Positions 1-64,000 of a DNA stretch of 64,000 bases are shown here, in pieces. The notes beneath the pieces were generated by a model. That model searched no databases. It had not been told where the DNA came from and saw nothing but the letters and a program-made list of their open reading frames with translations. Source of the stretch: a virus (Duplodnaviria; Caudoviricetes); the IMG/VR virus record IMGVR_UViG_3300031420_000495, positions 160,001 through 224,000 of that record. The stretch is one strand, 5' to 3'. Every line of letters begins with the position of its first letter. Position 1 is the first letter of the stretch. Both the position numbers and the translations under genes were made by a program.

Positions 1-308
<308 letters not shown>

Positions 309-312
<4 letters not shown>

Positions 313-1151
313 TTTAATCCTTCGTAAGCGCTCAAGCACATGGCGTCGAGGTCGTGTGTGAGCGAGATGTGTTTATATTGTTCCGGGCAGATGATTGACG
401 CGACATCGCCCGGACGACGTGGAATGATTGTAACAGGGAAATCTTGGCCCGTCACTTTTTTCATCGCGTCGAGAACTTCCTTGACAGAATAACCCGTGCC
501 AGAGCCGAGACATTCGTAAGGCGTATTTGCTGGACCGGCTCCGATTGCGTTCACGATCGAAGTTGCCAGGTCGCGTGCATCGATGTAGTCGCGCACACAT
601 GTTCCGTCAGGAGTTTCCCAATCGTCACCAAACACTGGCACATCGATTGCAAGTCCTTTCGCTGCTCTTGCTGCGCGGCAAATCAGGTGCCGCGAGTGAG
701 TCTCGCCAGAAACTTCTGGGCGTCGACCAGCGACATTGTAGAAGCGGAAGATCGTGTAGCCATCATCGAGTTGGAACTTGATTTCTTCTTCGCACGACCG
801 TTTTGATTGTGCGAAGGCAGTGATCGGATTGAATGCTTCGCCAGTGGATGCAAAGATGAAGTGGGCGTTCTTGCGATGACGCAACATGCGTTTCGTTGCC
901 TCAACATTATCTTGACCACTGACGTATGCACCGAGGTGGATGATGACGTCATAATCTTCTCGCAGGAACTCGAGTGCACCTTGCGACAGAATGTTTCCGT
1001 CGTATGCGGTGTTTGCTTTGTTGATGACCCAGTTGTGCGATGTGCCGAGAAACTTGTCGATGAAACACAAGTCGGTATAACCACGATCCAGCAACTCGAA
1101 TACCACATGAGACCCAATATAACCGGCAGCGCCGGTCAAAAGGATTTTCAT
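309..1151 (-). CDS. galE: UDP-glucose 4-epimerase-like extended SDR
   Basis: MKILLTGAAGYIGSH, FRFYNVAG, DGTCVRDYID, RRPGD motifs; catalytic YxxxK appears as FAQSK. Confidence 0.85.
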
Positions 1152-1615
1152 GTTGGTTCCCAGTCGAGGAGTGGTTGGTCGCCTTTCACATAGAGAGGGT
1201 GACGTGGGGAACCGTTCTTCGTGGTGCCTAAACATTTTAGTTTTGTTCCGTTTGCTTTGAGAACTTCAGCGGCATGTTGCACGCGGTCAGCACGAGCATT
1301 CGTGCCCCATGCGCAGACGACTTCAGGACACTTGGACGCGATCTTCGCAAGCCACATGTCGTTTTCAGGACCGACTGGATCGGTACACTTCCAGAGTTCT
1401 TCTGGCTTGGTTGCGCGCAATGCGTACAGGTTGACGACGACGATGCCGCCATACCCGAACTTCTCTGCAAAGCTGAGGCAACGGCGGATTGTTGGATCAT
1501 CGATCTTGTCATCAGCCGTGCTTGGGTTGAGCATGATGAATGGCAACTGGTTCAGTTCACCACGCAACAAGAAGTAGCGGTATGCACCGCAATCGCTGAT
1601 GACGGCAGATTTCAT
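1148..1615 (-). CDS. DUF1643-family protein
   Basis: YRYFL..FIMLNPSTAD..DPTIRRC..PRHPLY. Confidence 0.85.
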   Translation of the reverse strand: MKSAVISDCGAYRYFLLRGELNQLPFIMLNPSTADDKIDDPTIRRCLSFAEKFGYGGIVVVNLYALRATKPEELWKCTDPVGPENDMWLAKIASKCPEVVCAWGTNARADRVQHAAEVLKANGTKLKCLGTTKNGSPRHPLYVKGDQPLLDWEPT

Positions 1616-1827
1616 GGTTGGATTGAGTACCATGCGGTACAGTCAAGTTTCAGAAGATTTATCTTATCACGTAATTCTTCATCGTCATGGACATACAAGA
1701 ACTTGTCGCGAAGTAACTTGTGATCTGGATCAACGTGATGATAGATAAACGTCAAATACCCAAGATGCTGACAGAGCAGCAACTTGAGTTTTGCATCATC
1801 AGGCGAACTGATGGCAACGACTTTCAT
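1612..1827 (-). CDS. hypothetical protein
   Basis: ORF with 4-nt overlaps in operon. Confidence 0.6.
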   Translation of the reverse strand: MKVVAISSPDDAKLKLLLCQHLGYLTFIYHHVDPDHKLLRDKFLYVHDDEELRDKINLLKLDCTAWYSIQP

Positions 1828-2240
1828 TCCACGAGTTTGTCGTTGAAGTAGATTTCGACGTCGAACTTGTCGCCGGAGTCATCGTAGAACACCAGGTCGA
1901 AGCCCTGCAGTGCAGCTGCAACACCGTCGCATGTGATGTCGCCTTCGTAGAAGTCGTCGGCCCAACCTTCGGCAAGCTTATAGGCATCTTCGATGCCCTG
2001 TGCTTCGTATACAGGCGCGATGGTTTCTGTGGCTTCATCGAAGTCTGCGCCGAACTTGGTCATCGTGATGATCGCGAGAATATCGTTCTTCAGCAGCTCG
2101 AGATGTTCTGGGCTGTCGTCGTATTGATGTTCTTTTGAAGTATAGCCATCAGCATCGCCGTGCATATAGTGTGCAGCCAGTACGTACTGATTGCGGATCA
2201 GCGCAGGGTCGTGCTTGAATTTGAATTGAATGTCAATCAT
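1824..2240 (-). CDS. hypothetical protein (paralogue of 2233-2673)
   Basis: ORF; shared YMHGD motif. Confidence 0.7.
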   Translation of the reverse strand: MIDIQFKFKHDPALIRNQYVLAAHYMHGDADGYTSKEHQYDDSPEHLELLKNDILAIITMTKFGADFDEATETIAPVYEAQGIEDAYKLAEGWADDFYEGDITCDGVAAALQGFDLVFYDDSGDKFDVEIYFNDKLVE

Positions 2241-2673
2241 TGATTGGTTTCCCGTTTACTTTCACGTTCATGCTGTACTTGACACCCATTTCGTCGTACA
2301 GAAACACGTTGACATCTCGCAATGTCGCTGCGTATTCGTAACTGTTGTCGGTGTCATCATCAACCACGAACTCTTCGATGAATGCTTCGACGTCGTCTTC
2401 GACCCAGTGAAAGTTGTTGTGCTCCGCGAAAAACTCGCGGACCCGTTCTTTCGCGTCTTCAGTCGTTATTCCGAACCGACCTGCTGGCAACGTCTTCATG
2501 AAGGCAAGGCCTTCAAGATCGAAGTTCAGGCTGGCGATGTCGTCGCGCAAATACGAACTGGTAACGACCGAACTTCCGTTCATGTCGCCATGCATGTACT
2601 GGGCTTCGAGTTGATACATGTTCTTGTATTCCGGAACTGCGATTCGACTTCCGTGTCTGATTTCGACTGTCAT
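2233..2673 (-). CDS. hypothetical protein (paralogue of 1824-2240)
   Basis: ORF; shared YMHGD motif. Confidence 0.7.
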   Translation of the reverse strand: MTVEIRHGSRIAVPEYKNMYQLEAQYMHGDMNGSSVVTSSYLRDDIASLNFDLEGLAFMKTLPAGRFGITTEDAKERVREFFAEHNNFHWVEDDVEAFIEEFVVDDDTDNSYEYAATLRDVNVFLYDEMGVKYSMNVKVNGKPIND

Positions 2674-3257
2674 GCCAGTGCCTCTTTCAGGATGTCGGCC
2701 GCATCGCGGAACTGGCCGGTAGTCGGATCGGTTACGCAGATGATGCGCTTATCACGGATGATCGACTTGTTGAACGCGGCGATGAAGCGATCTTGTTCAG
2801 CTTCGCGCTTCGTGTCGTCGAAGCTGTCACCATCCGAAACGAAGTGCTGCGATGACGCGAAGTCTTCTGTCAGCAGAATCAGACGAACCATGCTGGTCTC
2901 GTCAATGCCGAAACGCTTTTCCAGATCGAAGACATAGTTGCCATCGTACTTGCGGTACAGCGGTGCGTATACGGCTTCACCCAAGTGCCAGCGATCGAAG
3001 ATGATGCGTGCACCGGATTGGGAAAGCTTCATCGAGTTACGGAAGCACGCTTGCTGATAGTGGAAGAGTTCGGGGTAACAGTTGTCTCGATCGTGGGCAA
3101 TGTCGTCCGGCATGATCGAGTACTTGTATTTCTCAAGACGTTGTGGTTTGCCGAAGTGGATGACCTGGAAAAAACCCAGCTCGCGCTGGATTCCTTCCAC
3201 AAGAGTAGACTTGCCTAACCGGTCAAGTCCTTCAATTGCGTAGACGAACTTGCTCAT
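2670..3257 (-). CDS. thymidylate/dNMP kinase-like P-loop protein
   Basis: AIEGLDRLGKST P-loop, IIFDRWHLGEAVY. Confidence 0.8.
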   Translation of the reverse strand: MSKFVYAIEGLDRLGKSTLVEGIQRELGFFQVIHFGKPQRLEKYKYSIMPDDIAHDRDNCYPELFHYQQACFRNSMKLSQSGARIIFDRWHLGEAVYAPLYRKYDGNYVFDLEKRFGIDETSMVRLILLTEDFASSQHFVSDGDSFDDTKREAEQDRFIAAFNKSIIRDKRIICVTDPTTGQFRDAADILKEALA

Positions 3258-3544
3258 ACTTCGATGCAGATGTCCGAGTTGTGATACTCGGCCACTGGAT
3301 TGCCACGGTTGTCTTCGATGGTGATGCTGAAGTCGACGGCTTCGGATGCTTCTTGAATGAAGCTATCGCCGAACAAGTCGTCCATGACGCCAACGAGTTC
3401 GAATGCGGCGTCCTTGTATGTACCATCGCCGAGACGGGTGTTGTACAACATGGCGCCGATGTATTGCAGTTGCTCGAGCGTCATCTTGACGAGGAAGTCA
3501 CCTTGGCCAACTGGCATGTCTTCTGGGCGGGAGATAATTTTCAT
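3254..3544 (-). CDS. hypothetical protein
   Basis: ORF in operon. Confidence 0.6.
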   Translation of the reverse strand: MKIISRPEDMPVGQGDFLVKMTLEQLQYIGAMLYNTRLGDGTYKDAAFELVGVMDDLFGDSFIQEASEAVDFSITIEDNRGNPVAEYHNSDICIEV

Positions 3545-4677
3545 GAGGTAAATCCGATCGGTCGTTTGCGACGGAAAGTGTCGCTTGGTTGTTGAGAAAA
3601 TATTTCAGCGAGGCTGATCAAAGTTTTGTTTGGGGGTATTGAACCGGCACCTGCCTCGTCGATAACTGCTTGCGCTTCGTCGACGGTCAGAGGGCGAAAT
3701 TGTACCACATCGAAGCAACGCCCCGGGCGCATCAAAGCCGCGTCGATGTCGTTGATGTTCGGAAGGTTGGTCGAGAAGATGAGCTTCTTGTCGGCCGCCG
3801 AGATGAGACCATCCGAAACGTTGAGGAACTTGTGCATCATCGTGTTGCCTTCCTCGCGCGATTGGAGGAACGCGTCAGCGTCTTCCATCACGAGGAAGCG
3901 CGTGTCATCGTCGATGAAACCGGCGAACAGCCCGTCATCGTTCATGACCTTTTCGTCGTATGCGACTTTTGCATCGCCACCGCTGCGGTGGATGATGTTC
4001 TTGATGAAGGTGGTTTTGCCGAGACCTGGTGGTCCGATGAGAATCAGAACGCTGGCGTCCGAGTTCAGATAGTTGTCGATGTAGTCATCGAGGTCGCCCT
4101 TGATCCATGGGTACGCAGCACGGATTGCTTTGCGGTAGTTCAGCGGAACGCTGATGCTGTGCCCGTTGCTGGAGTACACCCACTCGATCAGGTTCTCAGC
4201 ACGGGAGAACTGGGCATCGAGTTTCGCGATCCACGCCTTGACCCATTTCGGATCGCCGACGTGTTCGACTTCCATCTTGCCGCGACCTGCGGTCATCTTA
4301 ATGATGCCGTCTTCGCATTGGATGAGAACGCGATTTGCGCTCAGGAAAGTGAAGCTGTGATTGGTATTGTCCATCACCCATTCAGCGAGTGCGAACGATG
4401 CGGGCACGAGCCAAGTCACGTCGACTTGAACAGTGCTGATGCCTGCGAGGTGGCGAGTGCGAATGAGGTCCGCGAAAATCCAGTCTTCGGTACCATATAC
4501 ACCGAGCATCACTTCATTGCGTTGGAGACCTTCTTCGCCGGCCATCAGGTGGGTGTCATCCATAGTCGATGGGCTTTGATGCGGGTACGATTGCGGCATG
4601 CGTGATTTCCTTACTGTTTTACGGGCGAGTCTTATTTCTCGACGATATGAGTCGGTGGACAGTGGTGTCGTTGACAT
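3541..4677 (-). CDS. AAA+ ATPase (start may be ~4563)
   Basis: GPPGLGKT, LVMEDAD, STN..DAALMRPGRCFD. Confidence 0.9.
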   Translation of the reverse strand: MSTTPLSTDSYRREIRLARKTVRKSRMPQSYPHQSPSTMDDTHLMAGEEGLQRNEVMLGVYGTEDWIFADLIRTRHLAGISTVQVDVTWLVPASFALAEWVMDNTNHSFTFLSANRVLIQCEDGIIKMTAGRGKMEVEHVGDPKWVKAWIAKLDAQFSRAENLIEWVYSSNGHSISVPLNYRKAIRAAYPWIKGDLDDYIDNYLNSDASVLILIGPPGLGKTTFIKNIIHRSGGDAKVAYDEKVMNDDGLFAGFIDDDTRFLVMEDADAFLQSREEGNTMMHKFLNVSDGLISAADKKLIFSTNLPNINDIDAALMRPGRCFDVVQFRPLTVDEAQAVIDEAGAGSIPPNKTLISLAEIFSQQPSDTFRRKRPIGFTS

Positions 4678-4752
4678 AGTGTTCTGTGTGATTCGATAGA
4701 GGCATTATAGCTTAAATTCATACCACTATCGAATCGAACTTCGCGTTGAAGG

Positions 4753-6498
4753 TTATTCGCTCAACTGGGATGAAAACGAAATTGCGAATTCATCTTTCCA
4801 TTCATTGTCTTTCGACGTGAATGACCGTTGCGCGGCCGTGTCCAGAATGTACGTTACTGCGTGGTCTTCTTTCGAACGCACAGAACGTCCAGCACCCTGC
4901 ACAACTTTCTGCAGAGCCATCAAGCCGTAAATGTCCGGATAGCTGTCGAGAATAACCTTGATGCGCTTGTCTCCAAGCGAAGCGAAAGGCATCTTCACAA
5001 CGATCTGATAACGGCTCAGATCACCCGGCAAGTCGACGCCTTCAAATCCCGACGGTGTCAGAAGCACAGCTGGTCCGCCGGTATACGATTTGAATCGCTC
5101 CAACCAATCAGCCAACTTCTCCCCGCGGCAGTGTTCGAACACCTTGTATCCGCCTTTCATCAGGCGGAGTGTTTCAGCAATCGATTCTACCACAGCAAAC
5201 GACGGGCACAAGATAATACCACGATCGCCGAGTTTCGTGTGGTGATCGACGATTTGGTACGTCGTCGCGCACAGCTTCTTGATGGTATCAGGATTCTGCA
5301 TGGTGCTGTAGTTCAACGCCTGCGGCTTGAAGAAGATAACCTTCTTGTTCTCCTTCGGGAACTGCGGAGCCAGACGAATGTGCTTCGTGGTTCCCGGCAA
5401 AGCCATCGTGCGCTTCGCGTACAGCTCGCTGATCGTTGCGGACATCAGCAGGTTGTGGTCGGCATTGTCCAGCGCTTCGAACATTTCTCCAATGAAGATC
5501 GGCTTGACGCTGACTTCATTTTCGTTCTGTCCTTTCTTAGGGTCCTTCGGCTTGTATTCAAACACCGATGGATATTCGAAGAGGAACAGGTCGTCGATCT
5601 TGCAACCGAGACTGTGATACTTCTTGGAAAGTTTCGACAGCTTCAGGAACTTGGCTTGCGAACGAACATTCCGCTCTGCATCTTTCTTTGCTGCTTCCGA
5701 AATCTGCATGTACGTTGCCAACAGAATTCGCAGATACTTTTGATGATTGGCTTCATTGATCCGGCCGTCAATCAAGTGGTCGCGAACGGTCTTCAGGTTT
5801 TTGAAGACGTCTGTGTTTCCGAGTGACAACTCAGCCGACACTTCTTCGGCCATTGTCTTCAATCTTTTCTCTGAGAAATAGATTGCGTTGTGTTCGGTAA
5901 ACAGATCATTCAGCAAGTGCGCTTCGTCGAATACGCAGACGGCACGCTTCGGCATCGGAGCTTGCGAATACATTCGGTCAACGAAGTAGTATGCATAGTT
6001 GGTAATCAACTGACGCGTCTTCGGTTTCATCGACCGTGCATGCTGGAACTCGCAGCCATTGCAGTGAGTCTGGATCATGTCGTCCATGCCAGACTTCTGG
6101 AAAATCCGCAGTGCACAGTGTTCTGCCGACTGCGGTTCTTCAGCTGTCGAAAGAGCGGAACACTCGTAGTTGTTCGCGCCCTTGATGACATTGAAGTTTT
6201 CGGTTGGATTCGATTCGTCAATGAACGAATCGGAATACTGATCCAGCAACGCGTTCGTTGCCGTCAGAATAAAGCTGGCTCCAGGATACTCTGTTGGATA
6301 TTTGATCGTCTGCACGACATCGGCCACGACTGCACCGATGATCGATTTACCAGTTCCGGTCGGAGCGGACAGGACCACGTTGCGATAGCCTTCGTCCAGG
6401 AAAGCCACCAACACTTGGTTGATGTGCTCGACCTGGCTATCACGCGGTTCATATCCGATTCGCTTGTACGACTCAAGGATTTGTTTTTCGTATCGCAT
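4753..6498 (-). CDS. DinG-like SF2 helicase
   Basis: APTGTGKS, VFDEAH, EGVDLPGD, QGAGRSVRS. Confidence 0.9.
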   Translation of the reverse strand: MRYEKQILESYKRIGYEPRDSQVEHINQVLVAFLDEGYRNVVLSAPTGTGKSIIGAVVADVVQTIKYPTEYPGASFILTATNALLDQYSDSFIDESNPTENFNVIKGANNYECSALSTAEEPQSAEHCALRIFQKSGMDDMIQTHCNGCEFQHARSMKPKTRQLITNYAYYFVDRMYSQAPMPKRAVCVFDEAHLLNDLFTEHNAIYFSEKRLKTMAEEVSAELSLGNTDVFKNLKTVRDHLIDGRINEANHQKYLRILLATYMQISEAAKKDAERNVRSQAKFLKLSKLSKKYHSLGCKIDDLFLFEYPSVFEYKPKDPKKGQNENEVSVKPIFIGEMFEALDNADHNLLMSATISELYAKRTMALPGTTKHIRLAPQFPKENKKVIFFKPQALNYSTMQNPDTIKKLCATTYQIVDHHTKLGDRGIILCPSFAVVESIAETLRLMKGGYKVFEHCRGEKLADWLERFKSYTGGPAVLLTPSGFEGVDLPGDLSRYQIVVKMPFASLGDKRIKVILDSYPDIYGLMALQKVVQGAGRSVRSKEDHAVTYILDTAAQRSFTSKDNEWKDEFAISFSSQLSE

Positions 6499-6500
6499 TA

Positions 6501-7478
6501 TTATTCGTTATCAGGTACGGCAAACAGCTTGTGCATCGCGTCCTCGTCCTTCATGAACAGGGCCTTGATGAGAGTTTGCCAGTACGGAGTCAGTTCGTTG
6601 AACTCGAAGAAATCAAAGTTGAAATCTTCAGCGAAGTTCGCTTCGCGGAGTTCTTGTTCGACACAGAGGAGATGCTGACGGATTTCATCGTCGAAACGAT
6701 CCATCGGAATCATTGTCAGGTCGAAAGCATTCTCGGCCGCCATGATGTTGTTGGCCATCTCGAAGTGACGGTCATACACGTGCATCGATCCAGCATTGTG
6801 GAAGTAATGGCCGAGTTGCAGTTCCGGATAGGTTTCACGGAGCTGAAGCATCAGGCATTCTTGCAGCATTGTAAACTGGAAGACGTCATTCGTGAAACCG
6901 AGAATGATGTCGTTCGATCGCATGTTGGTAATCATGTGCAGCTTGTCTTCGCGAATGAAGAACTGCAGCGTGAGTGTGCAGGCAACGTCTTTGTTTCCGT
7001 CGTGGCGATCGCTCGGCACGTGGATATTCATGATTGCCTGACGGGAATCTCGATCCTTCTTCAGGAGTTCGATTGTCTCGGCCCACTGGTCGATTGGTTC
7101 ACCAGCTTCGTTTTTCGTGAATGCAGGTAGGCCCGAGAATCCGAAGAGACGCGTTCCATAGTTCGAATTGATTGTACCAGCTTCGTAGTTCTTGTGTGAA
7201 CCAGAATTCGTGATGTTCGCCCAGAACTTCGAGTATGGCAGGATTCCTTCAGGTTTCGATGAAGCGCTCAGGTACCAGATGAATTCGCCCAGCAAATATC
7301 GGGTGTTAACATTCCGTTCTGGGAATGTGATGACACGGTTCCGCGGATCGATCAGCGTGATGTTGTAGTTCAGCAACTCACGGGTTTCAGTGCCACGAGG
7401 TTTCGCAACCATGCCGTGGGTCATCAAATGTGCCAGGCATGTGCGAAAATCGTTATTCAGGTGTCCAGTTTGATCCAT
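6501..7478 (-). CDS. thymidylate-synthase-family enzyme, dCMP hydroxymethylase-like
   Basis: DVACTLTLQFFIR and MRSNDIILGFTNDVFQF; Asp where ThyA has Asn. Confidence 0.8.
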   Translation of the reverse strand: MDQTGHLNNDFRTCLAHLMTHGMVAKPRGTETRELLNYNITLIDPRNRVITFPERNVNTRYLLGEFIWYLSASSKPEGILPYSKFWANITNSGSHKNYEAGTINSNYGTRLFGFSGLPAFTKNEAGEPIDQWAETIELLKKDRDSRQAIMNIHVPSDRHDGNKDVACTLTLQFFIREDKLHMITNMRSNDIILGFTNDVFQFTMLQECLMLQLRETYPELQLGHYFHNAGSMHVYDRHFEMANNIMAAENAFDLTMIPMDRFDDEIRQHLLCVEQELREANFAEDFNFDFFEFNELTPYWQTLIKALFMKDEDAMHKLFAVPDNE

Positions 7479-7577
7479 GTTGTCTCCGTTGCAATGTATC
7501 TCAAAGGAAACATTGTAACATGTCTACGCTTCTGTTCCAGACAATAAATAGAACGTAACGTTTAACCAGGACAACAA

Positions 7578-9497
7578 ATGCTCAAAAATCTTACCGGCGG
7601 AGCCATCATCAATTACGGCTCCACGCTCCCATCAGCAAGCACTTCATTTGACGGTGCCCTGTTCTACAAGACCGGCGCGGACCAAGGTCTTTACGTATTT
7701 GGTTTCATCCAGGACGCAAATCCGGATGCCATCGGCGACCAGTCAGCACAGGGCTGGAGTATTGTTCAATCGCCGGGATTGTACGTAGACATTGCCGGCG
7801 ACACGATGACCGGAGACCTCAGGCTCGCAACCGACGGCTTGACGATCTTCTCCAACAATTTCAGTGCCACAACGTTGACGTCACCAATGACGTTCGCCAC
7901 GAACGATCAATTCAAATGGACTACGTCTGGTGTCAATGCTAAAGATTTGATGCGTCTCACGAACGCATCCGCGCTGACGCTGAATGTCAATTCCAACTGG
8001 GAAACTGTTTGGCATAGTGGAAATGACGGTGTTGGTTCCGGTCTGGATGCCGACAAACTGGACGGTCAGGATTCTACATATTTCCGCAATGCATCAAACA
8101 TCAACACTGGCACACTCGATGTTTCGCGTCTTCCATTTACCCCTGTTCAACAGGGCGGTGGAACAGGCCAACTCTCGAATAAGGTTTACATCGGCTGGGC
8201 AAACGGCGGTCAACTGTACCTGCAGATTGATTCGACAAACTTCGCCAACGTATGGCCGATCAGCATCACCGGTAATGCTGCGACCGCAAATTACGCAACA
8301 TCGACTGGTGCTTCAACCAATTCGACAAATGCGGTTTCATCCCAATACGTTCGTCAAGACGGTTCCGCAAACGGAATCAACATGGCGTTCAATACGTCAT
8401 CTGCTGGCAACGGTATGCCTGCACGTGTTTGGGGTACAAACGATACGACCAACTTCGCGACTTGGAATGCATACAACCCAGCAACGTTTGCAGTCGCAAG
8501 TGCCACGATTGCTTCGAAAGCATCGACTCTTATTCTCGGTGGTGGAACCGGTGCAGGCTCAACATTCAACTGGTCTGGACAATCTGGTCAACCAACATGG
8601 GTATGGGGCGGTAATGACGGAACAAATATGTATGTTTACAATCCGTCGAATTTCTCTGTTGCCAGCGCAGCGAGCCTTGCGAACTTCACGGTCGGTGGTC
8701 GTTCAGGAACTGACTTCAATGCTTATCGTACCAGCGGTATGTACGCGGCAGATGGTTCTCCGGCAAATGCGCCTAATGCGTACGGATCGCTGATTGTAGC
8801 TTCGAACTCTGACGTTGGTTTGCAGATTGGCGGCGGTTATAATTCTGACAACCTCTTCTTCCGCGGATGGTGGAGTTCTGGTGCTAGCTTTGGGCCATGG
8901 CGCACAGTCATTCACAATGGCAATATTGGTTCTCAGTCTGTCAGCTACGCAAACTCTGCAGGTTCGGCAGGAACAGCCGGCACAGCAAATGCGCTGATTG
9001 CAAATCCAACTCTGTCTGGAACTGTAACGGCAGGTCGATACATTGGTGGTGGCGGATCAGCAGCCGCGCCCGCATTTACACTTGCAGAATCCGCAAACGA
9101 TACTGGTCTATATTCTGGTGGCGATGGTTATCTCAACTTTGCAACCAACGGTGGTTATGCTGGTCAGATTCAGCCTGGTGGTCATCTGGTTATGGCTGGC
9201 AACGTTACAGCATATTCCGACGTTCGTTTGAAGGAAAACATCGAACTGATTCCGCAGGCTCTGCAGAAAGTTCAACAGCTGCGCGGTGTTACATTCGATC
9301 GCATCGATACGAAAGAACGCGGTACAGGTGTTATCGCGCAGGAAGTTCAAGAAATTCTACCAGAAGCAGTCGTTGAATCCGAAGGCAAGTTGTCAGTTGC
9401 CTACGGTAACATGGTTGGCTTGCTGATTGAATCGATCAAGGAGCTGAATGCAAAAGTTGAATCTTTGCAAAGCGAAATTGCTGAATTGAAGAAGTAA
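7578..9497 (+). CDS. tail fibre with C-terminal S74 intramolecular chaperone
   Basis: G/S/T/N-rich; YSDVRLKENI then C-terminal coiled coil; TAAATA upstream. Confidence 0.85.
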   Translation: MLKNLTGGAIINYGSTLPSASTSFDGALFYKTGADQGLYVFGFIQDANPDAIGDQSAQGWSIVQSPGLYVDIAGDTMTGDLRLATDGLTIFSNNFSATTLTSPMTFATNDQFKWTTSGVNAKDLMRLTNASALTLNVNSNWETVWHSGNDGVGSGLDADKLDGQDSTYFRNASNINTGTLDVSRLPFTPVQQGGGTGQLSNKVYIGWANGGQLYLQIDSTNFANVWPISITGNAATANYATSTGASTNSTNAVSSQYVRQDGSANGINMAFNTSSAGNGMPARVWGTNDTTNFATWNAYNPATFAVASATIASKASTLILGGGTGAGSTFNWSGQSGQPTWVWGGNDGTNMYVYNPSNFSVASAASLANFTVGGRSGTDFNAYRTSGMYAADGSPANAPNAYGSLIVASNSDVGLQIGGGYNSDNLFFRGWWSSGASFGPWRTVIHNGNIGSQSVSYANSAGSAGTAGTANALIANPTLSGTVTAGRYIGGGGSAAAPAFTLAESANDTGLYSGGDGYLNFATNGGYAGQIQPGGHLVMAGNVTAYSDVRLKENIELIPQALQKVQQLRGVTFDRIDTKERGTGVIAQEVQEILPEAVVESEGKLSVAYGNMVGLLIESIKELNAKVESLQSEIAELKK

Positions 9498-9498
9498 A

Positions 9499-9527
9499 GA
9501 AAAAGGGACCTCACGGTCCCTTTTTTC
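9499..9527. terminator. bidirectional intrinsic terminator
   Basis: AAAAAGGGACC-TCAC-GGTCCCTTTTTT between convergent genes; same hairpin as at 23872. Confidence 0.85.
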
Positions 9528-10017
9528 TACGCCATGCGACGTAATGAACTAATGCTGCCGCGATGATCGGGAAGATGCACAAGCCATCCATGTATCCGGC
9601 ACCGCCAACTCCGAAGTAGTATGTGCTTGGACTTGCCAACCCAAGTGGTATCAGCTCCAATGCTTTCGTCATATCGACGCCCCACTCCGTCAAGAAGACA
9701 AGTGTGTATGCGGCGCCCGGCGTGATCTTCAATCCGTAGTACAGATAGAAAATCAGATACAGGAAGAACGCATCGATCATGTGCAGCGAGATGTAGTCAT
9801 CGTCGATGACCCACCACGCCAGTGTATGTGTCGCAAGCACCATGACCATCCAATGCCAGATCAATTCTTCTTGCGGCGGATTCCGTCTGGCTTCGGTGCA
9901 GAACCAGTAGATGACGAACAGCCACGGAACCGTGACCGAGTAGATGGCATACGGTTCGCTCAGATAGTGGAGAATGTTGTTCATTTCTTTTGCGGCAAAG
10001 CCGGTGCAGGTTGCCAA
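9511..10017 (-). CDS. multi-pass membrane protein
   Basis: Several hydrophobic segments. Confidence 0.6.
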   Translation of the reverse strand: MATCTGFAAKEMNNILHYLSEPYAIYSVTVPWLFVIYWFCTEARRNPPQEELIWHWMVMVLATHTLAWWVIDDDYISLHMIDAFFLYLIFYLYYGLKITPGAAYTLVFLTEWGVDMTKALELIPLGLASPSTYYFGVGGAGYMDGLCIFPIIAAALVHYVAWRRKKGP

Positions 10018-10205
10018 TGGGTTGGATCAGCACCGGACCAAACGGTTGGCACAATCTTTCCCTCGTATTCTTCGAAGTTCAGCTCCGACATCCTCACATG
10101 TGGATAACGGCTATCCATGTCACAGATCAACACAGATTCGCTGAAGTAACGATCGCCCCACGGTTCTGGCAGACGATCTTTCACACTGATCCAGTTATCT
10201 TTCAT
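9981..10205 (-). CDS. DUF551-like protein
   Basis: WISVKDRLPE...PTHWQPAP. Confidence 0.8.
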   Translation of the reverse strand: MKDNWISVKDRLPEPWGDRYFSESVLICDMDSRYPHVRMSELNFEEYEGKIVPTVWSGADPTHWQPAPALPQKK

Positions 10206-10495
10206 TTTGCTGCGGCGATCGCCGATTCGATGGAGGTGTGTGCTTCGAAGAACTTGGCGAGACGTTCGAAACGTTCGCCATGCTTTTCACCCGGCAGTGC
10301 TTTGTTGATGAACTTGAACAGGCTTTCACCGTTGCCGACGCTCTTGGCGCCGATGGGAGCTGCGAGGCTGAACGAGTCCGAATAACGGTTCACGGCCGTT
10401 TTCAGAACGTGGCCACAGAGAAACTTGACGGTCAGCGAGATGCGATCGTGGGTGATCGAAACTTTCGCGGTCGTTTTGGTCAGTGCTTTTGCCAT
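10202..10495 (-). CDS. hypothetical protein
   Basis: ORF after promoter. Confidence 0.65.
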   Translation of the reverse strand: MAKALTKTTAKVSITHDRISLTVKFLCGHVLKTAVNRYSDSFSLAAPIGAKSVGNGESLFKFINKALPGEKHGERFERLAKFFEAHTSIESAIAAAK

Positions 10496-10529
10496 TTTGT
10501 TGCTCCGTAGTGTTGTTCGTCGATGAGTT

Positions 10530-10560
10530 CATTATACATGAAACCCAATACGGAACACAG
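10530..10560 (-). promoter_or_regulatory. promoter CTGTGTT-N17-TATAATG
   Basis: Same motif at 13532, 53731, 55772. Confidence 0.7.
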
Positions 10561-10566
10561 CACTTT

Positions 10567-11130
10567 TTACACGCGGACCAACTTTTTACCGGTCTGCCAG
10601 ATGCACGGTCCGATGATGAGCCCACGATCGACGACGCCGGACATGACGATGTCTTCGAATGTGCCGCTGGCAATTTCGAGTTCGAAACCACGCGGATCAA
10701 GAATACGCCACAGCTTGTTGCCGCGATAGCGTGCAACCATGTGCTGGATGCGGAAACCTTCAAGGACTACGTTGTCGATGATGATTGGTTGATACGGAGC
10801 AAGTTCTTCTTTGATAATCAGCTCAAAGCCGTCCTTCACTTTGTAGGCTTCATCGCGGGTCATACCGTCGCGTGGTTCCCAAGTACCGCTGATGATATAG
10901 TACTGGCCATCGATGATCTTGTGACCGCGCCCGCCGTATTCAGCTTGATAAGCCCAGTTGTCCTGGGTCTTCATTTGCTTCTCGAACGCTTTGTTCTTTG
11001 GAAGATATGGAATCGCGAAGCCGAGTGGAGGTGCTTCGGTTTTGGTGTGGGTTCCGTCATCGTGATACTCGATGTCAAACTCTTGTTTGCGAGTGATGCG
11101 GAGTTGTGCTGGAGGTTTTGGAGTGCTCAT
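10567..11130 (-). CDS. hypothetical protein
   Basis: ORF. Confidence 0.7.
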   Translation of the reverse strand: MSTPKPPAQLRITRKQEFDIEYHDDGTHTKTEAPPLGFAIPYLPKNKAFEKQMKTQDNWAYQAEYGGRGHKIIDGQYYIISGTWEPRDGMTRDEAYKVKDGFELIIKEELAPYQPIIIDNVVLEGFRIQHMVARYRGNKLWRILDPRGFELEIASGTFEDIVMSGVVDRGLIIGPCIWQTGKKLVRV

Positions 11131-11261
11131 AAATTTTTCTTGTTCTTTCAAGTTCGTCTAAAGTATGTTGAAACAAATCAACAAAACGTGTATCGGCATC
11201 GTGGGCAAGATTACGCCCACGCTCCGCAATTCTTCTTAAAATTTCAAACTGCTCGTCGAGT

Positions 11262-11552
11262 TCAGAAACGGTCGTCGATCCAGTAATTCCTGAGGAAACT
11301 TTCCCAGTCATCGATGTCACCCAGTTCGTCCATTGACTTTGCAGCCCGGACTTTTGCGACTTCTTCTTCATCGCCAGATGTGTCGTCCATCCAGTCCAGC
11401 ATGTGTTTCTGAACAGCTTTGAAGAAAGCTGTTTTGTTGGTGTAGACTTCGGTCATGCCGTGCCAGTCACCGACGTCCAGCGTTTCATTCCCACCGGCTG
11501 CCATGATGAGCCCGCACTTTACGCTCGAGCCTGCTACTTCGTCTAACTTCAT
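11262..11552 (-). CDS. hypothetical protein with MKLDE N-terminus
   Basis: ORF. Confidence 0.6.
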   Translation of the reverse strand: MKLDEVAGSSVKCGLIMAAGGNETLDVGDWHGMTEVYTNKTAFFKAVQKHMLDWMDDTSGDEEEVAKVRAAKSMDELGDIDDWESFLRNYWIDDRF

Positions 11553-11681
11553 TGGGATTCCTTTATGAGGGTTTGGATTTCTTCGATCAGGCCGTCTTCA
11601 CCCTTGTGATGATATTCGTCCCGATGCTCTTTCAAATCGTAAAGAGCGCGCTTGAGCAGGTCAAGCATTTGTTGTTCTTTT

Positions 11682-12593
11682 TCAGTCATCTGTATCTCGA
11701 TATTGTTCCAGCTCTGGTGGAACTTCAATGCCCTGCTCTTTCAAGTCGGCCATTGTGTTTTTGAATATGATGGCTGCGTCTTTCCGTTTCTTGATCCTAT
11801 TTATGATCTGCTCGACGGACATGATGTCCTTCGCTTTCACGCCAGGACCAAACATCAACGCAGCGGCTTTGTTGGGATCGCGGATTGGGTCTGGTCGCGG
11901 ATCGAACTTGTGATCCAACCCCATGCGATCGAGTTCAGCTTGAACTTCTTGAGGTGTTGCTTTGGTGAGAGACTTCGTCCGGCCTTTGCCGTCCTTCCGC
12001 ATCTTGCGGACTTTGAAGAGACGTTCAAGACCAACGTCGGCTTTGAACGAGCGACGAACGCGGATAACCGGTTCGCCATCTTCACCGTCGACTTCGAGGT
12101 CTTTGCCTTCTTCCCACACTTGCTTCATCATGTTGACGAGCAGCAATGAGCGCACAGCACCTTTGTATTTCGAACCCGGTGCAGAGTGAAACGCCCACTT
12201 CGCCCATTCAGTCGATGGGACAAGCATCAAGTCGACTTGGACTTTGTTTCCGCCTTCTACCGGAACCGCAAATGAGAAGACGCCTTTGCCGGCGCGGTGG
12301 ATTTCGTCTGTACCTGTGGCTTTGAGCATGCGTTGAACGATTGCTTCTTCGTTGTATTTCGAAGCGTCAACAGCAATGTCAATATCCCCGCTATCGGTCT
12401 TCTGACCGGCGAGGGTATGTGGTGTGGAACCAAGTAGGTTCGTTTTCAAATCATCAATGGGAATGCCGGCGTGCTTCGCCACGAAGGCGAGCGCCGATTT
12501 GATGTCGTTTGCGTTAGCCCGTGTCGTCCCCATATCCTTGGTGGATTTGCCAGACGACTTACGGGCTTCGCAGAGTAATTCTGCTACTTTCAT
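11682..12593 (-). CDS. nucleotidyltransferase (Pol beta superfamily)
   Basis: LLGST..DSGDIDIAVD and VQVDLM; starts MKVAELLCE. Confidence 0.75.
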   Translation of the reverse strand: MKVAELLCEARKSSGKSTKDMGTTRANANDIKSALAFVAKHAGIPIDDLKTNLLGSTPHTLAGQKTDSGDIDIAVDASKYNEEAIVQRMLKATGTDEIHRAGKGVFSFAVPVEGGNKVQVDLMLVPSTEWAKWAFHSAPGSKYKGAVRSLLLVNMMKQVWEEGKDLEVDGEDGEPVIRVRRSFKADVGLERLFKVRKMRKDGKGRTKSLTKATPQEVQAELDRMGLDHKFDPRPDPIRDPNKAAALMFGPGVKAKDIMSVEQIINRIKKRKDAAIIFKNTMADLKEQGIEVPPELEQYRDTDD

Positions 12594-12820
12594 TGTTCCC
12601 CTAGATGCTCCTCGATTGCGTACCGGACGTTGAACGAATCTTCGTCTGCACAACCATCGTGGCGTTCGAACGCCTTGACCAGATCGAGGATCATCTTCAT
12701 CGCGTTCGGATTCAGATCATCGAGCGGTTCGCCGTCCATGATTTGTTCAAGTTGTTCTTGAACCGACCAGCCAAGTGCGGAATACATCTTGGCCAGCTTC
12801 AGAAATGCTTCGAAATCCAT
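12590..12820 (-). CDS. hypothetical protein
   Basis: ORF in operon. Confidence 0.6.
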   Translation of the reverse strand: MDFEAFLKLAKMYSALGWSVQEQLEQIMDGEPLDDLNPNAMKMILDLVKAFERHDGCADEDSFNVRYAIEEHLGEQ

Positions 12821-13044
12821 TATCCCATTTCCAGTTCGCGAGTGACCAGCTCGCATTCGACTTGAAGGACCAGGTCGTCGATGTCGGCAAAGCCGTCGAC
12901 TTCGTAACCGAGCACGGCAGAACCCGCCATGGCCGTCAGCCGCTGAATGTCGAATCCTTCATAGGTATTGTTGACGATGTTCTGTGCTGCCACTGCTTCG
13001 AGGAAAGCTTGGGCAAAATCTTCCAGTTCTTGCAGGCGGCTCAT
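12820..13044 (-). CDS. hypothetical protein
   Basis: MSRLQELEDF start, overlaps neighbours. Confidence 0.55.
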   Translation of the reverse strand: MSRLQELEDFAQAFLEAVAAQNIVNNTYEGFDIQRLTAMAGSAVLGYEVDGFADIDDLVLQVECELVTRELEMG

Positions 13045-13250
13045 GCGGTCGTGATCCCTTGAAATTCGACGTTGTTGTACATCCACAGCAGGACTTCCTG
13101 CGCGTTTTCGATCTGATAGCCACGCTGGGCACATGCGCCCAGACAGTAGTCGAGCGTGGCATTGACCAGCAGCTCTTCGCCATTGTAGATCGAAGCGTAC
13201 ACGATGCCCGGATGACGGACGCTCAATTTTGGTTTGACAGTTACCAGCAT
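13041..13250 (-). CDS. hypothetical protein
   Basis: ORF. Confidence 0.55.
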   Translation of the reverse strand: MLVTVKPKLSVRHPGIVYASIYNGEELLVNATLDYCLGACAQRGYQIENAQEVLLWMYNNVEFQGITTA

Positions 13251-13252
13251 GA

Positions 13253-13501
13253 TTAAAACCCCAGTCCAAGTTCTTCAGCGATGCGCACGTTCACCCAATC
13301 GATTGGGTCGCCATCCTTTGCGGTGGCGGTGCCGTACGGAATTTCGCCGGTGTTGCAGTAGTGATTAAAAAGAATTTCGTAAACTTCGTCTTCGACTTCG
13401 CAACCGAGTTCCAGCAGAGTCACGGTCTGATTGGCTTGTTCGACGGTCAGGCCGAATTCAGTCACGAGGCGGGTGATGATCTGTGCGGTAGTGTTGGTCA
13501 T
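13253..13501 (-). CDS. hypothetical protein
   Basis: ORF after promoter. Confidence 0.6.
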   Translation of the reverse strand: MTNTTAQIITRLVTEFGLTVEQANQTVTLLELGCEVEDEVYEILFNHYCNTGEIPYGTATAKDGDPIDWVNVRIAEELGLGF

Positions 13502-13531
13502 TTTGTTTGCTCTGTTCGTTTGGTATGGAAG

Positions 13532-13570
13532 CATTATACCCAGCCATCCGAAAATAGCACAGCCTTATTT
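13532..13570 (-). promoter_or_regulatory. promoter AAATAA..CTGTGCT-N17-TATAATG
   Basis: Motif read directly. Confidence 0.7.
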
Positions 13571-13630
13571 ACGAAAGAGGGGCGCTTCCAATAAATACTC
13601 ATACGAATTTACCTAACTGGAGCACGCACA

Positions 13631-16600
13631 ATGCTTATTGACGGCCTTAACCTTGCCGAGGGCAGTACCCTCACCAATGCAATCATCGCTAGTGGAACTG
13701 AGTTTCCGCCAGCAACTCAAGGTGAACTCTTCTTCCGAAGCGACCTCGGAATGCTTCACGTCTTCAATGGTCAAACATGGCTTGGCATCGGCAATAGCTC
13801 TGCAATGCTCGACGATCATCCTGGTTCATATTACCTCGATCTTGGCAACGCAACAGGAATTTTGTCAGTTGCACAGGGCGGTACTGGCGTTGCTACTCTC
13901 GCAATGCTTCGCACCAACCTTGGACTGGATAACGTTCAGCCACTCGACGGCGACCTGACTGCAATCGCAGGTATTCAAACCAGTGCAGGTTTGCTGCGTA
14001 AGACTGCGGAAAATACTTGGGAACTTGACACAGCTACGTATCTGACTGACAACCAACCGATTACGGTGACGGGTGACGTTACTGGTGCAGGTGCAACCGC
14101 CATCAATACCACGCTGGCAAATGTCGGTGCAGCTGGAACGTATCGTTCGGTAACGACTGATGTAAAGGGCCGCGTAATCTCTGGCTCGAATCCAACCACG
14201 CTCGAAGGGTACGGCATCACTGACGCACAGCCGCTCGATGGCGATCTGACTTCAATCGCAGGTCTGACTGGTAGTTCTGGTCTGCCACGCAAAGTCGGTG
14301 CAAACTCCTGGGTTCTGGACACAGCATCCTACATCACTGGCAATCAAACAATCACCATTACTGGTGACGTGACCGGCTCCGGAACAACCGCGATTCCGCT
14401 GACTCTTGCTTCTGTGGGCGCACCTGGTACATACAAGTCGATTACAACCGACTCCAAAGGTCGTGTCACTGCTGGTACAAATCCAACAACACTCGCTGGT
14501 TTTGGCATCACTGATGCCCTGAAGAAAACTGACGACACGTTCACTGGCACATTGACGATGGTGGGTGACATCGTACCTGCGACAAACGTCACATACAATC
14601 TCGGTTCGCCGACGAAGATGTGGCGAGACATTTATGTCGGCCCAGGTTCGATTTACATGAACGGCAAAAAGATTCTGGAAGAAGTTGCTTCGACCGTTAT
14701 CTTCTCGTCCGATGACAATCAGAACGTTCGTATCGAAACGACTGGTACTGGTAATCTCGAACTGCAATCCGCAGTTGGTGGTGCGATCCAGATCAAGGGT
14801 ACTTTGTCGATTGCTTCTGGCAAACGCATCGTCGACTCCGCGGGTATTCAAGTTGAATTCGCAGACGACATCGCCATGAACGGCAACAAGGTTACTGGCC
14901 TTGCAGCTCCGACCGTTACGACTGACGCAGCAAACAAAGCATACGTTGACAATGCAACTCTTGCTGATACGACACTCGTTCGCACGACTGGCAATCAAAG
15001 TATTGCAGGCCAAAAGACCTTCACTGGTGACGTCATCCTCGCAGGCAATCTGACAATCTCTGGTACGACGACAACCGTCAATTCCCAGACTGTTCTGCTT
15101 GCTGACAACATTCTCGAACTGAACTCTGACTTCACCGCTGGTACGCCATCGGAAAATGCTGGTATTCAAATTCGTCGTGGCGACCTTGGCATTGCTCAGT
15201 TCCTGTGGGACGAAGCAAACGACCGCTTTACGATGATGACTGGTGCAAACGCACCTCTGCCGCTTTACACTGGGGCATCGATCACGGCTGGTTCGTTCGT
15301 TGGCCCACTGACTGGTAATGCGTCGACAGCAACTAAGCTTGCGACAGCACGCACAATCAACGGTGCATCTTTCGATGGTACGGCAAACATCAGCTACACA
15401 ACTGACGCAGTTGTGGAAGGTGCAACCAATCTGTACTTCACGAACACACGTGCTGCTGCAGCTGCTCCGGTTCAGTCGGTCTTTGGTCGCACTGGTGCTA
15501 TTGCGCTGACAAGTGCAGATGTGACTGGCGCATTGGCTTATACGCCTGCAAATAAAGCTGGTGACACGTTCACTGGTAATATCACTGCTCCGACTTTTAT
15601 CGGCGCGTTGACTGGCAACGCATCGACTGCTACGACTTTGCAAACAGCACGCACAATCAACGGTGTTTCATTCAACGGATCAGCAAACATTTCCTTCACA
15701 ACATCAGCAGTTGCTGAAGGTACAAATCTGTATCACACCACAGCTCGCGCAGCTGCCGCTGCACCTGTGCAATCCGTATTTGGACGTACAGGCGCGGTCA
15801 CAATGGCAAGTGCTGATGTGACGACTGCTCTTGGCTTTACACCAGCAAACATTGCTTCTCCGACTTTCACTGGCACGGTGACTGCACCGACGTTTGTGGG
15901 TGCACTTAGCGGTAATGCATCAACCGCAACCAAACTGGCAACTGCTCGCACGATCAATGGCGTGTCTTTTGACGGTTCAGCGAACATCACCTTGCCTGCG
16001 GCAACAAGCGCTGAAGTAATTTCGTCGCTTGGATACGCGCCTACACGTCAGGGTGGATTTACTTCGGGTGCACAACAATCCGTAAGTGCTATCACAACTC
16101 TTCGAAATGTAGCCAATCCTTCTATCGACGTTGGCTATGCAACTGGTGTTCGTTTCCGTTTTGGTTCGCAGAACGATGCCGATACAACCAACGGCTACGC
16201 AGACATCATCGACCTGTCGACCTATGTTGATTCCACAGGCGGTGGTGTCAACGCGTTGTATTTCAACAAGTCAAGCCAATTGATGACCCACAAGTTTGCA
16301 CCGGCCGGTGCAACTACATGGGTAGCTAAGACAGTTGCGTACACCGACAGTAATATCACTGGTAATGCTGCATCGGCTACCAAGCTGGCAACAGCTCGCA
16401 CGATCAACGGTGTTGCATTCGACGGTACAGCGAATATTACAGTTGCTGATGCTACGAAACTTCCGTTGACAGGCGGTACGCTCACAGGCTCGTTGACCAT
16501 GGCAAATGGTCGAGACATCATTCTTGCTGCAACTACCGGTGGCACAGATATGGGCGACATCGTTTTCCAAAATGGTGATGGCACAGAAAAGCACCGTCTG

Positions 16601-18256
16601 TACGACGGCACAACAGGTCTGTACTATCGCCTAAACGGTGGTACATCATATTTGCTCGTTCACGCAGGTAACGTCGGAACGTACAATGCTGGTTCAGCAA
16701 CGAAACTTGCAACCGCGCGTAACATCAATGGTGTTCCGTTCGACGGTTCTGCCGACATCACGATCACAGCTAGTGCGTCGACTGTACCATGGACAGGCGT
16801 CACAGGCAAGCCAACTCGCACAACGTGGAATGCTGACACTACTGCGAATGATTTCGTTGCGGGTCAACTGACATGGCGTTACTACGGCAACAGCCATACC
16901 ATCTTTGACGCAGGCGCCGGCGTTTCACCAACTGGCGCGACAATCGATAAAAACAATCCGCAGTACGCTTGGGCAACGCAATATCCTACACTGATGGGTT
17001 GGAATGGTACAGCAACCTACGGTGTCCGCGTTGACACTTCGCGTTATGCAGAAAATACCACGTGGGGTGGTGTTGCTAACAAGCCAACAACAGTTGCTGG
17101 CTATGGTATCACTGACGCAGTTGGTAGTGGCGGAACATTTGCTGCTGCGAACGTTGATACGATCGTCAACAGCGGTTACTACAATCAGCAGAACAGTGGC
17201 GACAGTCACACGGTAATTGTTCACAATGCGCAAGGCTCGACAGGTACTGTTCAACAGCGATTCCACTATATGGGTGGTTATGAATTCCGCAACCGCACGG
17301 ATAATGCTAACTGGTCTGCTTGGAAAACAGTTGTAACGAACTTGAACGTTGCGGGCTATGTGGCGGGTAACCCTGCAGCTTCTGCTCCAAAACTGACTGG
17401 CCCCGCATACACCAACGGTACTGACGGATGGTTCCGTAACACTGGGCAAACTGGTTGGTTCAATGATAGCTACTCAACTGGTTTGTATCCTGTTGGCGCG
17501 CAAGCTATTGGTACATACAACAATTCGCGTTTGCTGAGTAACCAGGGAACACCGGCATTGCCGTCGTTCTCCTTCGGTAACGACGCAGATACGGGTATCT
17601 ACTCGCCAAGCGATGGTATTCTTGGATTCAGTGTTAATGCGGTGCAGCGAGCGACGCTCACAGGCGATTTTTCCCTGACAGGCGGTGGTTTCTTCTCGAA
17701 CGGTCTCAGCTCTTTCAAGAACAATAAGGGTAGTGGCGTATATTCGGGTAACACCGCAAACTTTACCTACTTCTATTCGGATGACTCTGGCGCGGCAGGT
17801 TTCTCGTTCCACCGTGGTGGTGCGTATGCTGTCAACATGGCTCTTGATCCAGACAACGTCATCCGTATTGGCGGTTGGTCTGCTTCTGCAAACCGATTCG
17901 CGTTTGATATGGGTGGTAACTTCACTGCTGCTGGTGACGTTGCTGCGTTCTCTGACGAACGTCGTAAAACCAACTGGCGCGGCATCGACGATGACTTCGT
18001 TCAACGTTGGGCAACCGTCAAGCACGGTGTGTACGAACGTATCGACGAAGGCAATCGCGACCAACTCGGTCTCGGTGCTCAGTCGGTCCAGGCGATCCTG
18101 CCGAACGCAGTCCATGAGGACTCGGAAGGTTATCTGTCTCTGAACTACGGTGCTGCGGCTGGTGTTGCTACCGTTAAGCTGGCTCAGAAAGTTGTTGATC
18201 TTGAAGCTAAGATCGCGATGCTTGAAGCGAAACTCGAAGCACTCATGGGGAAATAA
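13631..18256 (+). CDS. long tail fibre with internal repeats and S74 chaperone
   Basis: 5x AT(K/T)L.TAR.ING..F.G repeats, duplicated N-terminal block, FSDERRKTNW; TAAATA upstream. Confidence 0.9.
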   Translation: MLIDGLNLAEGSTLTNAIIASGTEFPPATQGELFFRSDLGMLHVFNGQTWLGIGNSSAMLDDHPGSYYLDLGNATGILSVAQGGTGVATLAMLRTNLGLDNVQPLDGDLTAIAGIQTSAGLLRKTAENTWELDTATYLTDNQPITVTGDVTGAGATAINTTLANVGAAGTYRSVTTDVKGRVISGSNPTTLEGYGITDAQPLDGDLTSIAGLTGSSGLPRKVGANSWVLDTASYITGNQTITITGDVTGSGTTAIPLTLASVGAPGTYKSITTDSKGRVTAGTNPTTLAGFGITDALKKTDDTFTGTLTMVGDIVPATNVTYNLGSPTKMWRDIYVGPGSIYMNGKKILEEVASTVIFSSDDNQNVRIETTGTGNLELQSAVGGAIQIKGTLSIASGKRIVDSAGIQVEFADDIAMNGNKVTGLAAPTVTTDAANKAYVDNATLADTTLVRTTGNQSIAGQKTFTGDVILAGNLTISGTTTTVNSQTVLLADNILELNSDFTAGTPSENAGIQIRRGDLGIAQFLWDEANDRFTMMTGANAPLPLYTGASITAGSFVGPLTGNASTATKLATARTINGASFDGTANISYTTDAVVEGATNLYFTNTRAAAAAPVQSVFGRTGAIALTSADVTGALAYTPANKAGDTFTGNITAPTFIGALTGNASTATTLQTARTINGVSFNGSANISFTTSAVAEGTNLYHTTARAAAAAPVQSVFGRTGAVTMASADVTTALGFTPANIASPTFTGTVTAPTFVGALSGNASTATKLATARTINGVSFDGSANITLPAATSAEVISSLGYAPTRQGGFTSGAQQSVSAITTLRNVANPSIDVGYATGVRFRFGSQNDADTTNGYADIIDLSTYVDSTGGGVNALYFNKSSQLMTHKFAPAGATTWVAKTVAYTDSNITGNAASATKLATARTINGVAFDGTANITVADATKLPLTGGTLTGSLTMANGRDIILAATTGGTDMGDIVFQNGDGTEKHRLYDGTTGLYYRLNGGTSYLLVHAGNVGTYNAGSATKLATARNINGVPFDGSADITITASASTVPWTGVTGKPTRTTWNADTTANDFVAGQLTWRYYGNSHTIFDAGAGVSPTGATIDKNNPQYAWATQYPTLMGWNGTATYGVRVDTSRYAENTTWGGVANKPTTVAGYGITDAVGSGGTFAAANVDTIVNSGYYNQQNSGDSHTVIVHNAQGSTGTVQQRFHYMGGYEFRNRTDNANWSAWKTVVTNLNVAGYVAGNPAASAPKLTGPAYTNGTDGWFRNTGQTGWFNDSYSTGLYPVGAQAIGTYNNSRLLSNQGTPALPSFSFGNDADTGIYSPSDGILGFSVNAVQRATLTGDFSLTGGGFFSNGLSSFKNNKGSGVYSGNTANFTYFYSDDSGAAGFSFHRGGAYAVNMALDPDNVIRIGGWSASANRFAFDMGGNFTAAGDVAAFSDERRKTNWRGIDDDFVQRWATVKHGVYERIDEGNRDQLGLGAQSVQAILPNAVHEDSEGYLSLNYGAAAGVATVKLAQKVVDLEAKIAMLEAKLEALMGK

Positions 18257-18257
18257 C

Positions 18258-18893
18258 ATGGCACTTCAATCGAGCGGCACAATTTACGTGTCGCAGATCA
18301 ACCCGTACATCGGGCTGTCTGCGACAGCGAATATCTGGTTCAGCCACCAGGCGATGAGAAATCTCGCAGGCGTTTCGAGCGGTCTTATCAAGATGTCGAA
18401 CTTCTATGGTAAGCCAGTGAGCACAGGCGGATCAACCGGCGACACCGGTGGCGGTGGCGGACAATGCGTCGCTGTATCTTCGTTCTTGCCAGATGGAAAA
18501 CTTGCTGGTGAAATTCAGGTTGGCGACACGATGATGCTTGCTGACGAGACAACTCTCGATCCAAGCACTGGCGTAGTTACAATGTCTGTTCCGAGTGTTC
18601 AACCAGGCTATCGTTTCCGTACATCATCGGGCGCAAGTCTTGTGTGCTCGGATTCTGCACCGATTCCAACAAAGAATAACGGATACAAAACGCCGATCGA
18701 TCTTCTCGGCCAATTGGTTCCTGTTCGTCATGATGCATACGACGGATACATTTTTGCTTGGGAACTCGTTGAGTCCGTCGAAAGCGTAGGCGACATCGAA
18801 GTTCAGATGATAACCGTAGGCGACAAGTGCTTCTGGGCTGGCGAGCAACCTGGCGCATTTATTCTTCACCACAATCTGAAACAAATCGCTTGA
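18258..18893 (+). CDS. tail-tip/adhesin-like protein with C-terminal Hint domain
   Basis: MALQSSGTIYVSQIN module, Gly linker, C...HHN domain (18465-18875). Confidence 0.7.
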   Translation: MALQSSGTIYVSQINPYIGLSATANIWFSHQAMRNLAGVSSGLIKMSNFYGKPVSTGGSTGDTGGGGGQCVAVSSFLPDGKLAGEIQVGDTMMLADETTLDPSTGVVTMSVPSVQPGYRFRTSSGASLVCSDSAPIPTKNNGYKTPIDLLGQLVPVRHDAYDGYIFAWELVESVESVGDIEVQMITVGDKCFWAGEQPGAFILHHNLKQIA

Positions 18894-18937
18894 AGCAGCA
18901 CTTGACGTAAATAGCAGGTCACCTTTAGGAATAGACT

Positions 18938-21900
18938 ATGCTTATTGACCGTCCACAAGTAGTAGAAGGTAGTTCCATTCAGAACGCAACAGTTCCGAGT
19001 GGACCTACCTTTCCAACATTGCCGAATGCTGGCGAACTCTTTTATCTCACCACCGCGTCTGGTTCAAATCCAGTTGGCCTGTATTCGTACTCTGGCGGAG
19101 GATGGGAAGCATCTGCAAAGAATGCAACACTCGTTGCGCACATGGCCGATGACGATCGCCACCTCACGGCAGCGCAAAACACATTGATCGATGCTATCAC
19201 GGTCACAGCAGCGGACATCAACTCGATTCCAAGCGTCACGACTCGCGTTACGACTACCGAAACGAATCTCGCAAATCACATCGCGGATTTGACCAAACAC
19301 TTGACTCCAGCGCAGAACACGTTCTTGGATGCGCTGAATCTTCCGACACTGACTGCAGCCCACGTGAACTTCGTGACGGGCGTAACGTCGAATATTCAAA
19401 GTCAGCTTGACGCAATCAAGGCGGTTGACTCTCAGCAATCATCTGACATCAGCAATCTGCAATCGACCCAGGCATCTGGACAATCGTCGTTGCAATCCCA
19501 GTTGAATGCCCACGTCGCCGACGACACACGTCACTTGACTGCTGCACAGAATACTTTGCTTGACGGCATTACCGTTGACTTCACGCAGATCAATCGTCTC
19601 ACTGGGCTTACTTCGTATCTCGATACGTTTACAACTGGCCAAACACTTGTCACACGTTTGACTGGGCTCGATGCGACCAAGCTGAACATTGACGGCACGA
19701 AATCGATGACTGGTGACCTGAATATGGGTTCCAGGAGAATCACGAATCTTGCAACACCAACTGTAGCAAGCGATGCCGCAACCAAAGATTACGTTGACAG
19801 CTTTGTTCAGGGTCTGCACTGGGTAGGTTCTGTCTGGGTCGCAACGACTCAGAACATCGCGCTTTCTGGTTTGCAAACAATTGACAGCATTGCACTCGCT
19901 GCAGGCGATCGTGTGCTTGTCAAGAACCAAACGACTGCTTCGCAAAACGGTATCTGGGTTGTGGCTGCAGGTGCATGGACTCGTGCAAACGACTTCAACT
20001 CAGCGATCGAAATCAACAACTCAGCTGTGTTCGTTCTGCAAGGTGCAACACAGGGCAAATCAACTTGGGTTCAGCTCAGCACTGTTACGACTGTCGCAAC
20101 TGATCCGATCACTTGGTCCGCATTCTCTGGTCCAGTCATCAACAGCGCTGGTGCAGGTATCTCGCTCGGAACTGGTGGACAGGTTTCTGTTGTCGAAGGT
20201 GCAGGTCTGACATTCAGCGGAAACGCTATTGTTGCTGACGTGCATCCGTCCGGTGGTCTGATGACGACCCTGGATAACGCAACAGCTTCGACCGATGCAG
20301 CAGCCGAACTTGCACTGACAAACGTCGGTACGCCAGGAACATATCGTTCGGTAACAACCGATGCGAAAGGCCGTGTCACGTCCGGATCAAATCCAACGGT
20401 ATCGATCGCGCAAGGCGGTACTGGTGCAATAACTGGTCCAGCAGCTTTGACTTCACTCGGCGCTTTGCCAATTGCTGGCGGAACAATGACGGGTCCGTTG
20501 CAGGTCAAGAGCAACACACTCCTTGGTTCTAACTCAGTTGGAACATTTAACGGTTCCGGCTCAGCGTTGACAGTTGTGCACGTCGGATCAGGTACCGAGT
20601 ACGGTATCACGATCGCGCCGACGACGTCGACGTCAATCACGAATACAATCAATTTCCTCAGCTCTGCGTCGACACCGTCTGCACCTGTAGCAGTTGGTGC
20701 TATTCAATTGCTCGTCAACAATTCTGGTCTGAATTTGTCTGGCCCATGGTCTGTCAACGGTAGTTCGATTTATTCTACGGCCGGCGGTGAAATGACTGGC
20801 CAGCCAATCGTTCGCGCGTCAGACAGCGGAATGATTCTGCAGTCGCGTAATACTTCCCCAACGACTATACCATATCAGTTTTACATTCAGCACAATCTGG
20901 GCAATGTCGTCATCGGCAACGAACGTGGCGGCGTTCAGCTGAACGGTAATGCATCGACGGCAAGCTCTGTGCCATGGTCCGGTATCACAGCGCGTCCAAC
21001 ACGGACGAACTGGGCAGATAATGCCGGCAATGACATTATCGCTGGACAGTTGACATGGCGTAACTACAATAACAATCACACGGTCTTTGATGCGTCATCT
21101 GGCGTTAGTCCAACTGGAGCTACAATCGACAGGATCAATCCGTCTGTCGGCTGGACTGAGACGTACCCAACTCTCATGGGTTGGAATGGTCAGCAAACGT
21201 ATGGTGTGCGTGTTGACACATGCCGCGTTTCAGATATTACGAATCAGACAACTATTGGTCGCGTCGGTACTCTTGGCCCTGGTTATGGTTCATACGGTTC
21301 GATCAACGTAGCTGGCAATACAAACGGCTGGGCAGGTATTTCGTTTTCAGACTATAACGCAACGTTCATGGTCAATGGCTCACAGTCAGGTGTTTATCGA
21401 AACAACAATTCGTGGGATTGGAAGTTCGATTCAAACGGCGTGCTTTCGACTGGTACAGTACCAGGCACAAGCGTAACGGGCACGGTTGCTAGTGCAACAC
21501 TCGCTGCAAAAGCATCTACACTTGTGTTGGGCGGCGGCACAGGGAATGGCGCGGTATTCAATTGGTCCGGACAAGGTGGACAACCTACCTGGTTGTGGGG
21601 CGGTAGCGATGGCGTCAATATGTACGTTTACAATCCGTCAAACTTCTCTGTTGCAAGCGCAGGTTCGGCCGGTTCGGCAGCAAGACTTACTGGTCCAGCA
21701 AACGTCAATGGTACTGACGGATGGTTCCGTTCAACAGGTGCAGCTGGCTGGTATAACTCGGATTATGCGGTTGGTATCTACTCGTCAGAAGCTGGTAACG
21801 TTCGCACGTACAATAACTCCCGTTTCATTAGCAATCAAGGTAGTGCAACGCTTCCAGCGTTTTCATTTACAAATGATACTGACACAGGTTTTTATTCTGA

Positions 21901-22648
21901 AAGTGATGGATACCTAAACATCACAGTGAACGGCACATATCGCGGTCGTTTCGACAGTGCTGGTAATCTTGGTGTGAACGGCAACTTTTACGGCGGTGGC
22001 GCTGGACTGACTGGTACAGCTGGCAGCTTGACATCGGGTAACACCAACTCTATTGCTGGTGCTATCGGAACTGGTTACACTTGGTCTGGCATTCAAGTCT
22101 TTAAGACGAATAAGGGAAGTGGCGTATATTCGGGCAACACAAACTCGTTCACTCAGTTCTACTCGGACGACTCAGGTGCAGCAGGTTTCTCGTTCCACCG
22201 AGGTGGCGCGTATGCAGTCAACATGGCTCTTGATCCAGACAATATCATTCGCATCGGTGGATGGTCCGCATCAGGCGGTCGCTTCGCATTCGACATGGGT
22301 GGTAACTTCACAGCAGCGGGTGACGTCACTGCTTTCTCTGACGAACGTCTGAAAACGAACTGGCGCGACATCACAACCAGTTTCGTTGATAAGTGGGCAA
22401 ACGTGAAACACGGTGTGTTCGAACGTATAGATACAGGAAACACTCAGATCGGTCTCTCGGCCCAGGCAGTTCAAGCAGTCGTGCCTGAGGCAGTTGCAGA
22501 AGACAAAGATGGAATGCTGTCTGTAAACTACGGTGCTGTATCGGCAGTCGCAACGGTGAAGCTTGCCGAAGAAGTAATCGAGCTTCGTAAACAACTTCAA
22601 ATGCAGGGCGAGCTGATCAAGCTGCTCATGGAAAAACAAGGACTCTAA
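18938..22648 (+). CDS. tail fibre with S74 chaperone
   Basis: DAATKDYVD, modules shared with the other fibres, FSDERLKTNW; TAAATA upstream. Confidence 0.9.
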   Translation: MLIDRPQVVEGSSIQNATVPSGPTFPTLPNAGELFYLTTASGSNPVGLYSYSGGGWEASAKNATLVAHMADDDRHLTAAQNTLIDAITVTAADINSIPSVTTRVTTTETNLANHIADLTKHLTPAQNTFLDALNLPTLTAAHVNFVTGVTSNIQSQLDAIKAVDSQQSSDISNLQSTQASGQSSLQSQLNAHVADDTRHLTAAQNTLLDGITVDFTQINRLTGLTSYLDTFTTGQTLVTRLTGLDATKLNIDGTKSMTGDLNMGSRRITNLATPTVASDAATKDYVDSFVQGLHWVGSVWVATTQNIALSGLQTIDSIALAAGDRVLVKNQTTASQNGIWVVAAGAWTRANDFNSAIEINNSAVFVLQGATQGKSTWVQLSTVTTVATDPITWSAFSGPVINSAGAGISLGTGGQVSVVEGAGLTFSGNAIVADVHPSGGLMTTLDNATASTDAAAELALTNVGTPGTYRSVTTDAKGRVTSGSNPTVSIAQGGTGAITGPAALTSLGALPIAGGTMTGPLQVKSNTLLGSNSVGTFNGSGSALTVVHVGSGTEYGITIAPTTSTSITNTINFLSSASTPSAPVAVGAIQLLVNNSGLNLSGPWSVNGSSIYSTAGGEMTGQPIVRASDSGMILQSRNTSPTTIPYQFYIQHNLGNVVIGNERGGVQLNGNASTASSVPWSGITARPTRTNWADNAGNDIIAGQLTWRNYNNNHTVFDASSGVSPTGATIDRINPSVGWTETYPTLMGWNGQQTYGVRVDTCRVSDITNQTTIGRVGTLGPGYGSYGSINVAGNTNGWAGISFSDYNATFMVNGSQSGVYRNNNSWDWKFDSNGVLSTGTVPGTSVTGTVASATLAAKASTLVLGGGTGNGAVFNWSGQGGQPTWLWGGSDGVNMYVYNPSNFSVASAGSAGSAARLTGPANVNGTDGWFRSTGAAGWYNSDYAVGIYSSEAGNVRTYNNSRFISNQGSATLPAFSFTNDTDTGFYSESDGYLNITVNGTYRGRFDSAGNLGVNGNFYGGGAGLTGTAGSLTSGNTNSIAGAIGTGYTWSGIQVFKTNKGSGVYSGNTNSFTQFYSDDSGAAGFSFHRGGAYAVNMALDPDNIIRIGGWSASGGRFAFDMGGNFTAAGDVTAFSDERLKTNWRDITTSFVDKWANVKHGVFERIDTGNTQIGLSAQAVQAVVPEAVAEDKDGMLSVNYGAVSAVATVKLAEEVIELRKQLQMQGELIKLLMEKQGL

Positions 22649-23314
22649 ATGAACACAATCAAGAACATTACCGTTACGCCTGATGAAACCGGTAATCTTT
22701 CCGTACTCAAATATACTGCGTCATTTACGGATGACAACGGGAAAGAGTTTACAAGGGATATGCGATTCTCAACTATTCTGCCTCCGCCAACAGGTGACGA
22801 GTATTCGCCTCAGGAACTTCAGACAGCTGCAATGAATCATGCAAACTCGAACGGTGTTTTTGACCAGTTGAGGTCCGAAGCTATCATATCAATGACACCG
22901 GTCTTCGATCCTGCATCGGTGCCTACGCCGCCACCGATGCCAGAAGATCAACGTCGCGCCAACATGATTTACAATGTGGACATGCGCGTTGCCGAAGTCA
23001 CCGGAACATTTACTCGATTCCAGATGGAATATGAGTCTCGTGAAAAAGCGGCGATGGCATACCGTGATGCTGGTTATAACGGTGACCCGACATTGTGGAT
23101 CACAGCTTTTGCAGACGCGGCTGGCATGGACTACCGTTCGGCAACTGATCTGATTCTCCAACAAGCATCCGTTCTTCGCGATGCTGTCATGCAGCTCGGT
23201 GCAGCGCGTATGAACAAGTACAAGATTCAGTCAGCGCCTGACATCGAAACAGCTCTGGCAGAATACAACTCGATCATGGCCGAAATCGAAAGAATCGCTT
23301 CGACGTTGCCATAA
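22649..23314 (+). CDS. tail fibre assembly-like protein
   Basis: Position and helical C-terminal domain. Confidence 0.55.
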   Translation: MNTIKNITVTPDETGNLSVLKYTASFTDDNGKEFTRDMRFSTILPPPTGDEYSPQELQTAAMNHANSNGVFDQLRSEAIISMTPVFDPASVPTPPPMPEDQRRANMIYNVDMRVAEVTGTFTRFQMEYESREKAAMAYRDAGYNGDPTLWITAFADAAGMDYRSATDLILQQASVLRDAVMQLGAARMNKYKIQSAPDIETALAEYNSIMAEIERIASTLP

Positions 23315-23335
23315 AGAAGCTTTCGCAGGGAAATA

Positions 23336-23869
23336 ATGACGACTCCAACTGGACAAATTAGAGCATCAGATGTGAACGCTGAATTGCAGAGAACCGGCAG
23401 TCAGCGTATCAATCTGAATGACACAGTAGTAAGAACGCTTGCTGGCGTCGGCGGAAGTGGAACTACGATTAGTCTTAGCACGCTTCGTGGTAAGAGTAGC
23501 TTTTCTGGATTCAGGGTGAACTTGGTTCTTACGCAAAACCCGATATATTACGCCTATGTTCGACCGGGATATATTGGCACCACAAGTGATTCGGCAGGTA
23601 CTGGGTCACTATCGCCAGACGCTATTGGAAATATCAGGCCTACCTATATTTCATCCACCATCAGTGATGGTGGATTTGGTTTTTATCTAATGGGCATTTT
23701 ACCACAAAACGTTTTTAATTCAGTGAACATTGATGGAAAATATACGCTGTATTCATCAAACTGCTCTTTTTATCAGTTGAACTCGCCTGGACAAGAACAG
23801 ACAACGTTTTACTGGCCAACTGCCATGCTGAACCTAGGACCAGGACAACACACACTGTTGTTTGCATAA
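23336..23869 (+). CDS. tail-tip/adhesin-like protein (no Hint)
   Basis: N-terminal module GQIRASDVNAEL..NLND..VRTLAG..ISLSTLRGKS shared with 49158-50639. Confidence 0.65.
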   Translation: MTTPTGQIRASDVNAELQRTGSQRINLNDTVVRTLAGVGGSGTTISLSTLRGKSSFSGFRVNLVLTQNPIYYAYVRPGYIGTTSDSAGTGSLSPDAIGNIRPTYISSTISDGGFGFYLMGILPQNVFNSVNIDGKYTLYSSNCSFYQLNSPGQEQTTFYWPTAMLNLGPGQHTLLFA

Positions 23870-23871
23870 TG

Positions 23872-23896
23872 AAAAAGGGACCTCACGGTCCCTTTT
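23872..23896. terminator. bidirectional intrinsic terminator
   Basis: AAAAAGGGACC-TCAC-GGTCCCTTTT. Confidence 0.85.
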
Positions 23897-23930
23897 CTTA
23901 TTTGTCAGCTAATGCTATTATTTCTGCGTT
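23893..23930. repeat. 38-bp exact direct repeat, copy 1
   Basis: TTTTCTTATTTGTCAGCTAATGCTATTATTTCTGCGTT, identical at 36406-36443. Confidence 0.9.
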
Positions 23931-24205
23931 TGCTTGATACCTGCCGGATTCAGTGTGTAATCGCTGAATGTGTAGCAGTCGTCGATGAGACGCACGAGTT
24001 GGCGAGCCTGTTCTTCCGTGAGGAAGTTCGGGTCTTCAACTTCAACTGAGCCATCGAGCGCACCGTAGTATTCCATGTCGACCAAGCGGACACGGTTGTC
24101 TCCGTCATTTACGACGAGCCATTTTTCTCCCGGCGAACCCTCAATAGTGGAACCAGCCCCAAAATTCTTGAGGCTGATGTCCGAGGGCTTTGAATTCCTG
24201 AACAT
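23918..24205 (-). CDS. hypothetical protein
   Basis: ORF. Confidence 0.6.
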   Translation of the reverse strand: MFRNSKPSDISLKNFGAGSTIEGSPGEKWLVVNDGDNRVRLVDMEYYGALDGSVEVEDPNFLTEEQARQLVRLIDDCYTFSDYTLNPAGIKQTQK

Positions 24206-24217
24206 CAGTTCTCCTTT

Positions 24218-25720
24218 TTAGCAGTCGATTTCTACCGCGTAACCCCACAGGTAGTCGATATGATCGGTGACCAGATCAGCATCGGCCAGGTCCAGCGTAC
24301 GGCCCTTGTATGGAATGTACTCGAGTTTCAACGTACGATCGCCTTCGAGGTCGGCGGATTTCACGACGATCTGCGGCACATAGTTGATACGTTCCATGCT
24401 GCGAGCCAGCGCATTGCGAATGTTGCGATAGCCGACTTCATCGTGGATTTCGCTCACGATCGCAGTGATGTGGCCGTCGTCATCGTCGCCTTCGTCAGGT
24501 TGACCTTGATCGTACGAGATGGTGAACAACCGCAGATCACGGATGACCTTCGGCGAAAGCCACTGCGCGATGAAGCTGTCGTCGCGGTATTCGAACGCGG
24601 CTTCTTTTACAGCATCTTGCCACTTGCGGCCCATCAGATGCGGGAACCATTCACGATCTTCGTCGGTCGGATTCTCGCACATGCGCTTGACGTCCATCAG
24701 GATCGCGAATCCGAGTGCGTACGGATTCGGTCCGCTGTACCAGCGATCACGATACACCGGCTGGTAGATCACCGCACTGTGGCTTTCCAGGAAGAACAGG
24801 AAAGCGTCCGGCGAGATGAAACCCTTTTCTTCCAGGCGGGTCATGATGTAGTAGTGGCAGAACGATGCGAAGCCTTCGTTCAGGTTCTTCGTCTGGCCCT
24901 GCGGGTAGAAGTACTGGTTGACCTTGTAGACGATGCGGATGATTTCGCGTTTCCACTGCGGCAAGTTCGGCGAATACTTCATGATGAAGTACAGCAGGTT
25001 TTCTTCTTCCTCGACCGAGTCCTCGGCATCATGCTCGCTCAGGTCGACCTCGCGGAACGACGTCTTCTTGAGGATGATGTCCAGCTCTTTTTGCTTCTGG
25101 TCTTCGTCGGCCAGCAACTTGATGAGGCGTGCTTCTTCGCCCATGCGCGGTTGGTGCTTGCGCTTGAACTTGTCGACACCGTGTGGTGCCAGCGCGTGCG
25201 CAGCATCGAGAACCATCTCGACTTCTTCCTCGCCGTAACGTTCTTCGCACTGGCGAATGTAGTCGCGTGCGAAGATCATGTAGTCGATGATCGAGCCGGC
25301 GTTGGTCCACTGCTTGAAGCATTCGTTGTTCTTGAACACTGCATTGTGACCGATTGCCGCGTGTGCCATCACCATGGTTTGCATGACCATGTTGTTGTCT
25401 TCCATCAGGTAGCTGATACACGGATTCGTGTTGATCACGATTTCGTATGCCAGACCCTGACGGCCGGACTGATACGCTCGGTGGGACTTCAAGAAGTCTT
25501 TACCGAACGACCAGTGATTGTAGTGGATCGGCAGACCCACGGACGAGTATGCGTCGAGCATTTGCTCAGCCGAAATGATTTCGATCGAGTTCGGATAGAT
25601 GTCGACACCCGGCTTCAGGTGCAACTCCTCCTCGGCGATGATTTCGATTTCTTTCCAAATCCTCTCGATGAGGTTTTGGTTCCAGTCCGTATGGCTGGTG
25701 ATGTACAATGGCTCGCTCAT
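24218..25720 (-). CDS. spoVR: SpoVR/YcgB family protein
   Basis: GLPIHYNHWSFGK, AYEIVINTNP, TKNLNEGFASFCH, NPYALG. Confidence 0.95.
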   Translation of the reverse strand: MSEPLYITSHTDWNQNLIERIWKEIEIIAEEELHLKPGVDIYPNSIEIISAEQMLDAYSSVGLPIHYNHWSFGKDFLKSHRAYQSGRQGLAYEIVINTNPCISYLMEDNNMVMQTMVMAHAAIGHNAVFKNNECFKQWTNAGSIIDYMIFARDYIRQCEERYGEEEVEMVLDAAHALAPHGVDKFKRKHQPRMGEEARLIKLLADEDQKQKELDIILKKTSFREVDLSEHDAEDSVEEEENLLYFIMKYSPNLPQWKREIIRIVYKVNQYFYPQGQTKNLNEGFASFCHYYIMTRLEEKGFISPDAFLFFLESHSAVIYQPVYRDRWYSGPNPYALGFAILMDVKRMCENPTDEDREWFPHLMGRKWQDAVKEAAFEYRDDSFIAQWLSPKVIRDLRLFTISYDQGQPDEGDDDDGHITAIVSEIHDEVGYRNIRNALARSMERINYVPQIVVKSADLEGDRTLKLEYIPYKGRTLDLADADLVTDHIDYLWGYAVEIDC

Positions 25721-27099
25721 TTCACTTTGCTCCCGCGTTTGCGATAAATCGTTTTGAATGCGTCGAACACTGCATGCTCGTCGGCGATCTTAATCATCGC
25801 CAGCTTCTTGTTGTTCGATGCGATGCTTTGCATCACAGACCACAACGTTTGGCTGCTGCCGAATCCGGCGCCGAATGATTGACCGACTTGCACGTAAACT
25901 GCGTGACGGAGCTTGGACAGCAAACCCGACTCGACGATTTCTTTGACGATGGCAGGATTGTCAGTGTCCCAGTTGTCGCCGTCGCCAGCATACGACACAT
26001 AGATGTTCGTCTGACTTGCGTCATAACGTTCTTTGATGATCGTGTGCAGCAGTGCCCAGGCTGGAGATACAATTGTACCACCAGACTTGCGCGTTGTGAA
26101 GAATTCTTCTTCAGTCAGCTCTTCGGCTTCGTCGGTGTGCGCGATGAAGATCAGGTCAGTTTGCGGGTACTTCTTGACGATGAACGCGTATTGCAGGGTG
26201 AAGAACTTGCGGGCCATACGTTTCTTTTCTTCGTCCATCGAACCCGAGATGTCCATCAGCATGCACAGCACCGCGTCGGATGCTTTGACTTGAACCTTCT
26301 CGGTTTTGCGGTAACGCAGGTCGACTTCTTCGTACAGGCCGATGCCGTCGATCTTTTTCTTCAGTTCAGCGATACGAGTCGAAACAGTTTGCACGCGCTT
26401 CGCCCACAGATCAGTGCTGCCCATCGCGCTTGCATCGAAGTCGTCGGCCATCAGGTATTTCAGCTCGTCTTCGAGTTCCATCAGTTCATCGCGCGAATCT
26501 TTCGTCAGCGCGAGGCGACGTGCCAGCGAATGCTTGAACGACTTGACAACGGCGAGCTGGCCTGGGTTACCAACCTTCTGGAAACCGGCACGCTTCATGA
26601 CGTGCTCAGGCAAATCCTTCTCGTGCGTTTCTTTCAGATCCGGCAGTTCGCAGTCTTCGAAGAAGACGTCGTAGAATTCCGAACGGCTGATGTTGATGAT
26701 GAAATCATCTTCACCGCTTTCGCCGGGTCCATTGCCGCGTCCGCCCTTACCGCTGCCCGAGCCAGTCGACATTGGGAACTCGTCGCCCTTCAACCAAACG
26801 TCGTTACCGATGAGCACGATTTCGTGTTCACCGGAATTGTGATCGTAGTGGAATGTGGGTTCGTTCAGAGCTTGACGCGCGACTTTGACGGGATTGGTTT
26901 GCGAGTTGGCGCCATGGCTCGATCCAGCTTTGTGGACGCCACCAGCATCGATGTCTTCCGGCTTCGCGTTGCGAATCGAATCGCGAATACGCTTCAGCAG
27001 TTTCTGTCGATTGTTTGACGATTTGCCGCGACCAGTTTTGCGGCGGTCCACGAAAATGAAGTTCGTGGTAACTGGTGCTTTTTGGCTTTCATCACTCAT
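25717..27099 (-). CDS. yeaH: YeaH/YhbH (DUF444, vWA) protein
   Basis: KSSNNRQKLL, LMDISGSMDE, SGGTIVS, YAGDGDNW. Confidence 0.95.
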   Translation of the reverse strand: MSDESQKAPVTTNFIFVDRRKTGRGKSSNNRQKLLKRIRDSIRNAKPEDIDAGGVHKAGSSHGANSQTNPVKVARQALNEPTFHYDHNSGEHEIVLIGNDVWLKGDEFPMSTGSGSGKGGRGNGPGESGEDDFIINISRSEFYDVFFEDCELPDLKETHEKDLPEHVMKRAGFQKVGNPGQLAVVKSFKHSLARRLALTKDSRDELMELEDELKYLMADDFDASAMGSTDLWAKRVQTVSTRIAELKKKIDGIGLYEEVDLRYRKTEKVQVKASDAVLCMLMDISGSMDEEKKRMARKFFTLQYAFIVKKYPQTDLIFIAHTDEAEELTEEEFFTTRKSGGTIVSPAWALLHTIIKERYDASQTNIYVSYAGDGDNWDTDNPAIVKEIVESGLLSKLRHAVYVQVGQSFGAGFGSSQTLWSVMQSIASNNKKLAMIKIADEHAVFDAFKTIYRKRGSKVK

Positions 27100-27316
27100 T
27101 GCATTTCTCCTTTTTCCGGAACAGCCGTTCAGCTGCAACAGAAGCTGTTGTAGGGAAATTGAATGGCGAATCATCAGACCATTCAATTTCCCGACTTTCA
27201 TGATCTACGACCGTAACAGACTGAGAAAGGCTGAATTTGATTTCATCAACCAAATCAGCCTCACTCAAACCGTCATGGTCCACCACGATCATAGTGATGC
27301 GGTGGACCCTGGCCAT
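27092..27316 (-). CDS. hypothetical protein inside prkA operon
   Basis: ORF filling the gap with overlaps. Confidence 0.55.
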   Translation of the reverse strand: MARVHRITMIVVDHDGLSEADLVDEIKFSLSQSVTVVDHESREIEWSDDSPFNFPTTASVAAERLFRKKEKCNE

Positions 27317-29280
27317 TACGCGCTCTTACGGTTGGCGGTGAACCAGCTCACCAGGATTTGCACCTGATGTTCGGTGTAGCCCTTGTCGATCATGCGCTGC
27401 ACGAAACCTTGATGTTTCTCTTCGGTTTCCTTGTCTTGCTTCGGACCGAACGCGATGACCGGCAGAATCTGTTCCGTAGCCGAGAACATGCGTTTCTCGA
27501 TCACGGTCTTGATCTTTTCGTACTGGTCCCAGCGCGGGCTGTTGCCTTCGTTCTTCGCTTTGTAGCGCAGCACGTAGTGCACGATTTCGTTACGGAAGTC
27601 CTTCGCGTTGGTGATCGCGGCGGCCTTCTCGATTTCTTCCAGCTTGCTGTTGAGCGCTTCGCGGTTCATCAGCGTGTGGGTTTCCGGATCGCGGCACTGC
27701 TCGTCGTTGATCCATGCTTCAGCGAACAGCACGTAGCGTTCGAACATGTTCTGGCCGAAGGAGCTGTACGACTCGAGGTAAGCCGTGCGCAGTTCTTTTT
27801 CCAGGAACTCGAAGTATTTCGGTTGCAGGAAGGACTTGATGAAGTCCATGTATTTCTGCTCGCGTTCTTCCGGCAGACCTTCCTTGCGCACCGATTCCTC
27901 GATGACGTACATCAGGTCGATCGGGTTGGCCTGGAATTCTTCCGGACGCAGGTCGAAGACCGACGACAGAATCTTGAAGGCGAAGCGAGTCGACATACCG
28001 GTCATGCCTTCGTCGATACCAGCGTTGTCGCGGTATTCTTCGTACGGCTTCGCATTCGGCATGCGGTCCTTCACGTTCTCGCCGTTGTACACGGCCAGCT
28101 TCGCGTACAGCGTGCTGTTTTCCGGTTCCTTCAGGCGGGTCAGGATCATGAATTGCGAGAGCATCTTCAGGGTGCCCGGTGCGATTGGTGCATCGCGCAG
28201 GTTCGAGCCCTTCAGCATCTTCTCGTAAATCTTGATTTCTTCGTCGACACGCAGGCAGTACGGCACATCAACGATGAACACGCGGTCCAGGAATGCTTCG
28301 TTGGTCTTGTTGTTGCGGAACGCGAACCATTCGCTTTCGTTCGAGTGCGCCACGATCACGCCCATGTACGGCATTGCCGGAATTGCTTCCGTACCGTTGT
28401 AGTTGTGTTCTTGCGTCGCCATCAGCAGCGGGTTCAGGGTCTTGATGTTCGCCTTGAACATTTCGGCGAAGTCCATCATACCTTGGTTGGTACGGTTCAG
28501 GCCGCCGCTGTACGAGTACGCGTACGGGTGATTCTGCGGATACTGTTCCAGCTTGCGCAGGTCAGTCTTGCCGATCAGCACCGAGACGTCTTGGTTGTTC
28601 TCGTCGCCCGGTTCGACTTTCATGACGCCGATCTGGCGATCTTTGTTCGGATACAGCTTGACCACGCTGAAGCGCGTGATGTCGCCTTCGAATTCCTGCA
28701 GCTTCTGCAGTGCCCAACCCGACAGCACGGTCTGGTTCAGGTAGTTGGCAGGGATGCCTGCGTCGGCGATGACTTCGGCGTGGGTCTCGTCGTTCTTGTC
28801 GAACAGAGCCAGCGGCGATTCGAAGACCGGCGAGGTTGCCAATTCCGGATTCTTCTCGTTCGCATCATGCAGAACGTAGATCGGGAACTTTTCCATCAGT
28901 GCCTTCAGGCGTTCGACGATGGACGACTTACCGCCACCGACCGGGCCTTTCAGGTACAGGATTTGTTTGCTTTCTTCCAGGCCGGCCGAAGCGTGGCGGA
29001 AGTAAGCGGCCAGACGCTCGATTGCGTCTTCGGCGCCGTAGAAGTCCTTGAAGGCTTCGTACACGCGGATTTTCTTGTTGCTGTGGATACGCGACAGACG
29101 GGAGTCTTCGCTCGTATCGACGACCTTTGGTTGGCCGATTGCAGCAACCATGCGTTCCGCTGCGGTCGCGTAGGCCATCTTGTCTTTCTTGCACAGATCG
29201 AGATACTGATCCAGCGTCATGACTTCTGGTTTGGCGAACTTCGCTGCGTAAGACGAAGAGAGTGCGGAAAGATTGCTCAT
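27316..29280 (-). CDS. prkA: PrkA/YeaG AAA+ serine kinase
   Basis: KQILYLKGPVGGGKSS, NQDVSVLIGK, GMTGMSTRF; TAAATA upstream. Confidence 0.95.
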   Translation of the reverse strand: MSNLSALSSSYAAKFAKPEVMTLDQYLDLCKKDKMAYATAAERMVAAIGQPKVVDTSEDSRLSRIHSNKKIRVYEAFKDFYGAEDAIERLAAYFRHASAGLEESKQILYLKGPVGGGKSSIVERLKALMEKFPIYVLHDANEKNPELATSPVFESPLALFDKNDETHAEVIADAGIPANYLNQTVLSGWALQKLQEFEGDITRFSVVKLYPNKDRQIGVMKVEPGDENNQDVSVLIGKTDLRKLEQYPQNHPYAYSYSGGLNRTNQGMMDFAEMFKANIKTLNPLLMATQEHNYNGTEAIPAMPYMGVIVAHSNESEWFAFRNNKTNEAFLDRVFIVDVPYCLRVDEEIKIYEKMLKGSNLRDAPIAPGTLKMLSQFMILTRLKEPENSTLYAKLAVYNGENVKDRMPNAKPYEEYRDNAGIDEGMTGMSTRFAFKILSSVFDLRPEEFQANPIDLMYVIEESVRKEGLPEEREQKYMDFIKSFLQPKYFEFLEKELRTAYLESYSSFGQNMFERYVLFAEAWINDEQCRDPETHTLMNREALNSKLEEIEKAAAITNAKDFRNEIVHYVLRYKAKNEGNSPRWDQYEKIKTVIEKRMFSATEQILPVIAFGPKQDKETEEKHQGFVQRMIDKGYTEHQVQILVSWFTANRKSA

Positions 29281-29346
29281 GTTATCACCTATAGTTTGGG
29301 TGTTGACTTTTGGAACGCGTTAAGTATTTAGCAGGTTCCGGGATTG

Positions 29347-29763
29347 TTAAACTACTTCACCTTCCGATACGTGGTCAAGATGGTTCATTCTACCATGAAC
29401 TACGGCTCCGGTTTCGATGATTAGTTCGCGATACAGAATTTTTTCAGCCAAGAGCGTTGCGCCGGCTTTTACTGCGAGGGTGCCTTCAACGCGGATCGTT
29501 TTGCAGACGACTTTGCCGGTGATGATGACATTTTGAACTTCGATGTTGAGCTGCTTGTCGATCGGTTCCAGCAGTTGGCCGCCGACGTGGAGGGTTGTCT
29601 TTGCAGAAACTTTACCGTCTACTTGTTCGCCTTGCACGGAAGACAGGTACGCACTTCCCTCGATCAGGGTCGTGGAGTTTGCAGCGATCAGCAGCTCACC
29701 GTGGATAACGGTGCCTTTGCCGATCAGTGAGTCGAAACCGCGGGAGCGAAAAAGTTTGGTCAT
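29347..29763 (-). CDS. bactofilin (polymer-forming cytoskeletal protein)
   Basis: SLIGKGTVIHGEL...VIITGKV...LIIETGAVVHG beta-helix repeats. Confidence 0.8.
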   Translation of the reverse strand: MTKLFRSRGFDSLIGKGTVIHGELLIAANSTTLIEGSAYLSSVQGEQVDGKVSAKTTLHVGGQLLEPIDKQLNIEVQNVIITGKVVCKTIRVEGTLAVKAGATLLAEKILYRELIIETGAVVHGRMNHLDHVSEGEVV

Positions 29764-30317
29764 GTAAAAGTTCTCTTCAAAGTTAAAAAGGTGTAGGAAA
29801 TTCCAGAGTCCGTTTGCGGAGCACTGATGTATTCAAGACTCCATTCTATCCCTATTTTCAACTGATTTAGAACAAATATTTTCCAGTTGACGAGGTCGTG
29901 CTGTAGAGTAACATCTGCGCCCGAGTTCGTATCGACAAGTGTCAAGTAGATACGATCGACAAGTTGCAGGTCAATTGCTTGATCGTAAATGCTTGCACCG
30001 CCGATGATCCAGAGTTCGCCGTCGCAACTGTCCATGAAACTGAGAACCATGTTCTCGAAGTTGTTCACTGGGCAGATGTCTTCGTGATAACCGTTCAGAT
30101 CGCTGGTCACAACGATATTGAAACGATTGGGTAAGCCTTGTGGACGTTTGAACGATTCAAACGTTTTGCGGCCCATGATGACGTCGTGTCCGGTCGTCAA
30201 CTCTTTGAACCGCTGCATGTCGCCGGGTAATTTCCACGGCAGACGTCCATCCGACCAGCCGATCGCGTTCCCACGATCGACGGCCAGAATCATATTGACT
30301 GTATTCTTTGCGCTCAT
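29760..30317 (-). CDS. folA: dihydrofolate reductase
   Basis: NAIG..GRLPWKLPGDMQRFKELT..IMGRKTFES..WIIGGASIY. Confidence 0.95.
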   Translation of the reverse strand: MSAKNTVNMILAVDRGNAIGWSDGRLPWKLPGDMQRFKELTTGHDVIMGRKTFESFKRPQGLPNRFNIVVTSDLNGYHEDICPVNNFENMVLSFMDSCDGELWIIGGASIYDQAIDLQLVDRIYLTLVDTNSGADVTLQHDLVNWKIFVLNQLKIGIEWSLEYISAPQTDSGISYTFLTLKRTFT

Positions 30318-30458
30318 TGTTTTCGAAGTTGGTCGCGTCGGTCCAGCCATTGATGAAGTTCGTCGTTGAACTTCTTCACTTCTGCTTCTGTGCAGTCTTG
30401 ACAATCTTCGCAGTCGTAAAGGTTTGCACAGAGCCGACGGATATTACGCTCGCATTCT

Positions 30459-31136
30459 TCAAGCGCTCGCTGGTTGTTCAGATTCATCATCGTCCTTGTT
30501 CATCATGTGCCTGATGAGCGTCAACTGATTGTTGATTTCGAGCTTCGCATTTTCGAAGATCGCTTCTTGGTCCGGAAAGCGGCGGCGAGCTTCTTTGATG
30601 CGCGGCATGAATTCTTCTTCCGTTTCTTTGACGTAGCGCTCGAGGCGCGCTGGCTTGAATACGCCGAACATCGTCGAGACGTTGTCGCAACGGTCTTTCG
30701 TTTTCACCGGTGCAGTGTCTTCGTCTTCGAAGATGGCATCGAGGCTGTACTCGGGATTTTTCTGTCCCAGTATTTCTTTCGACAGCTTCTTCAGCTTCAT
30801 GGCGATCTTCGCACCCCACTTCTGCTCGACTTCTTCGAGAGAAACCATTTTGCCGGTTTCTTTGTTCGGGTCTTCGACCGCGTCATGCAGGAACGTGAGG
30901 ATGTACACGATCACTGGATTGCGGATGTGTCGATGCATGGTCCGCAGTCGCATGAAGATGCCGAGCTGGTGAATGAACTCAGGGTCACCGCCATTGCGTT
31001 TCCCGTTGTGATGCTCGAGCCCGTACTCGAAGGCAGCTAGCACCTTGAAGTATTCTGGGTCTTGTTCAGCCATGCCGAGCAACCAGTAGCGGGTCGCAAT
31101 CACAAGCTTTTCGAACTTGTTAAGTTTGGTTTCCAT
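30459..31136 (-). CDS. HD-domain small alarmone ((p)ppGpp) hydrolase
   Basis: H.GKRNGGDPEFIH, FLHDAVED, VKTKDRCDN. Confidence 0.8.
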   Translation of the reverse strand: METKLNKFEKLVIATRYWLLGMAEQDPEYFKVLAAFEYGLEHHNGKRNGGDPEFIHQLGIFMRLRTMHRHIRNPVIVYILTFLHDAVEDPNKETGKMVSLEEVEQKWGAKIAMKLKKLSKEILGQKNPEYSLDAIFEDEDTAPVKTKDRCDNVSTMFGVFKPARLERYVKETEEEFMPRIKEARRRFPDQEAIFENAKLEINNQLTLIRHMMNKDDDESEQPASA

Positions 31137-31213
31137 GAGTTCCATTGTACACCTTTGTGGAGTGTTCTACAATTTATTTTACATTGATGATGTAAAAAGT
31201 TGTCTAGTCAACT

Positions 31214-32215
31214 TCACGTGATGATGAAGTCGTCGATGATAACGTCGAGATAATCTCGCGCTGCTTGCCTTGCGTCTTCACGAGTCCGCCACGAAGTCGG
31301 ATCGAGTTTGGCCAGCGACGGAATGGCATACTCGAACGGCGCTTCGGAATCCGGGTTGTGATGGATTTCCACTTCGTACCCGCGGTACGAGAAGGTTCGT
31401 ACACCATCAAACTTCTGGTTATACTTCTTCTCCTTGAAGAGGAAACTTACCGGGTCCTTCAGTGTCGCGAGGTTGATGTCGTGCGACACGATTTCCGAAC
31501 GTTGCACCGGACCTTTCGGACGATGCTTCTCGGGAATCTTCGCCAACTCAGCTTCGGACAGCTCACGGTCGACCAGCAGACGACGTGCAAACGTTCCGCG
31601 CTTGAAGAAGTACGGGTACGCCTCGAAGTTGACGCCTTTGTCCAGCATCATTTGACGAAGCTGCAGACCGTTCTTTCCGTTCAGCTGCTTCTGCGAATAC
31701 AGAGCTTGCGCGCCCATCGACACCGCGTTCTTCGTCGCGTCTTGTTGACGCCACAACAGAACGTGATATGCTTCTTGCAAGTTCGGCACGACGTATGCAC
31801 GTGCATCGAAGCACGGCAACAGATGAGCCTTCTGTGGCAGGTAGCCGGCGAGGTTCTTGTTGAACACGGCCGTGGCATACGATGCCGTCAGCGTCTCGAT
31901 CTTCTGGAAGCGGCCGTCGAAAACGAGTTCCGACTTGCTGTCTGGTTCGCTGGTGAAGATCAGCGTGATTTCGTCCGACTGCGTGTAGCCGATGTCGCAA
32001 TGGAAACGCTCGACCAACGCCGACATCGTAAGGATCATCAGCTCCGACAGGTCCACGTCGTATGGGCGTTTCAGACCTTTCGTGAACGTGTGGAAGTTAT
32101 TGCCATCCAAACGCACGATGAGAGGTTGGCCTTTGAAAGCCCTGCGTGAAGTTGAAGGCGCTTCGTACGCCTTCATGCGATCGCCGATTTGTGTCTTGTC
32201 AGTGCGGTCCGTCAT
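31214..32215 (-). CDS. thg1: tRNA(His) guanylyltransferase Thg1-like protein
   Basis: RMKAYE, VRLDGNNFHTFT, YTQSDEITL, CFDAR, WRQQDATKN. Confidence 0.92.
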   Translation of the reverse strand: MTDRTDKTQIGDRMKAYEAPSTSRRAFKGQPLIVRLDGNNFHTFTKGLKRPYDVDLSELMILTMSALVERFHCDIGYTQSDEITLIFTSEPDSKSELVFDGRFQKIETLTASYATAVFNKNLAGYLPQKAHLLPCFDARAYVVPNLQEAYHVLLWRQQDATKNAVSMGAQALYSQKQLNGKNGLQLRQMMLDKGVNFEAYPYFFKRGTFARRLLVDRELSEAELAKIPEKHRPKGPVQRSEIVSHDINLATLKDPVSFLFKEKKYNQKFDGVRTFSYRGYEVEIHHNPDSEAPFEYAIPSLAKLDPTSWRTREDARQAARDYLDVIIDDFIIT

Positions 32216-32477
32216 AGTCAGTTTCCGTTGGTGGGTTGCGACGCTCGCTGTTGCGAGCGTCGTTACAGTCGCTGATGTATTGCTCCAGCGTAGTGATGCG
32301 CAGAATGAATGCGGCAATCACGAATTCGGTGAGGGCAGTATGCCATTGACGATTCAGCAAGGCCATGACCATGTTGAAAAGCGTCATACCCATGATGATC
32401 CTCCAAATCCAAAGCATTGTTTGGTCTTGGTGATATGTGCTCAGATAACGGTTGAGCGACCTGCGCACTTTTGTCAT
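32199..32477 (-). CDS. membrane hypothetical protein
   Basis: Two hydrophobic segments. Confidence 0.55.
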   Translation of the reverse strand: MTKVRRSLNRYLSTYHQDQTMLWIWRIIMGMTLFNMVMALLNRQWHTALTEFVIAAFILRITTLEQYISDCNDARNSERRNPPTETDYDGPH

Positions 32478-32668
32478 GATTTCTTTTCGTTGATTTTTGC
32501 AACTTGTTCGTCATGACGATTGACCATGCCGCGCAGCAGGTCAGCCGCGTCGTACATGCCAAACTTCACAGCGATCCGTTCGAGGTCGCGCAGCTGGTCC
32601 ATCGTGCCGTCTTGACGTTGTGCAAAGGCCGGCAGACCCTTCAGTGCTTTTGAGATTTTATCGTCCAT
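32474..32668 (-). CDS. hypothetical protein
   Basis: ORF with RBS. Confidence 0.65.
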   Translation of the reverse strand: MDDKISKALKGLPAFAQRQDGTMDQLRDLERIAVKFGMYDAADLLRGMVNRHDEQVAKINEKKS

Positions 32669-32770
32669 GTGTTTCTCCTACATAAATGGCCAGGGATCGA
32701 ATTCTCGAAGCGACCATCAGTTCTTCAATGAGTCGATTATATCACGTTTTGTAACTTCGTGTAAACAACT

Positions 32771-33376
32771 TCATTCAATTACGTGTACATTAAACCACCG
32801 CTCATTGTGAAGCATGCGATCGTATTTTCCACGATGCTTGCAGAAGTACGATGCAAAGTCTCGACCCTGCGATTCGAATTCTTCTTCTACCAGTTTGACC
32901 TGATCGACGCGGCCGCGGAATTGGATATTCACTTCGACGTCGTATTGGCTGTATGTCCCATCGTAGTATTTGATGTTTGGCGTTTCGAATACATCGCAGA
33001 TTTCCAATGACAAGAACTTGGAATTCATGTATGGCGTGGCATTGTAAAGTTTGTCAACAATGTGCTTGCCAATATATTCGAGATGCCTAGCATCGTCTTC
33101 GTTGTTGTAAAACTCCAACGTTCCTTCTTGGCCTTCTGGCCAAGCATGAAAACCGAACGTCACATCGATGACTCCGTAACCCATCATTTCGAGAATGATT
33201 TCTTGGATGTCATCGTCTTCGCCGATTTCCTCGATGTACTTCGTTCCGTTCTTGAGATGCACTTCGAGTTGATCGTGTGCAATCTCGCGAACGAGTTGTA
33301 TTGGGTCAGTAGGCTTTGACGAGCTGACAACCAGCAAGCCGCGCGACTTGCGAATGACAATTGGATCGTCGATCAT
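32771..33376 (-). CDS. hypothetical protein
   Basis: ORF. Confidence 0.65.
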   Translation of the reverse strand: MIDDPIVIRKSRGLLVVSSSKPTDPIQLVREIAHDQLEVHLKNGTKYIEEIGEDDDIQEIILEMMGYGVIDVTFGFHAWPEGQEGTLEFYNNEDDARHLEYIGKHIVDKLYNATPYMNSKFLSLEICDVFETPNIKYYDGTYSQYDVEVNIQFRGRVDQVKLVEEEFESQGRDFASYFCKHRGKYDRMLHNERWFNVHVIE

Positions 33377-33435
33377 TGTTGTTTCTCCATGAAAAAAGGA
33401 GACCGAAGTCTCCTTTATATTCTACCCCGAAGGGA

Positions 33436-35058
33436 TTAGAAGTTCGCGATGATCTGCGGTGCGGCCGAGTCGAAACCGGCGATGTCCAGCATACCGCCGT
33501 CTTTCGGATCAGCGATCGTGAACTGCGTGACCGACGTACCGATCACAACCGACTTCGCATTCTTGTTCACGTTCGCGCGGTACTTTGCGAGAGCCTGAAC
33601 AGGCGACTGACGACCCGAGTTGGTTTCGTTGTCGGTGATGATGACGAACTTGTCGACTTTGTACTTGTGCGCCGCAGCGTACTCGTAGGTCTTCGCGCAG
33701 TCGGTGCTGCCGCCGTTCCAGTTCGCTTTTTCCATCACGTTCAGCACTGCGTCGAGACGCATGCTTGGCGAGATTTTCAGTTCCACGAGGTCTTGCTTGA
33801 AACCAACCACGTGGCTGTTCGGCTGATTGCGAATCACGCCCATTGCCATACATGCCGCAACTTCCGCTGCGTTCAGGTTTGGCGAGCCGTTCACGTTCGA
33901 ACCCCACATCGAGCCGGAGATGTCGACACCTACGAGGTAGTTGTCGTCAGTCTTTTCGGCTGCGGCGAATGCAGCGTAGAACGCGTCATCCAGTGCGGTA
34001 ATGATGCGCTGATCCGGAGTCCAGACCAACGAACCACGCTCACCATGGCCGGCCTTGTACTGCTTCATTGCCTGCAGGATCGTGATTGGGTGCACGCGAC
34101 CACGACGAATTGCTTCGACGTCGGTCAGCTTTGCGACAGCCAGCTTCGAGCCTTCGGACAGCGGGCCGAATACACCGTGTGCGGACAGCGAACCCAGTTT
34201 ACGGATCAGGGCTGTCATACCCATGTTGCGGACCAGAGCCAGCAACACGTCTTTGTCTTTCAGGAACTGGGTCGGCACCATTTCCCAGGTCAGCAGGTCG
34301 GAACCTTCGATCAGACGCAGAACGTCTTTCTTGTCGGTTGCGCGCTTCAGGTACTCGAAGTCAACGAGGACTTGCGGTACTTCTGCGCCTTCTGGCAGCT
34401 CACCTTTTACGGAGTAGCGGAACAGGTTGGACTGCTGGTCGGACGATGGCTTCACGTGCGCGAGACGCAGAACGTCGCGGTGTGCCCAGCCGTTACGCTG
34501 TTGGTACTTCAGCATCTGCACTGCCAGCTTGTCGATCGTCTTGCCGGTGTACCATGCGGCAACACCACGCTTTGCTGCAGCGTTCCACTTGCCCAGCGCG
34601 TCCAACATCGACACGAACAGGAACAGGTGGGTACCGGTACGGCAGACCTTTGGCAGGGCTTCGTACGCAGCAGCGACGGTTTCGGCATTGCCGAAGACAG
34701 CAGCCAGCGCGAGCGCCACGACTGCTGGATCGTTCTTCGGAGCGCGGCCGGCGAGCGAGTATTCGACGATGCGGTTGACCACGCGCAGACCGTCTTCTTT
34801 GATGCAACGCTTGATCACATCGAAGGACATCTTCGTGGTTTCTTTCGCGCCGACGTAGTAGCCAGCGGATTCCGAACCGATCATGAGGAATCGGTCAAAC
34901 ACGCCGAAATGATCGAGCGTGAACGTGAAGGCACCGCTGTTGTTCCGCTTCATCTCTGCTTCACGGCCTGGGACCGGAGCTTGCAGTGGTGGAGTGGAAG
35001 TCTTCGCCATGTTGGTCGAAGATGCGTTTGCGAGGTCGGTGTAGATGGATGACGACAT
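33436..35058 (-). CDS. rsr: Ro60/Rsr TROVE-domain RNA-binding protein
   Basis: NNSGAFTF, RFLMIGSE.GYYV, KYQQRNGWAHRDVLRLAH, vWA DISGSM, GGSTDC, ITDNET. Confidence 0.93.
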   Translation of the reverse strand: MSSSIYTDLANASSTNMAKTSTPPLQAPVPGREAEMKRNNSGAFTFTLDHFGVFDRFLMIGSESAGYYVGAKETTKMSFDVIKRCIKEDGLRVVNRIVEYSLAGRAPKNDPAVVALALAAVFGNAETVAAAYEALPKVCRTGTHLFLFVSMLDALGKWNAAAKRGVAAWYTGKTIDKLAVQMLKYQQRNGWAHRDVLRLAHVKPSSDQQSNLFRYSVKGELPEGAEVPQVLVDFEYLKRATDKKDVLRLIEGSDLLTWEMVPTQFLKDKDVLLALVRNMGMTALIRKLGSLSAHGVFGPLSEGSKLAVAKLTDVEAIRRGRVHPITILQAMKQYKAGHGERGSLVWTPDQRIITALDDAFYAAFAAAEKTDDNYLVGVDISGSMWGSNVNGSPNLNAAEVAACMAMGVIRNQPNSHVVGFKQDLVELKISPSMRLDAVLNVMEKANWNGGSTDCAKTYEYAAAHKYKVDKFVIITDNETNSGRQSPVQALAKYRANVNKNAKSVVIGTSVTQFTIADPKDGGMLDIAGFDSAAPQIIANF

Positions 35059-35115
35059 GTGTATTTCCTTCACGATAATTTATACGGCTGCACGCGCAGC
35101 AAAGAGCAACAACTC

Positions 35116-35401
35116 ACTGAGAAACAAAATTGCAATCGAGAATTTCAGCGTGTCAAAGTTTGATCTGCCTCCAATTACGGTCAGCAGCAGTGAACGCCTA
35201 CTCCGCATGAATAGCATGCAGTAACTATCAGAGTTTCTATCTCTGCAATATCAAGTTTCAGGCACTTGCAAATTGCCGTATACCGCATACGGCGACGTCT
35301 GTTACTTCTGGCTTGTCTTTCTAACTCGCGTTAAAAGAACAGAGAGCTTTTAGTTTTCAGTTTACGATTAAAGGATAATCGATACGCGGCGGTTTCTCAG
35401 T
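35116..35401 (-). ncRNA. long (286 nt) Y-RNA-like RNA candidate
   Basis: Ends pair (ACUGAGAAAC/GUUUCUCAGU), bulged C, upper stem AUCGA/UCGAU followed by UUAUCC; next to rsr. Confidence 0.55.
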
Positions 35402-35423
35402 TTGTTGAAGTTATGACCTAGTG

Positions 35424-35508
35424 AAAAGAGCGACAAAGATACAGGAACGGATTTCAATTGGGCGTCCGAAGACAATAATGGAGATAACCGTAAACCTTTC
35501 GGTCGCTT
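35424..35508 (-). ncRNA. Y RNA candidate
   Basis: AGCGAC-C-GAAAGGUUUACGG-UUAUCUC...CCGU...CUUUGUCGCU-CUUUU; next to rsr. Confidence 0.75.
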
Positions 35509-35772
35509 AGTTCATTGTGGGCTTTATGATATTGCCCACTCGATTCGCTACAGTTTCTGCTGCAGCATCAATCTATATATGCATTATACAACGTGTTTTT
35601 GAACTTTTGGAACTTTATTTTTGTTCAACCGGTTTGACTGGTTCGAACAGATGGCCATCGCCATCAGGTGCAGAACATGGACCGGTGCGCGAGACACTAT
35701 CACACCAAATACATTTCCACACCAGCTTTGCGCGTTCGTCATCAGTCAGTGCAGACATTCAACGACGATCGC

Positions 35773-36351
35773 TCATTTCGCAGTTTCCTTTGCGTACAAG
35801 ATATTCTCGACACAAGCGAAGATCATACCAGGAATTTCGGGGATTTGTGCGATTCCGTTGACAATATTTGCGGGACCGTAGTACGTCATCTCGTCCGGCG
35901 TGTCGTGCTTAGGCTGCTGCACGATGATGAACTGGTAGATGTCTTTGTCACGGTACGAACCGATGACGGGTCCGGTGTCGACGACTTTCACGACTTCGAT
36001 GCCAGCTGCTTTCAAAGTCTCCATTATTTCTTCGGTCGGAATTTCTTCGCCGGCAGCTTGACGTTCGGCAATTTTCGCAACAGCTTCCAGCCGAGCGCGA
36101 TCGTATTCTTCCGCTTTGTTGATGCGATCTGCTTCAGCAATCTCTTCCGGCGGAATCGTGGACGCCAGAATGTTGACGGTGACGAACAGGCATATCGCGT
36201 AGCTGATGAACCCGAATGGAATCAGCAGCAACCATGCGAGCGGAACCAGATACGTACCTGCCCACCATCCAGCTGCGAACATGATTACCCACCATGCAAT
36301 CTTGCAGCGACGAAGAGCCTTCTTCAGACGCTTGTCCATTTTCTCAGTCAT
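35773..36351 (-). CDS. membrane hypothetical protein
   Basis: N-terminal TM segments. Confidence 0.65.
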   Translation of the reverse strand: MTEKMDKRLKKALRRCKIAWWVIMFAAGWWAGTYLVPLAWLLLIPFGFISYAICLFVTVNILASTIPPEEIAEADRINKAEEYDRARLEAVAKIAERQAAGEEIPTEEIMETLKAAGIEVVKVVDTGPVIGSYRDKDIYQFIIVQQPKHDTPDEMTYYGPANIVNGIAQIPEIPGMIFACVENILYAKETAK

Positions 36352-36384
36352 GTTCTTCTCCCAAATAGAATTCATTGTACCATG

Positions 36385-36409
36385 AAAAAAGGACCCGAAG
36401 GTCCTTTTT
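36385..36409 (-). terminator. intrinsic terminator
   Basis: AAAAAAGGACC-CGAA-GGTCCTTTTT. Confidence 0.8.
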
Positions 36410-36443
36410 CTTATTTGTCAGCTAATGCTATTATTTCTGCGTT
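36406..36443. repeat. 38-bp exact direct repeat, copy 2
   Basis: Identical to 23893-23930. Confidence 0.9.
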
Positions 36444-37380
36444 ATGCTAACTTCTCGATGAGCATGTCTGCGTACAGTTCAACATAGCCACCGTTAGTCG
36501 GAGCGTGAAGTGTCGTCGTATATGGATATGTCGGCGAGCCAGCCACGGTATATTTGAAATCGATTCCAACAACTGCCCCTCCAGCTGGAACCGTAAATTC
36601 TCCGCGTGCATGATACGTCGGTGCACCTGTAGCTGGCGACCCATTCGATTTAGCCGAAACACTGTAGGCAAGTGCTTTTCCACTCGTGGAGTCAAATACC
36701 CGCATACCGGTAGAAGCGGGTACCAATGCACCGCTTGCGACGCTAACACGATAAGTTCCTTGAGGAAGTGTGACTGCGTTGTTGGTTAATGCAGCACCCT
36801 CAATTGTGTTTCCAACCACGGTCTGAAGTTCTTGCCTTACGTCTACTGGTCCCGTAGGTGCTGAAGCCAACGTAAAGCTTTGACCTGAAACTCCAACAGC
36901 ACGCAAGTCTTGTACATGGATGTACGGCAACGCGGCCGATGCACTCGAACCGCTACCGGTCGAAACCCCGCTGATGGCGAAGTCATCCAGGAACAGAACA
37001 CGGGCGAAGCCGCGTTGGAAACTGTTGAACTGGATCGTGATGGTGTTCTCGTCGTTGACCGTGATTGCATCTGGGAAAATGACGCTGTTGTTTTCGTCGA
37101 ACGCCTGGACGATGACATCTTCAGAACCCAGGTTGTGATTCAGTACCCAGGTCGTCGATGCTTCGGTCACTTCCAATACCGCTTTGCGATTACCAGTCAG
37201 TGTGATACCGGTCAGCTGCCCGTTGGACAACGCCAACACTTGACCTTCGCCAAGTGTGATCGCATCGAACTGACGTGGACCTGCACCGCGACGGATGATG
37301 ATCGTTTCTTGTGCTGGGTCTTTATCCAGGTAGCCACGTTTTGGTAATTCTACCTGGACGAAATCTTCAAATGCGCTCAT
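36442..37380 (-). CDS. putative virion structural protein
   Basis: Beta-rich, WVLNHNLG..VQAFD motif; follows the TAAATA-driven gene. Confidence 0.55.
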   Translation of the reverse strand: MSAFEDFVQVELPKRGYLDKDPAQETIIIRRGAGPRQFDAITLGEGQVLALSNGQLTGITLTGNRKAVLEVTEASTTWVLNHNLGSEDVIVQAFDENNSVIFPDAITVNDENTITIQFNSFQRGFARVLFLDDFAISGVSTGSGSSASAALPYIHVQDLRAVGVSGQSFTLASAPTGPVDVRQELQTVVGNTIEGAALTNNAVTLPQGTYRVSVASGALVPASTGMRVFDSTSGKALAYSVSAKSNGSPATGAPTYHARGEFTVPAGGAVVGIDFKYTVAGSPTYPYTTTLHAPTNGGYVELYADMLIEKLA

Positions 37381-39035
37381 TATGCGACCTCCTCAATTTC
37401 AACTTGCAAGGTGCCGGTCGTATTCGATCCTGCAAACTCTTTGTCAGTCAGGAACAGATATGCTCCGTTCGGGTTGTATGTGCCGTCAGCATCTGTGATC
37501 GTGAAACCAGCAAAGAACTGACTTGTGTCAGTGCGACTTGTCAGTGTGGACGAACCTGCGTACTTCGCGGTAACTTTCGTGAAGTCGCTGATCGGAGTTC
37601 CGATCGCTGCAACTTGAGAGAACGGTGCGAAGGTGAGGGTGCGACGCGCGAAACCACCAACAACGTATGCCGAGCCGGACGTAATGACATTGCCGGTAAC
37701 GTTTGCCAAGTTCTGGAGAACCAGCGTGTTGAATGTTTGTGGACCATCAACATCGGCGTCAGTGATACGCAGCACGCGGCTGTAAACACCTGCTGCGTTT
37801 GTCCATGCTCCTTGCCATGTTCCGCTCGATGCTACCAGTGTTGGTGGTGCATTCAGAATCTGGTTTGGTGTGATGCGAACAGTGTAGTCTGTTCCGCCTG
37901 GTGTCGAAGTCAAACGAGTTGGCGAACCGACGATTGTGATCGTTGCTGTTGGAGCGGTATCTGCGATCGCGACAGAAGCGGTTGCAACGGTTGATGCAGC
38001 GTTCGATGCCTTGGTTGCAGTGATTGTGTAGTTGGCAACTCCATTTACATAGCCGCCACCGATACGTGTGACCGTCTTCGTAGTTGCCATTGTGTTCGGA
38101 GCTGTAACAGCCAAGTCACCGGAAGTCGTGTAGACTGCAGTGTCTGCGTTTGTAATCGTTGCCGATACAGTTGCCGATTCTGTGCCTTTCAGCGCGGACT
38201 GAGTTGCTGGATACGTAATTGTGCGCGCACCAATTGTTGGGAACGTCTGATTCAGTACGATCGTGTTTGTCGATACTGTGTTTGCGCCGAATGTGCCGAG
38301 TGCATTGCGAGCACGAACTGTAACACTTTGCGCTCCGGAGTTTGTCGCGTGGACAGTGAACGTGCCGGTGAAAGTTTTGAATCCGTTGCCAGCCGAATCC
38401 GGTCCACCGAGTGCGAGCGACGTAACACTCTTCGATGCACCGCCAGCCACGACTTCAACGTATGTTGCAGCATTGGCAACTGTACCAGAAATGGTAACCA
38501 GATCGTTGTTCTTCGCTTCTGTCTGTGTTCCAGGCAAAGCACCGATAGTTGCAGTAGTGACAGCAGGTCCAACTTCAGCGACATAGATCAATGCTTGTGC
38601 AACTGCGCCAGTGCTTGATTTAGCGGTGACAACAGTGTTGACAGCAATGCCAGTCAGATCAACGGTTCCGCTGAAAAGACGTTTGTCGTATTGGTCTTCG
38701 GTAAGCGTGACGACGCGATCACCACCAGCTTGTGGAGGTACGGTCGTGACGGTAACGGTCGGGGAGTAGAAAGCGGAACCGCCTTCTGCCATGATGGTGA
38801 CGCGAACTGATTGCGTGTCGGAAGTTGCTGCGGTTACAACTCGATTGGCTGGAACAGTGTTTGGCTCATATTGCTTGTTGCCAACAATACCACCTGATGT
38901 TGGAGTAATGTCCGTGATGAACACGCCTCCCGTTGCTGCTTGGCTTGCCACAATCTGCTGATCCACATAATGCTTCGTTGCAATCTCTTGCGGAAGTAAT
39001 GGATCAGTTGTGACAGAGCTTTGATAAATCTTCAT
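37380..39035 (-). CDS. putative virion structural protein (Ig-like, T/A/G-rich)
   Basis: IATKHYVD fibre motif; TAAATA upstream. Confidence 0.65.
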   Translation of the reverse strand: MKIYQSSVTTDPLLPQEIATKHYVDQQIVASQAATGGVFITDITPTSGGIVGNKQYEPNTVPANRVVTAATSDTQSVRVTIMAEGGSAFYSPTVTVTTVPPQAGGDRVVTLTEDQYDKRLFSGTVDLTGIAVNTVVTAKSSTGAVAQALIYVAEVGPAVTTATIGALPGTQTEAKNNDLVTISGTVANAATYVEVVAGGASKSVTSLALGGPDSAGNGFKTFTGTFTVHATNSGAQSVTVRARNALGTFGANTVSTNTIVLNQTFPTIGARTITYPATQSALKGTESATVSATITNADTAVYTTSGDLAVTAPNTMATTKTVTRIGGGYVNGVANYTITATKASNAASTVATASVAIADTAPTATITIVGSPTRLTSTPGGTDYTVRITPNQILNAPPTLVASSGTWQGAWTNAAGVYSRVLRITDADVDGPQTFNTLVLQNLANVTGNVITSGSAYVVGGFARRTLTFAPFSQVAAIGTPISDFTKVTAKYAGSSTLTSRTDTSQFFAGFTITDADGTYNPNGAYLFLTDKEFAGSNTTGTLQVEIEEVA

Positions 39036-39107
39036 TGTGCTAGCTCCAATTTGATATGAGTACTTTCAAGAACTCACTATTTATGGAACTAGCACAAACA
39101 ACTTCAA

Positions 39108-39572
39108 TTACTTCTTGTGCTGTGAAACGAAGTGCGCCATGGAACGAGCCATCGTTTTGACCAGGGTCTTGTGCGGATCGCCTGGGATGATACGCGGCAA
39201 GGTCGAACCACGCAGACCACCACCGTATCCAGAACGGTCATTGATCTTGCCAGTTGCGAGGAAGTTGAACTTCTGTTTTCCGTTCGAGAAGACAAATGTG
39301 CCGTTGCGAATTGCAGCAGCGGAAGAAATGTCCTTGAAGCCGAGGTCAGTCAGCGCTTTGTATTCGCCAGTTGCTTTGATGTCGGCGCGTGCTGCTTTGA
39401 CAACATCGCTGGTGATTGGGTTCTTCATTCGCTTATTCATCTCAGCGATCCAGTCGTCAACACTGCCGACCAGCTTGCCGGTCTTTTCGCCGGCTGCAGA
39501 CTTGCGAGCAAGTGGTTGCGCGGCCGGTGCGTGATAACCTTTTGCTTCGCCAAGTAGTTCATGTACTTTCAT
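39108..39572 (-). CDS. hypothetical, MKVHELLGE N-terminus
   Basis: ORF with TAAATA upstream. Confidence 0.7.
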   Translation of the reverse strand: MKVHELLGEAKGYHAPAAQPLARKSAAGEKTGKLVGSVDDWIAEMNKRMKNPITSDVVKAARADIKATGEYKALTDLGFKDISSAAAIRNGTFVFSNGKQKFNFLATGKINDRSGYGGGLRGSTLPRIIPGDPHKTLVKTMARSMAHFVSQHKK

Positions 39573-39660
39573 TTGTTTCTCCGATGAGGGTTAATTCGTG
39601 CATGTATTTATGAAAAAGCCACCGCAAGCGGTGGCTTATAACTTCTCAGCTGTTTTCTAT

Positions 39661-40248
39661 CTACGCAGCTGCACGTAAGTCTTCCCATACACGGGAGTGT
39701 TCAGGCAAGAACGCCTTCAGGTATTCCATCTGGCAAGCTAACACGTTCCTGTTTTCTAGGATCAATGCTTCAGCGCGGTTCGGAGTGTACGGAACGTACA
39801 GCAACTTCATTCCGCATTCTTCCAGCAATTGGCAGTCCTTCTTGTGGTTGCAGCGTTCGCACGCGGTAACAACGTTTGTCCAGATGTCCTTACCACCTTT
39901 GGACGTCGGGATGACGTGGTCGCGGGTCAACTTCAAGTCCGAGAACGATTTTCCGCAGTATGCACACATGTGACGGTCACGACGGAACAGTTCGCGGTTC
40001 GTCAGCGATGGTGCCTTGTGCAGACGTTTCGCTGAAGCGTAACCCTTCACCGCAATGATCGGTGCTGTTTGAATTGTCGAGATACGTCCAGTCGCACGGT
40101 TTTCTCCGCCACGGAAGACGACGTCGCCTTCACCTTCGCCAAGCTGGTACGCGACCAGGTTCTTTGCGTGGTAGGTGATAGCGTCTTCGTACGAAATCCA
40201 CTTGTTCGGTTGACCCTGCGAGTCTAGTGATAATATTCTGCTACTCAT
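39661..40248 (-). CDS. HNH endonuclease
   Basis: CAYCG..TRDHVIPTSKGGKDIWTNVVTACERCNHKK. Confidence 0.92.
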   Translation of the reverse strand: MSSRILSLDSQGQPNKWISYEDAITYHAKNLVAYQLGEGEGDVVFRGGENRATGRISTIQTAPIIAVKGYASAKRLHKAPSLTNRELFRRDRHMCAYCGKSFSDLKLTRDHVIPTSKGGKDIWTNVVTACERCNHKKDCQLLEECGMKLLYVPYTPNRAEALILENRNVLACQMEYLKAFLPEHSRVWEDLRAAA

Positions 40249-40281
40249 GATTCTCTTTCCTTAAATGTTAACCTCTCATAT

Positions 40282-40746
40282 TTACGACACCGCCTCGTTA
40301 AGTATTTGTTCCTCCAACAGCTCGATATACTTTACGTGATCCTTCCTTCCGTCGACCCTGAACTCCTGGAGCGTCATCCAGAGAATATACTCTGTTTCAT
40401 CGCACCATTTACCGAAATCATATTTGTCGATGATTTCGCAAGAGAACAGCGTCAGGTCATACGCACCGGAGTGCAATACAACTCGTTCATCCGCGAGGTC
40501 CCTGATCGTGCCCTTACGAATGTTGCGGCGTTTTAGGCCGAGTTCTTCCTCGCCTTCTCGAAGCGCTGCATCGAGTGTACCTTCCATTGGTTCGATCTTA
40601 CCCTTCGAAATCATTGGCCTTGGGCCGCCGAACTTCGGATCAGAGCTTACCATAACAAGGTAACGTAATGTTGATCCATCGCGCATGTACGGAATTATTC
40701 CTGCGCGCGCCCGTTTTTCATAACCTGTTTCATCTGAATTGTGCAT
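40282..40746 (-). CDS. NUDIX hydrolase
   Basis: KGKIEPMEGTLDAALREGEEELG. Confidence 0.88.
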   Translation of the reverse strand: MHNSDETGYEKRARAGIIPYMRDGSTLRYLVMVSSDPKFGGPRPMISKGKIEPMEGTLDAALREGEEELGLKRRNIRKGTIRDLADERVVLHSGAYDLTLFSCEIIDKYDFGKWCDETEYILWMTLQEFRVDGRKDHVKYIELLEEQILNEAVS

Positions 40747-40836
40747 AGTGTGACCCTTCTACAACCGCTCCGTAAACGAAAAAGGGGTTTTGTCCGACGA
40801 ACAAAACCCCTCCGCGAAAACAGATATGAGGTCGTT

Positions 40837-40980
40837 CTAATTTTGTCCAACTGTAAAAATGAAACGGAACACCGCAAGATCAACGATCAGGGAATTAGGA
40901 ATGTCTTCTTCCGGCATAGCGGAGACAAATTCAAATCCAGCTGAGAAGCCGGTGATCAGTGAAATCGATGCAAGTTTCAT
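40837..40980 (-). CDS. small hypothetical protein (47 aa)
   Basis: Manual ORF MKLASISLITG...; below track cutoff. Confidence 0.35.
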   Translation of the reverse strand: MKLASISLITGFSAGFEFVSAMPEEDIPNSLIVDLAVFRFIFTVGQN

Positions 40981-41059
40981 AAATGCTTTGTTGCTGTGAT
41001 ATAGTACATCCTACCACAAAAGAGACGTCAGTGGAAAATTATCTGACGTCGCTTCACAA

Positions 41060-41434
41060 TTACTTCTTAGGGGTTTTTGGTTTACGCTGCTGCGTGGATT
41101 TTGCAGGTGCCTTGCGCGCTGGCGTAGTCGACTGCTTTGCGGCTGGTTTCTTCGCAGCAGGCTTCTTTGCTGGTGCTGGCATCTTCGCAGGCTGGTGGAC
41201 AATCACGTCATCAGCAACGACCTTATCTGCTTTCACTTCAGCCACTTGGACTTCGCGAACGACTGGCGTTTCGACGACTGGTTCTACTACAGGCGCGGCA
41301 GGTGCAACAGGTGTGACGACGGCAGTTGGTTGCACCTCTTGAGTGCGGCCAGCTTTTTCGTCTGCGAGTTTTTCTTTTGCTGCATCAAGTTTGCTGCCGA
41401 AATTAGCAAACCATGCCTTGATTGATTCAAACAT
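41060..41434 (-). CDS. Pro/Val/Lys-rich low-complexity protein
   Basis: PAAKKPAAK tail; TAAATA upstream. Confidence 0.65.
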   Translation of the reverse strand: MFESIKAWFANFGSKLDAAKEKLADEKAGRTQEVQPTAVVTPVAPAAPVVEPVVETPVVREVQVAEVKADKVVADDVIVHQPAKMPAPAKKPAAKKPAAKQSTTPARKAPAKSTQQRKPKTPKK

Positions 41435-41490
41435 AACTTTCTCCTTTAGGTTCCACTAACAGTGGTGACCATCTATTTATCGAAGAATGG

Positions 41491-42204
41491 TTACTGGCCT
41501 GTCAGCTTTTTATTGGCCGGAACAACGTCCCGGAAGTAGATTTCAGTTGCGACTGCCAATATTGTAGATTTGAGTGCTATGACTTCGTCTGGCGTTGGTA
41601 CGCGGTTCAACGAGATAGTCAGAAATCCAGAAAACTGTCCGTAGTATGGTGGCAGACTTGCACGACAAACTGTTGGCATTCGCGATTCCATACCTGGAAA
41701 CAGAGACGCGTTTCCTTCGGAATACTTATTGCACGCGAATTCGCCGTTGATGACGCCAACCATGTTGCTGTTGTTCTTCTCTTCAGCTGTGAACAATGGA
41801 ATTCCAAACTTGCTTACAAACTGAGCATCCAAAGTTTTCTGAACGAAAGGATCGTCAGAGTACCAATAAATCGGAATTCGACGGTTGTTGCGAAGATCAG
41901 CGTTCAAAACAATAATGGTGCTGATCAAGTCATCACCATCAATCAACTGCTTGAGTCGGTCCTGAGAAGTTTGACTGACTGTGTACGGGACGATCGTCGA
42001 TGGTGTCTCAACGACAGGCGCTGATGTGATCGCTGCATAGATTGCCGTACGGTTTTGAAAAACCGTGAAGCCCGTCAAAACCACCATCGCAGCAAAAGTC
42101 CACACTGCTACCTTCTTCAGTGATATGACACTCAGTACTTTAGCAGTTAGTGAAATTACAGAATCTTGAAGCGACATATACGTTTTTCCGTTAGCAGACT
42201 GCAC
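41491..42204 (-). CDS. membrane-anchored protein, holin-T-like (paralogue 1)
   Basis: N-terminal TM, Cys pair, C-terminal EIYFRD. Confidence 0.5.
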   Translation of the reverse strand: MQSANGKTYMSLQDSVISLTAKVLSVISLKKVAVWTFAAMVVLTGFTVFQNRTAIYAAITSAPVVETPSTIVPYTVSQTSQDRLKQLIDGDDLISTIIVLNADLRNNRRIPIYWYSDDPFVQKTLDAQFVSKFGIPLFTAEEKNNSNMVGVINGEFACNKYSEGNASLFPGMESRMPTVCRASLPPYYGQFSGFLTISLNRVPTPDEVIALKSTILAVATEIYFRDVVPANKKLTGQ

Positions 42205-42230
42205 CAGCTTATATTTATGGCCGCCCGCCC

Positions 42231-43139
42231 TTATTTTGTTGCAGGTGGTGTGATCTTCTTAGCGACGTCATTCATATAAATTTCAACTGCGATGCGTGAC
42301 ACTTCGAGTCGAATGGTTTCCAGTTCTGTTGCGGAAACGTTGGCGGCGATGCCAACGGTAATGAAGCCAACAAATGTTCCGACGAACGGTGGTACGGCCA
42401 ACCGGCAAATGGTTGGAAATTCCGTTGCAAGCTCTGGCGCGAAACGATTGTAAATCGTGTCTTCGTATTTGTCGCACCGGAAATCGTTACTGAGAACAGC
42501 GATCATCTGTTCAGTGTTCTTCGCGTCGTAATCAAAAACGGGAAGTGGTAGCGCAAGTGCTTGCACAGCTAGTGGTGGGAGTTTGATGTTCGGGTTGTCG
42601 ATAAAGTAGTATCGAGCAACCCTACGATTCTTCTTTAGATCAACATCCGACAAGATGACCATCTGGACATTTGTCGCCTTTGCAAGGTTGATGAGTGATT
42701 GCTTGCTGCCCTCAGACAAAACCCAGTTTGTTGGGACTGCAGCTACGCTTGCAGTTTGTGCAGAGTCGTGTGATGTAAACTTTGCAACGATGTCATCGCG
42801 ATTTTCGTACAGCGCAAACAGAACGAGGCCGATTGCAGTCAACAATGCAACCAGCGCAACTGTTCGGAATGTGAGAGTGCCGATGATGCTTTCGATAAAG
42901 CTCAACGTTTTAACTGGGTCTTCACCTAGAGAAATGCCTGGCTTTGGAGGTGCAGGCGGAGGTGTAGGTGCTGGTGCAGGATCAGAGGGTGCCGGATCAA
43001 CAACAGGTGCTTCTTCCACTTCAGGTGGATGCGACGGAACATCGTCTTCAGAGACGACTGGCTGTTGTTTGGCTGGAGTCCTAGCCGGAGCCTTTGCTGG
43101 AGGCTTCCCAGCAGGTTTCTTACTAGGCGGTTGCTTCAT
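42231..43139 (-). CDS. membrane-anchored protein, holin-T-like (paralogue 2)
   Basis: Pro-rich N-terminus, TM, ICRLAVPP, EIYMND. Confidence 0.5.
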   Translation of the reverse strand: MKQPPSKKPAGKPPAKAPARTPAKQQPVVSEDDVPSHPPEVEEAPVVDPAPSDPAPAPTPPPAPPKPGISLGEDPVKTLSFIESIIGTLTFRTVALVALLTAIGLVLFALYENRDDIVAKFTSHDSAQTASVAAVPTNWVLSEGSKQSLINLAKATNVQMVILSDVDLKKNRRVARYYFIDNPNIKLPPLAVQALALPLPVFDYDAKNTEQMIAVLSNDFRCDKYEDTIYNRFAPELATEFPTICRLAVPPFVGTFVGFITVGIAANVSATELETIRLEVSRIAVEIYMNDVAKKITPPATK

Positions 43140-43193
43140 GGTGTCCTCTTCATGGTATCCATTATTTATTGGATACCATGAATTTTTGGACGC

Positions 43194-43421
43194 TTACTTG
43201 CGGCGCGGCTCTGGAGGTGGACGCACGCGGCTTGGCAAGGCGCTTGCACCGTTGCCGTTACGAATGAAGTCCAATCCTGCGCGACCTAATTTCTTGGCCG
43301 CGTCCAGATCAGCAAGTGCTTCAAGGAACGTTTCGCGTTCCTCAAGATGATCCACGGTTTGCGCTTCGCCAACACCGTTGACGAAGACACCATGGAATGG
43401 CGGATGGTCTTTCCACATCAT
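43194..43421 (-). CDS. hypothetical protein
   Basis: ORF after promoter. Confidence 0.5.
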   Translation of the reverse strand: MMWKDHPPFHGVFVNGVGEAQTVDHLEERETFLEALADLDAAKKLGRAGLDFIRNGNGASALPSRVRPPPEPRRK

Positions 43422-43457
43422 AATGGTCTCCTTGTGAGAGACCATTGTACCACGTTA

Positions 43458-44609
43458 TCAGTCTTCGTGGCCGAACTTCTTGGCGATTGCATCTTCGATT
43501 GCTTGATGCACGCGCTCGGCCGTTTCGTCCCACGAGTAGTGAGCCACCAGCTCTTTGCCGAGCACGACACGCTGCGCAGCTTGCGTCGGCTCTTCGATCA
43601 GGAAGTTCTCGATGTGACGGATGAACTCGTCGTAGTTGTTGCCGATCTGCACAACCGAACCGTACAGCTCGACGACATCGTGGATCGCGGTCGAGACGAT
43701 CGGCTTTTCTGCCGCCATGTATTCGAGCGTCTTGGTCGGCGAGATGAACTTCGTCGCGTCGTTCAGTGCGAACGGCATCGTGCAGACGTCCCAGCCTTGA
43801 ACGATCTGCGGCAGCAGGGTGTACGGCTGCGAGCCGAGATAGTGGATGTTGTCGCGCTGTGGCAGGCTTGCCGGATCGATCTTGACGACTGGGCCGACCA
43901 TGACGACATGCCAGCGCGGATTTGCGTCTGCGATCGCGGCAACCAGGTCGATGTCGAGACGTTCGTCGATCACGCCGAAGAAGCCGATGCGCGGATGCGG
44001 AATGTCGTGTTCGAGTTGATCTTCGACATGGGTCTCGGCTTCCAGCTGTGCGGCACGTTCTGGCGAGTAGTGGTTCGCGTCGACGCACGATGGCAGCGAC
44101 AGCGTGTCCGGACGAATCGCTTGTTTCGCACGTGCGAGCGATGGTCCGCCGGCGATGACGAGGTCTGCGGTTTGCAGCAGTTCACGTTCGCGATCTTTCA
44201 GTTCCTTCGGAGCATGCGCGAACATCGACAGCTCGTCCATGACGTCGAAGATGACGAAGTCGGGTTCGAAGTATTCCTTCAGCGGGAACGCTTGCGGAGT
44301 GTAGAACCAGATGCCGAAGCCGTCGTCGGTCAGCACGTCGTTCTCGAGCAGCCACTCGCGTACGAGTGGGCCGATCACTTTCATCTGCTGATCGTTGAAG
44401 CCCCAACCGTCTTCGACGGTATGCGGCACGACGACGGTGATGTTGTCGTGCTTTTCGGTCTTGTTTGCTTCGATGAAAACCGAACCAGTATTCAGTGGTT
44501 CTTCGACGAAGACGATGTTATAGTGTTGTGCCAGACGCGTCAGAAGATGCTGCGGACGCTGAAAGACGAAGTTCCAACGGAGGTGCGAGAATACGATAAG
44601 GGTTTTCAT
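43458..44609 (-). CDS. GT-B glycosyltransferase of the type often linked to Glf
   Basis: FSHLRWNFVFQRPQHL, IGFFGVIDER, ISPTKTLEYMAA. Confidence 0.88.
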   Translation of the reverse strand: MKTLIVFSHLRWNFVFQRPQHLLTRLAQHYNIVFVEEPLNTGSVFIEANKTEKHDNITVVVPHTVEDGWGFNDQQMKVIGPLVREWLLENDVLTDDGFGIWFYTPQAFPLKEYFEPDFVIFDVMDELSMFAHAPKELKDRERELLQTADLVIAGGPSLARAKQAIRPDTLSLPSCVDANHYSPERAAQLEAETHVEDQLEHDIPHPRIGFFGVIDERLDIDLVAAIADANPRWHVVMVGPVVKIDPASLPQRDNIHYLGSQPYTLLPQIVQGWDVCTMPFALNDATKFISPTKTLEYMAAEKPIVSTAIHDVVELYGSVVQIGNNYDEFIRHIENFLIEEPTQAAQRVVLGKELVAHYSWDETAERVHQAIEDAIAKKFGHED

Positions 44610-44757
44610 TGTAGTAATTTCTTCGTAGTAAGAAGCCGAATTAGCTTCTAATTGCAGTGATTATACACCGAATATATGAATATGCATAGTGCTAAATGGT
44701 GCCGTACATACAAGAATGGCTCCCGTAGGAGCCATTGGTATTCAAGCTATCGCTCGA

Positions 44758-45033
44758 TTACTTCGCTTCGGTAGAAGCTGGTGGTGTGACCGTGGTCGTC
44801 GAACCAGTCGATGCGGACGTGCCGGTATCTGCTGGTGGAGTTACGCCGGTCGATGCTGGTGGAGTAACAACAGTCGTGTCACCAGCTGCTGGAGCTGGAG
44901 TCGGTGCTGGAGCTGGAACCACTACTGGAGCAACTGGTACAACGGTCGTTGTCTGCGGAGGAACTTCTTCCTTCTTCGAGCAAGCGGCCAGAGTTGCTGC
45001 GGCCATCAGGCCTACTACCAGTGCGCGCATCAT
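44758..45033 (-). CDS. T/P/A-rich lipoprotein
   Basis: Lipobox LAAC. Confidence 0.75.
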   Translation of the reverse strand: MMRALVVGLMAAATLAACSKKEEVPPQTTTVVPVAPVVVPAPAPTPAPAAGDTTVVTPPASTGVTPPADTGTSASTGSTTTVTPPASTEAK

Positions 45034-45386
45034 TCACGCACCTTCTTTTTCGTTACAACGGTCGTGTCGGACGAAGTGTTCATCGACGACGAGGTCGAGG
45101 ATGCCGCTGGAGCTGGAGCAGCGTAGGTGGTCGACGAGGACTCAACTACAACTGTCTTGCTCGAGTGACGTGCTTCTGCCGAATCAGCCATGTGGCCGCC
45201 GACTGCAGCACCAACGCCTGCACCTACCAGGCCGCCAGCAATGTGAGCTGCCGCTCCACTACCGACTGGACCCAGAACTGCTGCACCGATCACTGCACCA
45301 GCGAGCTGGCCAGTCTGATGGTTCGTCGCGCAACCAGTTGCGAGCGCTGCTACTGCAGCAAGAGCTGCGAGTTTTGCTTTCATCAT
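45030..45386 (-). CDS. glycine-zipper lipoprotein
   Basis: LATGC lipobox, GQLAGAVIGAA..GGLVGAGVG. Confidence 0.8.
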   Translation of the reverse strand: MMKAKLAALAAVAALATGCATNHQTGQLAGAVIGAAVLGPVGSGAAAHIAGGLVGAGVGAAVGGHMADSAEARHSSKTVVVESSSTTYAAPAPAASSTSSSMNTSSDTTVVTKKKVRE

Positions 45387-45612
45387 ATAATTCTCCTTCA
45401 AGAATTGAGGGTTAGTTTCTACATGGGCAAAAGGGGTGTTTGCGCTTTTATTTATAGAAATATGGAGGGACAACACAAGAACTCCTTCTTGTATTATTGA
45501 CGATGCCATACACCGAGCAACGTTCTAACTCATGTTGCTAGTTTGCGTCGTGCCTTATTTACAGAGTCACGACCTCTGGAACAGATTTTACGAGTGATAT
45601 TCGCCTCGGAGT

Positions 45613-45795
45613 TCAGAAGCAACGTTGGTAGACAACACGCTTTTTCTTTAGAACCCATGCATCGTGGATGCACGAATTTTTATCGTATTTGGAAATTCCG
45701 AGGAATGTTTCACGGCCGTCTGGAGTAGTTCCGCAGCCACTGACGCTGAATGCCAAGACTAGAAAAAGCTTCCACATGATAACCTCGCGATACAA
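45613..45795 (-). CDS. small lipoprotein
   Basis: VSGC lipobox. Confidence 0.55.
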   Translation of the reverse strand: MYREVIMWKLFLVLAFSVSGCGTTPDGRETFLGISKYDKNSCIHDAWVLKKKRVVYQRCF

Positions 45796-45846
45796 TGAAC
45801 CATTGTACCACGAGAATTATCTTTGAACAAACTTTTTCGCGTTGAC

Positions 45847-45996
45847 TTAGAGCATGCCTCGACCGAAGATCAGATACAGAATGATCAACAGCACGATGAT
45901 GCCGACAGGGCTATAACCCCAGCTACGGGAATAGCCCCATGTTGGAAGAGCACCAATCAGCAGAAGAATCAGCAGGATGATGAGAATTGTAGACAT
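45847..45996 (-). CDS. DUF3309-like small membrane protein
   Basis: Manual: MSTILIILLILLLIGALPTWGYSRSWGYSPVGII...; TAAATA upstream. Confidence 0.8.
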   Translation of the reverse strand: MSTILIILLILLLIGALPTWGYSRSWGYSPVGIIVLLIILYLIFGRGML

Positions 45997-46058
45997 GGTT
46001 ATTTCCTTTTCAAGGTAGCAGCAAAAAGCTGCCGATAACCTATTTATCTAAAATCTCG

Positions 46059-46652
46059 TCAAACTTCTTGAGTTACATCATCGACGATGCGGATGCCTGC
46101 TGCCCACATCTTCATCGCTGCTTTGTCGATCGAGTCTTGCGCGATGCCACGGCATGCAGCGAGATTGACGATGACTTCGAAACCAGCATCGCGCAATTGC
46201 AATGCAGTGGTTGCGACGCAATAGTCGGTTGCGAGACCGCCAACGATAACGGTCTTGATGCCTTTCGACTTCAGGAATTCGATGACGCCAGTTGACCGCT
46301 TACGGGTTTCCCAGTCTTCGTTGTGGTAACATGCACCGTACGGGTGCAAATGTTTCTCGACACCTTTCCAGACGAAGTAGTCGTAGTCGTCTGGCTTCGG
46401 CAAACCATCGACTAGTTCGAAACCGAATGTGCCGACTTCGCAGTGCCGCGGCCAGATTTCGCCCACGAAGTCAGCTTGATCGGAGTGAGCGTCTTTACTG
46501 CCAACACGAATGCCGCACAGCTTCGCTTGTTCGTTCAGCGGGCCGACAACACGGTGTCCGCCTTTGACGGGCAGTTCGCGTGGACACAGCTCGGTGAAAC
46601 CGTTCTGCACGTCAACGTCGAAACTCGCCGTTGTTTCTTTATCGATTTTCAT
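46059..46652 (-). CDS. pncA: nicotinamidase/pyrazinamidase
   Basis: DVQNGF, KDAH, WPRHC, GLATDYCV. Confidence 0.9.
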   Translation of the reverse strand: MKIDKETTASFDVDVQNGFTELCPRELPVKGGHRVVGPLNEQAKLCGIRVGSKDAHSDQADFVGEIWPRHCEVGTFGFELVDGLPKPDDYDYFVWKGVEKHLHPYGACYHNEDWETRKRSTGVIEFLKSKGIKTVIVGGLATDYCVATTALQLRDAGFEVIVNLAACRGIAQDSIDKAAMKMWAAGIRIVDDVTQEV

Positions 46653-46846
46653 TCTGCTTCCAGTGACTTCTTGACGTCAGCAAGTGACGGCAGGACTTCG
46701 CCGAGATGCTTCTTGCTGATTTGATATTGCCATCCATCGCGGACGCGATAGATGGTGCCGGTCTTGCGATTGCGTTTGCCGTCATGCAGGAACACGTCGA
46801 CGACCAAACCGATTTTCGGAACTTGGCGTTCTTTGTAGGTAATCAT
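46649..46846 (-). CDS. hypothetical protein
   Basis: ORF. Confidence 0.6.
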   Translation of the reverse strand: MITYKERQVPKIGLVVDVFLHDGKRNRKTGTIYRVRDGWQYQISKKHLGEVLPSLADVKKSLEAE

Positions 46847-46889
46847 GTGCGTGTTCCTTGGTAGATTCGATGGAAGAATTATACCACGG

Positions 46890-47468
46890 TTATTGATCTT
46901 GTGGAGGATTGCCGCTAGTTTCTTTTGCCTTGTCGAAAAGCAACTTCAACTGTTTGCTGGAATTGATAAGTTCTGCACCAACAGACTTTGCGTCGTTGGC
47001 GTTCATCAGTAAGCTGATGATGTTCAGCATACCACCACTGACAACGGTTGACAGAAGGAATTGAATGCCGTTGTCACGCATCTGTGCAACAGTGAACAAA
47101 ACGAGACGCAACACCTTGAGCACGATGATGCGATTGAAATTCTTTCGAGAAACGTCGATACCTTGTAGCTTGATGCCGGCTTTTACCAACCACTTGTCTG
47201 CTTGGTCTTTGATTTTCTCAGGCATGCGATCATAGACACCGCGGAACTTTTCCAATTCCTGCAAGTACATTTGCCGAATGACTTTGTCATTCAGTTCGCC
47301 TTTATTGTTGGCGGCTGTCTTGAGATTGGTGAATGCAGTACCGATCTGATTGAATCCGCTTTTCAGCGTGTCAAAGATTCCCTCGTCGAGGTTTTCTCGA
47401 CCTTCCCAGACTTGATCGAGTTCTTCAAGTAGGGAAGGCTGAGGTGTTTTGAGTTCGTGTAGTTTCAT
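46890..47468 (-). CDS. hypothetical, MKLHEL N-terminus
   Basis: TAAATA upstream; several LxE sites early. Confidence 0.7.
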   Translation of the reverse strand: MKLHELKTPQPSLLEELDQVWEGRENLDEGIFDTLKSGFNQIGTAFTNLKTAANNKGELNDKVIRQMYLQELEKFRGVYDRMPEKIKDQADKWLVKAGIKLQGIDVSRKNFNRIIVLKVLRLVLFTVAQMRDNGIQFLLSTVVSGGMLNIISLLMNANDAKSVGAELINSSKQLKLLFDKAKETSGNPPQDQ

Positions 47469-47503
47469 TTGTAGCCGATCAACGTTGATCGGCTATTTAT
47501 GGC

Positions 47504-48163
47504 TTAGTCGTCATCGCCACCGAAGATACCCAACAGCTGCAGCAGGTTCTGGAAGATGTTGATGATGTCCAGATACAAGCTCAGTGTTGCACTGATGTAC
47601 GACGTTTCTCCACCATTCACGATCTGCTGCACGTCGTAAACGATGTACAGCGAGAAGATCACGATGGCCACGATCGAGAACAGAATCACGAGTGCCGGCA
47701 ACTTCAGGAAGATGTTCGCAATACCTGCGATAATCAACACGATCAGTGCGATGAATAGGTACTTGCCCATGCCCGAGAAATCTCGTTTCGTCACCGTGGC
47801 ATACGCGGCAAGAGAGACGAAGATCGCAGCCGTTCCGCCGAACGCCAACATAATCAGCTCGGCACCATTGGTAAACTGTAACGTTCGAACTAATAGCGGA
47901 CTTAGTGTTGCGCCCATCAATCCAGTGAAGAGCAGCAACACAGGAATACCTGCGGCCGAGTTTCGCAATGCTTGGATTGCGAAGATGAAGCCGAACATGA
48001 CGAGCAGAACCAGCAGCCAACCCCAACCAGAGATTGCAGGCAGACCGAATTTTACGCCGAGGTAGGCGCCGATAACAGTTGGCACCATCGTTGCGGCCAA
48101 CAGCAGATAGGTGTTACGCAGTACAGTATTACTCACTGCGCTTTTGCTCAGAGAAACGTCCAT
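47504..48163 (-). CDS. yccA: Bax inhibitor-1/YccA family membrane protein
   Basis: VLRNTYLLL...YISATLSLYLDIINIF. Confidence 0.92.
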   Translation of the reverse strand: MDVSLSKSAVSNTVLRNTYLLLAATMVPTVIGAYLGVKFGLPAISGWGWLLVLLVMFGFIFAIQALRNSAAGIPVLLLFTGLMGATLSPLLVRTLQFTNGAELIMLAFGGTAAIFVSLAAYATVTKRDFSGMGKYLFIALIVLIIAGIANIFLKLPALVILFSIVAIVIFSLYIVYDVQQIVNGGETSYISATLSLYLDIINIFQNLLQLLGIFGGDDD

Positions 48164-48181
48164 GATTTTCCTTGTGTGGAT

Positions 48182-48255
48182 TGGTACCCCTAGAAGGAAT
48201 CGAACCCTCCGTCAGCAGCTTAGAAGGCCGCTCGCCGAAATCCATCGGTAGGGGT
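48182..48255 (-). tRNA. tRNA-Arg(UCU), short D-arm
   Basis: GCGGC-CUUCUAA-GCUGC, UUCGAUU, CCA. Confidence 0.8.
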
Positions 48256-48431
48256 GTTGTAAGACCATCAACGATGGGACTACTTAATATCATCTTGCAA
48301 GAATGATCGCACCAGTTTGTCCGCGAGCCCGCCCCAACGTAAGTTACGTCAGCCTGCCGACTGGACGTGTGATTTTCTCGATGGAGGTTGCCCTCATCGG
48401 CATAGTGCTGCTCAGCCGATGGTCTTATTTA

Positions 48432-48671
48432 TCAGTAGTTGAAAGCTCGATGCTCGTTGAGCTGTTCTTCCTTGTCTTTCGAGAGGTTGTAAACCTCCAT
48501 GATCCGTTGCATCTCGCCAGGATTTGCAACGCGCTTGTGGGCTTCTTCTTGGTTCGCACAGAAGACTGGATAGTCGTCCCAATCGTATGTATCACATACG
48601 ACCACGAGATGGCTTGCACCCTGTGCAACACCGCGATCGAACCATTCAGCAATTTGCGATTTCGTTGTCAT
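48432..48671 (-). CDS. hypothetical protein
   Basis: MTTKSQIAEWF..VCDTYDWDDYPV. Confidence 0.65.
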   Translation of the reverse strand: MTTKSQIAEWFDRGVAQGASHLVVVCDTYDWDDYPVFCANQEEAHKRVANPGEMQRIMEVYNLSKDKEEQLNEHRAFNY

Positions 48672-48678
48672 GATTTCC

Positions 48679-49095
48679 TTAATCAGGTAGTCGATAAGAG
48701 TCCCAACCATACCACGCTTTCGTCGCAACGCGATTGCCTTTTCCAGGTCGACGGATTGCATATTGCGTTCTGCCGATGCTGCTGTCTTTGTCCGTAACAC
48801 GCTTGCGATAATCTCGCGCATCACGGATCGTCGTCCCTTTCAGTTGACCGTTACCACCACAGTAGTGAAACTTCATGCCGGCGCGAACAAGAACTTCCAG
48901 CTTTGCCCATTCACGCACATTGCGTTTTGGCGGAGCGCGAAAAGCAGTTCCGCAAAACAACATTTGCTTCTTGCATGTTGGGCACTTGTGATTGCCACCA
49001 GAATACTTAGTTTTGTGAAAGCACACGCGACAGTCGAAGCAAGCATATCGCGCAGAGCTTGTGTACTTCGCGTAAAGCCTTATGCCTGTATCCAT
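48679..49095 (-). CDS. Zn-ribbon hypothetical protein
   Basis: CFDC...CPTC. Confidence 0.6.
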   Translation of the reverse strand: MDTGIRLYAKYTSSARYACFDCRVCFHKTKYSGGNHKCPTCKKQMLFCGTAFRAPPKRNVREWAKLEVLVRAGMKFHYCGGNGQLKGTTIRDARDYRKRVTDKDSSIGRTQYAIRRPGKGNRVATKAWYGWDSYRLPD

Positions 49096-49157
49096 GGCAT
49101 CTCCTTAAAAATGATAGTCGCATTATACACTACGACTATCATTTCTCCGAGATATTT

Positions 49158-50639
49158 TTAGTTGGCGTAGTTATCCACGACTTCTTTCAGGTTGTGGTGA
49201 AGGATATATGATCCGGATTTTTCACCGGCCCAGAAGCACTTGTCTCCGACGGTGATGTGCTGAACCATGATGTCGCCCATGCCGTGAACCAGCGTAATGC
49301 GTTCCCACCCAATCGTGTGCGTTCCGTCTTCTGCATCATGACGAACTGGAACTTCCATGCCGAGCAATTCGCGCGGGTTCACGTAACCATATCGTGTTGG
49401 AATCGGTGCAGTTTCCGAACAGACCAGTGAAGCACCTGATTCAGTTACGAGACGGAAACCAGGTTGCAGTGTTGGCTTCGACATCGTGACAACGCCTTGA
49501 TTTTCTTCAAATGTTTCTGGATCAGCAAGCATCATGCTATTACCAACTTCAATTTGACCTGCCAACATTCCATCTGGCAGAATAGCATTCACGGATACGC
49601 AACCACCACCTCCACCTCCGCCTCCACCGCCAGCAGATGGCGCAACGTATTTCGCACCGGTAGTTAACGCATGTTGTTGAACTGTCGATGGATTTGGGTA
49701 ATCTCGCAGAAGCGTAAACTCGACTCGACCTTTTGCACCATTGCCACCAGTGAGACCACTGATTCGAGCTCTGTTATCTGCGTTGAACATGTTCGACGAA
49801 TCATTTGGCTTTGGTTGATAGCTTGTGTCACCAGTCAGTGTTCGTGTTCCCCAGTATCCGCCCGCTCCACCAGTACCTGTGCCTTGACGATACGTCGGTG
49901 AAGTCAAAAGAACAGCTGCTGTACTTGGGCCTGCAACAACGCCAGAGTTTGATGATCCAGCGTAACCGCCTGGCCAACCGTCTGCACCGTCACCGCCGCG
50001 AGTTACGGAATACTGGTTGTCGTTGATACCACCTGCACCTCCGCCTCCGCCACCACCTCCACCAGCGCCGACGAGCGTAGACGGAATACCGCCACGTGTC
50101 ACGCTGATTGAAGATACTTGACCAGCACTTCCTGAAGCGCCGGCATCACCCATGAAATAACCACCACTCGTGCCAAGTCCGGTCCAGTGCCCGAACCCGC
50201 CAACGCCACCATATCCGCCATCGCCAACAACAATTGTGAGAACTTCACCCGGTGAAATTGCAGCTGAGAACCAAACTTCTTCGCCCATACCCGCAGAGCC
50301 ACCACTGCCACCCGCAGCCGATGCGTTCCAGTTGTATTCACCAGCACCACCGCCTCCTCCGCCACCACCTTCACCGCCGATGACTGTTCCGGAAAATCCG
50401 CGTGGTCCATTAGGCACCGTGAAGTAATACGTTCCAGGTGAAGAGTAGAGATAGTATGTCTGCGCTGGCATGTTAGCTTTGCCACGCAAGAAGTCCATCG
50501 AGATAGTTGTTTGATCGCCAGTGACGCCAGCCAAGATGCGAACGTTTGGATCATTCAAGTTGAGGCCTGCTACGCTAACGCCAAGCTCGGCAGCAACTTG
50601 ATCCATGCCAATTGAATTTGGACTAACTGGTAATGTCAT
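49158..50639 (-). CDS. Gly-rich adhesin-like protein with C-terminal Hint domain
   Basis: Adhesin N-module, poly-Gly motifs, G9-C...HHN (49191-49601). Confidence 0.75.
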   Translation of the reverse strand: MTLPVSPNSIGMDQVAAELGVSVAGLNLNDPNVRILAGVTGDQTTISMDFLRGKANMPAQTYYLYSSPGTYYFTVPNGPRGFSGTVIGGEGGGGGGGGAGEYNWNASAAGGSGGSAGMGEEVWFSAAISPGEVLTIVVGDGGYGGVGGFGHWTGLGTSGGYFMGDAGASGSAGQVSSISVTRGGIPSTLVGAGGGGGGGGGAGGINDNQYSVTRGGDGADGWPGGYAGSSNSGVVAGPSTAAVLLTSPTYRQGTGTGGAGGYWGTRTLTGDTSYQPKPNDSSNMFNADNRARISGLTGGNGAKGRVEFTLLRDYPNPSTVQQHALTTGAKYVAPSAGGGGGGGGGGCVSVNAILPDGMLAGQIEVGNSMMLADPETFEENQGVVTMSKPTLQPGFRLVTESGASLVCSETAPIPTRYGYVNPRELLGMEVPVRHDAEDGTHTIGWERITLVHGMGDIMVQHITVGDKCFWAGEKSGSYILHHNLKEVVDNYAN

Positions 50640-50648
50640 AGTGTTTCC

Positions 50649-51377
50649 TTAAAGCAAGAAGTCGCTGATTTCGCGGTTGATGCGAATGTCAGCGTCATTG
50701 ACGATTGGGTCGAGAATGACTGGTTGATTTCCACGCATAGCCATGTTGCGTGTACCAAAGTCCAGACGATCATCATCAGTTAGCAGCGCACGGATTTTCG
50801 TCATGACTTCAACCAGGCTGTAGAGTTCTGGGCTGATATTTGGAAGGAATTGTTCAAGATCAACGGAAATGCGTTGCTGTTTCTGATGATCGCTCAGCAA
50901 CCATTTGAGAACACCACGCGGAGTCTTTGACGCGGTTGCCCAGCGGAAAACAGTTTCCATATCAGTGAAGTTGTTACGCTCACCACCAATTTGCTTGATG
51001 ACGTCTTCGTCTTTGAAGAAGTCGATCTGGTCATTACCGTGAAATGGCGTGAGAAGTTCCATCTTCACATAGTTGATGTTTTCAGCACCATCGCCGATCT
51101 TCAAGAACTTTGGAAGAACACGAACTTTTGACTTGAACTTTGGAAGCCATGGACTTGGGTTGTCAACACAGAAGTTTGCAAACTTTGCATACGCACTGTC
51201 TTGATACCAGAATTTGAATACGTCCGTGCCATTGGTAAGAGCGACCCCAAGTGCACCTTTACCAAGTGGACGCAGTTTTGTTTTACCAGCGGCGAACTCG
51301 GCCTTGATAAAATCAACTGCCTCTGCAGGTGTAAGTTGAGACAGGCGTTTTGCGCCTGACAGTTCATACAGTTTCAT
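50649..51377 (-). CDS. protein-kinase-like fold protein
   Basis: LGKGALGVA, VFK, DFGTRN, VILDP; starts MKLYEL. Confidence 0.6.
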   Translation of the reverse strand: MKLYELSGAKRLSQLTPAEAVDFIKAEFAAGKTKLRPLGKGALGVALTNGTDVFKFWYQDSAYAKFANFCVDNPSPWLPKFKSKVRVLPKFLKIGDGAENINYVKMELLTPFHGNDQIDFFKDEDVIKQIGGERNNFTDMETVFRWATASKTPRGVLKWLLSDHQKQQRISVDLEQFLPNISPELYSLVEVMTKIRALLTDDDRLDFGTRNMAMRGNQPVILDPIVNDADIRINREISDFLL

Positions 51378-51408
51378 AATACCTCATCATGTTATATTGA
51401 GGTATTTA

Positions 51409-51481
51409 TGGCACCACTGGAAGGAGTCGAACCTTCGCAACCAAGGATCGGAACCTCGGCGCCGAATCCGTCGGCAGTGGT
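51409..51481 (-). tRNA. tRNA-Arg(CCG), short D-arm
   Basis: CGAGG-UUCCGAU-CCUUG, UUCGACU, CCA. Confidence 0.75.
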
Positions 51482-51482
51482 A

Positions 51483-51788
51483 TTAGTCTTTCTTCTTTTT
51501 CTTCGCGTCTTCTTTGGCGTGTTGTTTCGCCAAGTCACGTTGGAGCATCGCCATTGCAGCGTGGATTGCTTCACCGTTTTTCAGATTCTTGCCAGCGCGA
51601 TTGATGTAGAACTGAAGCATGCGAATTGCGGAACCCAGACCTTTCGGGCTGACGCTTTTCTTTTTGTACTCGTTGTAAATCTCTTGAGCCGTGCCGGTGT
51701 GCGTTCCCTTCTTTGCAAAGGTTCGTGCTGGACCGTCAGTCACAGGTTGTGACCAATTCTTTTCACCAAGCAATTCTTCGACAAGCAT
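51483..51788 (-). CDS. basic hypothetical, MLVEELLGE N-terminus
   Basis: TAAATA upstream. Confidence 0.7.
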   Translation of the reverse strand: MLVEELLGEKNWSQPVTDGPARTFAKKGTHTGTAQEIYNEYKKKSVSPKGLGSAIRMLQFYINRAGKNLKNGEAIHAAMAMLQRDLAKQHAKEDAKKKKKD

Positions 51789-51811
51789 AATAATCTCCCA
51801 ATGTAGAGAGA

Positions 51812-52144
51812 TTATTTATTCACTTTGTTCACAAGTGTCTGCGCAGCTTTAGCAGATTCAGCAGTAACTTTTGCAGAACCTTCTGCAGACACAGCTGTCT
51901 CGCGAGTTGAGTCGGCAGCTTTTCGTGCCGACACCGCAGCTTGTTCTGCAGCATCAGCCGCTTTCTCTGCATCATCAATTGCAACTGCAGTATCCTTAGT
52001 CGCTGTTATTTTCTTGGCGATTGCTTCTGATTTTTGTGATGGCTTTTCTGATAACTTGCCGGCAAAGAATGCAATGAACACGGCCACAATAACAGCGGCA
52101 AGTGCAGTATAAATCGTGTATTGCTTTTTGGTAGTCTTGACCAT
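51812..52144 (-). CDS. membrane-anchored coiled-coil protein
   Basis: N-terminal TM; TAAATA upstream. Confidence 0.6.
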   Translation of the reverse strand: MVKTTKKQYTIYTALAAVIVAVFIAFFAGKLSEKPSQKSEAIAKKITATKDTAVAIDDAEKAADAAEQAAVSARKAADSTRETAVSAEGSAKVTAESAKAAQTLVNKVNK

Positions 52145-52163
52145 GTGGACCTCCTATGATCGA

Positions 52164-52697
52164 CTATTTATTCGCAGTACGCTTCAATAGTCTCTTGTGT
52201 TCTTCCTTCATCGCGAGATACGTCTTGTTGACGCGAGCACGGTCATACGCTTCTTTGAAGATTTGCGCGGACACGGCTTTGTCGGACGTGGCGTGGTCTT
52301 CTGCTTGCGGCAGAACTTCACGCGTGCCAGGTTTGTACTTGCGGCCGGACGGATGGTTGGCATAACGACGCGCGCGCGTCCAGCCCATCATCAGATACTT
52401 GCGAGCCATGTCTGCACCGACAAAGTCGCCAGCGTTCATGTAGTCGTGAAACATCTTCTCGATGATCTGCGACGACTTCAACGCGATTTCAGGCGTCTTG
52501 AATTTCCAGTGCGGAACGATTTCGCCTTTGTACGGTTCGGCCATGAGTACACCTTGCTCGCCCTTGCCGATCTGGTACAGTTCCGGATTCTTACGGAAGT
52601 CAATGCCTTCGTACCATTTCATGTACGGCACTGCTTCGATGAATTCAGCTCTGCGCGACGGATCGCGCGAGAGCTTCGCCAGCTCTTGATGATTCAT
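52164..52697 (-). CDS. DUF4385-family protein
   Basis: FRKNPELYQIGKGEQGVL..EPYK..MGWTRARRYANH. Confidence 0.85.
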   Translation of the reverse strand: MNHQELAKLSRDPSRRAEFIEAVPYMKWYEGIDFRKNPELYQIGKGEQGVLMAEPYKGEIVPHWKFKTPEIALKSSQIIEKMFHDYMNAGDFVGADMARKYLMMGWTRARRYANHPSGRKYKPGTREVLPQAEDHATSDKAVSAQIFKEAYDRARVNKTYLAMKEEHKRLLKRTANK

Positions 52698-52891
52698 TTA
52701 CGGATTTGCCATCGCGGTTTGTGATCTTGGCCAGTGACGCGGTTCCATTGCTGGTATGCGCCTTCAACAAGACGCTGAAGAAACGCGTCATTGTTGTTGT
52801 CGGCCAGTGCTTCGGTCTCGGCCAGCAGGCGCCAGTACGTTTCGATGAAGCCGCGTTGTTCGCCTTCAGGAATCGTTTCGAAGTTATGCAT
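52694..52891 (-). CDS. hypothetical protein
   Basis: ORF. Confidence 0.6.
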   Translation of the reverse strand: MHNFETIPEGEQRGFIETYWRLLAETEALADNNNDAFLQRLVEGAYQQWNRVTGQDHKPRWQIRK

Positions 52892-53088
52892 CAGCAGCTC
52901 CCGAAGCGGAACGATTGGAATGAGTCGTCGCTTTCGAAAAAGCCGAGTTCATCGAGTTTCGCTTTGTCTTCTTCGCTGACGTCTGCAGGATCGATGGCCA
53001 CTGTCAGCACGTCGTGCTCACAATGTGTCGGCGCATACGGATCACCGTACTTCAGGAAGATGGTCAGGGCTTCGATCAGGTCTTTCAT
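52891..53088 (-). CDS. hypothetical protein
   Basis: ORF. Confidence 0.65.
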   Translation of the reverse strand: MKDLIEALTIFLKYGDPYAPTHCEHDVLTVAIDPADVSEEDKAKLDELGFFESDDSFQSFRFGSC

Positions 53089-53222
53089 TTTTCACCAGTT
53101 GTGCGTGGATACGTTCGAGGAAATCCGCGCCGACAAGTACCATGTCAGTGCGGGGCTTATCAGGATCGGCGATGCACCAGAACTTTGCCATGCCGGCCTT
53201 TTCTGCTGCTTCGCGGAGTTGT

Positions 53223-53708
53223 TCAATAGTAACCATCTTCATCCTCCTCCGGATCGCCCCAACGATGTTCGTAGTCACGTTCGCTGAAGTCGTACATGTC
53301 GCGAGTGTTCGCGATCGGTTCGGGGTTGTCGAGGATGGATTGCACGACGATCGCCAGGATGTTCGTGACGACTTCGTCTGCACGATCTTCGTTGGACGGT
53401 GCCGGCTCGCCATGCGAGTATTCCTCGGCGTAGCTCAGGGCACCGAGCAGATTGGTTTGGACGTTGATGTCCGGCTGCACCGGCAGATCACGGAAGAACT
53501 TCTTGAGGAACACGACGGCGCCGGACCAGTTGTTGCAGCCCCAGCCGTTGTTGTACCAGTCGTAGTTGATCTTGGTCGCTGCGCGCAGCAGTTCGCCCTG
53601 CAGCGTCGGACAGTTGCCATCGAACGGCACAAGCTGGTTGAACAGGGCTTCGTTGGCTTCGGCCAGCGGGTGGGTGTTATCCCAGAAGTTTGGAATTTCC
53701 GTCATCAT
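53223..53708 (-). CDS. hypothetical protein
   Basis: ORF after promoter. Confidence 0.7.
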   Translation of the reverse strand: MMTEIPNFWDNTHPLAEANEALFNQLVPFDGNCPTLQGELLRAATKINYDWYNNGWGCNNWSGAVVFLKKFFRDLPVQPDINVQTNLLGALSYAEEYSHGEPAPSNEDRADEVVTNILAIVVQSILDNPEPIANTRDMYDFSERDYEHRWGDPEEDEDGYY

Positions 53709-53730
53709 GAACTCCGTTGTTTGAGGAGTT

Positions 53731-53761
53731 CATTATACCTTGGCTCAGGTCGATTGCACAG
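53731..53761 (-). promoter_or_regulatory. promoter CTGTGCA-N17-TATAATG
   Basis: Motif read directly. Confidence 0.7.
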
Positions 53762-54296
53762 CGTTATATGACCGGCAAACGTGATCGACGTGTTTCAGCA
53801 TCGATGGAATGCGGAACTTGCCGTGCATCGTTGCAATGCATTCACGTGCAGCTTGCGGATCACCACCAATGCTCGTGACGAACAACGGTTTCGTATCGCT
53901 GCGAACGACTTGGCATTCGTCAGGTGTGCCGGCGAAATACGTCTTCGCAACACCGATGACTGGAATTTGCGTTTCGTTGTAGAGGTGTGCGCCAAGTCCA
54001 TCGTGCTGATCTTCGCCAAGACGGACATAGCCATCGACGATGATGCAACCGAGCTTGACATTGACATGCTTCAAGATTTCCATGATGCATGGAAGCTCAC
54101 GCTTGTAGAAAGCGCCTGGCTCGTAATCTTGAACATCATGAATGACCGCAGTGATGACAGCGCATTCTTCGCTGTCCCAGTCTTGGAACAAGACGCCTGC
54201 CGCTACTGCGTAGCCGTCGCGATAGTCTACGTCGCAGACGAGAATCGCGTTGTCACTGATTTCTTGGGATGGAATTGTTTTCGGTGTGAACATCAT
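53745..54296 (-). CDS. nfi: endonuclease V-like protein
   Basis: DVDY, YEPGAFYKRELP, IIVDGY, IGVAKT. Confidence 0.85.
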   Translation of the reverse strand: MMFTPKTIPSQEISDNAILVCDVDYRDGYAVAAGVLFQDWDSEECAVITAVIHDVQDYEPGAFYKRELPCIMEILKHVNVKLGCIIVDGYVRLGEDQHDGLGAHLYNETQIPVIGVAKTYFAGTPDECQVVRSDTKPLFVTSIGGDPQAARECIATMHGKFRIPSMLKHVDHVCRSYNAVQST

Positions 54297-54415
54297 TCTG
54301 ATGTTTGATTGAGGACGATTAAAACTGCGATGCAGAGAATCAGCACCCAGAAGAAAGGGCTGTGCAGCAGATGACGGAGCATATCGTAAATGTCCATAAT
54401 ATCCTCAAGGGAAAG

Positions 54416-54491
54416 TGGTGCCCACGCTCAGCCTCGAACTGAGTCCTCATCCTTACGAGAGATGCGTACCACCAGCTAATACTTCGCGGGC
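54416..54491 (-). tRNA. tRNA-Thr(CGU)
   Basis: CAUCU-CUCGUAA-GGAUG, CCA. Confidence 0.85.
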
Positions 54492-54496
54492 ATTAT

Positions 54497-54685
54497 TTAT
54501 TTTTCAGTCATGTTATACTTGTATGACGTATAGTCGATAACTTTTCCGTTATCGCACGTCATACGAAGATGCATGCCAGTTACCTTTTCCAATTTGCCAT
54601 CGCAAACTTTTTGTGGAATCGGCTCTGTCTTCGGGCCGCAAGCCGTCAGCAGAGAAACTAAACCGAAAATGGCAATGATCTTCAT
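54497..54685 (-). CDS. small lipoprotein
   Basis: LTAC lipobox. Confidence 0.7.
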   Translation of the reverse strand: MKIIAIFGLVSLLTACGPKTEPIPQKVCDGKLEKVTGMHLRMTCDNGKVIDYTSYKYNMTEK

Positions 54686-54705
54686 ATAAACTTTCGTGAT
54701 TCAAA

Positions 54706-54786
54706 ACAAACAACTGAGGGGTTTCGGCTACCGCCCTGGTCTATAGTGCCAGGTGTTTCGCCTCCAGAAACGCCTTCAGTTGTTTG
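54706..54786 (-). ncRNA. structured hairpin RNA candidate
   Basis: CAAACAACUGA.../...UCAGUUGUUUG long stem. Confidence 0.3.
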
Positions 54787-54833
54787 CTCTAAAAGGGAAC
54801 CGCCGAAGCGGTTCCACAGATACAACTTACTTC

Positions 54834-55103
54834 TTAGCGGACGCTGCCACGACGGATCAGGTTCACGATGGCGAGCAGAATCACTGCGCCGAGGAACGAG
54901 GTCAGAAGCGACGCGATGCTGAAGTCGTCACCATTGATAGTACCGGTGCCGAACAGCGGAGACAGAAGCCAACCACCGAGGAACGCGCCGACGATACCAA
55001 CGACGACGTTCAGGATGATGCCTTGCTGTCCATCAGTACGCATCACCATGCTAGCGAGCCAGCCGATGATACCACCGATTACGAGCCAAAGAATGAATGT
55101 CAT
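54834..55103 (-). CDS. GlsB/YeaQ/YmgE stress membrane protein
   Basis: IIGGIIGWLAS..GIILNVVVGIVGAFLGG..GAVILL. Confidence 0.92.
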   Translation of the reverse strand: MTFILWLVIGGIIGWLASMVMRTDGQQGIILNVVVGIVGAFLGGWLLSPLFGTGTINGDDFSIASLLTSFLGAVILLAIVNLIRRGSVR

Positions 55104-55162
55104 TTCTTTCTCCTTAAGGTTGCGGGTACGTACCCACACCTATTTATTGTGGTGGGAATTCT

Positions 55163-55237
55163 TGGGGTGACTAGAGGGAATCGAACCCTCGTGAGGGGAT
55201 TCACAGTCCCCGACTTTACCACTAAGCTATAGCCACC
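55163..55237 (-). tRNA. tRNA-His(GUG) with encoded G-1
   Basis: GGGGA-CUGUGAA-UCCCC; C73; G at -1 (55237). Confidence 0.92.
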
Positions 55238-55245
55238 ATTGAAAC

Positions 55246-55437
55246 TTATTCGAAGCACATCACCGAAACCGTGCCTTCGTTCGGGCCGATGCCGACGAGA
55301 GTTGCTTCGCCATCTTCCGTCAGAACAGCAACCATGTGCGGCCCGTTCATCATGGCTTCTTCGGCATTGTAGATGACGATTTCATCGCCTTCCGTAATCA
55401 TGCCTTCGTAAGCCTGTTTGATAAATTCAAAATTCAT
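55246..55437 (-). CDS. hypothetical protein
   Basis: ORF. Confidence 0.55.
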   Translation of the reverse strand: MNFEFIKQAYEGMITEGDEIVIYNAEEAMMNGPHMVAVLTEDGEATLVGIGPNEGTVSVMCFE

Positions 55438-55446
55438 TATACCACC

Positions 55447-55740
55447 TTATTTCTTCGCGATCAGACGTTTGGCGTTGTTCAGGAAACCTTGTTCACCGCT
55501 CAGGTCGGTTTCGATGCGACCGTTGAACTGGATCACTGCAACCGGATTTTTCACACCAGCGCGGACGATGCCACCGAACCAGTCACGACCACCAAGGCCG
55601 TTTTCGTCGATGCAATCGCGAACCAGCTTCGATGCTTCTTCCAGCGAAGCGACGTCAACCCATTGCGCATTGCGCGGAGTCATCGTCATTTCGCCTTCGA
55701 AGAAAGCGATCAGGACTTGCAGGTTGGTAGCGTTCGACAT
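55447..55740 (-). CDS. hypothetical protein
   Basis: ORF after promoter. Confidence 0.65.
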   Translation of the reverse strand: MSNATNLQVLIAFFEGEMTMTPRNAQWVDVASLEEASKLVRDCIDENGLGGRDWFGGIVRAGVKNPVAVIQFNGRIETDLSGEQGFLNNAKRLIAKK

Positions 55741-55771
55741 TTTGTTTCTCCGTGTGTTTGGTCAGTGAAGT

Positions 55772-55810
55772 CATTATACCCAACACACAGAGAAATGCAC
55801 AGACTTATTT
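55772..55810 (-). promoter_or_regulatory. promoter AAATAA..CTGTGCA-N17-TATAATG
   Basis: Motif read directly. Confidence 0.7.
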
Positions 55811-56053
55811 TCCGTCTGCGCGACCGCCTTCACGGGCGAAGCGACCTTGCGGTGCTTGCTCCAGCGATGCAGCCGGATTCACCGGCTTGTAGTTGCCGGT
55901 TGCACGACGAGCAGCGCGGGCAGTACCACGCGGGGTTTTGGTTTTGGCGGTAGCGGTCATAATCATTTCCTTTTCAGGCTAAAGTTAGAACAAGCAAAGT
56001 GTCGTTCAGTGAGGCTATTATAGCAAACAGCCTCAGCTGTGTAACCCATTATT

Positions 56054-56935
56054 TCAGTGATTGCGCTCTTGGCCTTTGCGGCGGATCACCCACATATCGT
56101 CTGCGAGACGGTACGGAGAAGTGAACCAGTCTTGAGTCATTTTGAAGTAACCGTTGTTACCCCATTGTTTACCCCAAGAGTTACGAATCCAGACGTACGG
56201 TTCTGCCACGCGATCTTCGTAACCAACAGCAACAACTGCGTGACCACCGTTCATGCGGTCACGTGGGCCTGGCATGCGAAGGAAACCATTGAAACGCGGG
56301 CTGAGGAAAATCTCAGGGCAAGAGAAACCAAACGTGACTGGATAGCCAAGTGCCAGTGCTGCTTTCAGTTCGTTCAGATTGTTAACGCGCATGTACTCGA
56401 AACCCCACATACGATCGACCAGTGCTTTACCTTCAGCGAAGGCTTGAGCGGATGGTTTGACCGAGAAGCGGCTTTCGATGTACGGCCAGGTTTCTTCGTA
56501 CGCTGCTCCATAGGCCGCGAGACCCTTGATGACACTACGAATTGTCGCACCAGTATCTTGTGTCAAGTCTCTGTTGCCGTCCATTACACGCGCGTTGTAA
56601 TACGCGAACAGACGAGAGAACGGACGACGGGTGCCGATCGAAATTTCGAGTGCAGAAGTAGAAGAGTTACCCGTGCAGGAACCAATCTGACCTTGATTTT
56701 CGATTTTGTTGCGAAGACCAACGATGTTAACGAACTTCGGCAGAGCAGCAGTGTTGACTGCTCCGTTGAGCGCGCTGAACATGACGTCGCGATGGTCCGG
56801 CATATCCGGACGCCATTGATATTTGAGAATCCGATCCATGCCTTCTGGCACGACCATCGGCGTTTGTGGGGACGGATTGTCTGTTGGTGGGAGTTGCGAG
56901 TCGATCGCTTCTTCCAAGGTGTTGTTGTCACTCAT
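56054..56935 (-). CDS. papain-like (C1A) cysteine peptidase
   Basis: NQGQIGSCTG, GGHAVVAVGY, IRNSWG..WGNNGYF. Confidence 0.93.
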   Translation of the reverse strand: MSDNNTLEEAIDSQLPPTDNPSPQTPMVVPEGMDRILKYQWRPDMPDHRDVMFSALNGAVNTAALPKFVNIVGLRNKIENQGQIGSCTGNSSTSALEISIGTRRPFSRLFAYYNARVMDGNRDLTQDTGATIRSVIKGLAAYGAAYEETWPYIESRFSVKPSAQAFAEGKALVDRMWGFEYMRVNNLNELKAALALGYPVTFGFSCPEIFLSPRFNGFLRMPGPRDRMNGGHAVVAVGYEDRVAEPYVWIRNSWGKQWGNNGYFKMTQDWFTSPYRLADDMWVIRRKGQERNH

Positions 56936-56974
56936 GATATTCTCCTAAAGAGTTGTTGGTGTTACAACATCTAT

Positions 56975-57214
56975 TTAGGCAGAGCGTGCTACTTTGATGC
57001 TCCCAGACTTGGCCATGATGATACGTATGTCACCAACTTTCATGCCGGCGAAGTATTGTTTGATTTGAATTGGCGTGAGGTAATACATGCCGTTAGCTTT
57101 TGAGAACACATCGAAACCCAGCGTTTCGCCTTTTGTTCCACCATTGCTTCCGTCACGTAAAACTTCGAACTGCCAGTCACGCATGCTTTCGTCAGCAATT
57201 TCGGTGAGTAGCAT
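56975..57214 (-). CDS. hypothetical, MLLTEIADE N-terminus
   Basis: TAAATA upstream. Confidence 0.65.
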   Translation of the reverse strand: MLLTEIADESMRDWQFEVLRDGSNGGTKGETLGFDVFSKANGMYYLTPIQIKQYFAGMKVGDIRIIMAKSGSIKVARSA

Positions 57215-57254
57215 AATTTTCCCAGAATGTTTTTCTTATTTACAGGGAAGTGTT

Positions 57255-57327
57255 TGGCAAGGGTGGAGAGAATCGAACTCTCCGCAGCGCGGTTCAAAGC
57301 CGCGTGCAATCACCAGATCGCACCCCA
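57255..57327 (-). tRNA. tRNA-Gln(UUG), short D-arm
   Basis: CGCGG-CUUUGAA-CCGCG, CCA. Confidence 0.8.
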
Positions 57328-57333
57328 ACTGAT

Positions 57334-57403
57334 TGGCAAGTCAACACGGAATCGAACCGTGCCTAACGGGTTTGGAGCCCGTCGTCATCCCAGATGCTGA
57401 CCC
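57334..57403 (-). tRNA. tRNA-Trp(CCA), 70 nt, truncated D-arm
   Basis: ACGGG-CUCCAAA-CCCGU, CCA. Confidence 0.75.
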
Positions 57404-57408
57404 ATTGT

Positions 57409-57585
57409 TTATTCGTCGACGAGTTCGAACTCGCCTGCTTCTACCTTGTCCAGCATCAGGTTGATCTGTCGCGCGATGTCCTCAGCGCTGACATTCGGAT
57501 TGCTGCCCAACGTAAAGCCGATATTCTTTACTTCCAGCGAACCAGGTCCGAAAAGACGCTTGGTGGCTTTTTCCATTTCAGTCAT
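57409..57585 (-). CDS. hypothetical protein in tRNA array
   Basis: ORF. Confidence 0.55.
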   Translation of the reverse strand: MTEMEKATKRLFGPGSLEVKNIGFTLGSNPNVSAEDIARQINLMLDKVEAGEFELVDE

Positions 57586-57608
57586 ACAAAGTCCTTTCAA
57601 AGTTATAC

Positions 57609-57682
57609 TGGTGGAGAGGGATGTTTTCGAGACACCGACGCACCTGTCCCCCAGGCCGCTCTACCAACTGAGCTACCTCTCC
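57609..57682 (-). pseudogene. tRNA-like gene with aberrant G-rich anticodon loop
   Basis: Canonical D-arm and CCA but loop GGGG(G)A and T-loop CUCGAAA. Confidence 0.65.
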
Positions 57683-57687
57683 ATGTT

Positions 57688-57761
57688 TGGTGCCCAAGTG
57701 CGGAATCGGACCGCATTCTCTTCCGTACCAAGGAAGTGTACTGCCATTGTACTACGAGGGC
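57688..57761 (-). tRNA. tRNA-Thr(GGU)
   Basis: CUUCC-UUGGUAC-GGAAG. Confidence 0.85.
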
Positions 57762-57767
57762 GATGTT

Positions 57768-57895
57768 TGGTGCCGACGGCTGGATTCGAACCAAGCCCTA
57801 GTCTTTTCGTAGAAGATAACCGTTCACTGACGGTCACATTGCTGCGACAAAACTTGTAAACGACGTTTCTGTGCTGTCCACTACACTACGTCGGC
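57768..57895 (-). ncRNA. 128-nt tRNA-like RNA with large insertion in the anticodon arm
   Basis: GCCGACG/CGUCGGC acceptor, D-arm, UUCGAAU, CCA; ~55 extra nt. Confidence 0.7.
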
Positions 57896-57901
57896 ATTGT
57901 T

Positions 57902-57976
57902 TGGTCGTGACGGGCGGAATCGAACCGCCTTGATACACCTTATGAGGGTGGCGCATTGCCTTAATGCTACGTCACG
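57902..57976 (-). tRNA. tRNA-Met/Ile2(CAU)
   Basis: CUCAUAA loop. Confidence 0.85.
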
Positions 57977-57988
57977 GTAAAAGTACTT

Positions 57989-58062
57989 TGGGGTGACCGA
58001 CGGGAATCGAACCCGCGCTATCTCCGTCACAAGGAGAGTTGCTACCATTACAACACGGTCAC
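57989..58062 (-). tRNA. tRNA-His(GUG) without encoded G-1
   Basis: UCUCC-UUGUGAC-GGAGA; C73; U at -1. Confidence 0.88.
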
Positions 58063-58074
58063 ACTAAAATACTC

Positions 58075-58227
58075 TCAGTCTTTCTTCTGTTCAATCTTCT
58101 CGATTGCTTCAACGAGTTGATCGTAATACTTTGTCATCTTGGCATGTTGCACTGAATCAGAAAATTTTCCATAATTGCAGCACTCCATTTGAAATCGGTC
58201 CAGCAAGCGTTTGATGTTTTGGTCCAT
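58075..58227 (-). CDS. small hypothetical protein
   Basis: MDQNIKRLLDRF... Confidence 0.5.
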   Translation of the reverse strand: MDQNIKRLLDRFQMECCNYGKFSDSVQHAKMTKYYDQLVEAIEKIEQKKD

Positions 58228-58242
58228 GATGATCTTTGTAAA

Positions 58243-58329
58243 TGGTGGGCGCACAGAGAATCGAACTCTGTCTGGACTTTCGTCTCGGCGGGTTAAAAGC
58301 CCGCTTCCTACCCATTTGGAACTACGCCC
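58243..58329 (-). tRNA. tRNA-Lys(UUU), long variable arm
   Basis: GCGGG-CUUUUAA-CCCGC; 87 nt. Confidence 0.8.
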
Positions 58330-58336
58330 GTTAGGT

Positions 58337-58412
58337 TGGTGGGTGCGGTGGGAGTCGAACCCACAACCTAACGGGTAAAAGCCGTTTGCTCTGCCAGTTG
58401 AGCTACACACCC
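58337..58412 (-). tRNA. tRNA-Lys(UUU)
   Basis: Canonical cloverleaf. Confidence 0.92.
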
Positions 58413-58468
58413 ATAAGTTTGTCACATTTGTCACTAGACATGACAGTCACTCCTTATGGTTAATAATC

Positions 58469-58543
58469 TGGACCCACCTACAGGAATCGAACCTGTGTCT
58501 TCGCGTTCGTAGCGCAATGCAATATCCACTATACTAAGGTGAG
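58469..58543 (-). tRNA. tRNA-Arg(ACG)
   Basis: CUACGAA loop. Confidence 0.88.
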
Positions 58544-58549
58544 TATGTT

Positions 58550-58625
58550 TGGTGCCGCCTACTGGTTACGATCCAGTCCCTCTTGCTTTTCAGGCAAGCG
58601 CTTCCACCAGGTTAGCTTAAGCGGC
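58550..58625 (-). tRNA. tRNA-Phe(GAA)
   Basis: CUUGC-CUGAAAA-GCAAG. Confidence 0.88.
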
Positions 58626-58631
58626 AATGTT

Positions 58632-58705
58632 TGGCGACTCGTAGGGGAATCGGACCCCTTTCTTACCCTGGACAGGGGTAGGTAATACCAATATACGAAC
58701 GAGCC
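58632..58705 (-). tRNA. tRNA-Asp(GUC)
   Basis: UACCC-CUGUCCA-GGGUA. Confidence 0.88.
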
Positions 58706-58710
58706 ATCGG

Positions 58711-64000: not shown

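What the first reader, a model, noticed from the sequence alone, without database searches (positions are those of the whole stretch)
33436..35600. Phage Ro60 (Rsr) with an adjacent compact Y RNA resembling the metazoan Y RNA 5' strand
Seen: upstream of the TROVE gene, 35508-35424 reads AGCGAC-C-GAAAGGUUUACGG-UUAUCUC...CCGU...CUUUGUCGCU-CUUUU. The ends pair with a single bulged C, followed by an internal loop, an upper stem, UUAUC and a U tail. Known: bacterial rsr genes neighbour Y RNA genes, Ro60 binds a bulged-C helix, and human Y1 begins GGCUGGUCCGAAGGUAGUGAGUUAUCUC (from memory). Inferred: a phage-encoded Ro60-Y RNP for RNA quality control or tRNA protection. This RNA is not of the tRNA-mimicking YrlA type.
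Basis: partly seen in the sequence, partly recalled or inferred. Interest (0 to 1): 0.85.

Follow-up and report, generated by a model that had tools for sequence, protein, structure and literature searches.

The report
Phage Ro60 with four Y RNAs
An uncultured giant phage carries the RNA-surveillance protein Ro60 together with four candidate partner "Y RNAs" that share one docking stem, including a 290-base one and one built like a complete tRNA, a format not described so far in the papers I could read.

Summary
Window 33436-35058(-) encodes a full Ro60 (TROVE + Ro60-vWA). Upstream, at 35507-35429, the sequence forms the described helix with a bulged C, followed by UUAUC. Single-sequence folding is not better than chance. 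The support is comparative: a covariance model finds exactly one copy upstream of Ro60 in 24 related phage loci, and the stems covary.

Corrections:
- The "U tail" is an internal loop. A covarying outer helix extends the RNA to about 35515-35413.
- This RNA (Y1) is one of four that share a Ro60-docking module: helix, bulged C, G.U/A-U, internal loop, second helix, UUAUC.
- Y2 (35404-35113, about 290 nt) lies between Y1 and the gene and is closed by a covarying 10-13-bp helix.
- Y3 (57768-57895) is a tRNA body with CCA whose anticodon arm is replaced by the capped docking stem. This is a circular permutation of YrlA.
- Y4 (60493-60575) is a short hairpin in the tRNA array.

Rfam Y_RNA and YrlA models do not match Y1 or Y2. 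Phage Ro60/Y RNA pairs are already known, so this is a new variant. The tRNA-format Y RNA and the giant Y RNA are the novel parts. Ro60 binding and expression are untested.

The parts
33436..35058 (-). Ro60 (Rsr) gene, 540 aa: TROVE ring plus Ro60-type vWA domain with the MIDAS motif D-x-S-x-S (VDISGSM).
   Evidence: Pfam TROVE 4.5e-28 and vWA_Ro60 4.9e-51. PHROG 850, RNA-binding protein, 3e-72. PDB 1YVP 2.1e-97 and 2NVO 1.5e-96, aligned over residues 37-540. D379/S381/S383 are invariant in 6 relatives.
33392..33413 (-). Terminator-like hairpin after the Ro60 stop codon: GGAGAC-UUCG-GUCUCC followed by U6.
   Evidence: Read directly from the sequence. The consensus scan did not list it. Comparable hairpin plus U run follows Ro60 in L001, L002, L003 and L004.
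35413..35515 (-).
- Outer helix P0: 35515-35508 with 35420-35413.
- 3' U-rich internal loop: 35428-35421.
- P1: AGCGAC 35507-35502 with GUCGCU 35434-35429.
- Bulged C: 35501, followed by G.U and A-U.
- P2: ACGG/CCGU.
- UUAUC: 35487-35483.
- Apical UUCG hairpin.
   Evidence: CM R2 scores 95.9 bits (E 4.9e-20) and is the only hit in the window and in G000. There are 24 homologues, one per Ro60 locus. P0 has 6 of 8 pairs and P1 4 of 8 pairs with changes on both sides. G.U is kept in 22 of 24 and A-U in 22 of 24 after the bulge. P1 has 16 distinct covarying strands. P2: contiguous pairs >=4 in 88% of cognate against 56% of non-cognate combinations.
35113..35404 (-). Y2, an approximately 290-nt Y-like RNA.
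- Closing helix: 35404-35392 with 35125-35113.
- Bulged C: 35391.
- Second helix: AUCGA (just before UUAUC) pairs with UCGAU in the 3' motif GAAAUUCUCGAU.
- The interior holds several hairpins and conserved blocks such as GCGAGUUAGAAAGACAAGCC and (G)GUAGG.
   Evidence: RNAalifold on 38 loci: 13-bp closing helix with 9-23 of 38 sequences changed on both sides per pair, and P2 with GC 31 / AU 6 / CG 1. Pairs beyond the 6 used to find the 3' strand: 4.17 in cognate against 0.59 in non-cognate combinations. Present in about 44 loci. MFE -82.6, z -2.55, and the fold closes with the same helix. A 171-nt contig from a soil RNA library lies on 35229-35399 with 2 differences.
35087..35100 (-). Conserved hairpin GCUGC-N4-GCAGC between Y2 and the Ro60 ribosome-binding site (GAAGGAAA, 35071-35064).
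   Evidence: The GCAGCCG motif recurs just upstream of the RBS in most related loci.
35517..35588 (-). Conserved leader ahead of Y1.
- TATAAT-like box: 35588-35583.
- Hairpin H1: GCUGCAG-CAGAAA-CUGUAGC, 35566-35547.
- Hairpin H2: GUGGGC...GCCCAC, 35539-35517.
   Evidence: The sequence block is shared with L001. H1 has a compensatory change (GCUGCAA/UUGUAGC). H2 is replaced there by a different hairpin. RNA-library contigs with 0 differences lie on 35537-35591. The promoter assignment is a reading only; the scan tool found none on this strand.
57768..57895 (-). Y3, a tRNA-format Y RNA. It has a 7-bp acceptor stem, a D arm, a T arm (GGUUCGAAUCC) and an encoded ACCA. The anticodon arm is replaced by a 9-bp helix, an internal loop (AAGUUUU / C-GUCA) and a capped P1 hairpin (GUCGC-AGCAAU-GUGAC). 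UUAUC and a variable arm follow. It lies in the gap between tRNA-Met and tRNA-Thr.
   Evidence: Not called by ARAGORN or Rfam. CM R1 scores 124.5 bits (E 1.7e-29) against <=38.9 bits for ordinary tRNAs. On 26 distinct homologues 96.4% of cells pair against 69.9% in shuffles, and 24 of 30 pairs show changes on both sides. TROVE is present in 8 of 12 host records, and in 5 of 5 that are >=90% complete. The same RNA type lies directly upstream of Ro60 in L071 and L038.
60493..60575 (-). Y4, a compact Y-like hairpin between tRNA-Gln and tRNA-Ile.
- P1: UUCUUUGAC / GUCGAAGAA.
- Bulged C: 60566.
- P2: CAAGG / CCUUG.
- UUAUC, then a pyrimidine-rich apical loop.
Evidence: Sequence and fold: MFE -21.6, z -2.44. 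A homologue lies between two tRNAs in G013 with a covarying P1 (UCCGAC/GUCGGA) and the same loop.
31214..32317 (-). Thg1-like tRNA-His guanylyltransferase / 3'-5' polymerase, two genes downstream of Ro60. Included as context for an RNA-repair role.
   Evidence: Pfam Thg1 2e-30. PHROG 4717 9.4e-70.
30459..31145 (-). HD-domain phosphohydrolase next to the Thg1-like gene. Context only.
   Evidence: Pfam HD 8e-4, below the curated cut-off. PHROG 15275 6.5e-27 and PHROG 990 5e-6.

Best explanation
The window comes from an uncultured jumbo phage: a 257-kb record that is 71% complete, with relatives of 330-376 kb. It encodes a complete Ro60 ring protein and a set of at least four non-coding RNAs that carry the same Ro60-docking module.

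The module consists of:
- a helix P1 ending in ...AC;
- a bulged C;
- G.U and A-U pairs;
- an internal loop whose 3' strand ends in UUU(U);
- a second helix P2;
- a junction with UUAUC on the 5' side and, in Y1-Y3, GAAA(Y) on the 3' side.

This is the bulged-C helix that Ro60 recognises on its outer surface in animals and bacteria. On the far side of P2 each RNA carries a different 'effector' part:
- Y1: small variable hairpins;
- Y2: a conserved ~250-nt multi-hairpin domain;
- Y3: a whole tRNA body with CCA;
- Y4: a pyrimidine-rich loop.

Y1 and Y2 lie head to tail in the 555-nt gap upstream of Ro60. They are probably made with it from one precursor and cut out, as in M. smegmatis. Y3 and Y4 sit between tRNA genes, so RNase P and RNase Z would release them with defined ends.

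Inferred function: as in Deinococcus, Salmonella and Thermus phage phiLo, the Y RNAs gate the Ro60 cavity and tether Ro60 to other proteins. Candidates are the host PNPase and, for Y3, enzymes that recognise the tRNA elbow or acceptor end. This would direct surveillance, trimming or repair of structured RNAs, above all the phage's 28+ tRNAs, during infection. It would act alongside the phage's Thg1-like enzyme, RNA ligase and CCA-adding enzyme.

Shown here: the gene, the RNA structures, their covariation, and their linkage to Ro60. Inferred: binding, processing and role.
For: - Ro60 identity.
- Y1: R2 finds one hit per locus next to Ro60 in 24 loci and a single hit in the whole 257-kb record. 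Covariation of P0 and P1, with invariant AC-C-G / UUU-GU.
- Y2: the long-range helix is supported by RNAalifold and by a cognate versus non-cognate test. The fold z-score is -2.55.
- Y3: R1 separates 125-145-nt RNAs (48-133 bits) from tRNAs (<=47 bits). Every one of the 14 related phage records has 1-4 of them. All five helices covary. It co-occurs with TROVE in 8 of 12 records and 5 of 5 complete ones, whereas only 359 of 50,697 cultured phage records have any Ro60. It lies immediately upstream of Ro60 in L071 and L038.
- Y4.
- Motif match to known Ro60 ligands: GNCGAAN0-1G plus YUAY at nt 22-25 in YrlA/YrlB (PMC4201824), and human Y1 GGUCCGAAGGUAGUGAGUUAUCUC (PMC6052916).
- Precedents: two Yrl RNAs upstream of phage phiLo Ro60 bind it and host PNPase (PMC12135203). 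YrlA and YrlB are processed from one precursor upstream of Rsr (PMC4201824).
- Repair context: Thg1-like and HD genes, and RNA ligase and CCA-type nucleotidyltransferase in the same record.
- Contigs from RNA libraries lie on Y2 and on the leader.
Against: - No binding or expression experiment exists for this phage. The RNA-library evidence consists of assembled contigs, which may derive from contaminating DNA and show neither strand nor ends.
- Neither Rfam Y_RNA nor YrlA matches Y1 or Y2, so membership rests on a short motif and on architecture.
- Y1 is thermodynamically unremarkable.
- P2 of Y1 pairs in only 50% of cells in the model-based alignment, where registers were inconsistent.
- The alignments used for the pair counts were fitted to my own structures.
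- In Y3 the minimum-energy fold prefers a local ACCGU/ACGGU hairpin over P1 and P2. The proposed fold rests on covariation.
- P1 of Y3 is only 4-6 bp, shorter than the 8-bp helix below the bulge in animal Y RNAs (the latter from memory).
- No RtcB and no PNPase partner has been identified in the phage record (for RtcB; PNPase was not searched).
Confidence: 0.75

Rival explanations
1. Y1 and especially Y2 are not free-standing Y RNAs. They are a structured 5' leader of the Ro60 mRNA. Ro60 binds its own leader through the Y-like stem and thereby controls its own translation or mRNA stability (autoregulation). No stable small RNA accumulates.
For: - Y2 ends 51-73 nt before the start codon in most loci and is followed by a conserved hairpin and the RBS. 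There is no terminator in between.
- In L003 a promoter-like site sits directly in front of Y2.
- No terminator-like site was found between the leader and the gene.
Against: - In L013, L014, L017 and L072 there are 200-400 nt between Y2 and Ro60, and in three of them (L013, L017, L072) I read an ATG-led frame in that stretch. The link to the RBS is therefore not obligatory.
- The RNA ends pair with each other as in all Y RNAs.
- The same module occurs in Y3 and Y4, far from any mRNA.
- In M. smegmatis, Y RNAs upstream of rsr are cut from the precursor (PMC4201824).
- This reading does not exclude processing; both could be true.
Confidence: 0.15
2. The first reader's element is simply an intrinsic terminator or attenuator (a stem followed by a U run) that ends or modulates transcription coming from the upstream tail genes. 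It has no relation to Ro60.
For: A U run (CUUUUC, 35428-35423) follows the 3' strand of the stem.
Against: - The stem partners are about 70 nt apart and AU-rich, unlike a terminator hairpin.
- The scan tool finds no terminator there.
- The U run is enclosed by a covarying outer helix.
- It is replaced by non-U sequence in L013, L017 and L046.
- The conserved AC-C-G / UUU-GU junction and UUAUC have no role in termination.
Confidence: 0.03
3. The four RNAs are real structured RNAs, but they serve another partner or purpose: for example decoys for host tRNA-targeting nucleases or modification enzymes, or scaffolds for another phage protein. Under this reading, the resemblance of their stem to the Ro60 site is convergent or incidental.
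For: - No binding data exist.
- Y3 and Y4 lie 22-25 kb from Ro60.
- Rfam Y RNA models do not match.
- Four fragmentary records with Y3-type RNAs show no TROVE gene.
Against: - Y1 and Y2 are tightly adjacent to Ro60 in dozens of loci.
- Y3-type RNAs lie next to Ro60 in L071 and L038.
- TROVE is present in all complete records that carry Y3, against a background of about 0.7% of cultured phage records.
- The module matches the experimentally defined Ro60 recognition elements point by point (PMC4201824).
- A decoy role for the tRNA body is compatible with Ro60 binding.
Confidence: 0.07

Closest known systems
Bacterial and phage YrlA / YrlB RNAs (Chen et al. 2014, PMC4201824; Rfam RF02553)
   Same: - Encoded upstream of Ro60 on the same strand, with more than one Y RNA per locus.
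- The 5' strand carries (N)CGAA(N)G, followed about 10 nt later by YUAY (UUAU at nt 21-24 of Y1, against nt 22-25 in Salmonella YrlA).
- The stem is formed by the 5' and 3' ends.
- Y4 resembles the YrlB/Yrn2 type: 'long hairpin with small pyrimidine-rich loop'.
- Y3 has the YrlA parts in the same cyclic order: docking 5' strand, UUAUC, V arm, T arm, acceptor, D arm, docking 3' strand.
   Different: - RF02553 gives no hit on Y1 or Y2 (E<=10) and only <=21.5 bits on tRNA genes of this record.
- Y1 and Y2 have no T or D arms.
- Y2 is about 290 nt, against 80-130 nt for described Y RNAs.
- Y3 is circularly permuted relative to YrlA. Its ends lie at an open 7-bp acceptor stem with encoded CCA, and the docking stem is capped. 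[quoted passage not shown]
- Six cultured Ro60 phages have no R1-type RNA. Three of them were also searched with RF02553 and show sub-threshold canonical YrlA hits.
Metazoan Y RNAs (Rfam RF00019; X. laevis Ro60-Y RNA structure 1YVP)
   Same: - Terminal helix with a single bulged C followed by G.U and A-U.
- 5' strand (G)ACCGAA against GGUCCGAA.
- ...G-UUAUCUC at the top of the stem, as in human Y1 (PMC6052916).
- The Ro60 protein aligns over its whole length (2.1e-97).
   Different: - No RF00019 hit.
- No Pol III-type 3' U tail; the U run is internal.
- An extra outer helix is present.
- The context is a bacterial phage, with co-transcription with Ro60 or with tRNAs.
Thermus phage phiLo Ro60 with Yrl1 and Yrl2 (PMC12135203)
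   Same: Phage-encoded Ro60 with two Y-like RNAs upstream of the gene, identified through a CGAA motif in a stem-bulge-stem. There, binding to phage Ro60 and to host PNPase was shown.
   Different: - The proteins are only distantly related (9KOP, E 1.2e-5, against 1e-96 for cellular Ro60s).
- In the passages I read, no tRNA-format RNA, 290-nt RNA or Y RNA in a tRNA array was mentioned for phiLo.
Circularly permuted tRNA genes and other tRNA mimics (tmRNA, viral TLS), as discussed in bioRxiv 10.1101/312249
   Same: Y3 keeps the acceptor stem, D arm, T arm and CCA of a tRNA and sits in a tRNA array. It should therefore be processed like a tRNA.
   Different: There is no anticodon arm. A Ro60-docking stem of about 55 nt takes its place. 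It is not detected as a tRNA by ARAGORN or Rfam.

Membership tests
Ro60 / TROVE protein family | TROVE (HEAT-repeat ring) domain | tested here: met
   PF05731, 4.5e-28, 99 bits against a cut-off of 23.
Ro60 / TROVE protein family | C-terminal Ro60-type vWA domain with MIDAS motif | tested here: met
   PF25045, 4.9e-51. VDISGSM aligns with IDVSASM of X. laevis Ro60. D379/S381/S383/T452/D476 are invariant in relatives.
Ro60 / TROVE protein family | Full-length similarity to Ro60 proteins of known structure | tested here: met
   1YVP 2.1e-97, 9NEN 1.4e-96, 2NVO 1.5e-96, covering residues ~23-540.
Y RNA in the functional sense (Ro60 ligand) | Helix formed by the 5' and 3' ends, with a bulged C and a conserved 5' strand | tested here: met
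   Y1. Y2. In Y3 the same helix is capped by a loop. Y4.
Y RNA in the functional sense (Ro60 ligand) | Encoded close to Ro60 or co-occurring with it | tested here: met
   Y1 and Y2 lie within 460 nt of the start codon on the same strand in 24 and about 44 loci respectively. Y3-type RNAs co-occur with TROVE in 8 of 12 records and 5 of 5 complete ones, and are adjacent to Ro60 in L071 and L038.
Y RNA in the functional sense (Ro60 ligand) | Physical binding to Ro60 and dependence on Ro60 for stability | not testable with these tools
   Needs EMSA or RIP; see the next steps.
Y RNA in the functional sense (Ro60 ligand) | Accumulates as a discrete small RNA | tested here: inconclusive
   Only assembled contigs from RNA libraries lie on Y2 and the leader, and none on Y1. 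They give no strand or ends.
Rfam Y_RNA (RF00019, metazoan) | Covariance-model match | tested here: not met
   No hit at gathering threshold in the window and none at E<=10 in 34900-35800.
Rfam YrlA (RF02553) | Covariance-model match at or above 69 bits | tested here: not met
   No hit on Y1 or Y2. The best in the whole record is 21.5 bits, on tRNA genes. As a control, the model gives sub-threshold hits of 32-42 bits in L039 and in phages CcrColossus, G and Bxz1.
Rfam YrlA (RF02553) | GNCGAAN0-1G near the 5' end, followed by YUAY | tested here: met
   Y1 reads GACCGAAAGG ... UUAU at nt 21-24. The first G of the motif is displaced by one base. Y2, Y3 and Y4 have CCG followed by other bases (GCC, GUC, GCU), so only NCG is invariant.
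Rfam YrlA (RF02553) | tRNA-like effector domain (T arm, closed acceptor-like stem-loop, D arm) | tested here: not met
   Y1, Y2 and Y4 have no tRNA-like arms. Y3 has T and D arms, but with an open acceptor stem plus CCA and a capped docking stem, i.e. permuted.
tRNA (for Y3) | Cloverleaf with anticodon arm, detected by tRNA finders | tested here: not met
   ARAGORN and Rfam tRNA do not call 57768-57895. The acceptor, D and T stems are present and covary, and the anticodon arm is replaced.

The most novel reading that the evidence does not exclude
Y3 represents an undescribed class: a 'tRNA-format' Y RNA. It is a genuine tRNA body (7-bp acceptor stem, D and T arms, encoded CCA) whose anticodon arm has been replaced by a capped Ro60-docking stem. 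It would be processed out of phage tRNA arrays by RNase P and RNase Z.

It would be the un-permuted counterpart of bacterial YrlA and so a living intermediate for the proposed origin of YrlA from tRNA. It would physically couple Ro60 to tRNA-recognising enzymes (CCA-adding enzyme, Thg1-like repair polymerase, ligase, possibly a synthetase or EF-Tu), or act as a Ro60-loaded decoy for host anticodon nucleases.

Together with the ~290-nt Y2, this would show that one phage Ro60 is served by a modular family of adaptors far more diverse than those known in cells.
Probability: 0.55. Interest if true: 0.8.

Novelty: new variant of a known kind. Interest (0 to 1): 0.66.

Why it matters
Ro60/Y RNA particles are conserved from bacteria to humans, where Ro60 is a major lupus and Sjogren autoantigen. 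What the variable half of a Y RNA recruits is still largely unknown, and so is the reason bacterial Y RNAs mimic tRNA.

This phage clade offers a natural experiment. It has one Ro60, one conserved docking stem, and four very different effector modules. One of them is a complete CCA-ended tRNA body placed among real tRNA genes and next to tRNA-repair enzymes.

Three questions become directly testable:
- whether the tRNA-like part exists to engage tRNA enzymes;
- how YrlA arose from tRNA;
- how phages use Ro60 during the struggle over tRNA integrity with their hosts.

The work also supplies two covariance models (R1, R2) for RNAs that current Rfam models miss.

Tried and rejected
- **Rfam.** The gathering scan of the window and the E<=10 scan of 34900-35800 gave only tRNAs and a meaningless RAGATH-27 hit at E 8.7.
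- **Promoter and terminator scan.** Nothing was found on the minus strand.
- **blastn against cultured phages.** Only a 187-nt match inside the Ro60 coding region.
- **Free search for a 6-nt complement as a control.** Too permissive: 5.68 against 4.97 pairs. I replaced it with extension and non-cognate tests.
- **MAFFT alignments of Y1 and Y3.** These were out of register by 1 nt in places. I therefore built models from hand-checked seeds and re-aligned with Infernal.
- **P2 of Y1.** It remains poorly aligned (50% paired) and is supported only by the offset-consistent complements.
- **Loose pattern CCG-N8-13-RTTAYC in the 257-kb record.** Non-specific: 34 hits against 32 for the reversed control.
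- **Canonical YrlA in L038.** My first reading of L038 as a canonical YrlA was wrong. It is an R1-type tRNA-format RNA.
- **Read laying.** It returned only contigs, so it gives no transcript ends or strand.
- **BLAST of Y4.** One homologue only, and an exact loop-motif scan found only that phage and its near-duplicate.
- **R1 on six cultured Ro60 phages.** No tRNA-format Y RNA, so there is no cultured model system yet.
- **RtcB.** Absent from the record.
- **Two review papers.** Not held in the library.


Full report
**1. What is at the coordinates**

The minus strand of 33436-35058 encodes a 540-aa protein with a TROVE domain (4.5e-28) and the Ro60-specific vWA domain (4.9e-51). It aligns over its whole length with the solved Ro60 proteins of Xenopus (1YVP, 2.1e-97), human (9NEN, 1.4e-96) and Deinococcus (2NVO, 1.5e-96). 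This includes the MIDAS motif. It is only remotely like the one solved phage Ro60, from Thermus phage phiLo (1.2e-5).

The gene is followed by a hairpin plus U run (33413-33392, read). It is preceded by a 555-nt stretch without a plausible ORF.

The window belongs to a 257-kb IMG/VR record that is 71% complete and comes from a phyllosphere metagenome. It contains a tail sheath gene and 28 tRNA genes. Its relatives are 330-376-kb jumbo-phage contigs, some with terminal repeats. No cultured phage has a Ro60 more than about 40% identical.

**2.

The letters are as quoted:
- AGCGAC (35507-35502) pairs with GUCGCU (35434-35429).
- C35501 bulges, and G.U and A-U follow.
- ACGG/CCGU closes an upper part with a UUCG hairpin.
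- UUAUC lies at 35487-35483.

RNAfold reproduces this, but the stability is ordinary (z -1.69 and -0.78). The single sequence therefore proves nothing.

The comparative evidence is strong. I fetched 75 loci encoding Ro60 proteins 29-82% identical. Most of those with >=55% identity carry, 420-530 nt upstream of the start codon, a 5' strand NNNNAC-C-G... and 57-180 nt further a 3' strand ...UUU-GUNNNN. The variable positions are complementary, with 16 different strand pairs.

A covariance model built from 11 hand-checked sequences (R2) found 24 hits in 421 kb of loci. There was one per locus, always just upstream of Ro60, and 13 were outside the seed. It found only this site in the window and in the whole 257-kb record.

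On that alignment 80.8% of cells pair, against 65.5% in shuffles (0/500) and 32-49% when partners are slid. After the bulged C, the G.U is kept in 22 of 24 and the A-U in 22 of 24.

The same analysis shows an outer helix (35515-35508 with 35420-35413) with compensatory changes in 6 of its 8 pairs. Y1 is therefore about 103 nt (35515-35413).

Its upper helix pairs the 5 nt before UUAUC with a 5-mer at a constant offset from the 3' strand. It changes in step (GACGA/UCGUC, GUUGG/CCAAC, UAUGG/CCAUA ...). My model-based alignment handles this helix badly (50% paired).

**3. A second, much larger Y-like RNA (Y2)**

Between Y1 and the gene the same 5' signature recurs: ...GAGAAAC-C-GCC...AUCGA-UUAUC, with the bulged C at 35391. 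Its partner strand UUUU-GUUUCUC... lies 267 nt downstream.

In about 44 loci a 10-13-bp helix closes 200-340 nt in this way. Pairs beyond the six used to locate the strand number 4.17 on average in cognate combinations and 0.59 in non-cognate ones.

RNAalifold on 38 sequences predicts this helix, with 9-23 sequences per pair changed on both sides. It also predicts a second long-range helix that pairs the bases just before UUAUC with a conserved 3' motif GAAAUUCC-CGAC (GC 31 / AU 6 / CG 1 at one pair).

In the window the 304-nt stretch folds at -82.6 kcal/mol (z -2.55) with the same closing helix. The interior contains several hairpins and strongly conserved blocks that I could not assign. Neither Rfam nor my tRNA-format model matches it.

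Y2 (35404-35113) starts 8 nt after Y1 ends. It stops about 55 nt before the start codon, ahead of a conserved hairpin and the RBS.

**4. Two more in the tRNA array**

A pattern search for the 5' signature gave a third hit inside the tRNA array, in a 140-nt gap that ARAGORN and Rfam leave empty.

The gap holds a 128-nt RNA (Y3, 57895-57768). It has a 7-bp acceptor stem, D arm, T arm and ACCA. In place of the anticodon arm it has a 9-bp helix, an internal loop (AAGUUUU on one side, C-GUCA on the other) and a short capped hairpin GUCGC-loop-GUGAC. UUAUC and a variable arm follow.

This is the Y1/Y2 docking module with its open end closed by a loop, while the RNA termini are moved to a tRNA acceptor stem. 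The cyclic order of parts is exactly that of YrlA. YrlA has been described as resembling a circularly permuted tRNA with a closed acceptor stem and no free CCA (bioRxiv 10.1101/312249). Y3 is the un-permuted form.

Homologues exist in related jumbo phages, and an IMG/VR pattern scan gave some 15 more.

Model R1 scores Y3 at 124.5 bits and ordinary tRNAs at <=38.9. Each of the 14 phage records examined has one to four full-length hits of 48-133 bits. On 26 distinct sequences 96.4% of cells pair (69.9% in shuffles, 0/500; 30-50% slid), and 24 of 30 pairs change on both sides, in all five helices.

TROVE genes are present in 8 of 12 records carrying such RNAs and in all 5 that are >=90% complete. 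The four without are 13-50% fragments. The background is 359 of 50,697 cultured phage records. In two distant loci the R1-type RNA lies immediately upstream of Ro60 (L071, L038).

Six cultured Ro60-encoding phages were searched with R1: CcrColossus, Bacillus phage G, Bxz1, Comrade, Pumpernickel and Forza. None has an R1-type RNA. The first three were also searched with the YrlA model and show sub-threshold canonical YrlA hits.

Y4 (60575-60493) lies between tRNA-Gln and tRNA-Ile. Its features are P1 UUCUUUGAC/GUCGAAGAA, a bulged C, P2 CAAGG/CCUUG, UUAUC and a pyrimidine-rich loop. It has a homologue between two tRNAs of another Ro60 phage whose P1 has changed compensatorily.

R2 also gives weak hits (20-31 bits) at positions close to tRNA-type or Y3-type hits in several relatives.

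**5. How it most likely works**

Established elsewhere:
- Ro60 binds the bulged helix of Y RNAs on its outer surface.
- Y RNAs gate its cavity and tether it to partners such as PNPase.
- Bacteria have several Y RNAs upstream of rsr that are cut from one precursor.
- A phage Ro60 binds two upstream Yrl RNAs and host PNPase (PMC4201824, PMC12135203).

Shown here: four RNAs share that docking module, covary, and are linked to Ro60.

Inferred:
- All four load onto the phage Ro60, and their different distal modules direct it to different partners or substrates.
- Y1 and Y2 are co-transcribed with Ro60 and processed.
- Y3 and Y4 are released by tRNA-processing enzymes.

The neighbourhood fits a role in surveillance or repair of tRNAs and other structured RNAs during infection. 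It includes a Thg1-like enzyme and an HD hydrolase next to Ro60, plus an RNA ligase, a CCA-type nucleotidyltransferase and 28 tRNAs in the same record.

Contigs from soil RNA libraries lie on Y2 (171 nt, 2 differences, one end 2 nt from the start of the closing helix) and on the leader. These are contigs, not reads, and cannot show transcription.

**6. Comparison and novelty**

Phage Ro60 genes with Y-like RNAs are known: 22 phages in Chen et al. 2014, phiLo in 2025, and jumbo phages noted in PMC7824862. The basic claim is therefore a new member of a known kind.

Neither Rfam Y_RNA nor YrlA recognises Y1 or Y2, so they should not be filed under those models. They work like Y RNAs and share the YrlA/YrlB 5' signature.

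In the papers I could read, I found no description of (a) the tRNA-format, CCA-ended Y RNA embedded in tRNA arrays, or (b) a ~290-nt Y RNA with a conserved interior. Two reviews were not available to me.

**Caveats**
- All pair counts come from alignments fitted to my own structures.
- The sequences are related to one another.
- There is no experimental evidence for binding or expression.

Noticed in passing
window 24218-29280 (-): Three adjacent genes: PrkA-type AAA protein kinase (2.9e-152), DUF444/YeaH (1.4e-113) and SpoVR/YcgB (5.9e-135). This is a bacterial stress/sporulation-associated triad carried by a jumbo phage.
   Followed up: no
window 29347-30404 (-): A dihydrofolate reductase (4.2e-36) and a weak bactofilin-like protein (3.8e-6, just under the cut-off). 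They lie between the PrkA triad and the HD/Thg1/Ro60 group.
   Followed up: no
window 58243-60481 (-): Several ARAGORN tRNAs are unusually long (82-92 nt: Lys 58243-58329, Asp 59265-59348, Glu 59357-59441 and 59529-59611, Asn 60297-60388, Ile 60397-60481). They duplicate the anticodons of normal-sized neighbours. Earlier notes of the scan describe them as deviant isoacceptor sets.
   Followed up: no
L038:2714-2837 and L071:181-304: In two distant phage loci (Ro60 43-44% identical) a tRNA-format Y RNA sits directly upstream of Ro60 (R1 50.3 and 56.5 bits). Rfam calls the L038 copy a tRNA with an insert of about 50 nt.
   Followed up: partly
window 35416, relative seen in run X10: In a freshwater RNA-library contig of a related phage, the sequence directly 5' of Y2 is the 3' end of a tRNA (…GGTTCGAATCC…) instead of Y1. 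Y2 can therefore also follow a tRNA.
   Followed up: no
L013, L014, L017, L072 (between Y2 and Ro60): These loci carry an extra 200-400 nt between Y2 and the Ro60 start. In L013, L017 and L072 the stretch holds an ATG-led frame, which begins MEKLSS… in L013 and L017. The hairpin before the RBS differs from that of the other loci.
   Followed up: no
G003 59178-59282 and 211306-211537; G005 35834-35935; G007 145562-145646; G012 12982-13113; G001 245436-247328: Weak R2 hits (20-31 bits) lie close to tRNA-type or Y3-type hits in related jumbo phages. They suggest further small Y-like RNAs among the tRNA genes.
   Followed up: no
window 35547-35566 and 35517-35539 (-): Two hairpins lie in the conserved leader ahead of Y1. 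One has a compensatory change in L001. The other is replaced there by an unrelated hairpin at the same place. Their role (processing signals?) is unknown.
   Followed up: partly
G000 229243-229704 and 243534-243896 (outside the window): The same phage record encodes an RNA ligase (PF09414, 3.8e-27) and a CCA-adding-type nucleotidyltransferase (PF01743, 3.5e-23), but no RtcB.
   Followed up: partly

What the first reader, a model, noticed from the sequence alone, without database searches (positions are those of the whole stretch)
35116..35401. 286-nt giant Y-like RNA between the short Y RNA and rsr
Seen: a 10-bp terminal stem (ACUGAGAAAC/GUUUCUCAGU), then the same AC-[C]-G / UUUGU bulge, upper stem AUCGA/UCGAU and UUAUCC as in the two short candidates. 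These enclose ~240 nt with internal helices (AGUAAC/GUUACU, GCCGUAU/AUACGGC, CAGAG/CUCUG). Inferred: a Ro-binding handle carrying an unusually large effector domain of unknown function.
Basis: partly seen in the sequence, partly recalled or inferred. Interest (0 to 1): 0.8.

Follow-up and report, generated by a model that had tools for sequence, protein, structure and literature searches.

The report
Giant Y-like RNA beside phage Ro60
A jumbo phage encodes, just upstream of its Ro60 (Rsr) gene, a conserved 286-nucleotide structured RNA that has the Ro60-binding "handle" of Y RNAs but carries an ornate inner domain two to three times larger than in any characterised Y RNA, so it probably tethers Ro60 to an unknown partner.

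Summary
On the minus strand, 35401..35116, a perfect 10-bp stem closes a 286-nt RNA. It ends 57 nt before the start codon of a full-length Ro60/Rsr gene.

The same RNA (221-361 nt) lies upstream of rsr in over 50 related uncultured jumbo-phage loci. There are 36 distinct sequences and 32 different closing stems, all complementary. The motifs CCG, GnUUAnC and UUUUG are invariant or nearly so.

This handle matches those of metazoan and nematode Y RNAs and of YrlA-type RNAs in a cultured Vibrio phage. The interior (about 240 nt) is also conserved and covaries: a helix enclosing a GNRA hairpin, several hairpins, and linkers of the type RUAGG.

It matches no Rfam family and is not tRNA-like, whereas positive controls were detected.

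Contigs from two metatranscriptomes cover only this RNA and not rsr. In some relatives a homing endonuclease or a small ORF separates the RNA from rsr. It is therefore not merely the rsr leader.

Best reading, at 0.7: a new, very large Y RNA variant that binds phage Rsr. Rsr binding and the effector partner are untested.

Earlier scan notes describe other phage Ro60-like systems with partner RNAs on other DNA, but not this RNA.

The parts
35116..35401 (-). Giant Y-like RNA, 286 nt (RNA position n = window 35402-n)
   Evidence: Sequence. Homologues of 221-361 nt in >50 rsr loci. Single copy in the 257-kb genome.
35392..35401 (-). P1 5' strand ACUGAGAAAC (RNA 1-10)
   Evidence: Perfect 10-bp pairing with 35116-35125. 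32 distinct P1 sequences among 36 RNAs, with all four Watson-Crick pair types at positions 1-6. Compensatory changes.
35116..35125 (-). P1 3' strand GUUUCUCAGU (RNA 277-286)
   Evidence: As for the 5' strand.
35390..35392 (-). Invariant C-C-G: last P1 pair C, bulged C, then G (Ro60-binding-type motif)
   Evidence: Invariant in all 36 aligned RNAs. Corresponds to GGUCCGA / GNCGAA of known Y RNAs (PMC4201824) and to CCGG in the Rfam sbRNA consensus.
35379..35387 (-). P2b+P2 5' strand GCG-U-AUCGA (RNA 15-23)
   Evidence: Pairs with 35132-35139. 14 distinct fully paired P2 variants. Compensatory pairs.
35132..35139 (-). P2+P2b 3' strand UCGAU-UGC (RNA 263-270)
35374..35378 (-). UUAUC motif directly after P2 (RNA 24-28)
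   Evidence: GnUUAnC is invariant. Same GGUUAUC in the nematode sbRNA consensus and GGUUAU in the YrlA-type RNAs of phage BONAISHI. It is the YUAY motif of Chen 2014.
35298..35343 (-). P3 helix (UCUGUU.../...AACAGA) enclosing P4, a GNRA-capped hairpin (UAAC-GCGA-GUUA), and the conserved strand GAAAGACAAGCC
   Evidence: 18 distinct P3 helices in 20 sequences. P4 pairs covary. Block conserved.
35275..35293 (-). Hairpin GCCGUAU-GCGGU-AUACGGC with conserved loop UGCGGUA
   Evidence: Stem differs but stays paired in L048, L049, L052, L007. In a sister subgroup this position holds a probable H-type pseudoknot (by inspection).
35252..35268 (-). P5 hairpin CAAGU-GCCUGAA-ACUUG
   Evidence: Homologous hairpins with loop GCCGAAAAU; pairs covary.
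35229..35245 (-). hpT hairpin CAGAG-AUAGAAA-CUCUG, flanked by GAUAUUG and AUAGUUA
   Evidence: Covarying stem. Loop consensus nUCGAAA / nUCGUAA / AUAGAAA.
35197..35221 (-). hpX hairpin (CUGCAUG...CAUGCGG) followed by conserved (G)UGUAGG, here AGUAGG
   Evidence: Five modelled pairs, four with compensatory changes in 53 sequences. GUAG is invariant.
35149..35196 (-). Variable region with lineage-specific hairpins
   Evidence: Length and sequence vary; GNRA hairpins in close relatives.
35140..35148 (-). Conserved 3' block CUGAAAUUC (family consensus YYGAARUYU) just before P2 3' strand
35126..35131 (-). AAUUUU, 3' strand of the internal loop opposite the CCG motif (family consensus UUUU before the G of P1)
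35424..35508 (-). Short Y-like RNA with the same handle, immediately upstream (context)
   Evidence: Homologous short RNAs of 117-147 nt in relatives. A 67-nt short RNA at the same position in L029 scores 37.0 bits against Rfam nematode sbRNA RF01656, gathering score 38.
35583..35590 (-). Promoter-like TGTATAAT followed by a conserved GCATATATA start region (context)
   Evidence: Conserved in L001, L002. In L003/L013 a TGnTAAAAT box lies about 8 nt before the giant RNA's P1. The generic scan did not call it, and no terminator lies between the RNAs and rsr.
35087..35100 (-). Conserved hairpin GCUGC-GCGU-GCAGC followed by CCGUA, in the rsr leader between the giant RNA and the ribosome-binding site (context)
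   Evidence: Covarying equivalents in L001-L005, L017, L018, L037, L078. It stays with rsr when a gene is inserted.
33436..35058 (-). rsr (Ro60 orthologue, 540 aa from ATG 35058)
   Evidence: Pfam TROVE + vWA_Ro60. E 2e-97 to Xenopus Ro60 1YVP; similar to human RO60 and D. radiodurans Rsr 2NVO.

Best explanation
This is a new, very large member of the Y RNA class encoded by a PaBG-like jumbo phage.

Inferred steps:
- It is transcribed from a phage promoter near 35590, together with a short Y RNA and rsr.
- It is cut out of the precursor. Its paired 5' and 3' ends (P1) and bound Rsr protect it.
- Rsr binds the bulged handle: P1, the C-C-G / UUUU internal loop, P2, and UUAUC.
- The conserved ~240-nt interior acts as the effector module. 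It holds P3/P4 with a GNRA loop, a hairpin or pseudoknot, P5, hpT, hpX, RUAGG linkers and the YGAAAUYU block.
- That module tethers the Rsr ring to another factor. The most likely candidate is a host exoribonuclease such as PNPase. It may also gate access to the ring.

Shown here: the RNA's existence at DNA level, its conservation, its covariation, the Y-type handle, its linkage to rsr, and its presence in RNA libraries.

Not shown: Rsr binding, processing, and the identity of the partner.
For: 1. rsr is a bona fide Ro60 orthologue.

2. The handle is conserved.
- The CCG and GnUUAnC columns are invariant, and U-rich UUUUG lies before P1.
- P1 differs in 32 of 36 sequences yet 270 of 288 cells pair. 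With shuffled partners the figure is 153 +/- 8.
- RNAalifold finds 35 of 52 pairs with compensatory changes in one subgroup and 15 of 30 in the window's subgroup.
- Loci found only by a covariance model that ignores P1 pairing also have complementary arms.

3. The same handle signature occurs in recognised Y RNAs.
- A short RNA at the equivalent upstream position in L029 scores 37.0 bits against the nematode sbRNA/Y family, gathering score 38.
- Two YrlA-type RNAs (59.3 and 35.8 bits) upstream of Ro in cultured Vibrio phage BONAISHI have stem-C|CG...GGUUAU...UUUUUG|stem.

4. Linkage to rsr is strict. There is one model hit per locus in 53 of 77 sources, always on the sense strand just upstream of rsr. 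There is one hit in the 257-kb genome. No true copies were found in 185,579 bacterial genomes by two motif scans.

5. The arrangement has precedent.
- Two Y RNAs upstream of rsr are processed from one precursor in M. smegmatis (PMC4201824).
- Two Yrl RNAs lie upstream of phage phiLo Ro60 and form a complex with host PNPase (PMC12135203).

6. Two metatranscriptome runs hold contigs over 35229-35399 and 35197-35416 only, and none over rsr or the flanking genes.

7. A GIY-YIG homing endonuclease (L015) or a ~70-aa ORF (L017, L018, L021) sits between the RNA and rsr in relatives.
Against: - No experiment shows Rsr binding.
- At 286 nt (family 221-361 nt) it lies far outside the 80-130 nt of characterised Y RNAs (PMC4201824).
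- The Rfam Y-type models do not match it.
- No terminator separates it from rsr, so a discrete species must come from processing, which is not shown.
- The RNA-library evidence rests on a few low-depth contigs. Their runs were selected with this same sequence, and DNA carry-over cannot be excluded.
- The P1 pairing statistic is partly built in by my selection rule of at most 1 mismatch in 9. mitigates this.
- The partner is a guess by analogy.
Confidence: 0.7

Rival explanations
1. It is a cis-acting leader of the rsr mRNA. This would be a large structured 5' UTR that controls rsr translation or stability, perhaps through feedback by Rsr binding, rather than a separate trans-acting RNA.
For: - It lies 57 nt upstream of the rsr ATG on the same strand with no terminator between them.
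- In most loci the gap to rsr is only 36-72 nt.
- An Rsr-type CCG motif also follows a conserved hairpin in the true leader, so autoregulation is conceivable.
Against: - In L015 a 247-aa GIY-YIG/NUMOD3 endonuclease gene separates the RNA from rsr. In L017, L018 and L021 a ~70-aa ORF does. The small leader hairpin stays with rsr in L017, L018 and L021.
- RNA-library contigs cover the RNA but not rsr.
- Ends closed by a long covarying stem are the Y RNA design.
- In M. smegmatis, Y RNAs are likewise co-transcribed upstream of rsr and then processed (PMC4201824).
Confidence: 0.15
2. It is an independent ornate RNA, for example a ribozyme, a protein sponge or another scaffold. It merely shares a locus with rsr, and its closing stem does not bind Rsr.
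For: - The interior is large, conserved and complex: a GNRA loop, a probable pseudoknot, and UAGG as the most enriched 4-mer (69 observed against 28 expected).
- It matches no Y-type model.
- Phages are known to carry large RNAs of unknown function (from memory: ROOL, GOLLD).
Against: - The invariant residues are exactly those of the Y RNA handle (CCG bulge, GGUUAUC, U-run), not only a generic stem.
- The RNA was found only beside rsr.
- It sits where YrlA-type RNAs sit in other Ro-encoding phages.
Confidence: 0.1
3. It is a degenerate, expanded YrlA. The hpT - hpX - UAGG core would descend from the T arm - acceptor-like stem - U8A9-D arm of tRNA-like Y RNAs, and it would still work as a tRNA mimic.
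For: - The order of elements resembles the YrlA consensus (uGUu, T arm, hairpin, UAG...) seen.
- The hpT loops read nUCGAAn.
- One relative (L056) contains GCUCAGUUGGUUA, identical to a tRNA D-arm/loop string.
- The RNA occupies the genomic position of YrlA.
Against: - The YrlA model gives no hit at E <= 10 on the window, on 14 relatives or on L056. It scores 36-59 bits on two control phages.
- ARAGORN finds nothing in the giant RNA or its relatives.
- A 7-9-nt linker separates hpT from hpX, and no D arm is conserved.
- The window's hpT loop (AUAGAAA) lacks the T-loop consensus.
Confidence: 0.05

Closest known systems
Metazoan Y RNAs and nematode stem-bulge RNAs (Rfam RF00019, RF01656)
   Same: - The 5' and 3' ends pair in a long stem.
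- A bulged C in ...C-C-G... on the 5' strand faces a U-rich 3' strand.
- An upper stem is followed by GGUUAUC. The sbRNA consensus reads UCGGUCCGGaG...GGGUUAUC.
- The RNAs partner with Ro60.
   Different: - Those RNAs are 70-130 nt with a simple loop.
- This one is 286 nt with about eight conserved inner helices.
- The Rfam models do not reach it, and it comes from a phage.
Bacterial and phage YrlA (Rfam RF02553; Chen et al. 2014, PMC4201824)
   Same: - It is encoded just upstream of rsr on the same strand, next to a second, shorter Y RNA.
- It is probably processed from a common precursor.
- It has the same handle signature, as shown for phage BONAISHI.
   Different: - YrlA's effector module is a ~75-nt tRNA mimic with T, acceptor-like and D arms.
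- Here the tRNA-like module is absent by covariance model and by ARAGORN.
- It is replaced by a different domain of ~240 nt.
Thermus phage phiLo Yrl1/Yrl2 with phiRo60 (PMC12135203)
   Same: A phage Ro60 gene is preceded by two Y-like RNAs. The handle carries a CG(AA) motif needed for binding. The proposed role is capture of host PNPase.
   Different: - The Yrl RNAs are small stem-bulge-stem molecules (Yrl2 about 60 nt).
- phiRo60 is only distantly related (E 1e-5).
- No large conserved effector domain is present.
Deinococcus radiodurans Yrn1 in the Rsr-Y RNA-PNPase (RYPER) machine
   Same: A working model: one end of the RNA binds Rsr and the other end binds an effector protein.
   Different: Yrn1 is ~120 nt. 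Its effector part is a few stem-loops with some tRNA-like features. No sequence similarity was detected.
Large ornate phage-associated RNAs (ROOL, GOLLD; recalled from memory, both in Rfam)
   Same: They are several hundred nucleotides long, highly structured, phage-borne, and of unknown biochemical function.
   Different: No Rfam match here. The architecture differs. This RNA has a recognisable protein-binding handle and an obligate neighbouring protein gene.

Membership tests
Y RNA (broad class: Ro60-bound RNAs) | Encoded close to, and on the same strand as, a Ro60/Rsr gene (bacterial and phage members) | tested here: met
   It ends 57 nt upstream of rsr. The same holds in 53 of 77 sources.
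Y RNA (broad class: Ro60-bound RNAs) | 5' and 3' ends base-pair into a long terminal stem | tested here: met
   A 10-bp perfect stem. Covariation across 32 distinct stems.
Y RNA (broad class: Ro60-bound RNAs) | Conserved bulged helix with the Ro60-contact motif on the 5' strand (GGUCCGA / GNCGAA type) | tested here: met
   Invariant C-C-G after an R-R-C stem end, with UUUU-G opposite. It aligns with the CCGG of the sbRNA consensus through the short paralogue. The full bacterial consensus GNCGAAN0-1G is not matched literally: the window RNA reads AAC-CGCCG.
Y RNA (broad class: Ro60-bound RNAs) | YUAY / UUAUC at the start of the loop after the upper stem | tested here: met
   UUAUC at 35378-35374; GnUUAnC is invariant.
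Y RNA (broad class: Ro60-bound RNAs) | Size about 80-130 nt | tested here: not met
   286 nt here and 221-361 nt in relatives, against 80-130 nt in PMC4201824.
Y RNA (broad class: Ro60-bound RNAs) | Physically bound by Ro60/Rsr | not testable with these tools
   Needs EMSA or co-immunoprecipitation. The complex predictor takes proteins only.
YrlA (Rfam RF02553) | tRNA-like module (T arm, acceptor-like stem, D arm) scoring with the family model | tested here: not met
   No hit at E <= 10 on the window region, 14 relatives or L056. The whole-genome search hits only the tRNA array. ARAGORN finds nothing in the giant RNA or its relatives. Controls: Rizal 36.1 bits, BONAISHI 59.3 and 35.8 bits.
Nematode sbRNA / metazoan Y RNA (Rfam RF01656, RF00019) | Match to the family covariance model at the gathering score | tested here: not met
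   No hit for the giant RNA. Only the short paralogue in L029 comes close (37.0 against 38 bits). A 240-nt insertion is beyond what these models can span, so the test is weak for the giant RNA.
Discrete stable small RNA (as opposed to an mRNA leader) | Own defined 5' and 3' ends and accumulation independent of rsr mRNA | tested here: inconclusive
   RNA-library contigs cover 35197-35416 only, one ending at 35399. They are contigs at depth 2-3, so ends and strand cannot be read.

The most novel reading that the evidence does not exclude
The ~240-nt interior is an independently folding, previously undescribed RNA domain with a GNRA-capped three-way region, a pseudoknot or hairpin, and repeated hairpin-RUAGG units. 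It turns phage Rsr into a new kind of ribonucleoprotein. The RNP would recruit a partner other than PNPase. Candidates are the tRNA-end repair enzymes that recur nearby (a Thg1-like 3'-5' polymerase and an HD phosphohydrolase) or a host defence nuclease. The complex would serve RNA repair or counter-defence during jumbo-phage infection.
Probability: 0.25. Interest if true: 0.85.

Novelty: new variant of a known kind. Interest (0 to 1): 0.7.

Why it matters
Y RNAs are thought of as ~100-nt adaptors with two modules: a Ro60 handle and a small effector module that decides what the Ro60 ring is tethered to.

A family that keeps the handle but carries a conserved, covarying effector module of 200-300 nt would show that the adaptor principle scales to large, complex RNA folds. 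It would add a third module type beside the tRNA mimic of YrlA and the simple loops of metazoan Y RNAs.

It also gives a concrete, testable entry point to a poorly understood question: what phage-encoded Ro60 does. Published hints are capture of host PNPase by phage phiLo (PMC12135203) and counter-defence by a Ro60-like protein of phage Bas63 (PMC11482910).

The handle is easy to mutate and the RNA and protein are adjacent, so the whole RNP can be rebuilt from one 2.2-kb cassette.

Tried and rejected
- Rfam. Nothing was found at gathering scores over the whole window except tRNAs. At E <= 10 on the locus the only hit was a chance RAGATH-27 match at 18.8 bits against a cutoff of 76.
- ARAGORN found no tRNA or tmRNA in the region or in the giant RNAs of relatives.
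- blastn of the locus against 50,697 cultured phage genomes gave no RNA homologue. PaBG and NCTB are the nearest cultured relatives by tail sheath, and no Pseudomonas phage was among the 359 phage records matching Rsr.
- Motif scans for copies away from rsr, using the inner block and a three-anchor pattern, returned only chance hits in bacterial genomes and no new viral members.
- Multiple-CGAA idea (the interior as an array of extra Ro60-binding motifs). CGAA is enriched family-wide (96 observed against 63 expected), but the window RNA has none. Not adopted.
- Kissing-loop idea. The loop GCGG (35286-35283) is complementary to CCGC in the handle, and L007 has GCGA/UCGC. That is only one compensatory event, it competes with P2b, and it is inconsistent in other subgroups. 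Kept as a lead only.
- A pseudoknot (for example GAGG..CCAGAU..CCUC..AUCUGG) is supported by five variants in a sister subgroup. It is not present in the window RNA, which has a simple hairpin there.
- Coding potential: only scattered ORFs of 59 aa or fewer on either strand, and homologue lengths are not multiples of three.
- A full-length covariance model could not be attempted because of the tool's size limit. The 3'-half model R1 captured only five base pairs because MAFFT put hairpin registers out of phase.

Full report
**Setting**

The window is part of a 257-kb IMG/VR virus record. It carries a tail sheath gene 40-44% identical to those of Pseudomonas jumbo phage PaBG and phage NCTB. It also holds an array of at least 17 tRNA genes.

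On the minus strand, 33436-35058 encodes a 540-aa protein with TROVE and Ro60-vWA domains. This protein matches Xenopus Ro60 (PDB 1YVP), human RO60 and Deinococcus Rsr along its whole length, with E about 1e-97. It is a true Ro60/Rsr orthologue. Everything below is read on the minus strand.

**The observation**

The finding's coordinates are exact.
- ACTGAGAAAC occurs twice in 64 kb, once on each strand, at 35116-35125 and 35392-35401. About 0.2 occurrences are expected by chance. The RNA 35401->35116 is therefore closed by a perfect 10-bp stem, P1.
- Next come a bulged C and a G, then a second stem (GCG-U-AUCGA with UCGAU-UGC), and then UUAUC.
- On the 3' side lie CUGAAAUUC, the P2 strand, AAUUUU, and the G that starts P1.
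- The short RNA at 35508-35424 has the same layout.
The third, AGUAAC/GUUACU, is not real, because those bases belong to other conserved elements.
- Folding energy of the single sequence is not significant on its own (z = -1.66).

**Relatives**

Searching with Rsr returned 75 related loci from IMG/VR and metagenomes. Several come from contigs of 330-376 kb.

A rule-based search looked for a stem of at least 8 of 9 pairs, CG after the 5' arm, UUAnC within about 35 nt, and UUnG before the 3' arm. It found an RNA of 221-361 nt upstream of rsr in most loci, usually ending 36-72 nt before the start codon.

Thirty-six distinct sequences were aligned.
- The C-C-G and G-n-U-U-A-n-C columns are invariant.
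- The P1 arms differ in 32 of the 36 sequences.
- Positions 1-6 of P1 show all four Watson-Crick pair types.
- The last P1 pair is always C-G.
- In total, 270 of 288 cells pair, against 153 +/- 8 when 3' arms are dealt to other sequences.

That percentage is partly built in by my selection rule. Two independent checks remove the worry. First, RNAalifold on two subgroups finds compensatory changes in 35 of 52 and in 15 of 30 predicted pairs. Second, a covariance model of the 3' half, which contains no P1 pairing, found further loci (L076, L054, L011, L020, L030) whose arms also turn out to be complementary.

That model gives exactly one hit per locus in 53 of 77 sources. The hit is always on the rsr strand just upstream of rsr. 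It gives one hit in the whole 257-kb genome. It gives none in mycobacteriophage Rizal or Vibrio phage BONAISHI.

**Is the handle a Y RNA handle?**

Three lines of evidence say yes.
1. Chen et al. 2014 (PMC4201824) define bacterial Y RNAs by three features: a terminal stem, a GNCGAA-type motif related to the vertebrate GGUCCGA, and a YUAY at the start of the loop. All three are present here as RRC-C-G, UUUUG and UUAUC.
2. A short RNA at the equivalent upstream position in relative L029 scores 37.0 bits against Rfam's nematode stem-bulge RNA family, whose gathering score is 38. These RNAs are the worm Y RNA homologues. The alignment runs through ...CCGGAG-stem-GGUUAUC... and ...stem-CAC...CUU-stem.
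3. Cultured Vibrio jumbo phage BONAISHI has an unannotated 764-nt gap upstream of its Ro gene. That gap holds one short Y-like RNA and two RNAs that Rfam recognises as YrlA (59.3 and 35.8 bits). Their handles read stem-C|CG...AAGGUUAU...UUUUUG|stem.

**The interior**

The inner domain is conserved and structured, and it is not tRNA-like. For the window RNA, position n corresponds to window coordinate 35402-n.

| Element | RNA positions | Description |
|---|---|---|
| P3 | 59-68 / 94-104 | Helix enclosing P4 and the strand GAAAGACAAGCC |
| P4 | 69-80 | Four-pair hairpin with GNRA loop GCGA |
| Hairpin | 109-127 | Conserved loop UGCGGUA |
| P5 | 134-150 | Loop GCCUGAA |
| hpT | 157-173 | Loop AUAGAAA; flanked by GAUAUUG and AUAGUUA |
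| hpX | 181-199 | Followed by (G)UGUAGG |
| Variable stretch | 206-253 | Lineage-specific hairpins |
| 3' block | 254-262 | CUGAAAUUC |

Support for these elements:
- P3 has 18 different helices in 20 sequences.
- P4, P5, hpT and hpX all show compensatory changes.
- In the 53-sequence model alignment, four of the five hpX pairs covary.
- In a sister subgroup, the position of the 109-127 hairpin holds what looks like an H-type pseudoknot, with five covarying variants (by inspection).
- UAGG is the most enriched 4-mer in the family, with 69 observed against 28 expected. It mostly follows hairpins.

Rfam's YrlA model finds nothing at E <= 10 on the window, on 14 relatives or on L056. It finds its targets in both control phages. 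ARAGORN finds nothing in the giant RNA or its relatives.

The order hpT, hairpin, UAG faintly recalls the T arm, acceptor-like stem and U8-A9-D arm of YrlA. One relative also contains a 13-nt tRNA D-arm/loop string. Descent from a YrlA-like ancestor is therefore possible, but membership in that family fails.

**Leader or separate RNA?**

No terminator lies between the RNAs and rsr, so co-transcription is likely. The same holds in M. smegmatis, where YrlA and YrlB are processed from one precursor upstream of rsr (PMC4201824).

Three observations argue against a mere leader.
- In L015 a GIY-YIG/NUMOD3 homing endonuclease gene sits between the RNA and rsr. In L017, L018 and L021 a ~70-aa ORF does. 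A separate small conserved hairpin stays next to the rsr ribosome-binding site in L017, L018 and L021.
- In L013 a TGnTAAAAT box lies about 8 nt before P1, so transcription there would start at the RNA's first paired base.
- I laid four public runs on 3.4 kb around the locus. The two metatranscriptome runs gave contigs only at 35229-35399 and 35197-35416, 95-99% identical, and nothing on rsr or the neighbouring genes. Two runs of unknown type gave contigs at 35079-35412 and 35140-35342.

The third point rests on low-depth contigs from runs chosen with this sequence. It is suggestive only.

**Mechanism**

The best-supported model is a Y RNA. Rsr binds the bulged handle, and the large interior is the effector module that tethers or gates the ring.

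The phiLo study shows that a phage Ro60 with its own small Y-like RNAs forms a complex with host PNPase and dampens that enzyme (PMC12135203). A Ro60-like protein of phage Bas63 counters the ppl defence system (PMC11482910). A Thg1-like enzyme and an HD phosphohydrolase recur downstream of rsr in several relatives. Jumbo-phage Ro proteins have also been grouped with RNA-repair genes (PMC7824862).

Which partner the giant module binds is unknown. PNPase is the default guess and a repair enzyme is the more novel one.

**Novelty**

I found no paper describing a Y RNA of this size or a Y-like RNA from this phage group. Rfam 15 has no matching family.

Earlier notes of this scan describe other phage Ro60-like proteins with small partner RNAs on other DNA. 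The only notes that overlap this RNA are first-reader notes on the same genome.

I class it as a new variant of a known kind: a Y RNA handle with a new, very large effector domain.

Noticed in passing
window 35087-35100 (minus strand) and the following CCGUA; equivalents in L001-L005, L017, L018, L037, L078: The true rsr leader carries its own small conserved, covarying hairpin (GCUGC/GCAGC, GCUAUC/GAUAGC, UUGGCC/GGCUAA and others). It ends in ...C followed by CG(U/A)A, the same 'stem-C|CG' signature as the Y handles. This could be an Rsr autoregulatory site or a 5' stabiliser left after processing.
   Followed up: partly
L029:1019-1085: A 67-nt short RNA upstream of the giant RNA in this relative scores 37.0 bits (E 6e-6 locally) against Rfam RF01656, the nematode stem-bulge RNAs (ceN72-3_ceN74-2), just under the gathering score of 38. 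A phage RNA almost qualifies as a eukaryotic-type Y RNA.
   Followed up: partly
L297:1752-2515 (Vibrio phage BONAISHI MH595538.1, about 54226-54989, reverse strand): The unannotated 764-nt gap upstream of the Ro gene of this cultured jumbo phage holds one ~63-nt short Y-like RNA (L297:1988-2050). It also holds two YrlA-type tRNA-mimic RNAs (Rfam YrlA hits at L297:2093-2212 and 2295-2406, 35.8 and 59.3 bits; by handle pairing the first spans 2082-2223). None is annotated in the record.
   Followed up: partly
L015:798-1541: A GIY-YIG/NUMOD3 homing-endonuclease gene is inserted between the giant RNA and rsr in one relative. In L017, L018 and L021 a conserved ~70-aa ORF (MEKLS...) occupies the same place.
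   Followed up: partly
window 35416 and beyond, in the relative seen in RNA run X10: A metatranscriptome contig that covers the 5' part of the giant RNA continues upstream into a sequence that reads, in RNA sense, as a tRNA T arm plus 3' acceptor strand (GGUUCGAAUCC...). In that relative a tRNA gene seems to lie directly upstream, possibly co-transcribed.
   Followed up: no
window 35283-35286 (loop GCGG) and 35386-35389 (CCGC in the handle); L007 equivalents: The conserved loop UGCGGUA of the 109-127 hairpin is complementary to CCGC in the internal loop of the handle. L007 has GCGA in the loop and UCGC in the handle, a compensatory change. A loop-handle contact could gate Rsr binding, but there is only one event and it competes with P2b.
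   Followed up: partly
36 giant RNAs (alignment A2): UAGG is the most over-represented 4-mer (69 observed, 28 expected, z 7.6), mostly as RUAGG right after hairpins. GAAA, ACCG, GCCG and CGAA are also enriched. The pattern suggests repeated hairpin-linker units. Sequences are related, so the z-scores overstate independence.
   Followed up: partly
window 30459-32317; L001, L003, L004, L036 downstream of rsr: A Thg1-like 3'-5' nucleotidyltransferase and an HD phosphohydrolase recur within a few kb downstream of rsr in several related phages. A 200-aa protein of unknown function (window 35773-36375) is syntenic upstream in many loci.
   Followed up: partly
window 35510-35580 (minus strand): Between the promoter-like box and the short Y RNA lie two more hairpins that covary with L001 (GCUGCAGC.../GCUGCAAC... 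and GUGGGC...GCCCAC against GCAGACC...GGUCUGC).
   Followed up: no

What the first reader, a model, noticed from the sequence alone, without database searches (positions are those of the whole stretch)
35116..35401. 286-nt giant Y-like RNA between the short Y RNA and rsr
Seen: a 10-bp terminal stem (ACUGAGAAAC/GUUUCUCAGU), then the same AC-[C]-G / UUUGU bulge, upper stem AUCGA/UCGAU and UUAUCC as in the two short candidates. These enclose ~240 nt with internal helices (AGUAAC/GUUACU, GCCGUAU/AUACGGC, CAGAG/CUCUG). Inferred: a Ro-binding handle carrying an unusually large effector domain of unknown function.
Basis: partly seen in the sequence, partly recalled or inferred. Interest (0 to 1): 0.8.

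Follow-up and report, generated by a model that had tools for sequence, protein, structure and literature searches.

The report
Giant phage Y RNA beside rsr
A roughly 290-base structured non-coding RNA sits just upstream of a jumbo phage's Ro60 (rsr) gene; it has the closing stem of a Y RNA, but a large conserved multi-hairpin domain replaces the usual small or tRNA-like module, which extends the known size and form of this RNA class.

Summary
Window 35116-35401 closes with a 10-bp stem that extends to 35110-35407. Next come a CCG-containing internal loop opposite a U-run, a second stem, and UUAUC.

I found the same architecture directly upstream of rsr in at least 43 related viral and metagenomic loci. 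Sizes are 238-393 nt, median 300. The terminal stem has a different sequence in nearly every locus but always pairs. A covariance model of three interior hairpins hits only this phage clade, always on the rsr strand, with strong covariation.

The handle matches that of the small Y RNA immediately upstream and of bacterial YrlA/YrlB. In two loci the small neighbour scores within 1 bit of the Rfam threshold for nematode sbRNA, a Y RNA homologue.

The interior is not tRNA-like: a YrlA model, ARAGORN and Rfam all find nothing. It consists of six or seven arms, mostly capped by YC-GNRA-A loops and joined by short conserved linkers with an invariant UAG.

The best reading is an Rsr-bound Y RNA with a new, large effector module. 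Rsr binding, expression and the partner protein are all untested.

The parts
35110..35407 (-). Whole giant Y-like RNA, including the outer extension of the terminal stem.
   Evidence: Inverted repeat I9. The same outer extension is seen in L052, L007 and others. The family measures 238-393 nt in 43 loci.
35392..35401 (-). P1 5' strand, ACUGAGAAAC. The last C begins the conserved CCG.
   Evidence: a contiguous stem in every homologue, with all four Watson-Crick pair types at each position.
35116..35125 (-). P1 3' strand, GUUUCUCAGU, preceded by the U-run AAUUUU (35126-35131).
   Evidence: Compensatory G:C to C:G change relative to L007 (ACUGACAAAC/GUUUGUCAGU).
35374..35391 (-). Presumed Ro-site region: CGCC internal loop, P2 5' strand GCG(U)AUCGA, then UUAUC.
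   Evidence: CCG-to-UUAUC spacing is 10-12 nt in 30 loci. This equals the Rfam RF01656 sbRNA consensus GGUCCGGaGucgaUGGGUUAUC. Bacterial YrlA carry GGGYCGNAG...GGGUUAUC.
35132..35146 (-). Conserved GAAAUUC followed by the P2 3' strand UCGAUUGC.
   Evidence: Family consensus is YGAARUYUCCGA. P2 pair counts on A2 show AU:6 GC:5 UA:1 at the outer pair.
35296..35344 (-). Long arm P3/P4. It holds UCUGUU/AACAGA, a GNRA hairpin UUAAC-GCGA-GUUAG (35321-35334) and the conserved internal loop AAAGACAAGCC (35310-35320).
   Evidence: Model R3 hits 27 loci, in this clade only. P4 is 79% paired. P3 shows compensatory changes between close relatives, but its register varies and the formal counts are weak.
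35275..35293 (-). Arm P5, GCCGUAU-GCGGU-AUACGGC.
   Evidence: a hairpin at this position in the homologues. Not formally tested for covariation.
35197..35278 (-). Conserved core: P6 (35252-35268), linker AUAUUG, P7 (35229-35245), linker AUAGUUA, P8 (35203-35221), then GUAG (35198-35201).
   Evidence: Model R2 scores 60.0 bits, E 7e-11, here. It is the only hit in the window and in the whole 257-kb record. Covariation. UAG is invariant in 43 of 43 distinct sequences.
35147..35198 (-). Variable arm P9, GGCGU...ACGCU, with a branched tip.
   Evidence: a closing helix is present at this position in every homologue with a different sequence (GGUAG/CUGCU, GAUCG/CGGUC, GGUUGC/GCAGCU and others). Its length is highly variable.
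35429..35507 (-). Neighbouring small Y RNA (79 nt): AGCGAC-CGAAAGG...ACGG-UUAUC...CCGU...UUUG-UCGCU.
   Evidence: a small Y RNA of 56-158 nt precedes the giant in 30 loci. Those of L029 and L039 score 37.0 and 30.4 bits on RF01656, whose gathering score is 38.
35087..35100 (-). Conserved hairpin GCUGC-GCGU-GCAGC between the RNA and the rsr ribosome-binding site. No U-tract follows it.
   Evidence: Conserved in the upstream alignment of six loci. No terminator was called. Its role in processing or stability is inferred only.
33436..35058 (-). rsr, a Ro60 orthologue of 540 aa.
   Evidence: Pfam TROVE plus Ro60 vWA domains. PDB matches: Xenopus Ro60 E 2e-97 and Deinococcus Rsr E 1.5e-96.

Best explanation
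This is a phage-encoded non-coding RNA of the Y RNA class.

Proposed steps, all inferred unless marked otherwise:
1. It is co-transcribed with a small Y RNA and rsr from the minus strand.
2. It is released or stabilised through its long terminal stem.
3. The phage Ro60 orthologue (Rsr) binds it at the conserved handle. The handle runs: terminal stem, CCG-containing 5' strand opposite a U-run, second stem, UUAUC.
4. A folded domain of about 240 nt replaces the usual small loop or tRNA-like module. It has six or seven arms. Most are capped by YC-GNRA-A loops and joined by short conserved linkers (AUAUUG, AUAGGUU, invariant UAG), with a conserved internal loop GAAAGACAAGCC.
5. By analogy with other Y RNAs, this domain is the effector module. 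It tethers or gates the Rsr ring with respect to another factor. The most likely partner is a host 3'-5' exoribonuclease such as PNPase, or one of the phage's own RNA-repair enzymes, acting on damaged or misfolded RNA during infection.

Shown here: the conserved structure, the synteny and strand, the identity of the handle, and the absence of a tRNA-like module.
For: 1. Position and strand. The RNA lies 24-70 nt upstream of rsr on the same strand in most of 43 loci. This follows the rule for bacterial Y RNAs, which lie within 4 kb on the same strand (PMC4201824). Two Y-like RNAs also lie upstream of Ro60 in Thermus phage phiLo (PMC12135203).
2. The terminal stem covaries. Own-locus runs have a median of 11 bp; cross-locus pairings average 1.3 bp.
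3. The handle is shared. It matches the adjacent small Y RNA and cellular YrlA/YrlB. The small neighbours nearly reach the Rfam threshold for sbRNA, a Y RNA homologue. The CCG-to-UUAUC spacing of 10-12 nt is the same as in that model.
4. The interior is conserved and structured. Model R2 gave 45 hits, all in this Rsr clade. There were none in 40 cellular rsr loci and one in the 257-kb genome. Pairing is 77% against 54% in shuffles, and the covariation score is 0.525 against 0.202.
5. No conserved ORF exists.
6. In L015, L017, L018 and L078, ORFs lie between the RNA and rsr.
7. This clade lacks a canonical YrlA, whereas more distant viral rsr loci have one. The giant therefore occupies the YrlA slot.
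8. Genomic context is RNA repair. A Thg1-like gene and an HD phosphohydrolase lie downstream. Rnl1- and Rnl2-type ligases and a CCA/poly(A) nucleotidyltransferase lie elsewhere in the genome. There are at least 17 tRNA genes.
Against: - No expression, processing or binding data exist, and no cultured phage carries this clade of Rsr.
- The handle deviates from the published YrlA motif GNCGAAN0-1G. W reads ACCGCCG, and the AA is not conserved in the giants.
- No Rfam Y-RNA-type model hits the giant itself.
- Whole-molecule folding energy is not exceptional: z = -1.66.
- No recognisable promoter or terminator brackets the element, so a discrete RNA depends on processing that is only inferred.
- The effector partner is a guess by analogy.
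Confidence: 0.65

Rival explanations
1. It is a cis-acting leader of the rsr mRNA. A Y-RNA mimic in the 5' untranslated region would let Rsr bind and autoregulate its own translation or mRNA stability. It would not be a free trans-acting RNA.
For: The element ends only 24-70 nt before the rsr start codon in most loci. No terminator lies between them. A conserved hairpin sits between the element and the ribosome-binding site.
Against: In L015, L017, L018 and L078, 200-770 nt with small ORFs separate the element from rsr. An interior of about 240 nt with conserved loops and linkers far exceeds what a binding-site mimic needs. Known Y RNAs in Deinococcus, M. smegmatis and phage phiLo are also encoded just upstream of rsr and are nevertheless free RNAs (PMC4201824, PMC12135203). 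The two roles are not mutually exclusive.
Confidence: 0.15
2. It is an autonomous large structured RNA, for example a ribozyme, an assembly scaffold or a decoy for a host factor. On this view its terminal stem serves only for folding or RNase III processing, and its function does not depend on Rsr binding.
For: Many GNRA-type loops, a conserved purine-rich internal loop and invariant junction nucleotides are typical of RNAs with tertiary folds. Terminal stems reach 24 bp in some loci. No match to any Rfam family was found.
Against: The core was found only next to rsr of one clade, always on its strand. The internal loop and UUAUC that follow the stem are exactly those of the co-resident small Y RNA and of bacterial Y RNAs. 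Processing alone would not explain that.
Confidence: 0.12
3. It is a diverged YrlA. On this view the P7-P8-UAG-P9 segment is a degenerate T arm, acceptor-like stem, U8-A9 and D stem, with a large insertion in the variable region. The RNA would still work as a tRNA mimic.
For: The order of elements resembles YrlA: UUAUC, extra hairpins, a 5-bp stem with a 7-nt loop such as GUCGAAA, a 7-9-bp closed stem, invariant UAG, another stem, then the 3' handle. YrlA is arranged as UUAUC, V, T arm, AS, UAGCUCA D arm.
Against: The YrlA covariance model finds tRNAs and true YrlA in distant viral loci at E down to 3e-14, but nothing in any giant. ARAGORN finds nothing. P7 loops lack UUCGA (W has AUAGAAA). 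A conserved 6-7-nt linker separates P7 from P8, whereas in tRNA and YrlA the T stem abuts the acceptor stem. P9 has no conserved D-loop GG and varies from about 20 to about 90 nt.
Confidence: 0.08

Closest known systems
Bacterial YrlA / YrlB Y RNAs (Chen et al. 2014, PMC4201824; structure bioRxiv 10.1101/312249)
   Same: They are encoded next to rsr on the same strand. A long stem is formed by the 5' and 3' ends. The 5'-strand motif is of the type G-N-C-G-..., followed by a second stem and YUAY (here UUAUC). A small, YrlB-like partner RNA lies in the same locus.
   Different: The size is 286-298 nt here (family 238-393), against 80 to about 220 nt. The tRNA-like T/AS/D module is absent and is replaced by six or seven arms with GNRA-type loops. 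The AA of GNCGAA is not conserved.
Metazoan Y RNAs and nematode sbRNAs (Rfam RF00019, RF01656)
   Same: The handle layout is the same: lower stem, CCG-containing bulged region, upper stem, UUAUC, with 11 nt from CCG to UUAUC. The small Y RNAs of sister loci score 37.0 bits against a threshold of 38 on RF01656.
   Different: The giant itself is not detected by these models. Its interior is a folded multi-arm domain rather than a pyrimidine-rich loop.
Deinococcus Yrn1 / RYPER, and Thermus phage phiLo Ro60-Yrl1/2 (PMC12135203)
   Same: In both, a Y RNA is encoded upstream of rsr, and in the phage case there are two. The functional model is an RNA that tethers Ro60 to PNPase.
   Different: There is no sequence similarity in the effector part. 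PhiLo Ro60 is only distantly related to this Rsr (E 1e-5). No PNPase link has been tested here.
Large phage-associated structured RNAs (GOLLD, ROOL and the like, in Rfam)
   Same: It is a large, ornate, phage-encoded non-coding RNA in a genome rich in tRNA genes.
   Different: No Rfam match was found, even at E up to 10. It is smaller and is bracketed by a Y-RNA handle next to rsr.

Membership tests
Y RNA (Ro60-associated non-coding RNA, broad class) | Encoded close to the Ro60/rsr gene on the same strand (bacterial and phage members) | tested here: met
   The 3' end lies 57 nt upstream of the rsr start codon on the minus strand. The same holds in 43 loci.
Y RNA (Ro60-associated non-coding RNA, broad class) | Long stem formed by pairing of the 5' and 3' ends | tested here: met
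   P1 is 10 bp, or 14 bp with the extension. It is 6-24 bp in homologues, with 24 distinct sequences. The cross-locus control averages 1.3 bp.
Y RNA (Ro60-associated non-coding RNA, broad class) | Conserved Ro-binding sequence in the 5' strand of the stem (GGUCCGA in animals, GNCGAAN0-1G in bacteria) | tested here: inconclusive
   CCG is conserved at a fixed distance (10-12 nt) from UUAUC in 30 of 30 loci. The following bases differ from the published motif: W has ACCGCCG, and the family has CCG-N-N-G.
Y RNA (Ro60-associated non-coding RNA, broad class) | Physically bound and stabilised by Ro60/Rsr | not testable with these tools
   This needs immunoprecipitation or gel shift.
Y RNA (Ro60-associated non-coding RNA, broad class) | Size 80 to about 220 nt | tested here: not met
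   The element is 286 nt (298 with the outer stem). The family median is 300 nt and the range is 238-393.
YrlA subfamily | tRNA-like effector domain with conserved T arm, closed acceptor-like stem, UA and D arm | tested here: not met
   The YrlA model R1 gives no hit in any giant, while it hits true YrlA at E 3e-14 to 1.5e-8 and also hits tRNAs. ARAGORN finds none. P7 loop sequences and the P7-P8 linker are incompatible with the domain.
YrlA subfamily | Conserved YUAY following the stem | tested here: met
   UUAUC lies at 35374-35378. UUAYC or UUAAC is present in all parsed loci.
Any curated Rfam family, including Y_RNA, sbRNA, GOLLD, ROOL, ribozymes, 5S and tmRNA | Score at or above the family's gathering threshold | tested here: not met
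   No hit was found in the window region or in 20 sister loci. At E up to 10 the only hit is a chance-level RAGATH-27 match at 18.8 bits against a threshold of 76.

The most novel reading that the evidence does not exclude
The interior of about 240 nt may be a new autonomous RNA fold that gives the Ro60 ring a function not seen with small Y RNAs. Its features are GNRA-capped arms, a conserved purine-rich internal loop, three similar A/U-rich linkers and an invariant UAG junction. One possibility is a platform that docks a trimeric exoribonuclease through its three repeated hairpin-linker units. Another is a platform that assembles several phage RNA-repair enzymes (Thg1-like, Rnl1, Rnl2, CCA-adding) around Rsr, making a phage-specific RNA repair or anti-defence particle.
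Probability: 0.2. Interest if true: 0.85.

Novelty: new variant of a known kind. Interest (0 to 1): 0.68.

Why it matters
Y RNAs are understood as a Ro60-binding stem plus a small module that selects a partner. Only two module types are characterised in bacteria: the PNPase-binding loops of Yrn1, and the tRNA mimic of YrlA, whose partner is still unknown.

A conserved third module type, larger than any described Y RNA, is confined to a clade of uncultivated jumbo phages (contigs up to 376 kb). In those phages it takes the place of YrlA. That would show the effector end of Y RNAs is far more plastic than thought.

It would also offer a defined RNA for asking what phage Ro60 does. One phage Ro60-like protein has been reported to counter a host defence system (bioRxiv 10.1101/2024.10.10.617714).

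Its size and rigid multi-arm architecture could make the RNA-protein particle tractable for cryo-EM.

Tried and rejected
- Rfam search at gathering and permissive thresholds, on the window and 20 plus 15 sister loci: nothing for the giant.
- ARAGORN on 33-37 kb: no tRNA or tmRNA.
- blastn of the locus against cultured phages: no match. tblastn of Rsr: all cultured phages are at or below about 41% identity, so no isolate is available.
- RNAalifold on plain MAFFT alignments recovered only P2 and P8, because stem and loop lengths vary. mafft-xinsi and mafft-qinsi are not installed.
- A first permutation test of P1 was confounded by register choice and by related sequences. It was replaced by a fixed-register test.
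- The simple hairpin-chain parser found all three core hairpins in 16 of 26 sequences, against 16% of shuffles. It was too rigid for the rest.
- A free search for P3 is not significant by stem length alone: shuffled mean 5.5 bp against 6.7 observed. The CM alignment mis-registers P3, giving 52% paired. P3 therefore rests on compensatory changes between close relatives and on constant position.
- A pseudoknot between the AGGUU linker and AAGCC was considered and dropped as not consistent across loci.
- Pairing of CUAC (after UUAUC) with the invariant GUAG occurs in about half the loci, but GUAG stays invariant where CUAC is absent. That pairing is left open.
- Resemblance of W's P8 and GAGUAGG to 5S rRNA helix IV and loop E was judged coincidental. 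P8 covaries elsewhere and the 5S model does not hit.
- Atlas searches of the two unannotated neighbouring proteins gave nothing usable.
- RtcB is absent from the genome.

Full report
**Setting**

The window is bases 160001-224000 of a 257-kb IMG/VR virus record. The record has phage structural genes, including a tail sheath at 37380-39035, and at least 17 tRNA genes at 55-61 kb. All of these are on the minus strand.

The ORF at 33436-35058 on the minus strand is a full-length Ro60 orthologue. It carries Pfam TROVE and Ro60 vWA domains. It is as close to Xenopus Ro60 (E 2e-97) as to Deinococcus Rsr (E 1.5e-96).

The finding therefore has to be read on the minus strand. On that strand the order is as follows:
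- a conserved unannotated 200-aa ORF (35773-36375);
- a promoter-like TATAAT (35583-35588; this is inference only, since the consensus scan did not call it);
- a small Y RNA (35429-35507);
- the 286-nt element (35401 down to 35116);
- a conserved hairpin (35087-35100);
- rsr;
- a 201-aa ORF of unknown function;
- a Thg1-like gene and an HD phosphohydrolase.

**Observation**

The 10-bp terminal stem continues through a 2x2 internal loop into four more pairs, reaching 35407 and 35110.

Folding energy is not exceptional on either strand, with z about -1.7. The single sequence alone would therefore not be convincing.

**Comparative evidence**

Searches with the Rsr protein and a six-sequence alignment brought in 75 viral and metagenomic loci and 80 loci from genomes.

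In the clade whose Rsr is about 55-82% identical to this one, a simple descriptor search found the same architecture directly upstream of rsr in 30 non-identical loci:
- a terminal stem P1;
- a 5' strand beginning CCG;
- a second stem P2 ending in GG;
- UUAUC;
- on the 3' side, YGAARUYUCCGA, a U-run, and then the P1 partner strand.

P1 is 6-23 bp long (median 11). It has 24 different inner hexamers and shows all four Watson-Crick pair types at every position. When a 5' arm is paired in the same register with the 3' arm of an unrelated locus, the run averages 1.3 bp, and only 1.5% of such pairings reach 6 bp. Between close relatives there are clean compensatory changes, for example W ACUGAGAAAC/GUUUCUCAGU against L007 ACUGACAAAC/GUUUGUCAGU.

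A covariance model of three interior hairpins plus the following GUAGG (R2) behaved as follows:
- It gave 45 hits among 100 sources. All are in this clade, all on the rsr strand, and all 120-250 nt upstream of rsr.
- It gave no hits in 40 cellular rsr loci, and none in the distant viral loci that carry canonical YrlA.
- It gave one hit in the window (60 bits, E 7e-11) and one in the whole 257-kb record.

On the resulting alignment, 77% of cells pair, against 54% in shuffles (0 of 500 as high). The covariation score is 0.525 against 0.202. Sliding the partner by 1-3 columns drops pairing to 32-43%.

With one mismatch allowed in P1, all 43 loci with the core also show the full handle. Element sizes are 238-393 nt, median 300. 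A few of these parses are doubtful.

No ORF is conserved. In L015, L017, L018 and L078, 200-770 nt containing small ORFs lie between the element and rsr. This argues against a pure leader role.

**Anatomy in the window**

| Element | 5' part | 3' part or note |
|---|---|---|
| P1 | 35392-35401 | 35116-35125 |
| Internal loop | CGCC | opposite AAUUUU |
| P2 | 35379-35387 | 35132-35139 |
| UUAUC | 35374-35378 | |
| Unassigned stretch | 35345-35373 | 29 nt |
| P3 (long arm) | 35335-35344 | 35296-35309 |
| P4 (GNRA hairpin within P3) | 35321-35334 | |
| Conserved loop AAAGACAAGCC | 35310-35320 | |
| P5 | 35275-35293 | |
| P6 | 35252-35268 | |
| P7 | 35229-35245 | |
| P8 | 35203-35221 | |
| GUAG | 35198-35201 | |
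| P9 (variable arm) | 35194-35198 | 35147-35151 |
| GAAAUUC | 35140-35146 | |

A fold constrained to these helices costs -75.8 kcal/mol, against -77.1 for the unconstrained optimum.

Across the family, the loops of P4, P6, P7 and P8 are of one type, YC-GNRA-A. Examples are CGAAA, UCGUAA and GCAA.

The linkers before P6, between P6 and P7, and between P7 and P8 are short and similar: G-U-U, A-n-g-U-U-g, n-u-a-G-n-u. The UAG after P8 is invariant in 43 of 43 distinct sequences.

Support for P3 is weaker. Its register varies, the model-based counts give only 52% pairing, and a free stem search is not significant. What supports it is its constant position and the compensatory changes between close relatives.

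Its GCCGUAU/AUACGGC and CAGAG/CUCUG helices are P5 and P7.

**Is it a Y RNA?**

The handle is the same as in the small RNA just upstream. A small RNA of this kind, 56-158 nt, occurs in 30 loci.

In L029 and L039 the small RNA scores 37.0 and 30.4 bits on Rfam RF01656, against a gathering score of 38. RF01656 is nematode sbRNA, a homologue of Y RNA. The aligned consensus GGUCCGGaGucgaUGGGUUAUC corresponds to the phage ACCGGAGACGAUUGGUUAUC.

Cellular rsr loci, whose Rsr is about 40% identical, carry arrays of Y RNAs of 65-75 nt and 120-140 nt. Their handle is GGGYCGNAG...GGGUUAUC. The longer ones are textbook YrlA, with a GGUUCGA T arm, a closed acceptor-like stem and a UAGCUCA D arm.

The giant keeps CCG at 10-12 nt from UUAUC, as these RNAs do. 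The two bases after CCG differ from the published GNCGAAN0-1G motif.

A YrlA model (R1) recovers true YrlA in distant viral loci (E 3e-14 to 1.5e-8) and cross-hits tRNAs, but it hits no giant. ARAGORN finds nothing either. The element order P7-P8-UAG-P9 loosely recalls T arm, acceptor stem, U8-A9 and D stem. Three features argue against a tRNA-like fold:
- the P7 loops lack UUCGA;
- a conserved 6-7-nt linker separates P7 from P8;
- P9 is variable and has no D-loop.

The giant thus occupies the YrlA slot in this clade with a different module.

**Mechanism**

What is established about the class is this. [quoted passage not shown] They use the other end to tether Ro60 to a partner or to gate its cavity (PMC4201824; bioRxiv 10.1101/312249). 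A phage Ro60 with two upstream Y-like RNAs forms complexes with host PNPase in vitro (PMC12135203). A Ro60-like protein of coliphage Bas63 counters the ppl defence system (bioRxiv 10.1101/2024.10.10.617714).

By inference, the giant RNA is bound by the phage Rsr at the handle and presents a large folded platform. Its three repeated hairpin-plus-linker units and single-stranded A/U-rich joints would suit a multimeric single-strand-binding partner, such as the KH/S1 domains of trimeric PNPase.

Alternatively, it could organise the phage's own RNA-repair set. That set comprises the Thg1-like gene next door, plus Rnl1, Rnl2 and a CCA-type nucleotidyltransferase elsewhere in the genome. RtcB is absent.

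None of this is tested. The rivals are a cis-acting autoregulatory leader, an Rsr-independent structured RNA, and a degenerate tRNA mimic. They are weighed in their own sections of this report.

**Novelty and verdict**

I found no description of a Y RNA of this size or architecture in the searched literature. No Rfam family matches. No cultured phage has an Rsr of this clade, which may explain why the RNA has gone unnoticed.

It is best filed as a new variant of a known kind: a Y RNA handle carrying a new, large effector domain. The functional reading is plausible but unproven.

Noticed in passing
window 35429-35507 (-): A 79-nt small Y RNA lies immediately upstream of the giant. A counterpart of 56-158 nt is present in 30 sister loci. 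Those of L029 and L039 almost reach the Rfam threshold for nematode sbRNA (RF01656).
   Followed up: partly
L094, L095, L099, L101, L120 and other cellular rsr loci (for example L095:1048-1873): Verrucomicrobiota, Chloroflexota and Myxococcota rsr loci carry tandem arrays of four to six Y RNAs upstream of rsr. The arrays mix roughly 70-nt forms with roughly 130-nt tRNA-like YrlA forms, and include variants that have a T arm but no D arm.
   Followed up: partly
window 35773-36375 (-): A 200-aa ORF with no Pfam, PHROG or Atlas assignment is conserved just upstream of the Y RNA pair in 13 sister loci, so it could be functionally linked. The 201-aa ORF downstream of rsr (32771-33376) is likewise unassigned and recurs in 2 loci.
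   Followed up: partly
window 35087-35100 (-): A conserved hairpin, GCUGC-GCGU-GCAGC, lies between the giant RNA and the rsr ribosome-binding site, with no U-tract after it. It is present with covarying stems in the other loci of the first alignment. It may be a processing or stability signal.
   Followed up: no
L017:1236-1500 and L018:797-1265: Small ORFs of 71 and 82 aa are inserted between the giant RNA and rsr in some relatives.
   Followed up: no
window 24218-29280 (-): A PrkA kinase, a DUF444 (YeaH-like) protein and SpoVR lie as a triad in the phage. They are preceded by a bactofilin-like gene, DHFR and an HD phosphohydrolase.
   Followed up: no
window 55166-60815 (-): An array of at least 17 tRNA genes. 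Elsewhere in the 257-kb record there are Rnl2-type (G000:229243-229704) and Rnl1-type (128285-128887) RNA ligases and a CCA/poly(A) nucleotidyltransferase (243534-243896). RtcB is absent.
   Followed up: partly
L013:1243-1463, L023, L025: Some family members consist largely of three or four tandem units of hairpin plus AUAUUUG. This suggests the interior grew by duplication of a hairpin-linker unit. L013 is a 221-nt minimal form that the core model does not detect.
   Followed up: no
L082 (contig NZ_JAZQPV010000081.1, binned as Acinetobacter sp. MAG): This is the closest hit in genome collections (Rsr 73% identical). It carries a 324-nt giant RNA with the same P1 sequence as the window. The contig is probably phage DNA binned into a MAG, so it gives only a weak hint about the host.
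   Followed up: no

What the first reader, a model, noticed from the sequence alone, without database searches (positions are those of the whole stretch)
55163..58063. Two tRNA-His genes, one with and one without G-1, alongside a phage Thg1
Seen: both have C73. 55163-55237 encodes G-1; 57989-58062 has U at -1. Known: HisRS needs G-1:C73, and Thg1 adds G-1 by 3'-5' polymerisation. Inferred: the array copy is the substrate of Thg1 (31214-32215), making its activity dependent on a phage enzyme. Thg1-like proteins can also repair 5'-truncated tRNAs.
Basis: partly seen in the sequence, partly recalled or inferred. Interest (0 to 1): 0.65.

Follow-up and report, generated by a model that had tools for sequence, protein, structure and literature searches.

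The report
Clamped, G-1-less phage histidine tRNA
A giant phage carries one ordinary histidine tRNA gene and a second copy without the usual extra 5' G; that second copy belongs to a widespread phage tRNA family whose flanks pair into a conserved helix and which occurs almost always in phages without Thg1, so it probably does not depend on the phage's Thg1-like enzyme.

Summary
There are two tRNA-His(GUG) genes on the minus strand, both with C73 and an encoded CCA. Copy A (55163-55236) has U-2 and G-1. Copy B (57989-58062) has G-2 and U-1. The gene at 31214-32215 is a genuine bacterial-type Thg1-like protein (TLP).

The proposed dependence of copy B on this enzyme is not borne out.
- Copy B belongs to a conserved phage tRNA-His family (47 distinct sequences): a pyrimidine at -1 opposite C73, then a 12-13-bp leader/trailer helix with strong covariation.
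- The helix is almost specific to tRNA-His.
- None of 50 IMG/VR records carrying this family encodes Thg1. These include records of 338 kb (97% complete) and 383 kb (100%).
- Two cultured, complete Aeromonas phage genomes (AS4, Aes508) have the clamped gene as their only tRNA-His and also lack Thg1.
- Conversely, most Thg1-carrying phages have no tRNA-His or a G-1-encoding one. The closest complete relative by Thg1 has 33 tRNAs and none is His.

Best reading: the TLP is a general tRNA 5'-end repair enzyme. The genome also encodes an Rnl1-type ligase, a CCA-adding enzyme and Ro60. The TLP could add G-1 to copy B, but copy B does not require it. How the clamped precursor is matured is unresolved. 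This scan noted a similar helix at a Vibrio phage tRNA-His before (e1-4037691).

The parts
55163..55237 (-). tRNA-His(GUG) copy A. Canonical bacterial type: U-2 (55238), encoded G-1 (55237), C73 (55166) and CCA (55163-55165).
   Evidence: U-2/G-1/C73 are the E. coli RNase P determinants for cutting at -2/-1 (PMC5499578).
57989..58062 (-). tRNA-His(GUG) copy B in the tRNA array. C73 (57992), CCA encoded, no G-1.
   Evidence: It is a member of the family found through the D-arm TGTTGTAATGGTAGCAAC.
58063..58063 (-). U-1, unpaired opposite C73. In the family this position is T in 42, C in 3 and G in 2 of 47 distinct sequences.
58064..58077 (-). Leader strand of the clamp helix (-2 to -15).
   Evidence: The MFE fold pairs it with the trailer. 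Covariation in the family: 13 pairs, 96% of cells paired, 8 pairs with compensatory double changes.
57978..57991 (-). Trailer strand of the clamp helix (positions 74-87, including C74, C75 and A76).
31214..32215 (-). Thg1-like protein (TLP), 333 aa, bacterial type, with an unmatched C-terminal tail of about 70 aa.
   Evidence: Pfam PF04446 and PDB 4kgk at E 3e-38. Invariant residues D37, S80-D81-E82 and the WRQQDATKN motif.
30459..31145 (-). Neighbouring gene with a weak HD-domain match. The gene order Thg1, a ~230-aa ORF, DHFR, bactofilin-like, PrkA is conserved in relative G001; homology of the ~230-aa ORFs themselves was not tested.
33436..35073 (-). Ro60/Rsr (TROVE + vWA), two genes upstream of the TLP. 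It gives RNA quality-control context, but the adjacency is not conserved in G001.

Best explanation
Copy A is an ordinary bacterial-type tRNA-His that host RNase P will release with its encoded G-1. Copy B is a member of a conserved phage tRNA-His family made as a 'clamped' precursor. Its 5' leader pairs with its 3' trailer (G-2:C74, usually G-3:C75, then about 10 more pairs), leaving a single unpaired pyrimidine at -1 opposite C73. This family is maintained in many phages, and in their hosts, without any Thg1, so its maturation and use do not depend on Thg1. The window's Thg1-like protein is a template-dependent bacterial-type TLP. Its conserved role in this phage lineage is most likely general repair of damaged tRNA 5' ends, as part of a tRNA end-repair kit that also includes an Rnl1-type ligase, a CCA-adding enzyme and Ro60/Y RNAs. 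If RNase P cuts copy B at the canonical -1/+1 site, as the U-1/C73 mismatch predicts, the TLP could add G-1 opposite C73 as a bonus. That would be an opportunistic use, not a dedicated dependency. Shown: the sequence features, family membership, helix covariation and the co-occurrence pattern. Inferred: the cleavage site, the enzyme's activity and its in vivo substrates.
For: Family and clamp. There are 61 IMG/VR stretches and 47 distinct sequences. Position -1 is T in 42, C in 3 and G in 2, and the two G-1 members lack the helix. Position 73 is C in 46 of 47. The leader/trailer helix has 13 pairs, 96% of cells paired and 8 pairs with compensatory double changes; slid controls give 36-48% and 0 of 500 shuffles reach the observed values. 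The helix is nearly His-specific: 26 of 28 distinct His against roughly 10 of 800 other tRNAs in the same loci. Independence from Thg1. PF04446 is found in 0 of 50 records carrying the family, including G133 (338 kb, 97% complete), G143 (383 kb, 100%) and G137 (83%). In the five large records tested (G133, G143, G137, G135, G147) the clamped gene is the only tRNA-His found. The complete Aeromonas phage genomes AS4 and Aes508 have the clamp as their only His-pattern hit and have no PF04446. Thg1 is not tied to tRNA-His. Of 50 large Thg1-positive records, 34 have no match to the His pattern, including 12 of 19 that are at least 90% complete. G079 is 98% complete, its Thg1 is 61% identical, and it has 33 tRNAs but no His. 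Many Thg1-positive phages encode G-1. In a sample of viral tRNA-His genes drawn with a sequence pattern, not selected for Thg1, non-G at -1 occurs in 18 of 48 Thg1-negative and 2 of 4 Thg1-positive records. Enzyme type. The best structural relative is BtTLP; the WRQQDATKN motif is present and the eukaryotic HINNLYN segment is absent. BtTLP prefers 5'-truncated tRNAs by 5-160-fold. Repair kit in this genome: an Rnl1-type ligase and a CCA-adding-type enzyme, Ro60 and no HisRS.
Against: No 5' end has been mapped, so the cut site on copy B is an inference from E. coli RNase P rules. Most IMG/VR records are incomplete, so absence of Thg1 is firm only for the few complete ones. The host is unknown, and I could not check Aeromonas genomes for a TLP. 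In this phage, G084, G094 and G116, a Thg1 gene does coexist with a tRNA-His lacking G-1, so a lineage-specific partnership cannot be excluded. An E. coli-type HisRS charges tRNA-His lacking G-1 more than 100-fold worse. This leaves unexplained how the clamped family works without Thg1. The repair reading rests on family biochemistry and on genes scattered over the genome, not on an operon.
Confidence: 0.55

Rival explanations
1. RNase P removes the leader of copy B at -1/+1, the phage TLP adds G-1 opposite C73, and copy B is inactive without this enzyme, giving a phage-controlled tRNA-His.
For: Copy B has U-1 and C73 together with a TLP in the same genome. BtTLP adds templated G-1 to C73-tRNA-His efficiently. 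TLPs have a His-anticodon mode for G-1 addition. Thg1 coexists with a G-1-less tRNA-His in G084, G094, G116, G001, G022 and a Bacillus-phage-like group.
Against: The clamped family is kept in Thg1-less phages, including complete genomes. Thg1-positive phages mostly lack tRNA-His or encode G-1. The copy B homologue in G084 has U73, which would template A-1. Both phages with Thg1 plus a clamped copy also keep a canonical G-1 copy. There is no enrichment of non-G(-1) genes among Thg1-positive records in the pattern-drawn sample of viral tRNA-His genes.
Confidence: 0.15
2. The clamp is itself a Thg1-independent way of giving tRNA-His its extra 5' nucleotide. A double-strand-specific cut (RNase III), or a shifted RNase P cut, in the quasi-continuous helix leaves pU-1 on the 5' side and C75-OH on the 3' side (a 2-nt 3' overhang). 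A76 is then added by the CCA-adding enzyme. HisRS accepts the tRNA because the 5'-phosphate at -1 is its main determinant. On this model the TLP plays no part.
For: The clamp is specific to tRNA-His, the one tRNA that needs an extra 5' nucleotide. Clamp (13 bp) plus acceptor stem (7 bp) plus T stem (5 bp) gives about two helical turns with a central 1x1 mismatch. E. coli RNase III uses two turns, accepts coaxially stacked helices, and internal loops restrict its cutting (PMC1540722). C74 and C75 are invariant, whereas position 76 is U in 32 of 47 members and covaries with -4, so A76 must be added afterwards. The genome encodes a CCA-adding-type enzyme. A-1 and C-1 tRNA-His variants are HisRS substrates, and the G-1 base mainly positions the 5'-phosphate. 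A similar reading was reached for a Vibrio phage by another agent of this scan (e1-4037691). That is a lead, not evidence.
Against: G:C pairs sit directly next to the proposed cut (G-2:C74, G-3:C75, G1:C72), and a GC pair next to the scissile bond lowers E. coli RNase III cleavage 7-14-fold. U at -1 and G at -2 are the opposite of the E. coli RNase P determinants for a -2/-1 cut. If -1 were kept, G-1 would be the best choice for HisRS, yet none of the 45 clamped genes has it.
Confidence: 0.22
3. Copy B and its family are deliberately G-1-less, poorly charged tRNA-shaped RNAs with a role outside translation. Possible roles are a decoy for a tRNA-targeting defence, a sink or sensor for HisRS or for uncharged-tRNA signalling, or a stable pro-tRNA reservoir.
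For: A U-2/G-1 leader would be trivial to evolve, yet the clamped genes avoid G at -1. The clamp sequesters C74 and C75. This phage and G084 keep a separate canonical copy. The array holds other deviant tRNAs and a Y-like RNA.
Against: In the Thg1-less phages examined, the clamped gene is the only tRNA-His and sits in ordinary tRNA arrays. The cloverleaf and GUG anticodon are kept, with compensatory changes, like a working tRNA. The clamp has no Ro60 docking motif.
Confidence: 0.08

Closest known systems
Bacterial/archaeal Thg1-like proteins (BtTLP, PDB 4kgk; MaTLP)
   Same: It has the PF04446 domain, the catalytic RxDG and SDE motifs and the TLP-type WRQQDAxKN motif. BtTLP is the best solved match. 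Template-dependent 3'-5' addition is expected, covering both G-1 opposite C73 and repair of 5'-truncated tRNAs.
   Different: It is phage-encoded and has an extra C-terminal tail of about 70 aa with no match. Its activity is untested.
Eukaryotic Thg1 with G-1-less tRNA-His genes
   Same: A tRNA-His gene without an encoded G-1 sits in the same genome as a Thg1-family enzyme.
   Different: Eukaryotic tRNA-His has A73 and the enzyme adds G-1 without a template. The HINNLYN segment of those enzymes is absent here. Here the discriminator is C73, and a second gene that encodes G-1 is present.
G-1-less tRNA-His/HisRS pair of some alphaproteobacteria (Caulobacter type)
   Same: It is a bacterial-world tRNA-His gene lacking G-1.
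   Different: Those tRNAs have A73 and a co-evolved HisRS. Copy B keeps C73 and the phage encodes no HisRS.
RNase III leader/trailer stems of rRNA operons and phage T7 R1.1-type sites
   Same: A leader/trailer helix brackets a stable RNA. The quasi-continuous helix spans about two turns with an internal mismatch.
   Different: It brackets a single tRNA. G:C pairs next to the mismatch are unfavourable for E. coli RNase III. No cleavage has been shown.
Phage tRNA repair kits (T4 Pnkp/Rnl1; the jumbo-phage RNA repair genes surveyed in PMC7824862)
   Same: The genome has an Rnl1-type ligase, a CCA-adding enzyme, a Thg1-like enzyme and Ro60. The survey lists Thg1 as a sporadic jumbo-phage enzyme that restores 5' ends.
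   Different: The genes are scattered across the genome. No polynucleotide kinase was looked for, and no damaging nuclease is known.

Membership tests
Thg1/TLP superfamily, bacterial TLP type | PF04446 domain above the curated cut-off | tested here: met
   106 bits against a cut-off of 29.2, covering residues 12-144.
Thg1/TLP superfamily, bacterial TLP type | Catalytic acidic residues (RxDG Asp and the SDE motif) | tested here: met
   D37 is nearly invariant and S80, D81 and E82 are invariant in 13 phage homologues, and they align to the same residues of BtTLP.
Thg1/TLP superfamily, bacterial TLP type | TLP-type motif instead of the eukaryotic HINNLYN segment | tested here: met
   WRQQDATKN is invariant. 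The alignment to the eukaryote-type Thg1 chain 5xox, which carries the HINNLYN segment, shows a 10-residue gap where HINNLYN lies.
Thg1/TLP superfamily, bacterial TLP type | 3'-5' nucleotidyl transfer on tRNA | not testable with these tools
   This needs an enzyme assay.
Canonical bacterial tRNA-His | GUG anticodon, encoded G-1 paired with C73, and U at -2 | tested here: met
   Copy A meets all of these. Copy B meets GUG and C73 but has U-1 and G-2, so it fails the G-1 criterion.
Clamped phage tRNA-His family (defined here) | Pyrimidine at -1 mismatched with position 73, G-2:C74, and a leader/trailer helix of at least 10 bp | tested here: met
   Copy B has U-1/C73, G-2:C74 and 12 contiguous pairs from -4:76 to -15:87. 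It differs in having A at -3 (an A/C75 mismatch) where 41 of 44 members have G.
Alphaproteobacterial G-1-less tRNA-His system | A73 discriminator and a co-evolved HisRS | tested here: not met
   The discriminator is C73. No HisRS (PF13393) is found in the 257-kb record.
Y RNA / YrlA-like Ro60 partner | Terminal stem carrying the docking motif shared by this phage's Y-like RNAs | tested here: not met
   By eye, the clamp strands show no resemblance to the terminal stem of the Y-like RNA at 60493-60575 or of those beside rsr. This is a weak test.
E. coli RNase III substrate | About two helical turns and permissive base pairs next to the scissile bond | tested here: inconclusive
   The length criterion is met by coaxial stacking of 13 + 7 + 5 bp with a central mismatch. 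G:C pairs flank the candidate cut, which lowers cleavage 7-14-fold in the model substrate.

The most novel reading that the evidence does not exclude
The clamp is an undescribed, Thg1-independent solution to the tRNA-His identity problem in bacterial viruses. There are two versions. In one, a host double-strand nuclease or a shifted RNase P cut leaves a pyrimidine as the extra 5' nucleotide. In the other, phages deliberately make G-1-less tRNA-His with a special role. In the few phages that also carry a TLP, such as this one, the enzyme would then convert this form to the G-1 form and act as a switch.
Probability: 0.25. Interest if true: 0.8.

Novelty: new variant of a known kind. Interest (0 to 1): 0.58.

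Why it matters
G-1 is the near-universal mark of histidine tRNA, and bacterial HisRS charges tRNA-His without it more than 100-fold worse. Here a conserved phage tRNA-His family avoids encoding G-1. It carries a His-specific, covarying leader/trailer helix, and it is the only tRNA-His of cultured Aeromonas phages that lack Thg1. This points to a maturation route or function not covered by the two known pathways (encoded G-1 kept by RNase P, or G-1 added by Thg1). The physiological substrates of bacterial-type TLPs are also still unknown. Phages that hold a TLP together with both kinds of tRNA-His (this one, G084, G094, G116) are natural test cases. I found no paper on either point in the library searched.

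Tried and rejected
- Close relatives of the array were sought by megablast in GenBank phages and through the neighbouring papain-like protease in IMG/VR. Neither found anything useful.
- The first covariation count used a helix register that was off by one and should be ignored. It was corrected.
- 5' editing of mismatched acceptor stems as a TLP role was rejected. The apparent mismatches of 'tRNA-Trp' at 57334-57411 are an ARAGORN mis-registration: the true acceptor is GGGTCAG/TTGACTT with a reduced D arm. The other tRNAs pair normally, apart from U1/U72 in two tRNA-Gln and scattered internal acceptor-stem mismatches (tRNA-Thr 57688-57761, tRNA-Gln 60580-60653).
- The clamp as a Ro60 docking stem was rejected because no shared motif was seen.
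- A statistical link between Thg1 and non-G(-1) tRNA-His genes was tested in a viral sample drawn with a sequence pattern and not found: 18 of 48 against 2 of 4.
- Conserved adjacency of Thg1 and Ro60 was not found in G001.
- The B-type sequence has no near match in GenBank phages at E 1e-8. Relaxing the threshold found the Aeromonas phage homologues.
- Himeno 1989, with kinetics for -1 substitutions, is not held in the library.
- No structure prediction was run, because the sequence matches to solved TLPs were already decisive.
Full report
**Observation.** The window is bases 160001-224000 of a 257-kb IMG/VR jumbo-phage record. ARAGORN finds 28 tRNA genes, all on the minus strand, two of them tRNA-His(GTG). 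Rfam scores these at 63.8 and 58.6 bits. Copy A (55163-55236) has acceptor GTGGCTA/TAGTCAC, C73, an encoded CCA, G at -1 (55237) and T at -2. Copy B (57989-58062) has acceptor GTGACCG/CGGTCAC, C73, CCA, T at -1 (58063) and G at -2. The ORF at 31214-32215 (-) is a Thg1-family protein. Pfam PF04446 scores 106 bits against a cut-off of 29.2. The best solved relative is the B. thuringiensis Thg1-like protein 4kgk, at E 3e-38.

**What kind of Thg1.** In an alignment with 12 phage homologues, S80-D81-E82 and the motif WRQQDATKN are invariant and the RxDG aspartate (D37) is nearly so. Against a eukaryote-type Thg1 chain that carries it (5xox), the HINNLYN segment is a gap. This is the bacterial/archaeal TLP type.
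- BtTLP adds G-1 efficiently only opposite C73 (kcat/KM 5500 against 108 M-1 s-1 for A73). It prefers 5'-truncated tRNAs of any identity by 5-160-fold (PMC3061083).
- MaTLP binds tRNAs without reading the anticodon when repairing them, and has a second, His-anticodon mode for adding G-1 (PMC4820378).
- A C73 tRNA-His lacking G-1 is therefore a credible substrate, but it is not the family's preferred one.

**An overlooked feature of copy B.** Its leader pairs with its trailer: G-2:C74, an A-3/C75 mismatch, then 12 contiguous pairs from -4:76 to -15:87, with U-1 unpaired opposite C73. The closest Thg1 relative with a tRNA-His (G001, 349 kb) has a single His-like gene with C-1, U73, no CCA and a 7-bp flank helix.

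**The family.**
- Searching IMG/VR for the D arm shared by copy B and a homologue in G084 gave 61 stretches and 47 distinct sequences.
- Position -1 is T in 42, C in 3 and G in only 2. Those two G-1 members lack the helix.
- Position 73 is C in 46 of 47. C74 and C75 are invariant. Position 76 is U in 32 and A in 14, and it covaries with -4.
- On a gapless 44-sequence alignment, the leader/trailer helix has 13 pairs with 96% of cells paired and 8 pairs with compensatory double changes. Slid controls fall to 36-48%, and 0 of 500 shuffles reach the observed values.
- In the same loci, 26 of 28 distinct tRNA-His genes have at least 9 of 12 flank pairs, against roughly 10 of 800 other tRNAs. The clamp is thus a conserved and almost His-specific feature.

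**Does the family need Thg1?** No.
- PF04446 was found in 0 of 50 records carrying the family. These include G133 (338 kb, 97% complete), G143 (383 kb, 100%), G137 (83%), G147 (75%) and G135 (65%).
- In those large records the clamped gene is the only tRNA-His found.
- The same architecture (ten leader bases, then T, then the tRNA, then C73 followed by the complement of the leader) is annotated as tRNA-His in cultured Aeromonas T4-like phages.
- In the two complete genomes examined (AS4, Aes508) it is the only hit to the His pattern and PF04446 is absent.
- The 14 control genomes show Thg1 only in Methanosarcina.
- I could not test Aeromonas genomes directly. None appears among the best 80 bacterial TLP loci, which are mostly Myxococcota, Planctomycetota and Bacillales.

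**Does phage Thg1 track tRNA-His?** No.
- Thg1-like genes are common in phages: 162 GenBank records and more than 588 IMG/VR hits.
- Of 50 large Thg1-positive records, 34 have no match to the His pattern, including 12 of 19 that are at least 90% complete.
- G079 is the closest complete relative by Thg1 (61% identity, 98% complete). It has 33 tRNAs and none is His.
- Among Thg1-positive records that do have tRNA-His, nine encode G-1 only. Four have both kinds: this phage, G084, G094 and G116. Eight have only non-G(-1) genes of several unrelated types.
- In a sample of viral tRNA-His genes drawn with a sequence pattern, non-G(-1) genes occur in 18 of 48 Thg1-negative and 2 of 4 Thg1-positive records.
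- The copy B homologue in G084 has U73, which would template A rather than G.

**Context.** The record has no HisRS. It does have a CCA-adding-type nucleotidyltransferase and a T4 Rnl1-type RNA ligase elsewhere in the genome. Ro60/Rsr lies two genes from the TLP. The gene order Thg1, a ~230-aa ORF, DHFR, bactofilin-like, PrkA is conserved in G001, but the Ro60 adjacency is not. A published survey lists Thg1 among sporadic jumbo-phage RNA-repair enzymes (PMC7824862).

**Mechanism.** E. coli RNase P is directed to the -2/-1 site by U-2, G-1 and the G-1:C73 pair. Loss of G-1 lowers charging more than 100-fold (PMC5499578). Copy A has exactly these determinants, as do nearly all canonical viral copies. 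Copy B has the reverse arrangement (G-2, U-1, a mismatch with C73), which predicts a canonical cut at +1 and a G-1-less product that the TLP could extend.

An alternative is that the clamp replaces G-1.
- Clamp, acceptor stem and T stem stack into about 25 bp with a central mismatch, which fits the general requirements of RNase III (PMC1540722).
- A cut with a 2-nt 3' overhang that leaves U-1 would end the 3' strand at the invariant C75, and A76 would then be added. This fits the majority CCU genes.
- HisRS mainly reads the 5'-phosphate at -1, and A-1 and C-1 variants are substrates.
- Against this, G:C pairs flank the candidate cut, which lowers E. coli RNase III cleavage 7-14-fold. Also, G-1 would be the better retained nucleotide, yet no clamped gene has it.
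- Another agent of this scan proposed an RNase III reading for a similar helix in a Vibrio phage (e1-4037691). I treat that as a lead only.

**Verdict.** The claimed dependence on Thg1 is not supported by comparative evidence, although use of copy B as one TLP substrate remains plausible (about even odds). The more interesting result is the conserved, clamped, G-1-less phage tRNA-His family, whose maturation is unexplained and can be tested in cultured Aeromonas phages.

Noticed in passing
L026:3867-4152 (G001, minus strand): Three consecutive tRNA-like genes (Asn, Asn, His) each sit in a 7-8-bp leader/trailer helix and lack an encoded CCA, while the neighbouring tRNAs have CCA and short spacers. 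A few other tRNAs (Thr, Leu, Pro, Gln) in related arrays show fully paired flank helices.
   Followed up: partly
window 58075-58227 (-): A 50-codon ORF lies inside the tRNA array between tRNA-Lys and copy B. Its TGA stop codon overlaps the outer end of the clamp leader, so translation could in principle open the helix.
   Followed up: no
window 57334-57411 (-): ARAGORN's tRNA-Trp call is mis-registered. The real acceptor stem is GGGTCAG/TTGACTT, seven bases further in, with a reduced D arm. Eleven of the 28 array tRNAs fall below the Rfam gathering score.
   Followed up: partly
window 57255-60815 (-): Nearly all array tRNAs end in an encoded CCA followed by a 6-8-nt spacer resembling AAACANN before the next tRNA.
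   Followed up: no
L032:1860-1933, L033:1608-1681, L034:1469-1542, L078:1047-1118: A group of ~155-165-kb Thg1-positive phages (the related record G012 has the same length, 153,268 bp, as Bacillus phage BSP38) has a tRNA-His with C1:G72, A73 and C or A at -1. This is an unusual acceptor end for tRNA-His.
   Followed up: no
IMG/VR sample L038-L117: About a third of the viral tRNA-His genes sampled do not encode G at -1. Canonical copies almost always have T-2 and G-1.
   Followed up: partly
L239:1488-2151 (G116): Three tRNA-His genes lie together in one Thg1-positive phage. One has T at -1, and one is 89 nt long with a long variable arm.
   Followed up: no
L028:18112-18270 (G001) and L408 (G079): tRNAs with a CTA anticodon (amber-reading, called 'Pyl' by ARAGORN) occur in the two jumbo phages closest by Thg1. 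This hints at stop-codon reassignment or suppression.
   Followed up: no
window 31214-31420 (-), C-terminal ~70 aa of the TLP: The TLP has a C-terminal tail (residues ~265-333) not matched by Pfam, by solved TLPs, or by the aligned parts of its phage homologues.
   Followed up: no
window 24218-29280 (-): A complete PrkA / DUF444 / SpoVR (YeaG-YeaH-YcgB-type) stress-kinase trio is encoded by the phage. The downstream order from the TLP to a PrkA-type gene is also seen in G001; the locus ends inside that gene, so the rest of the trio was not seen there.
   Followed up: no
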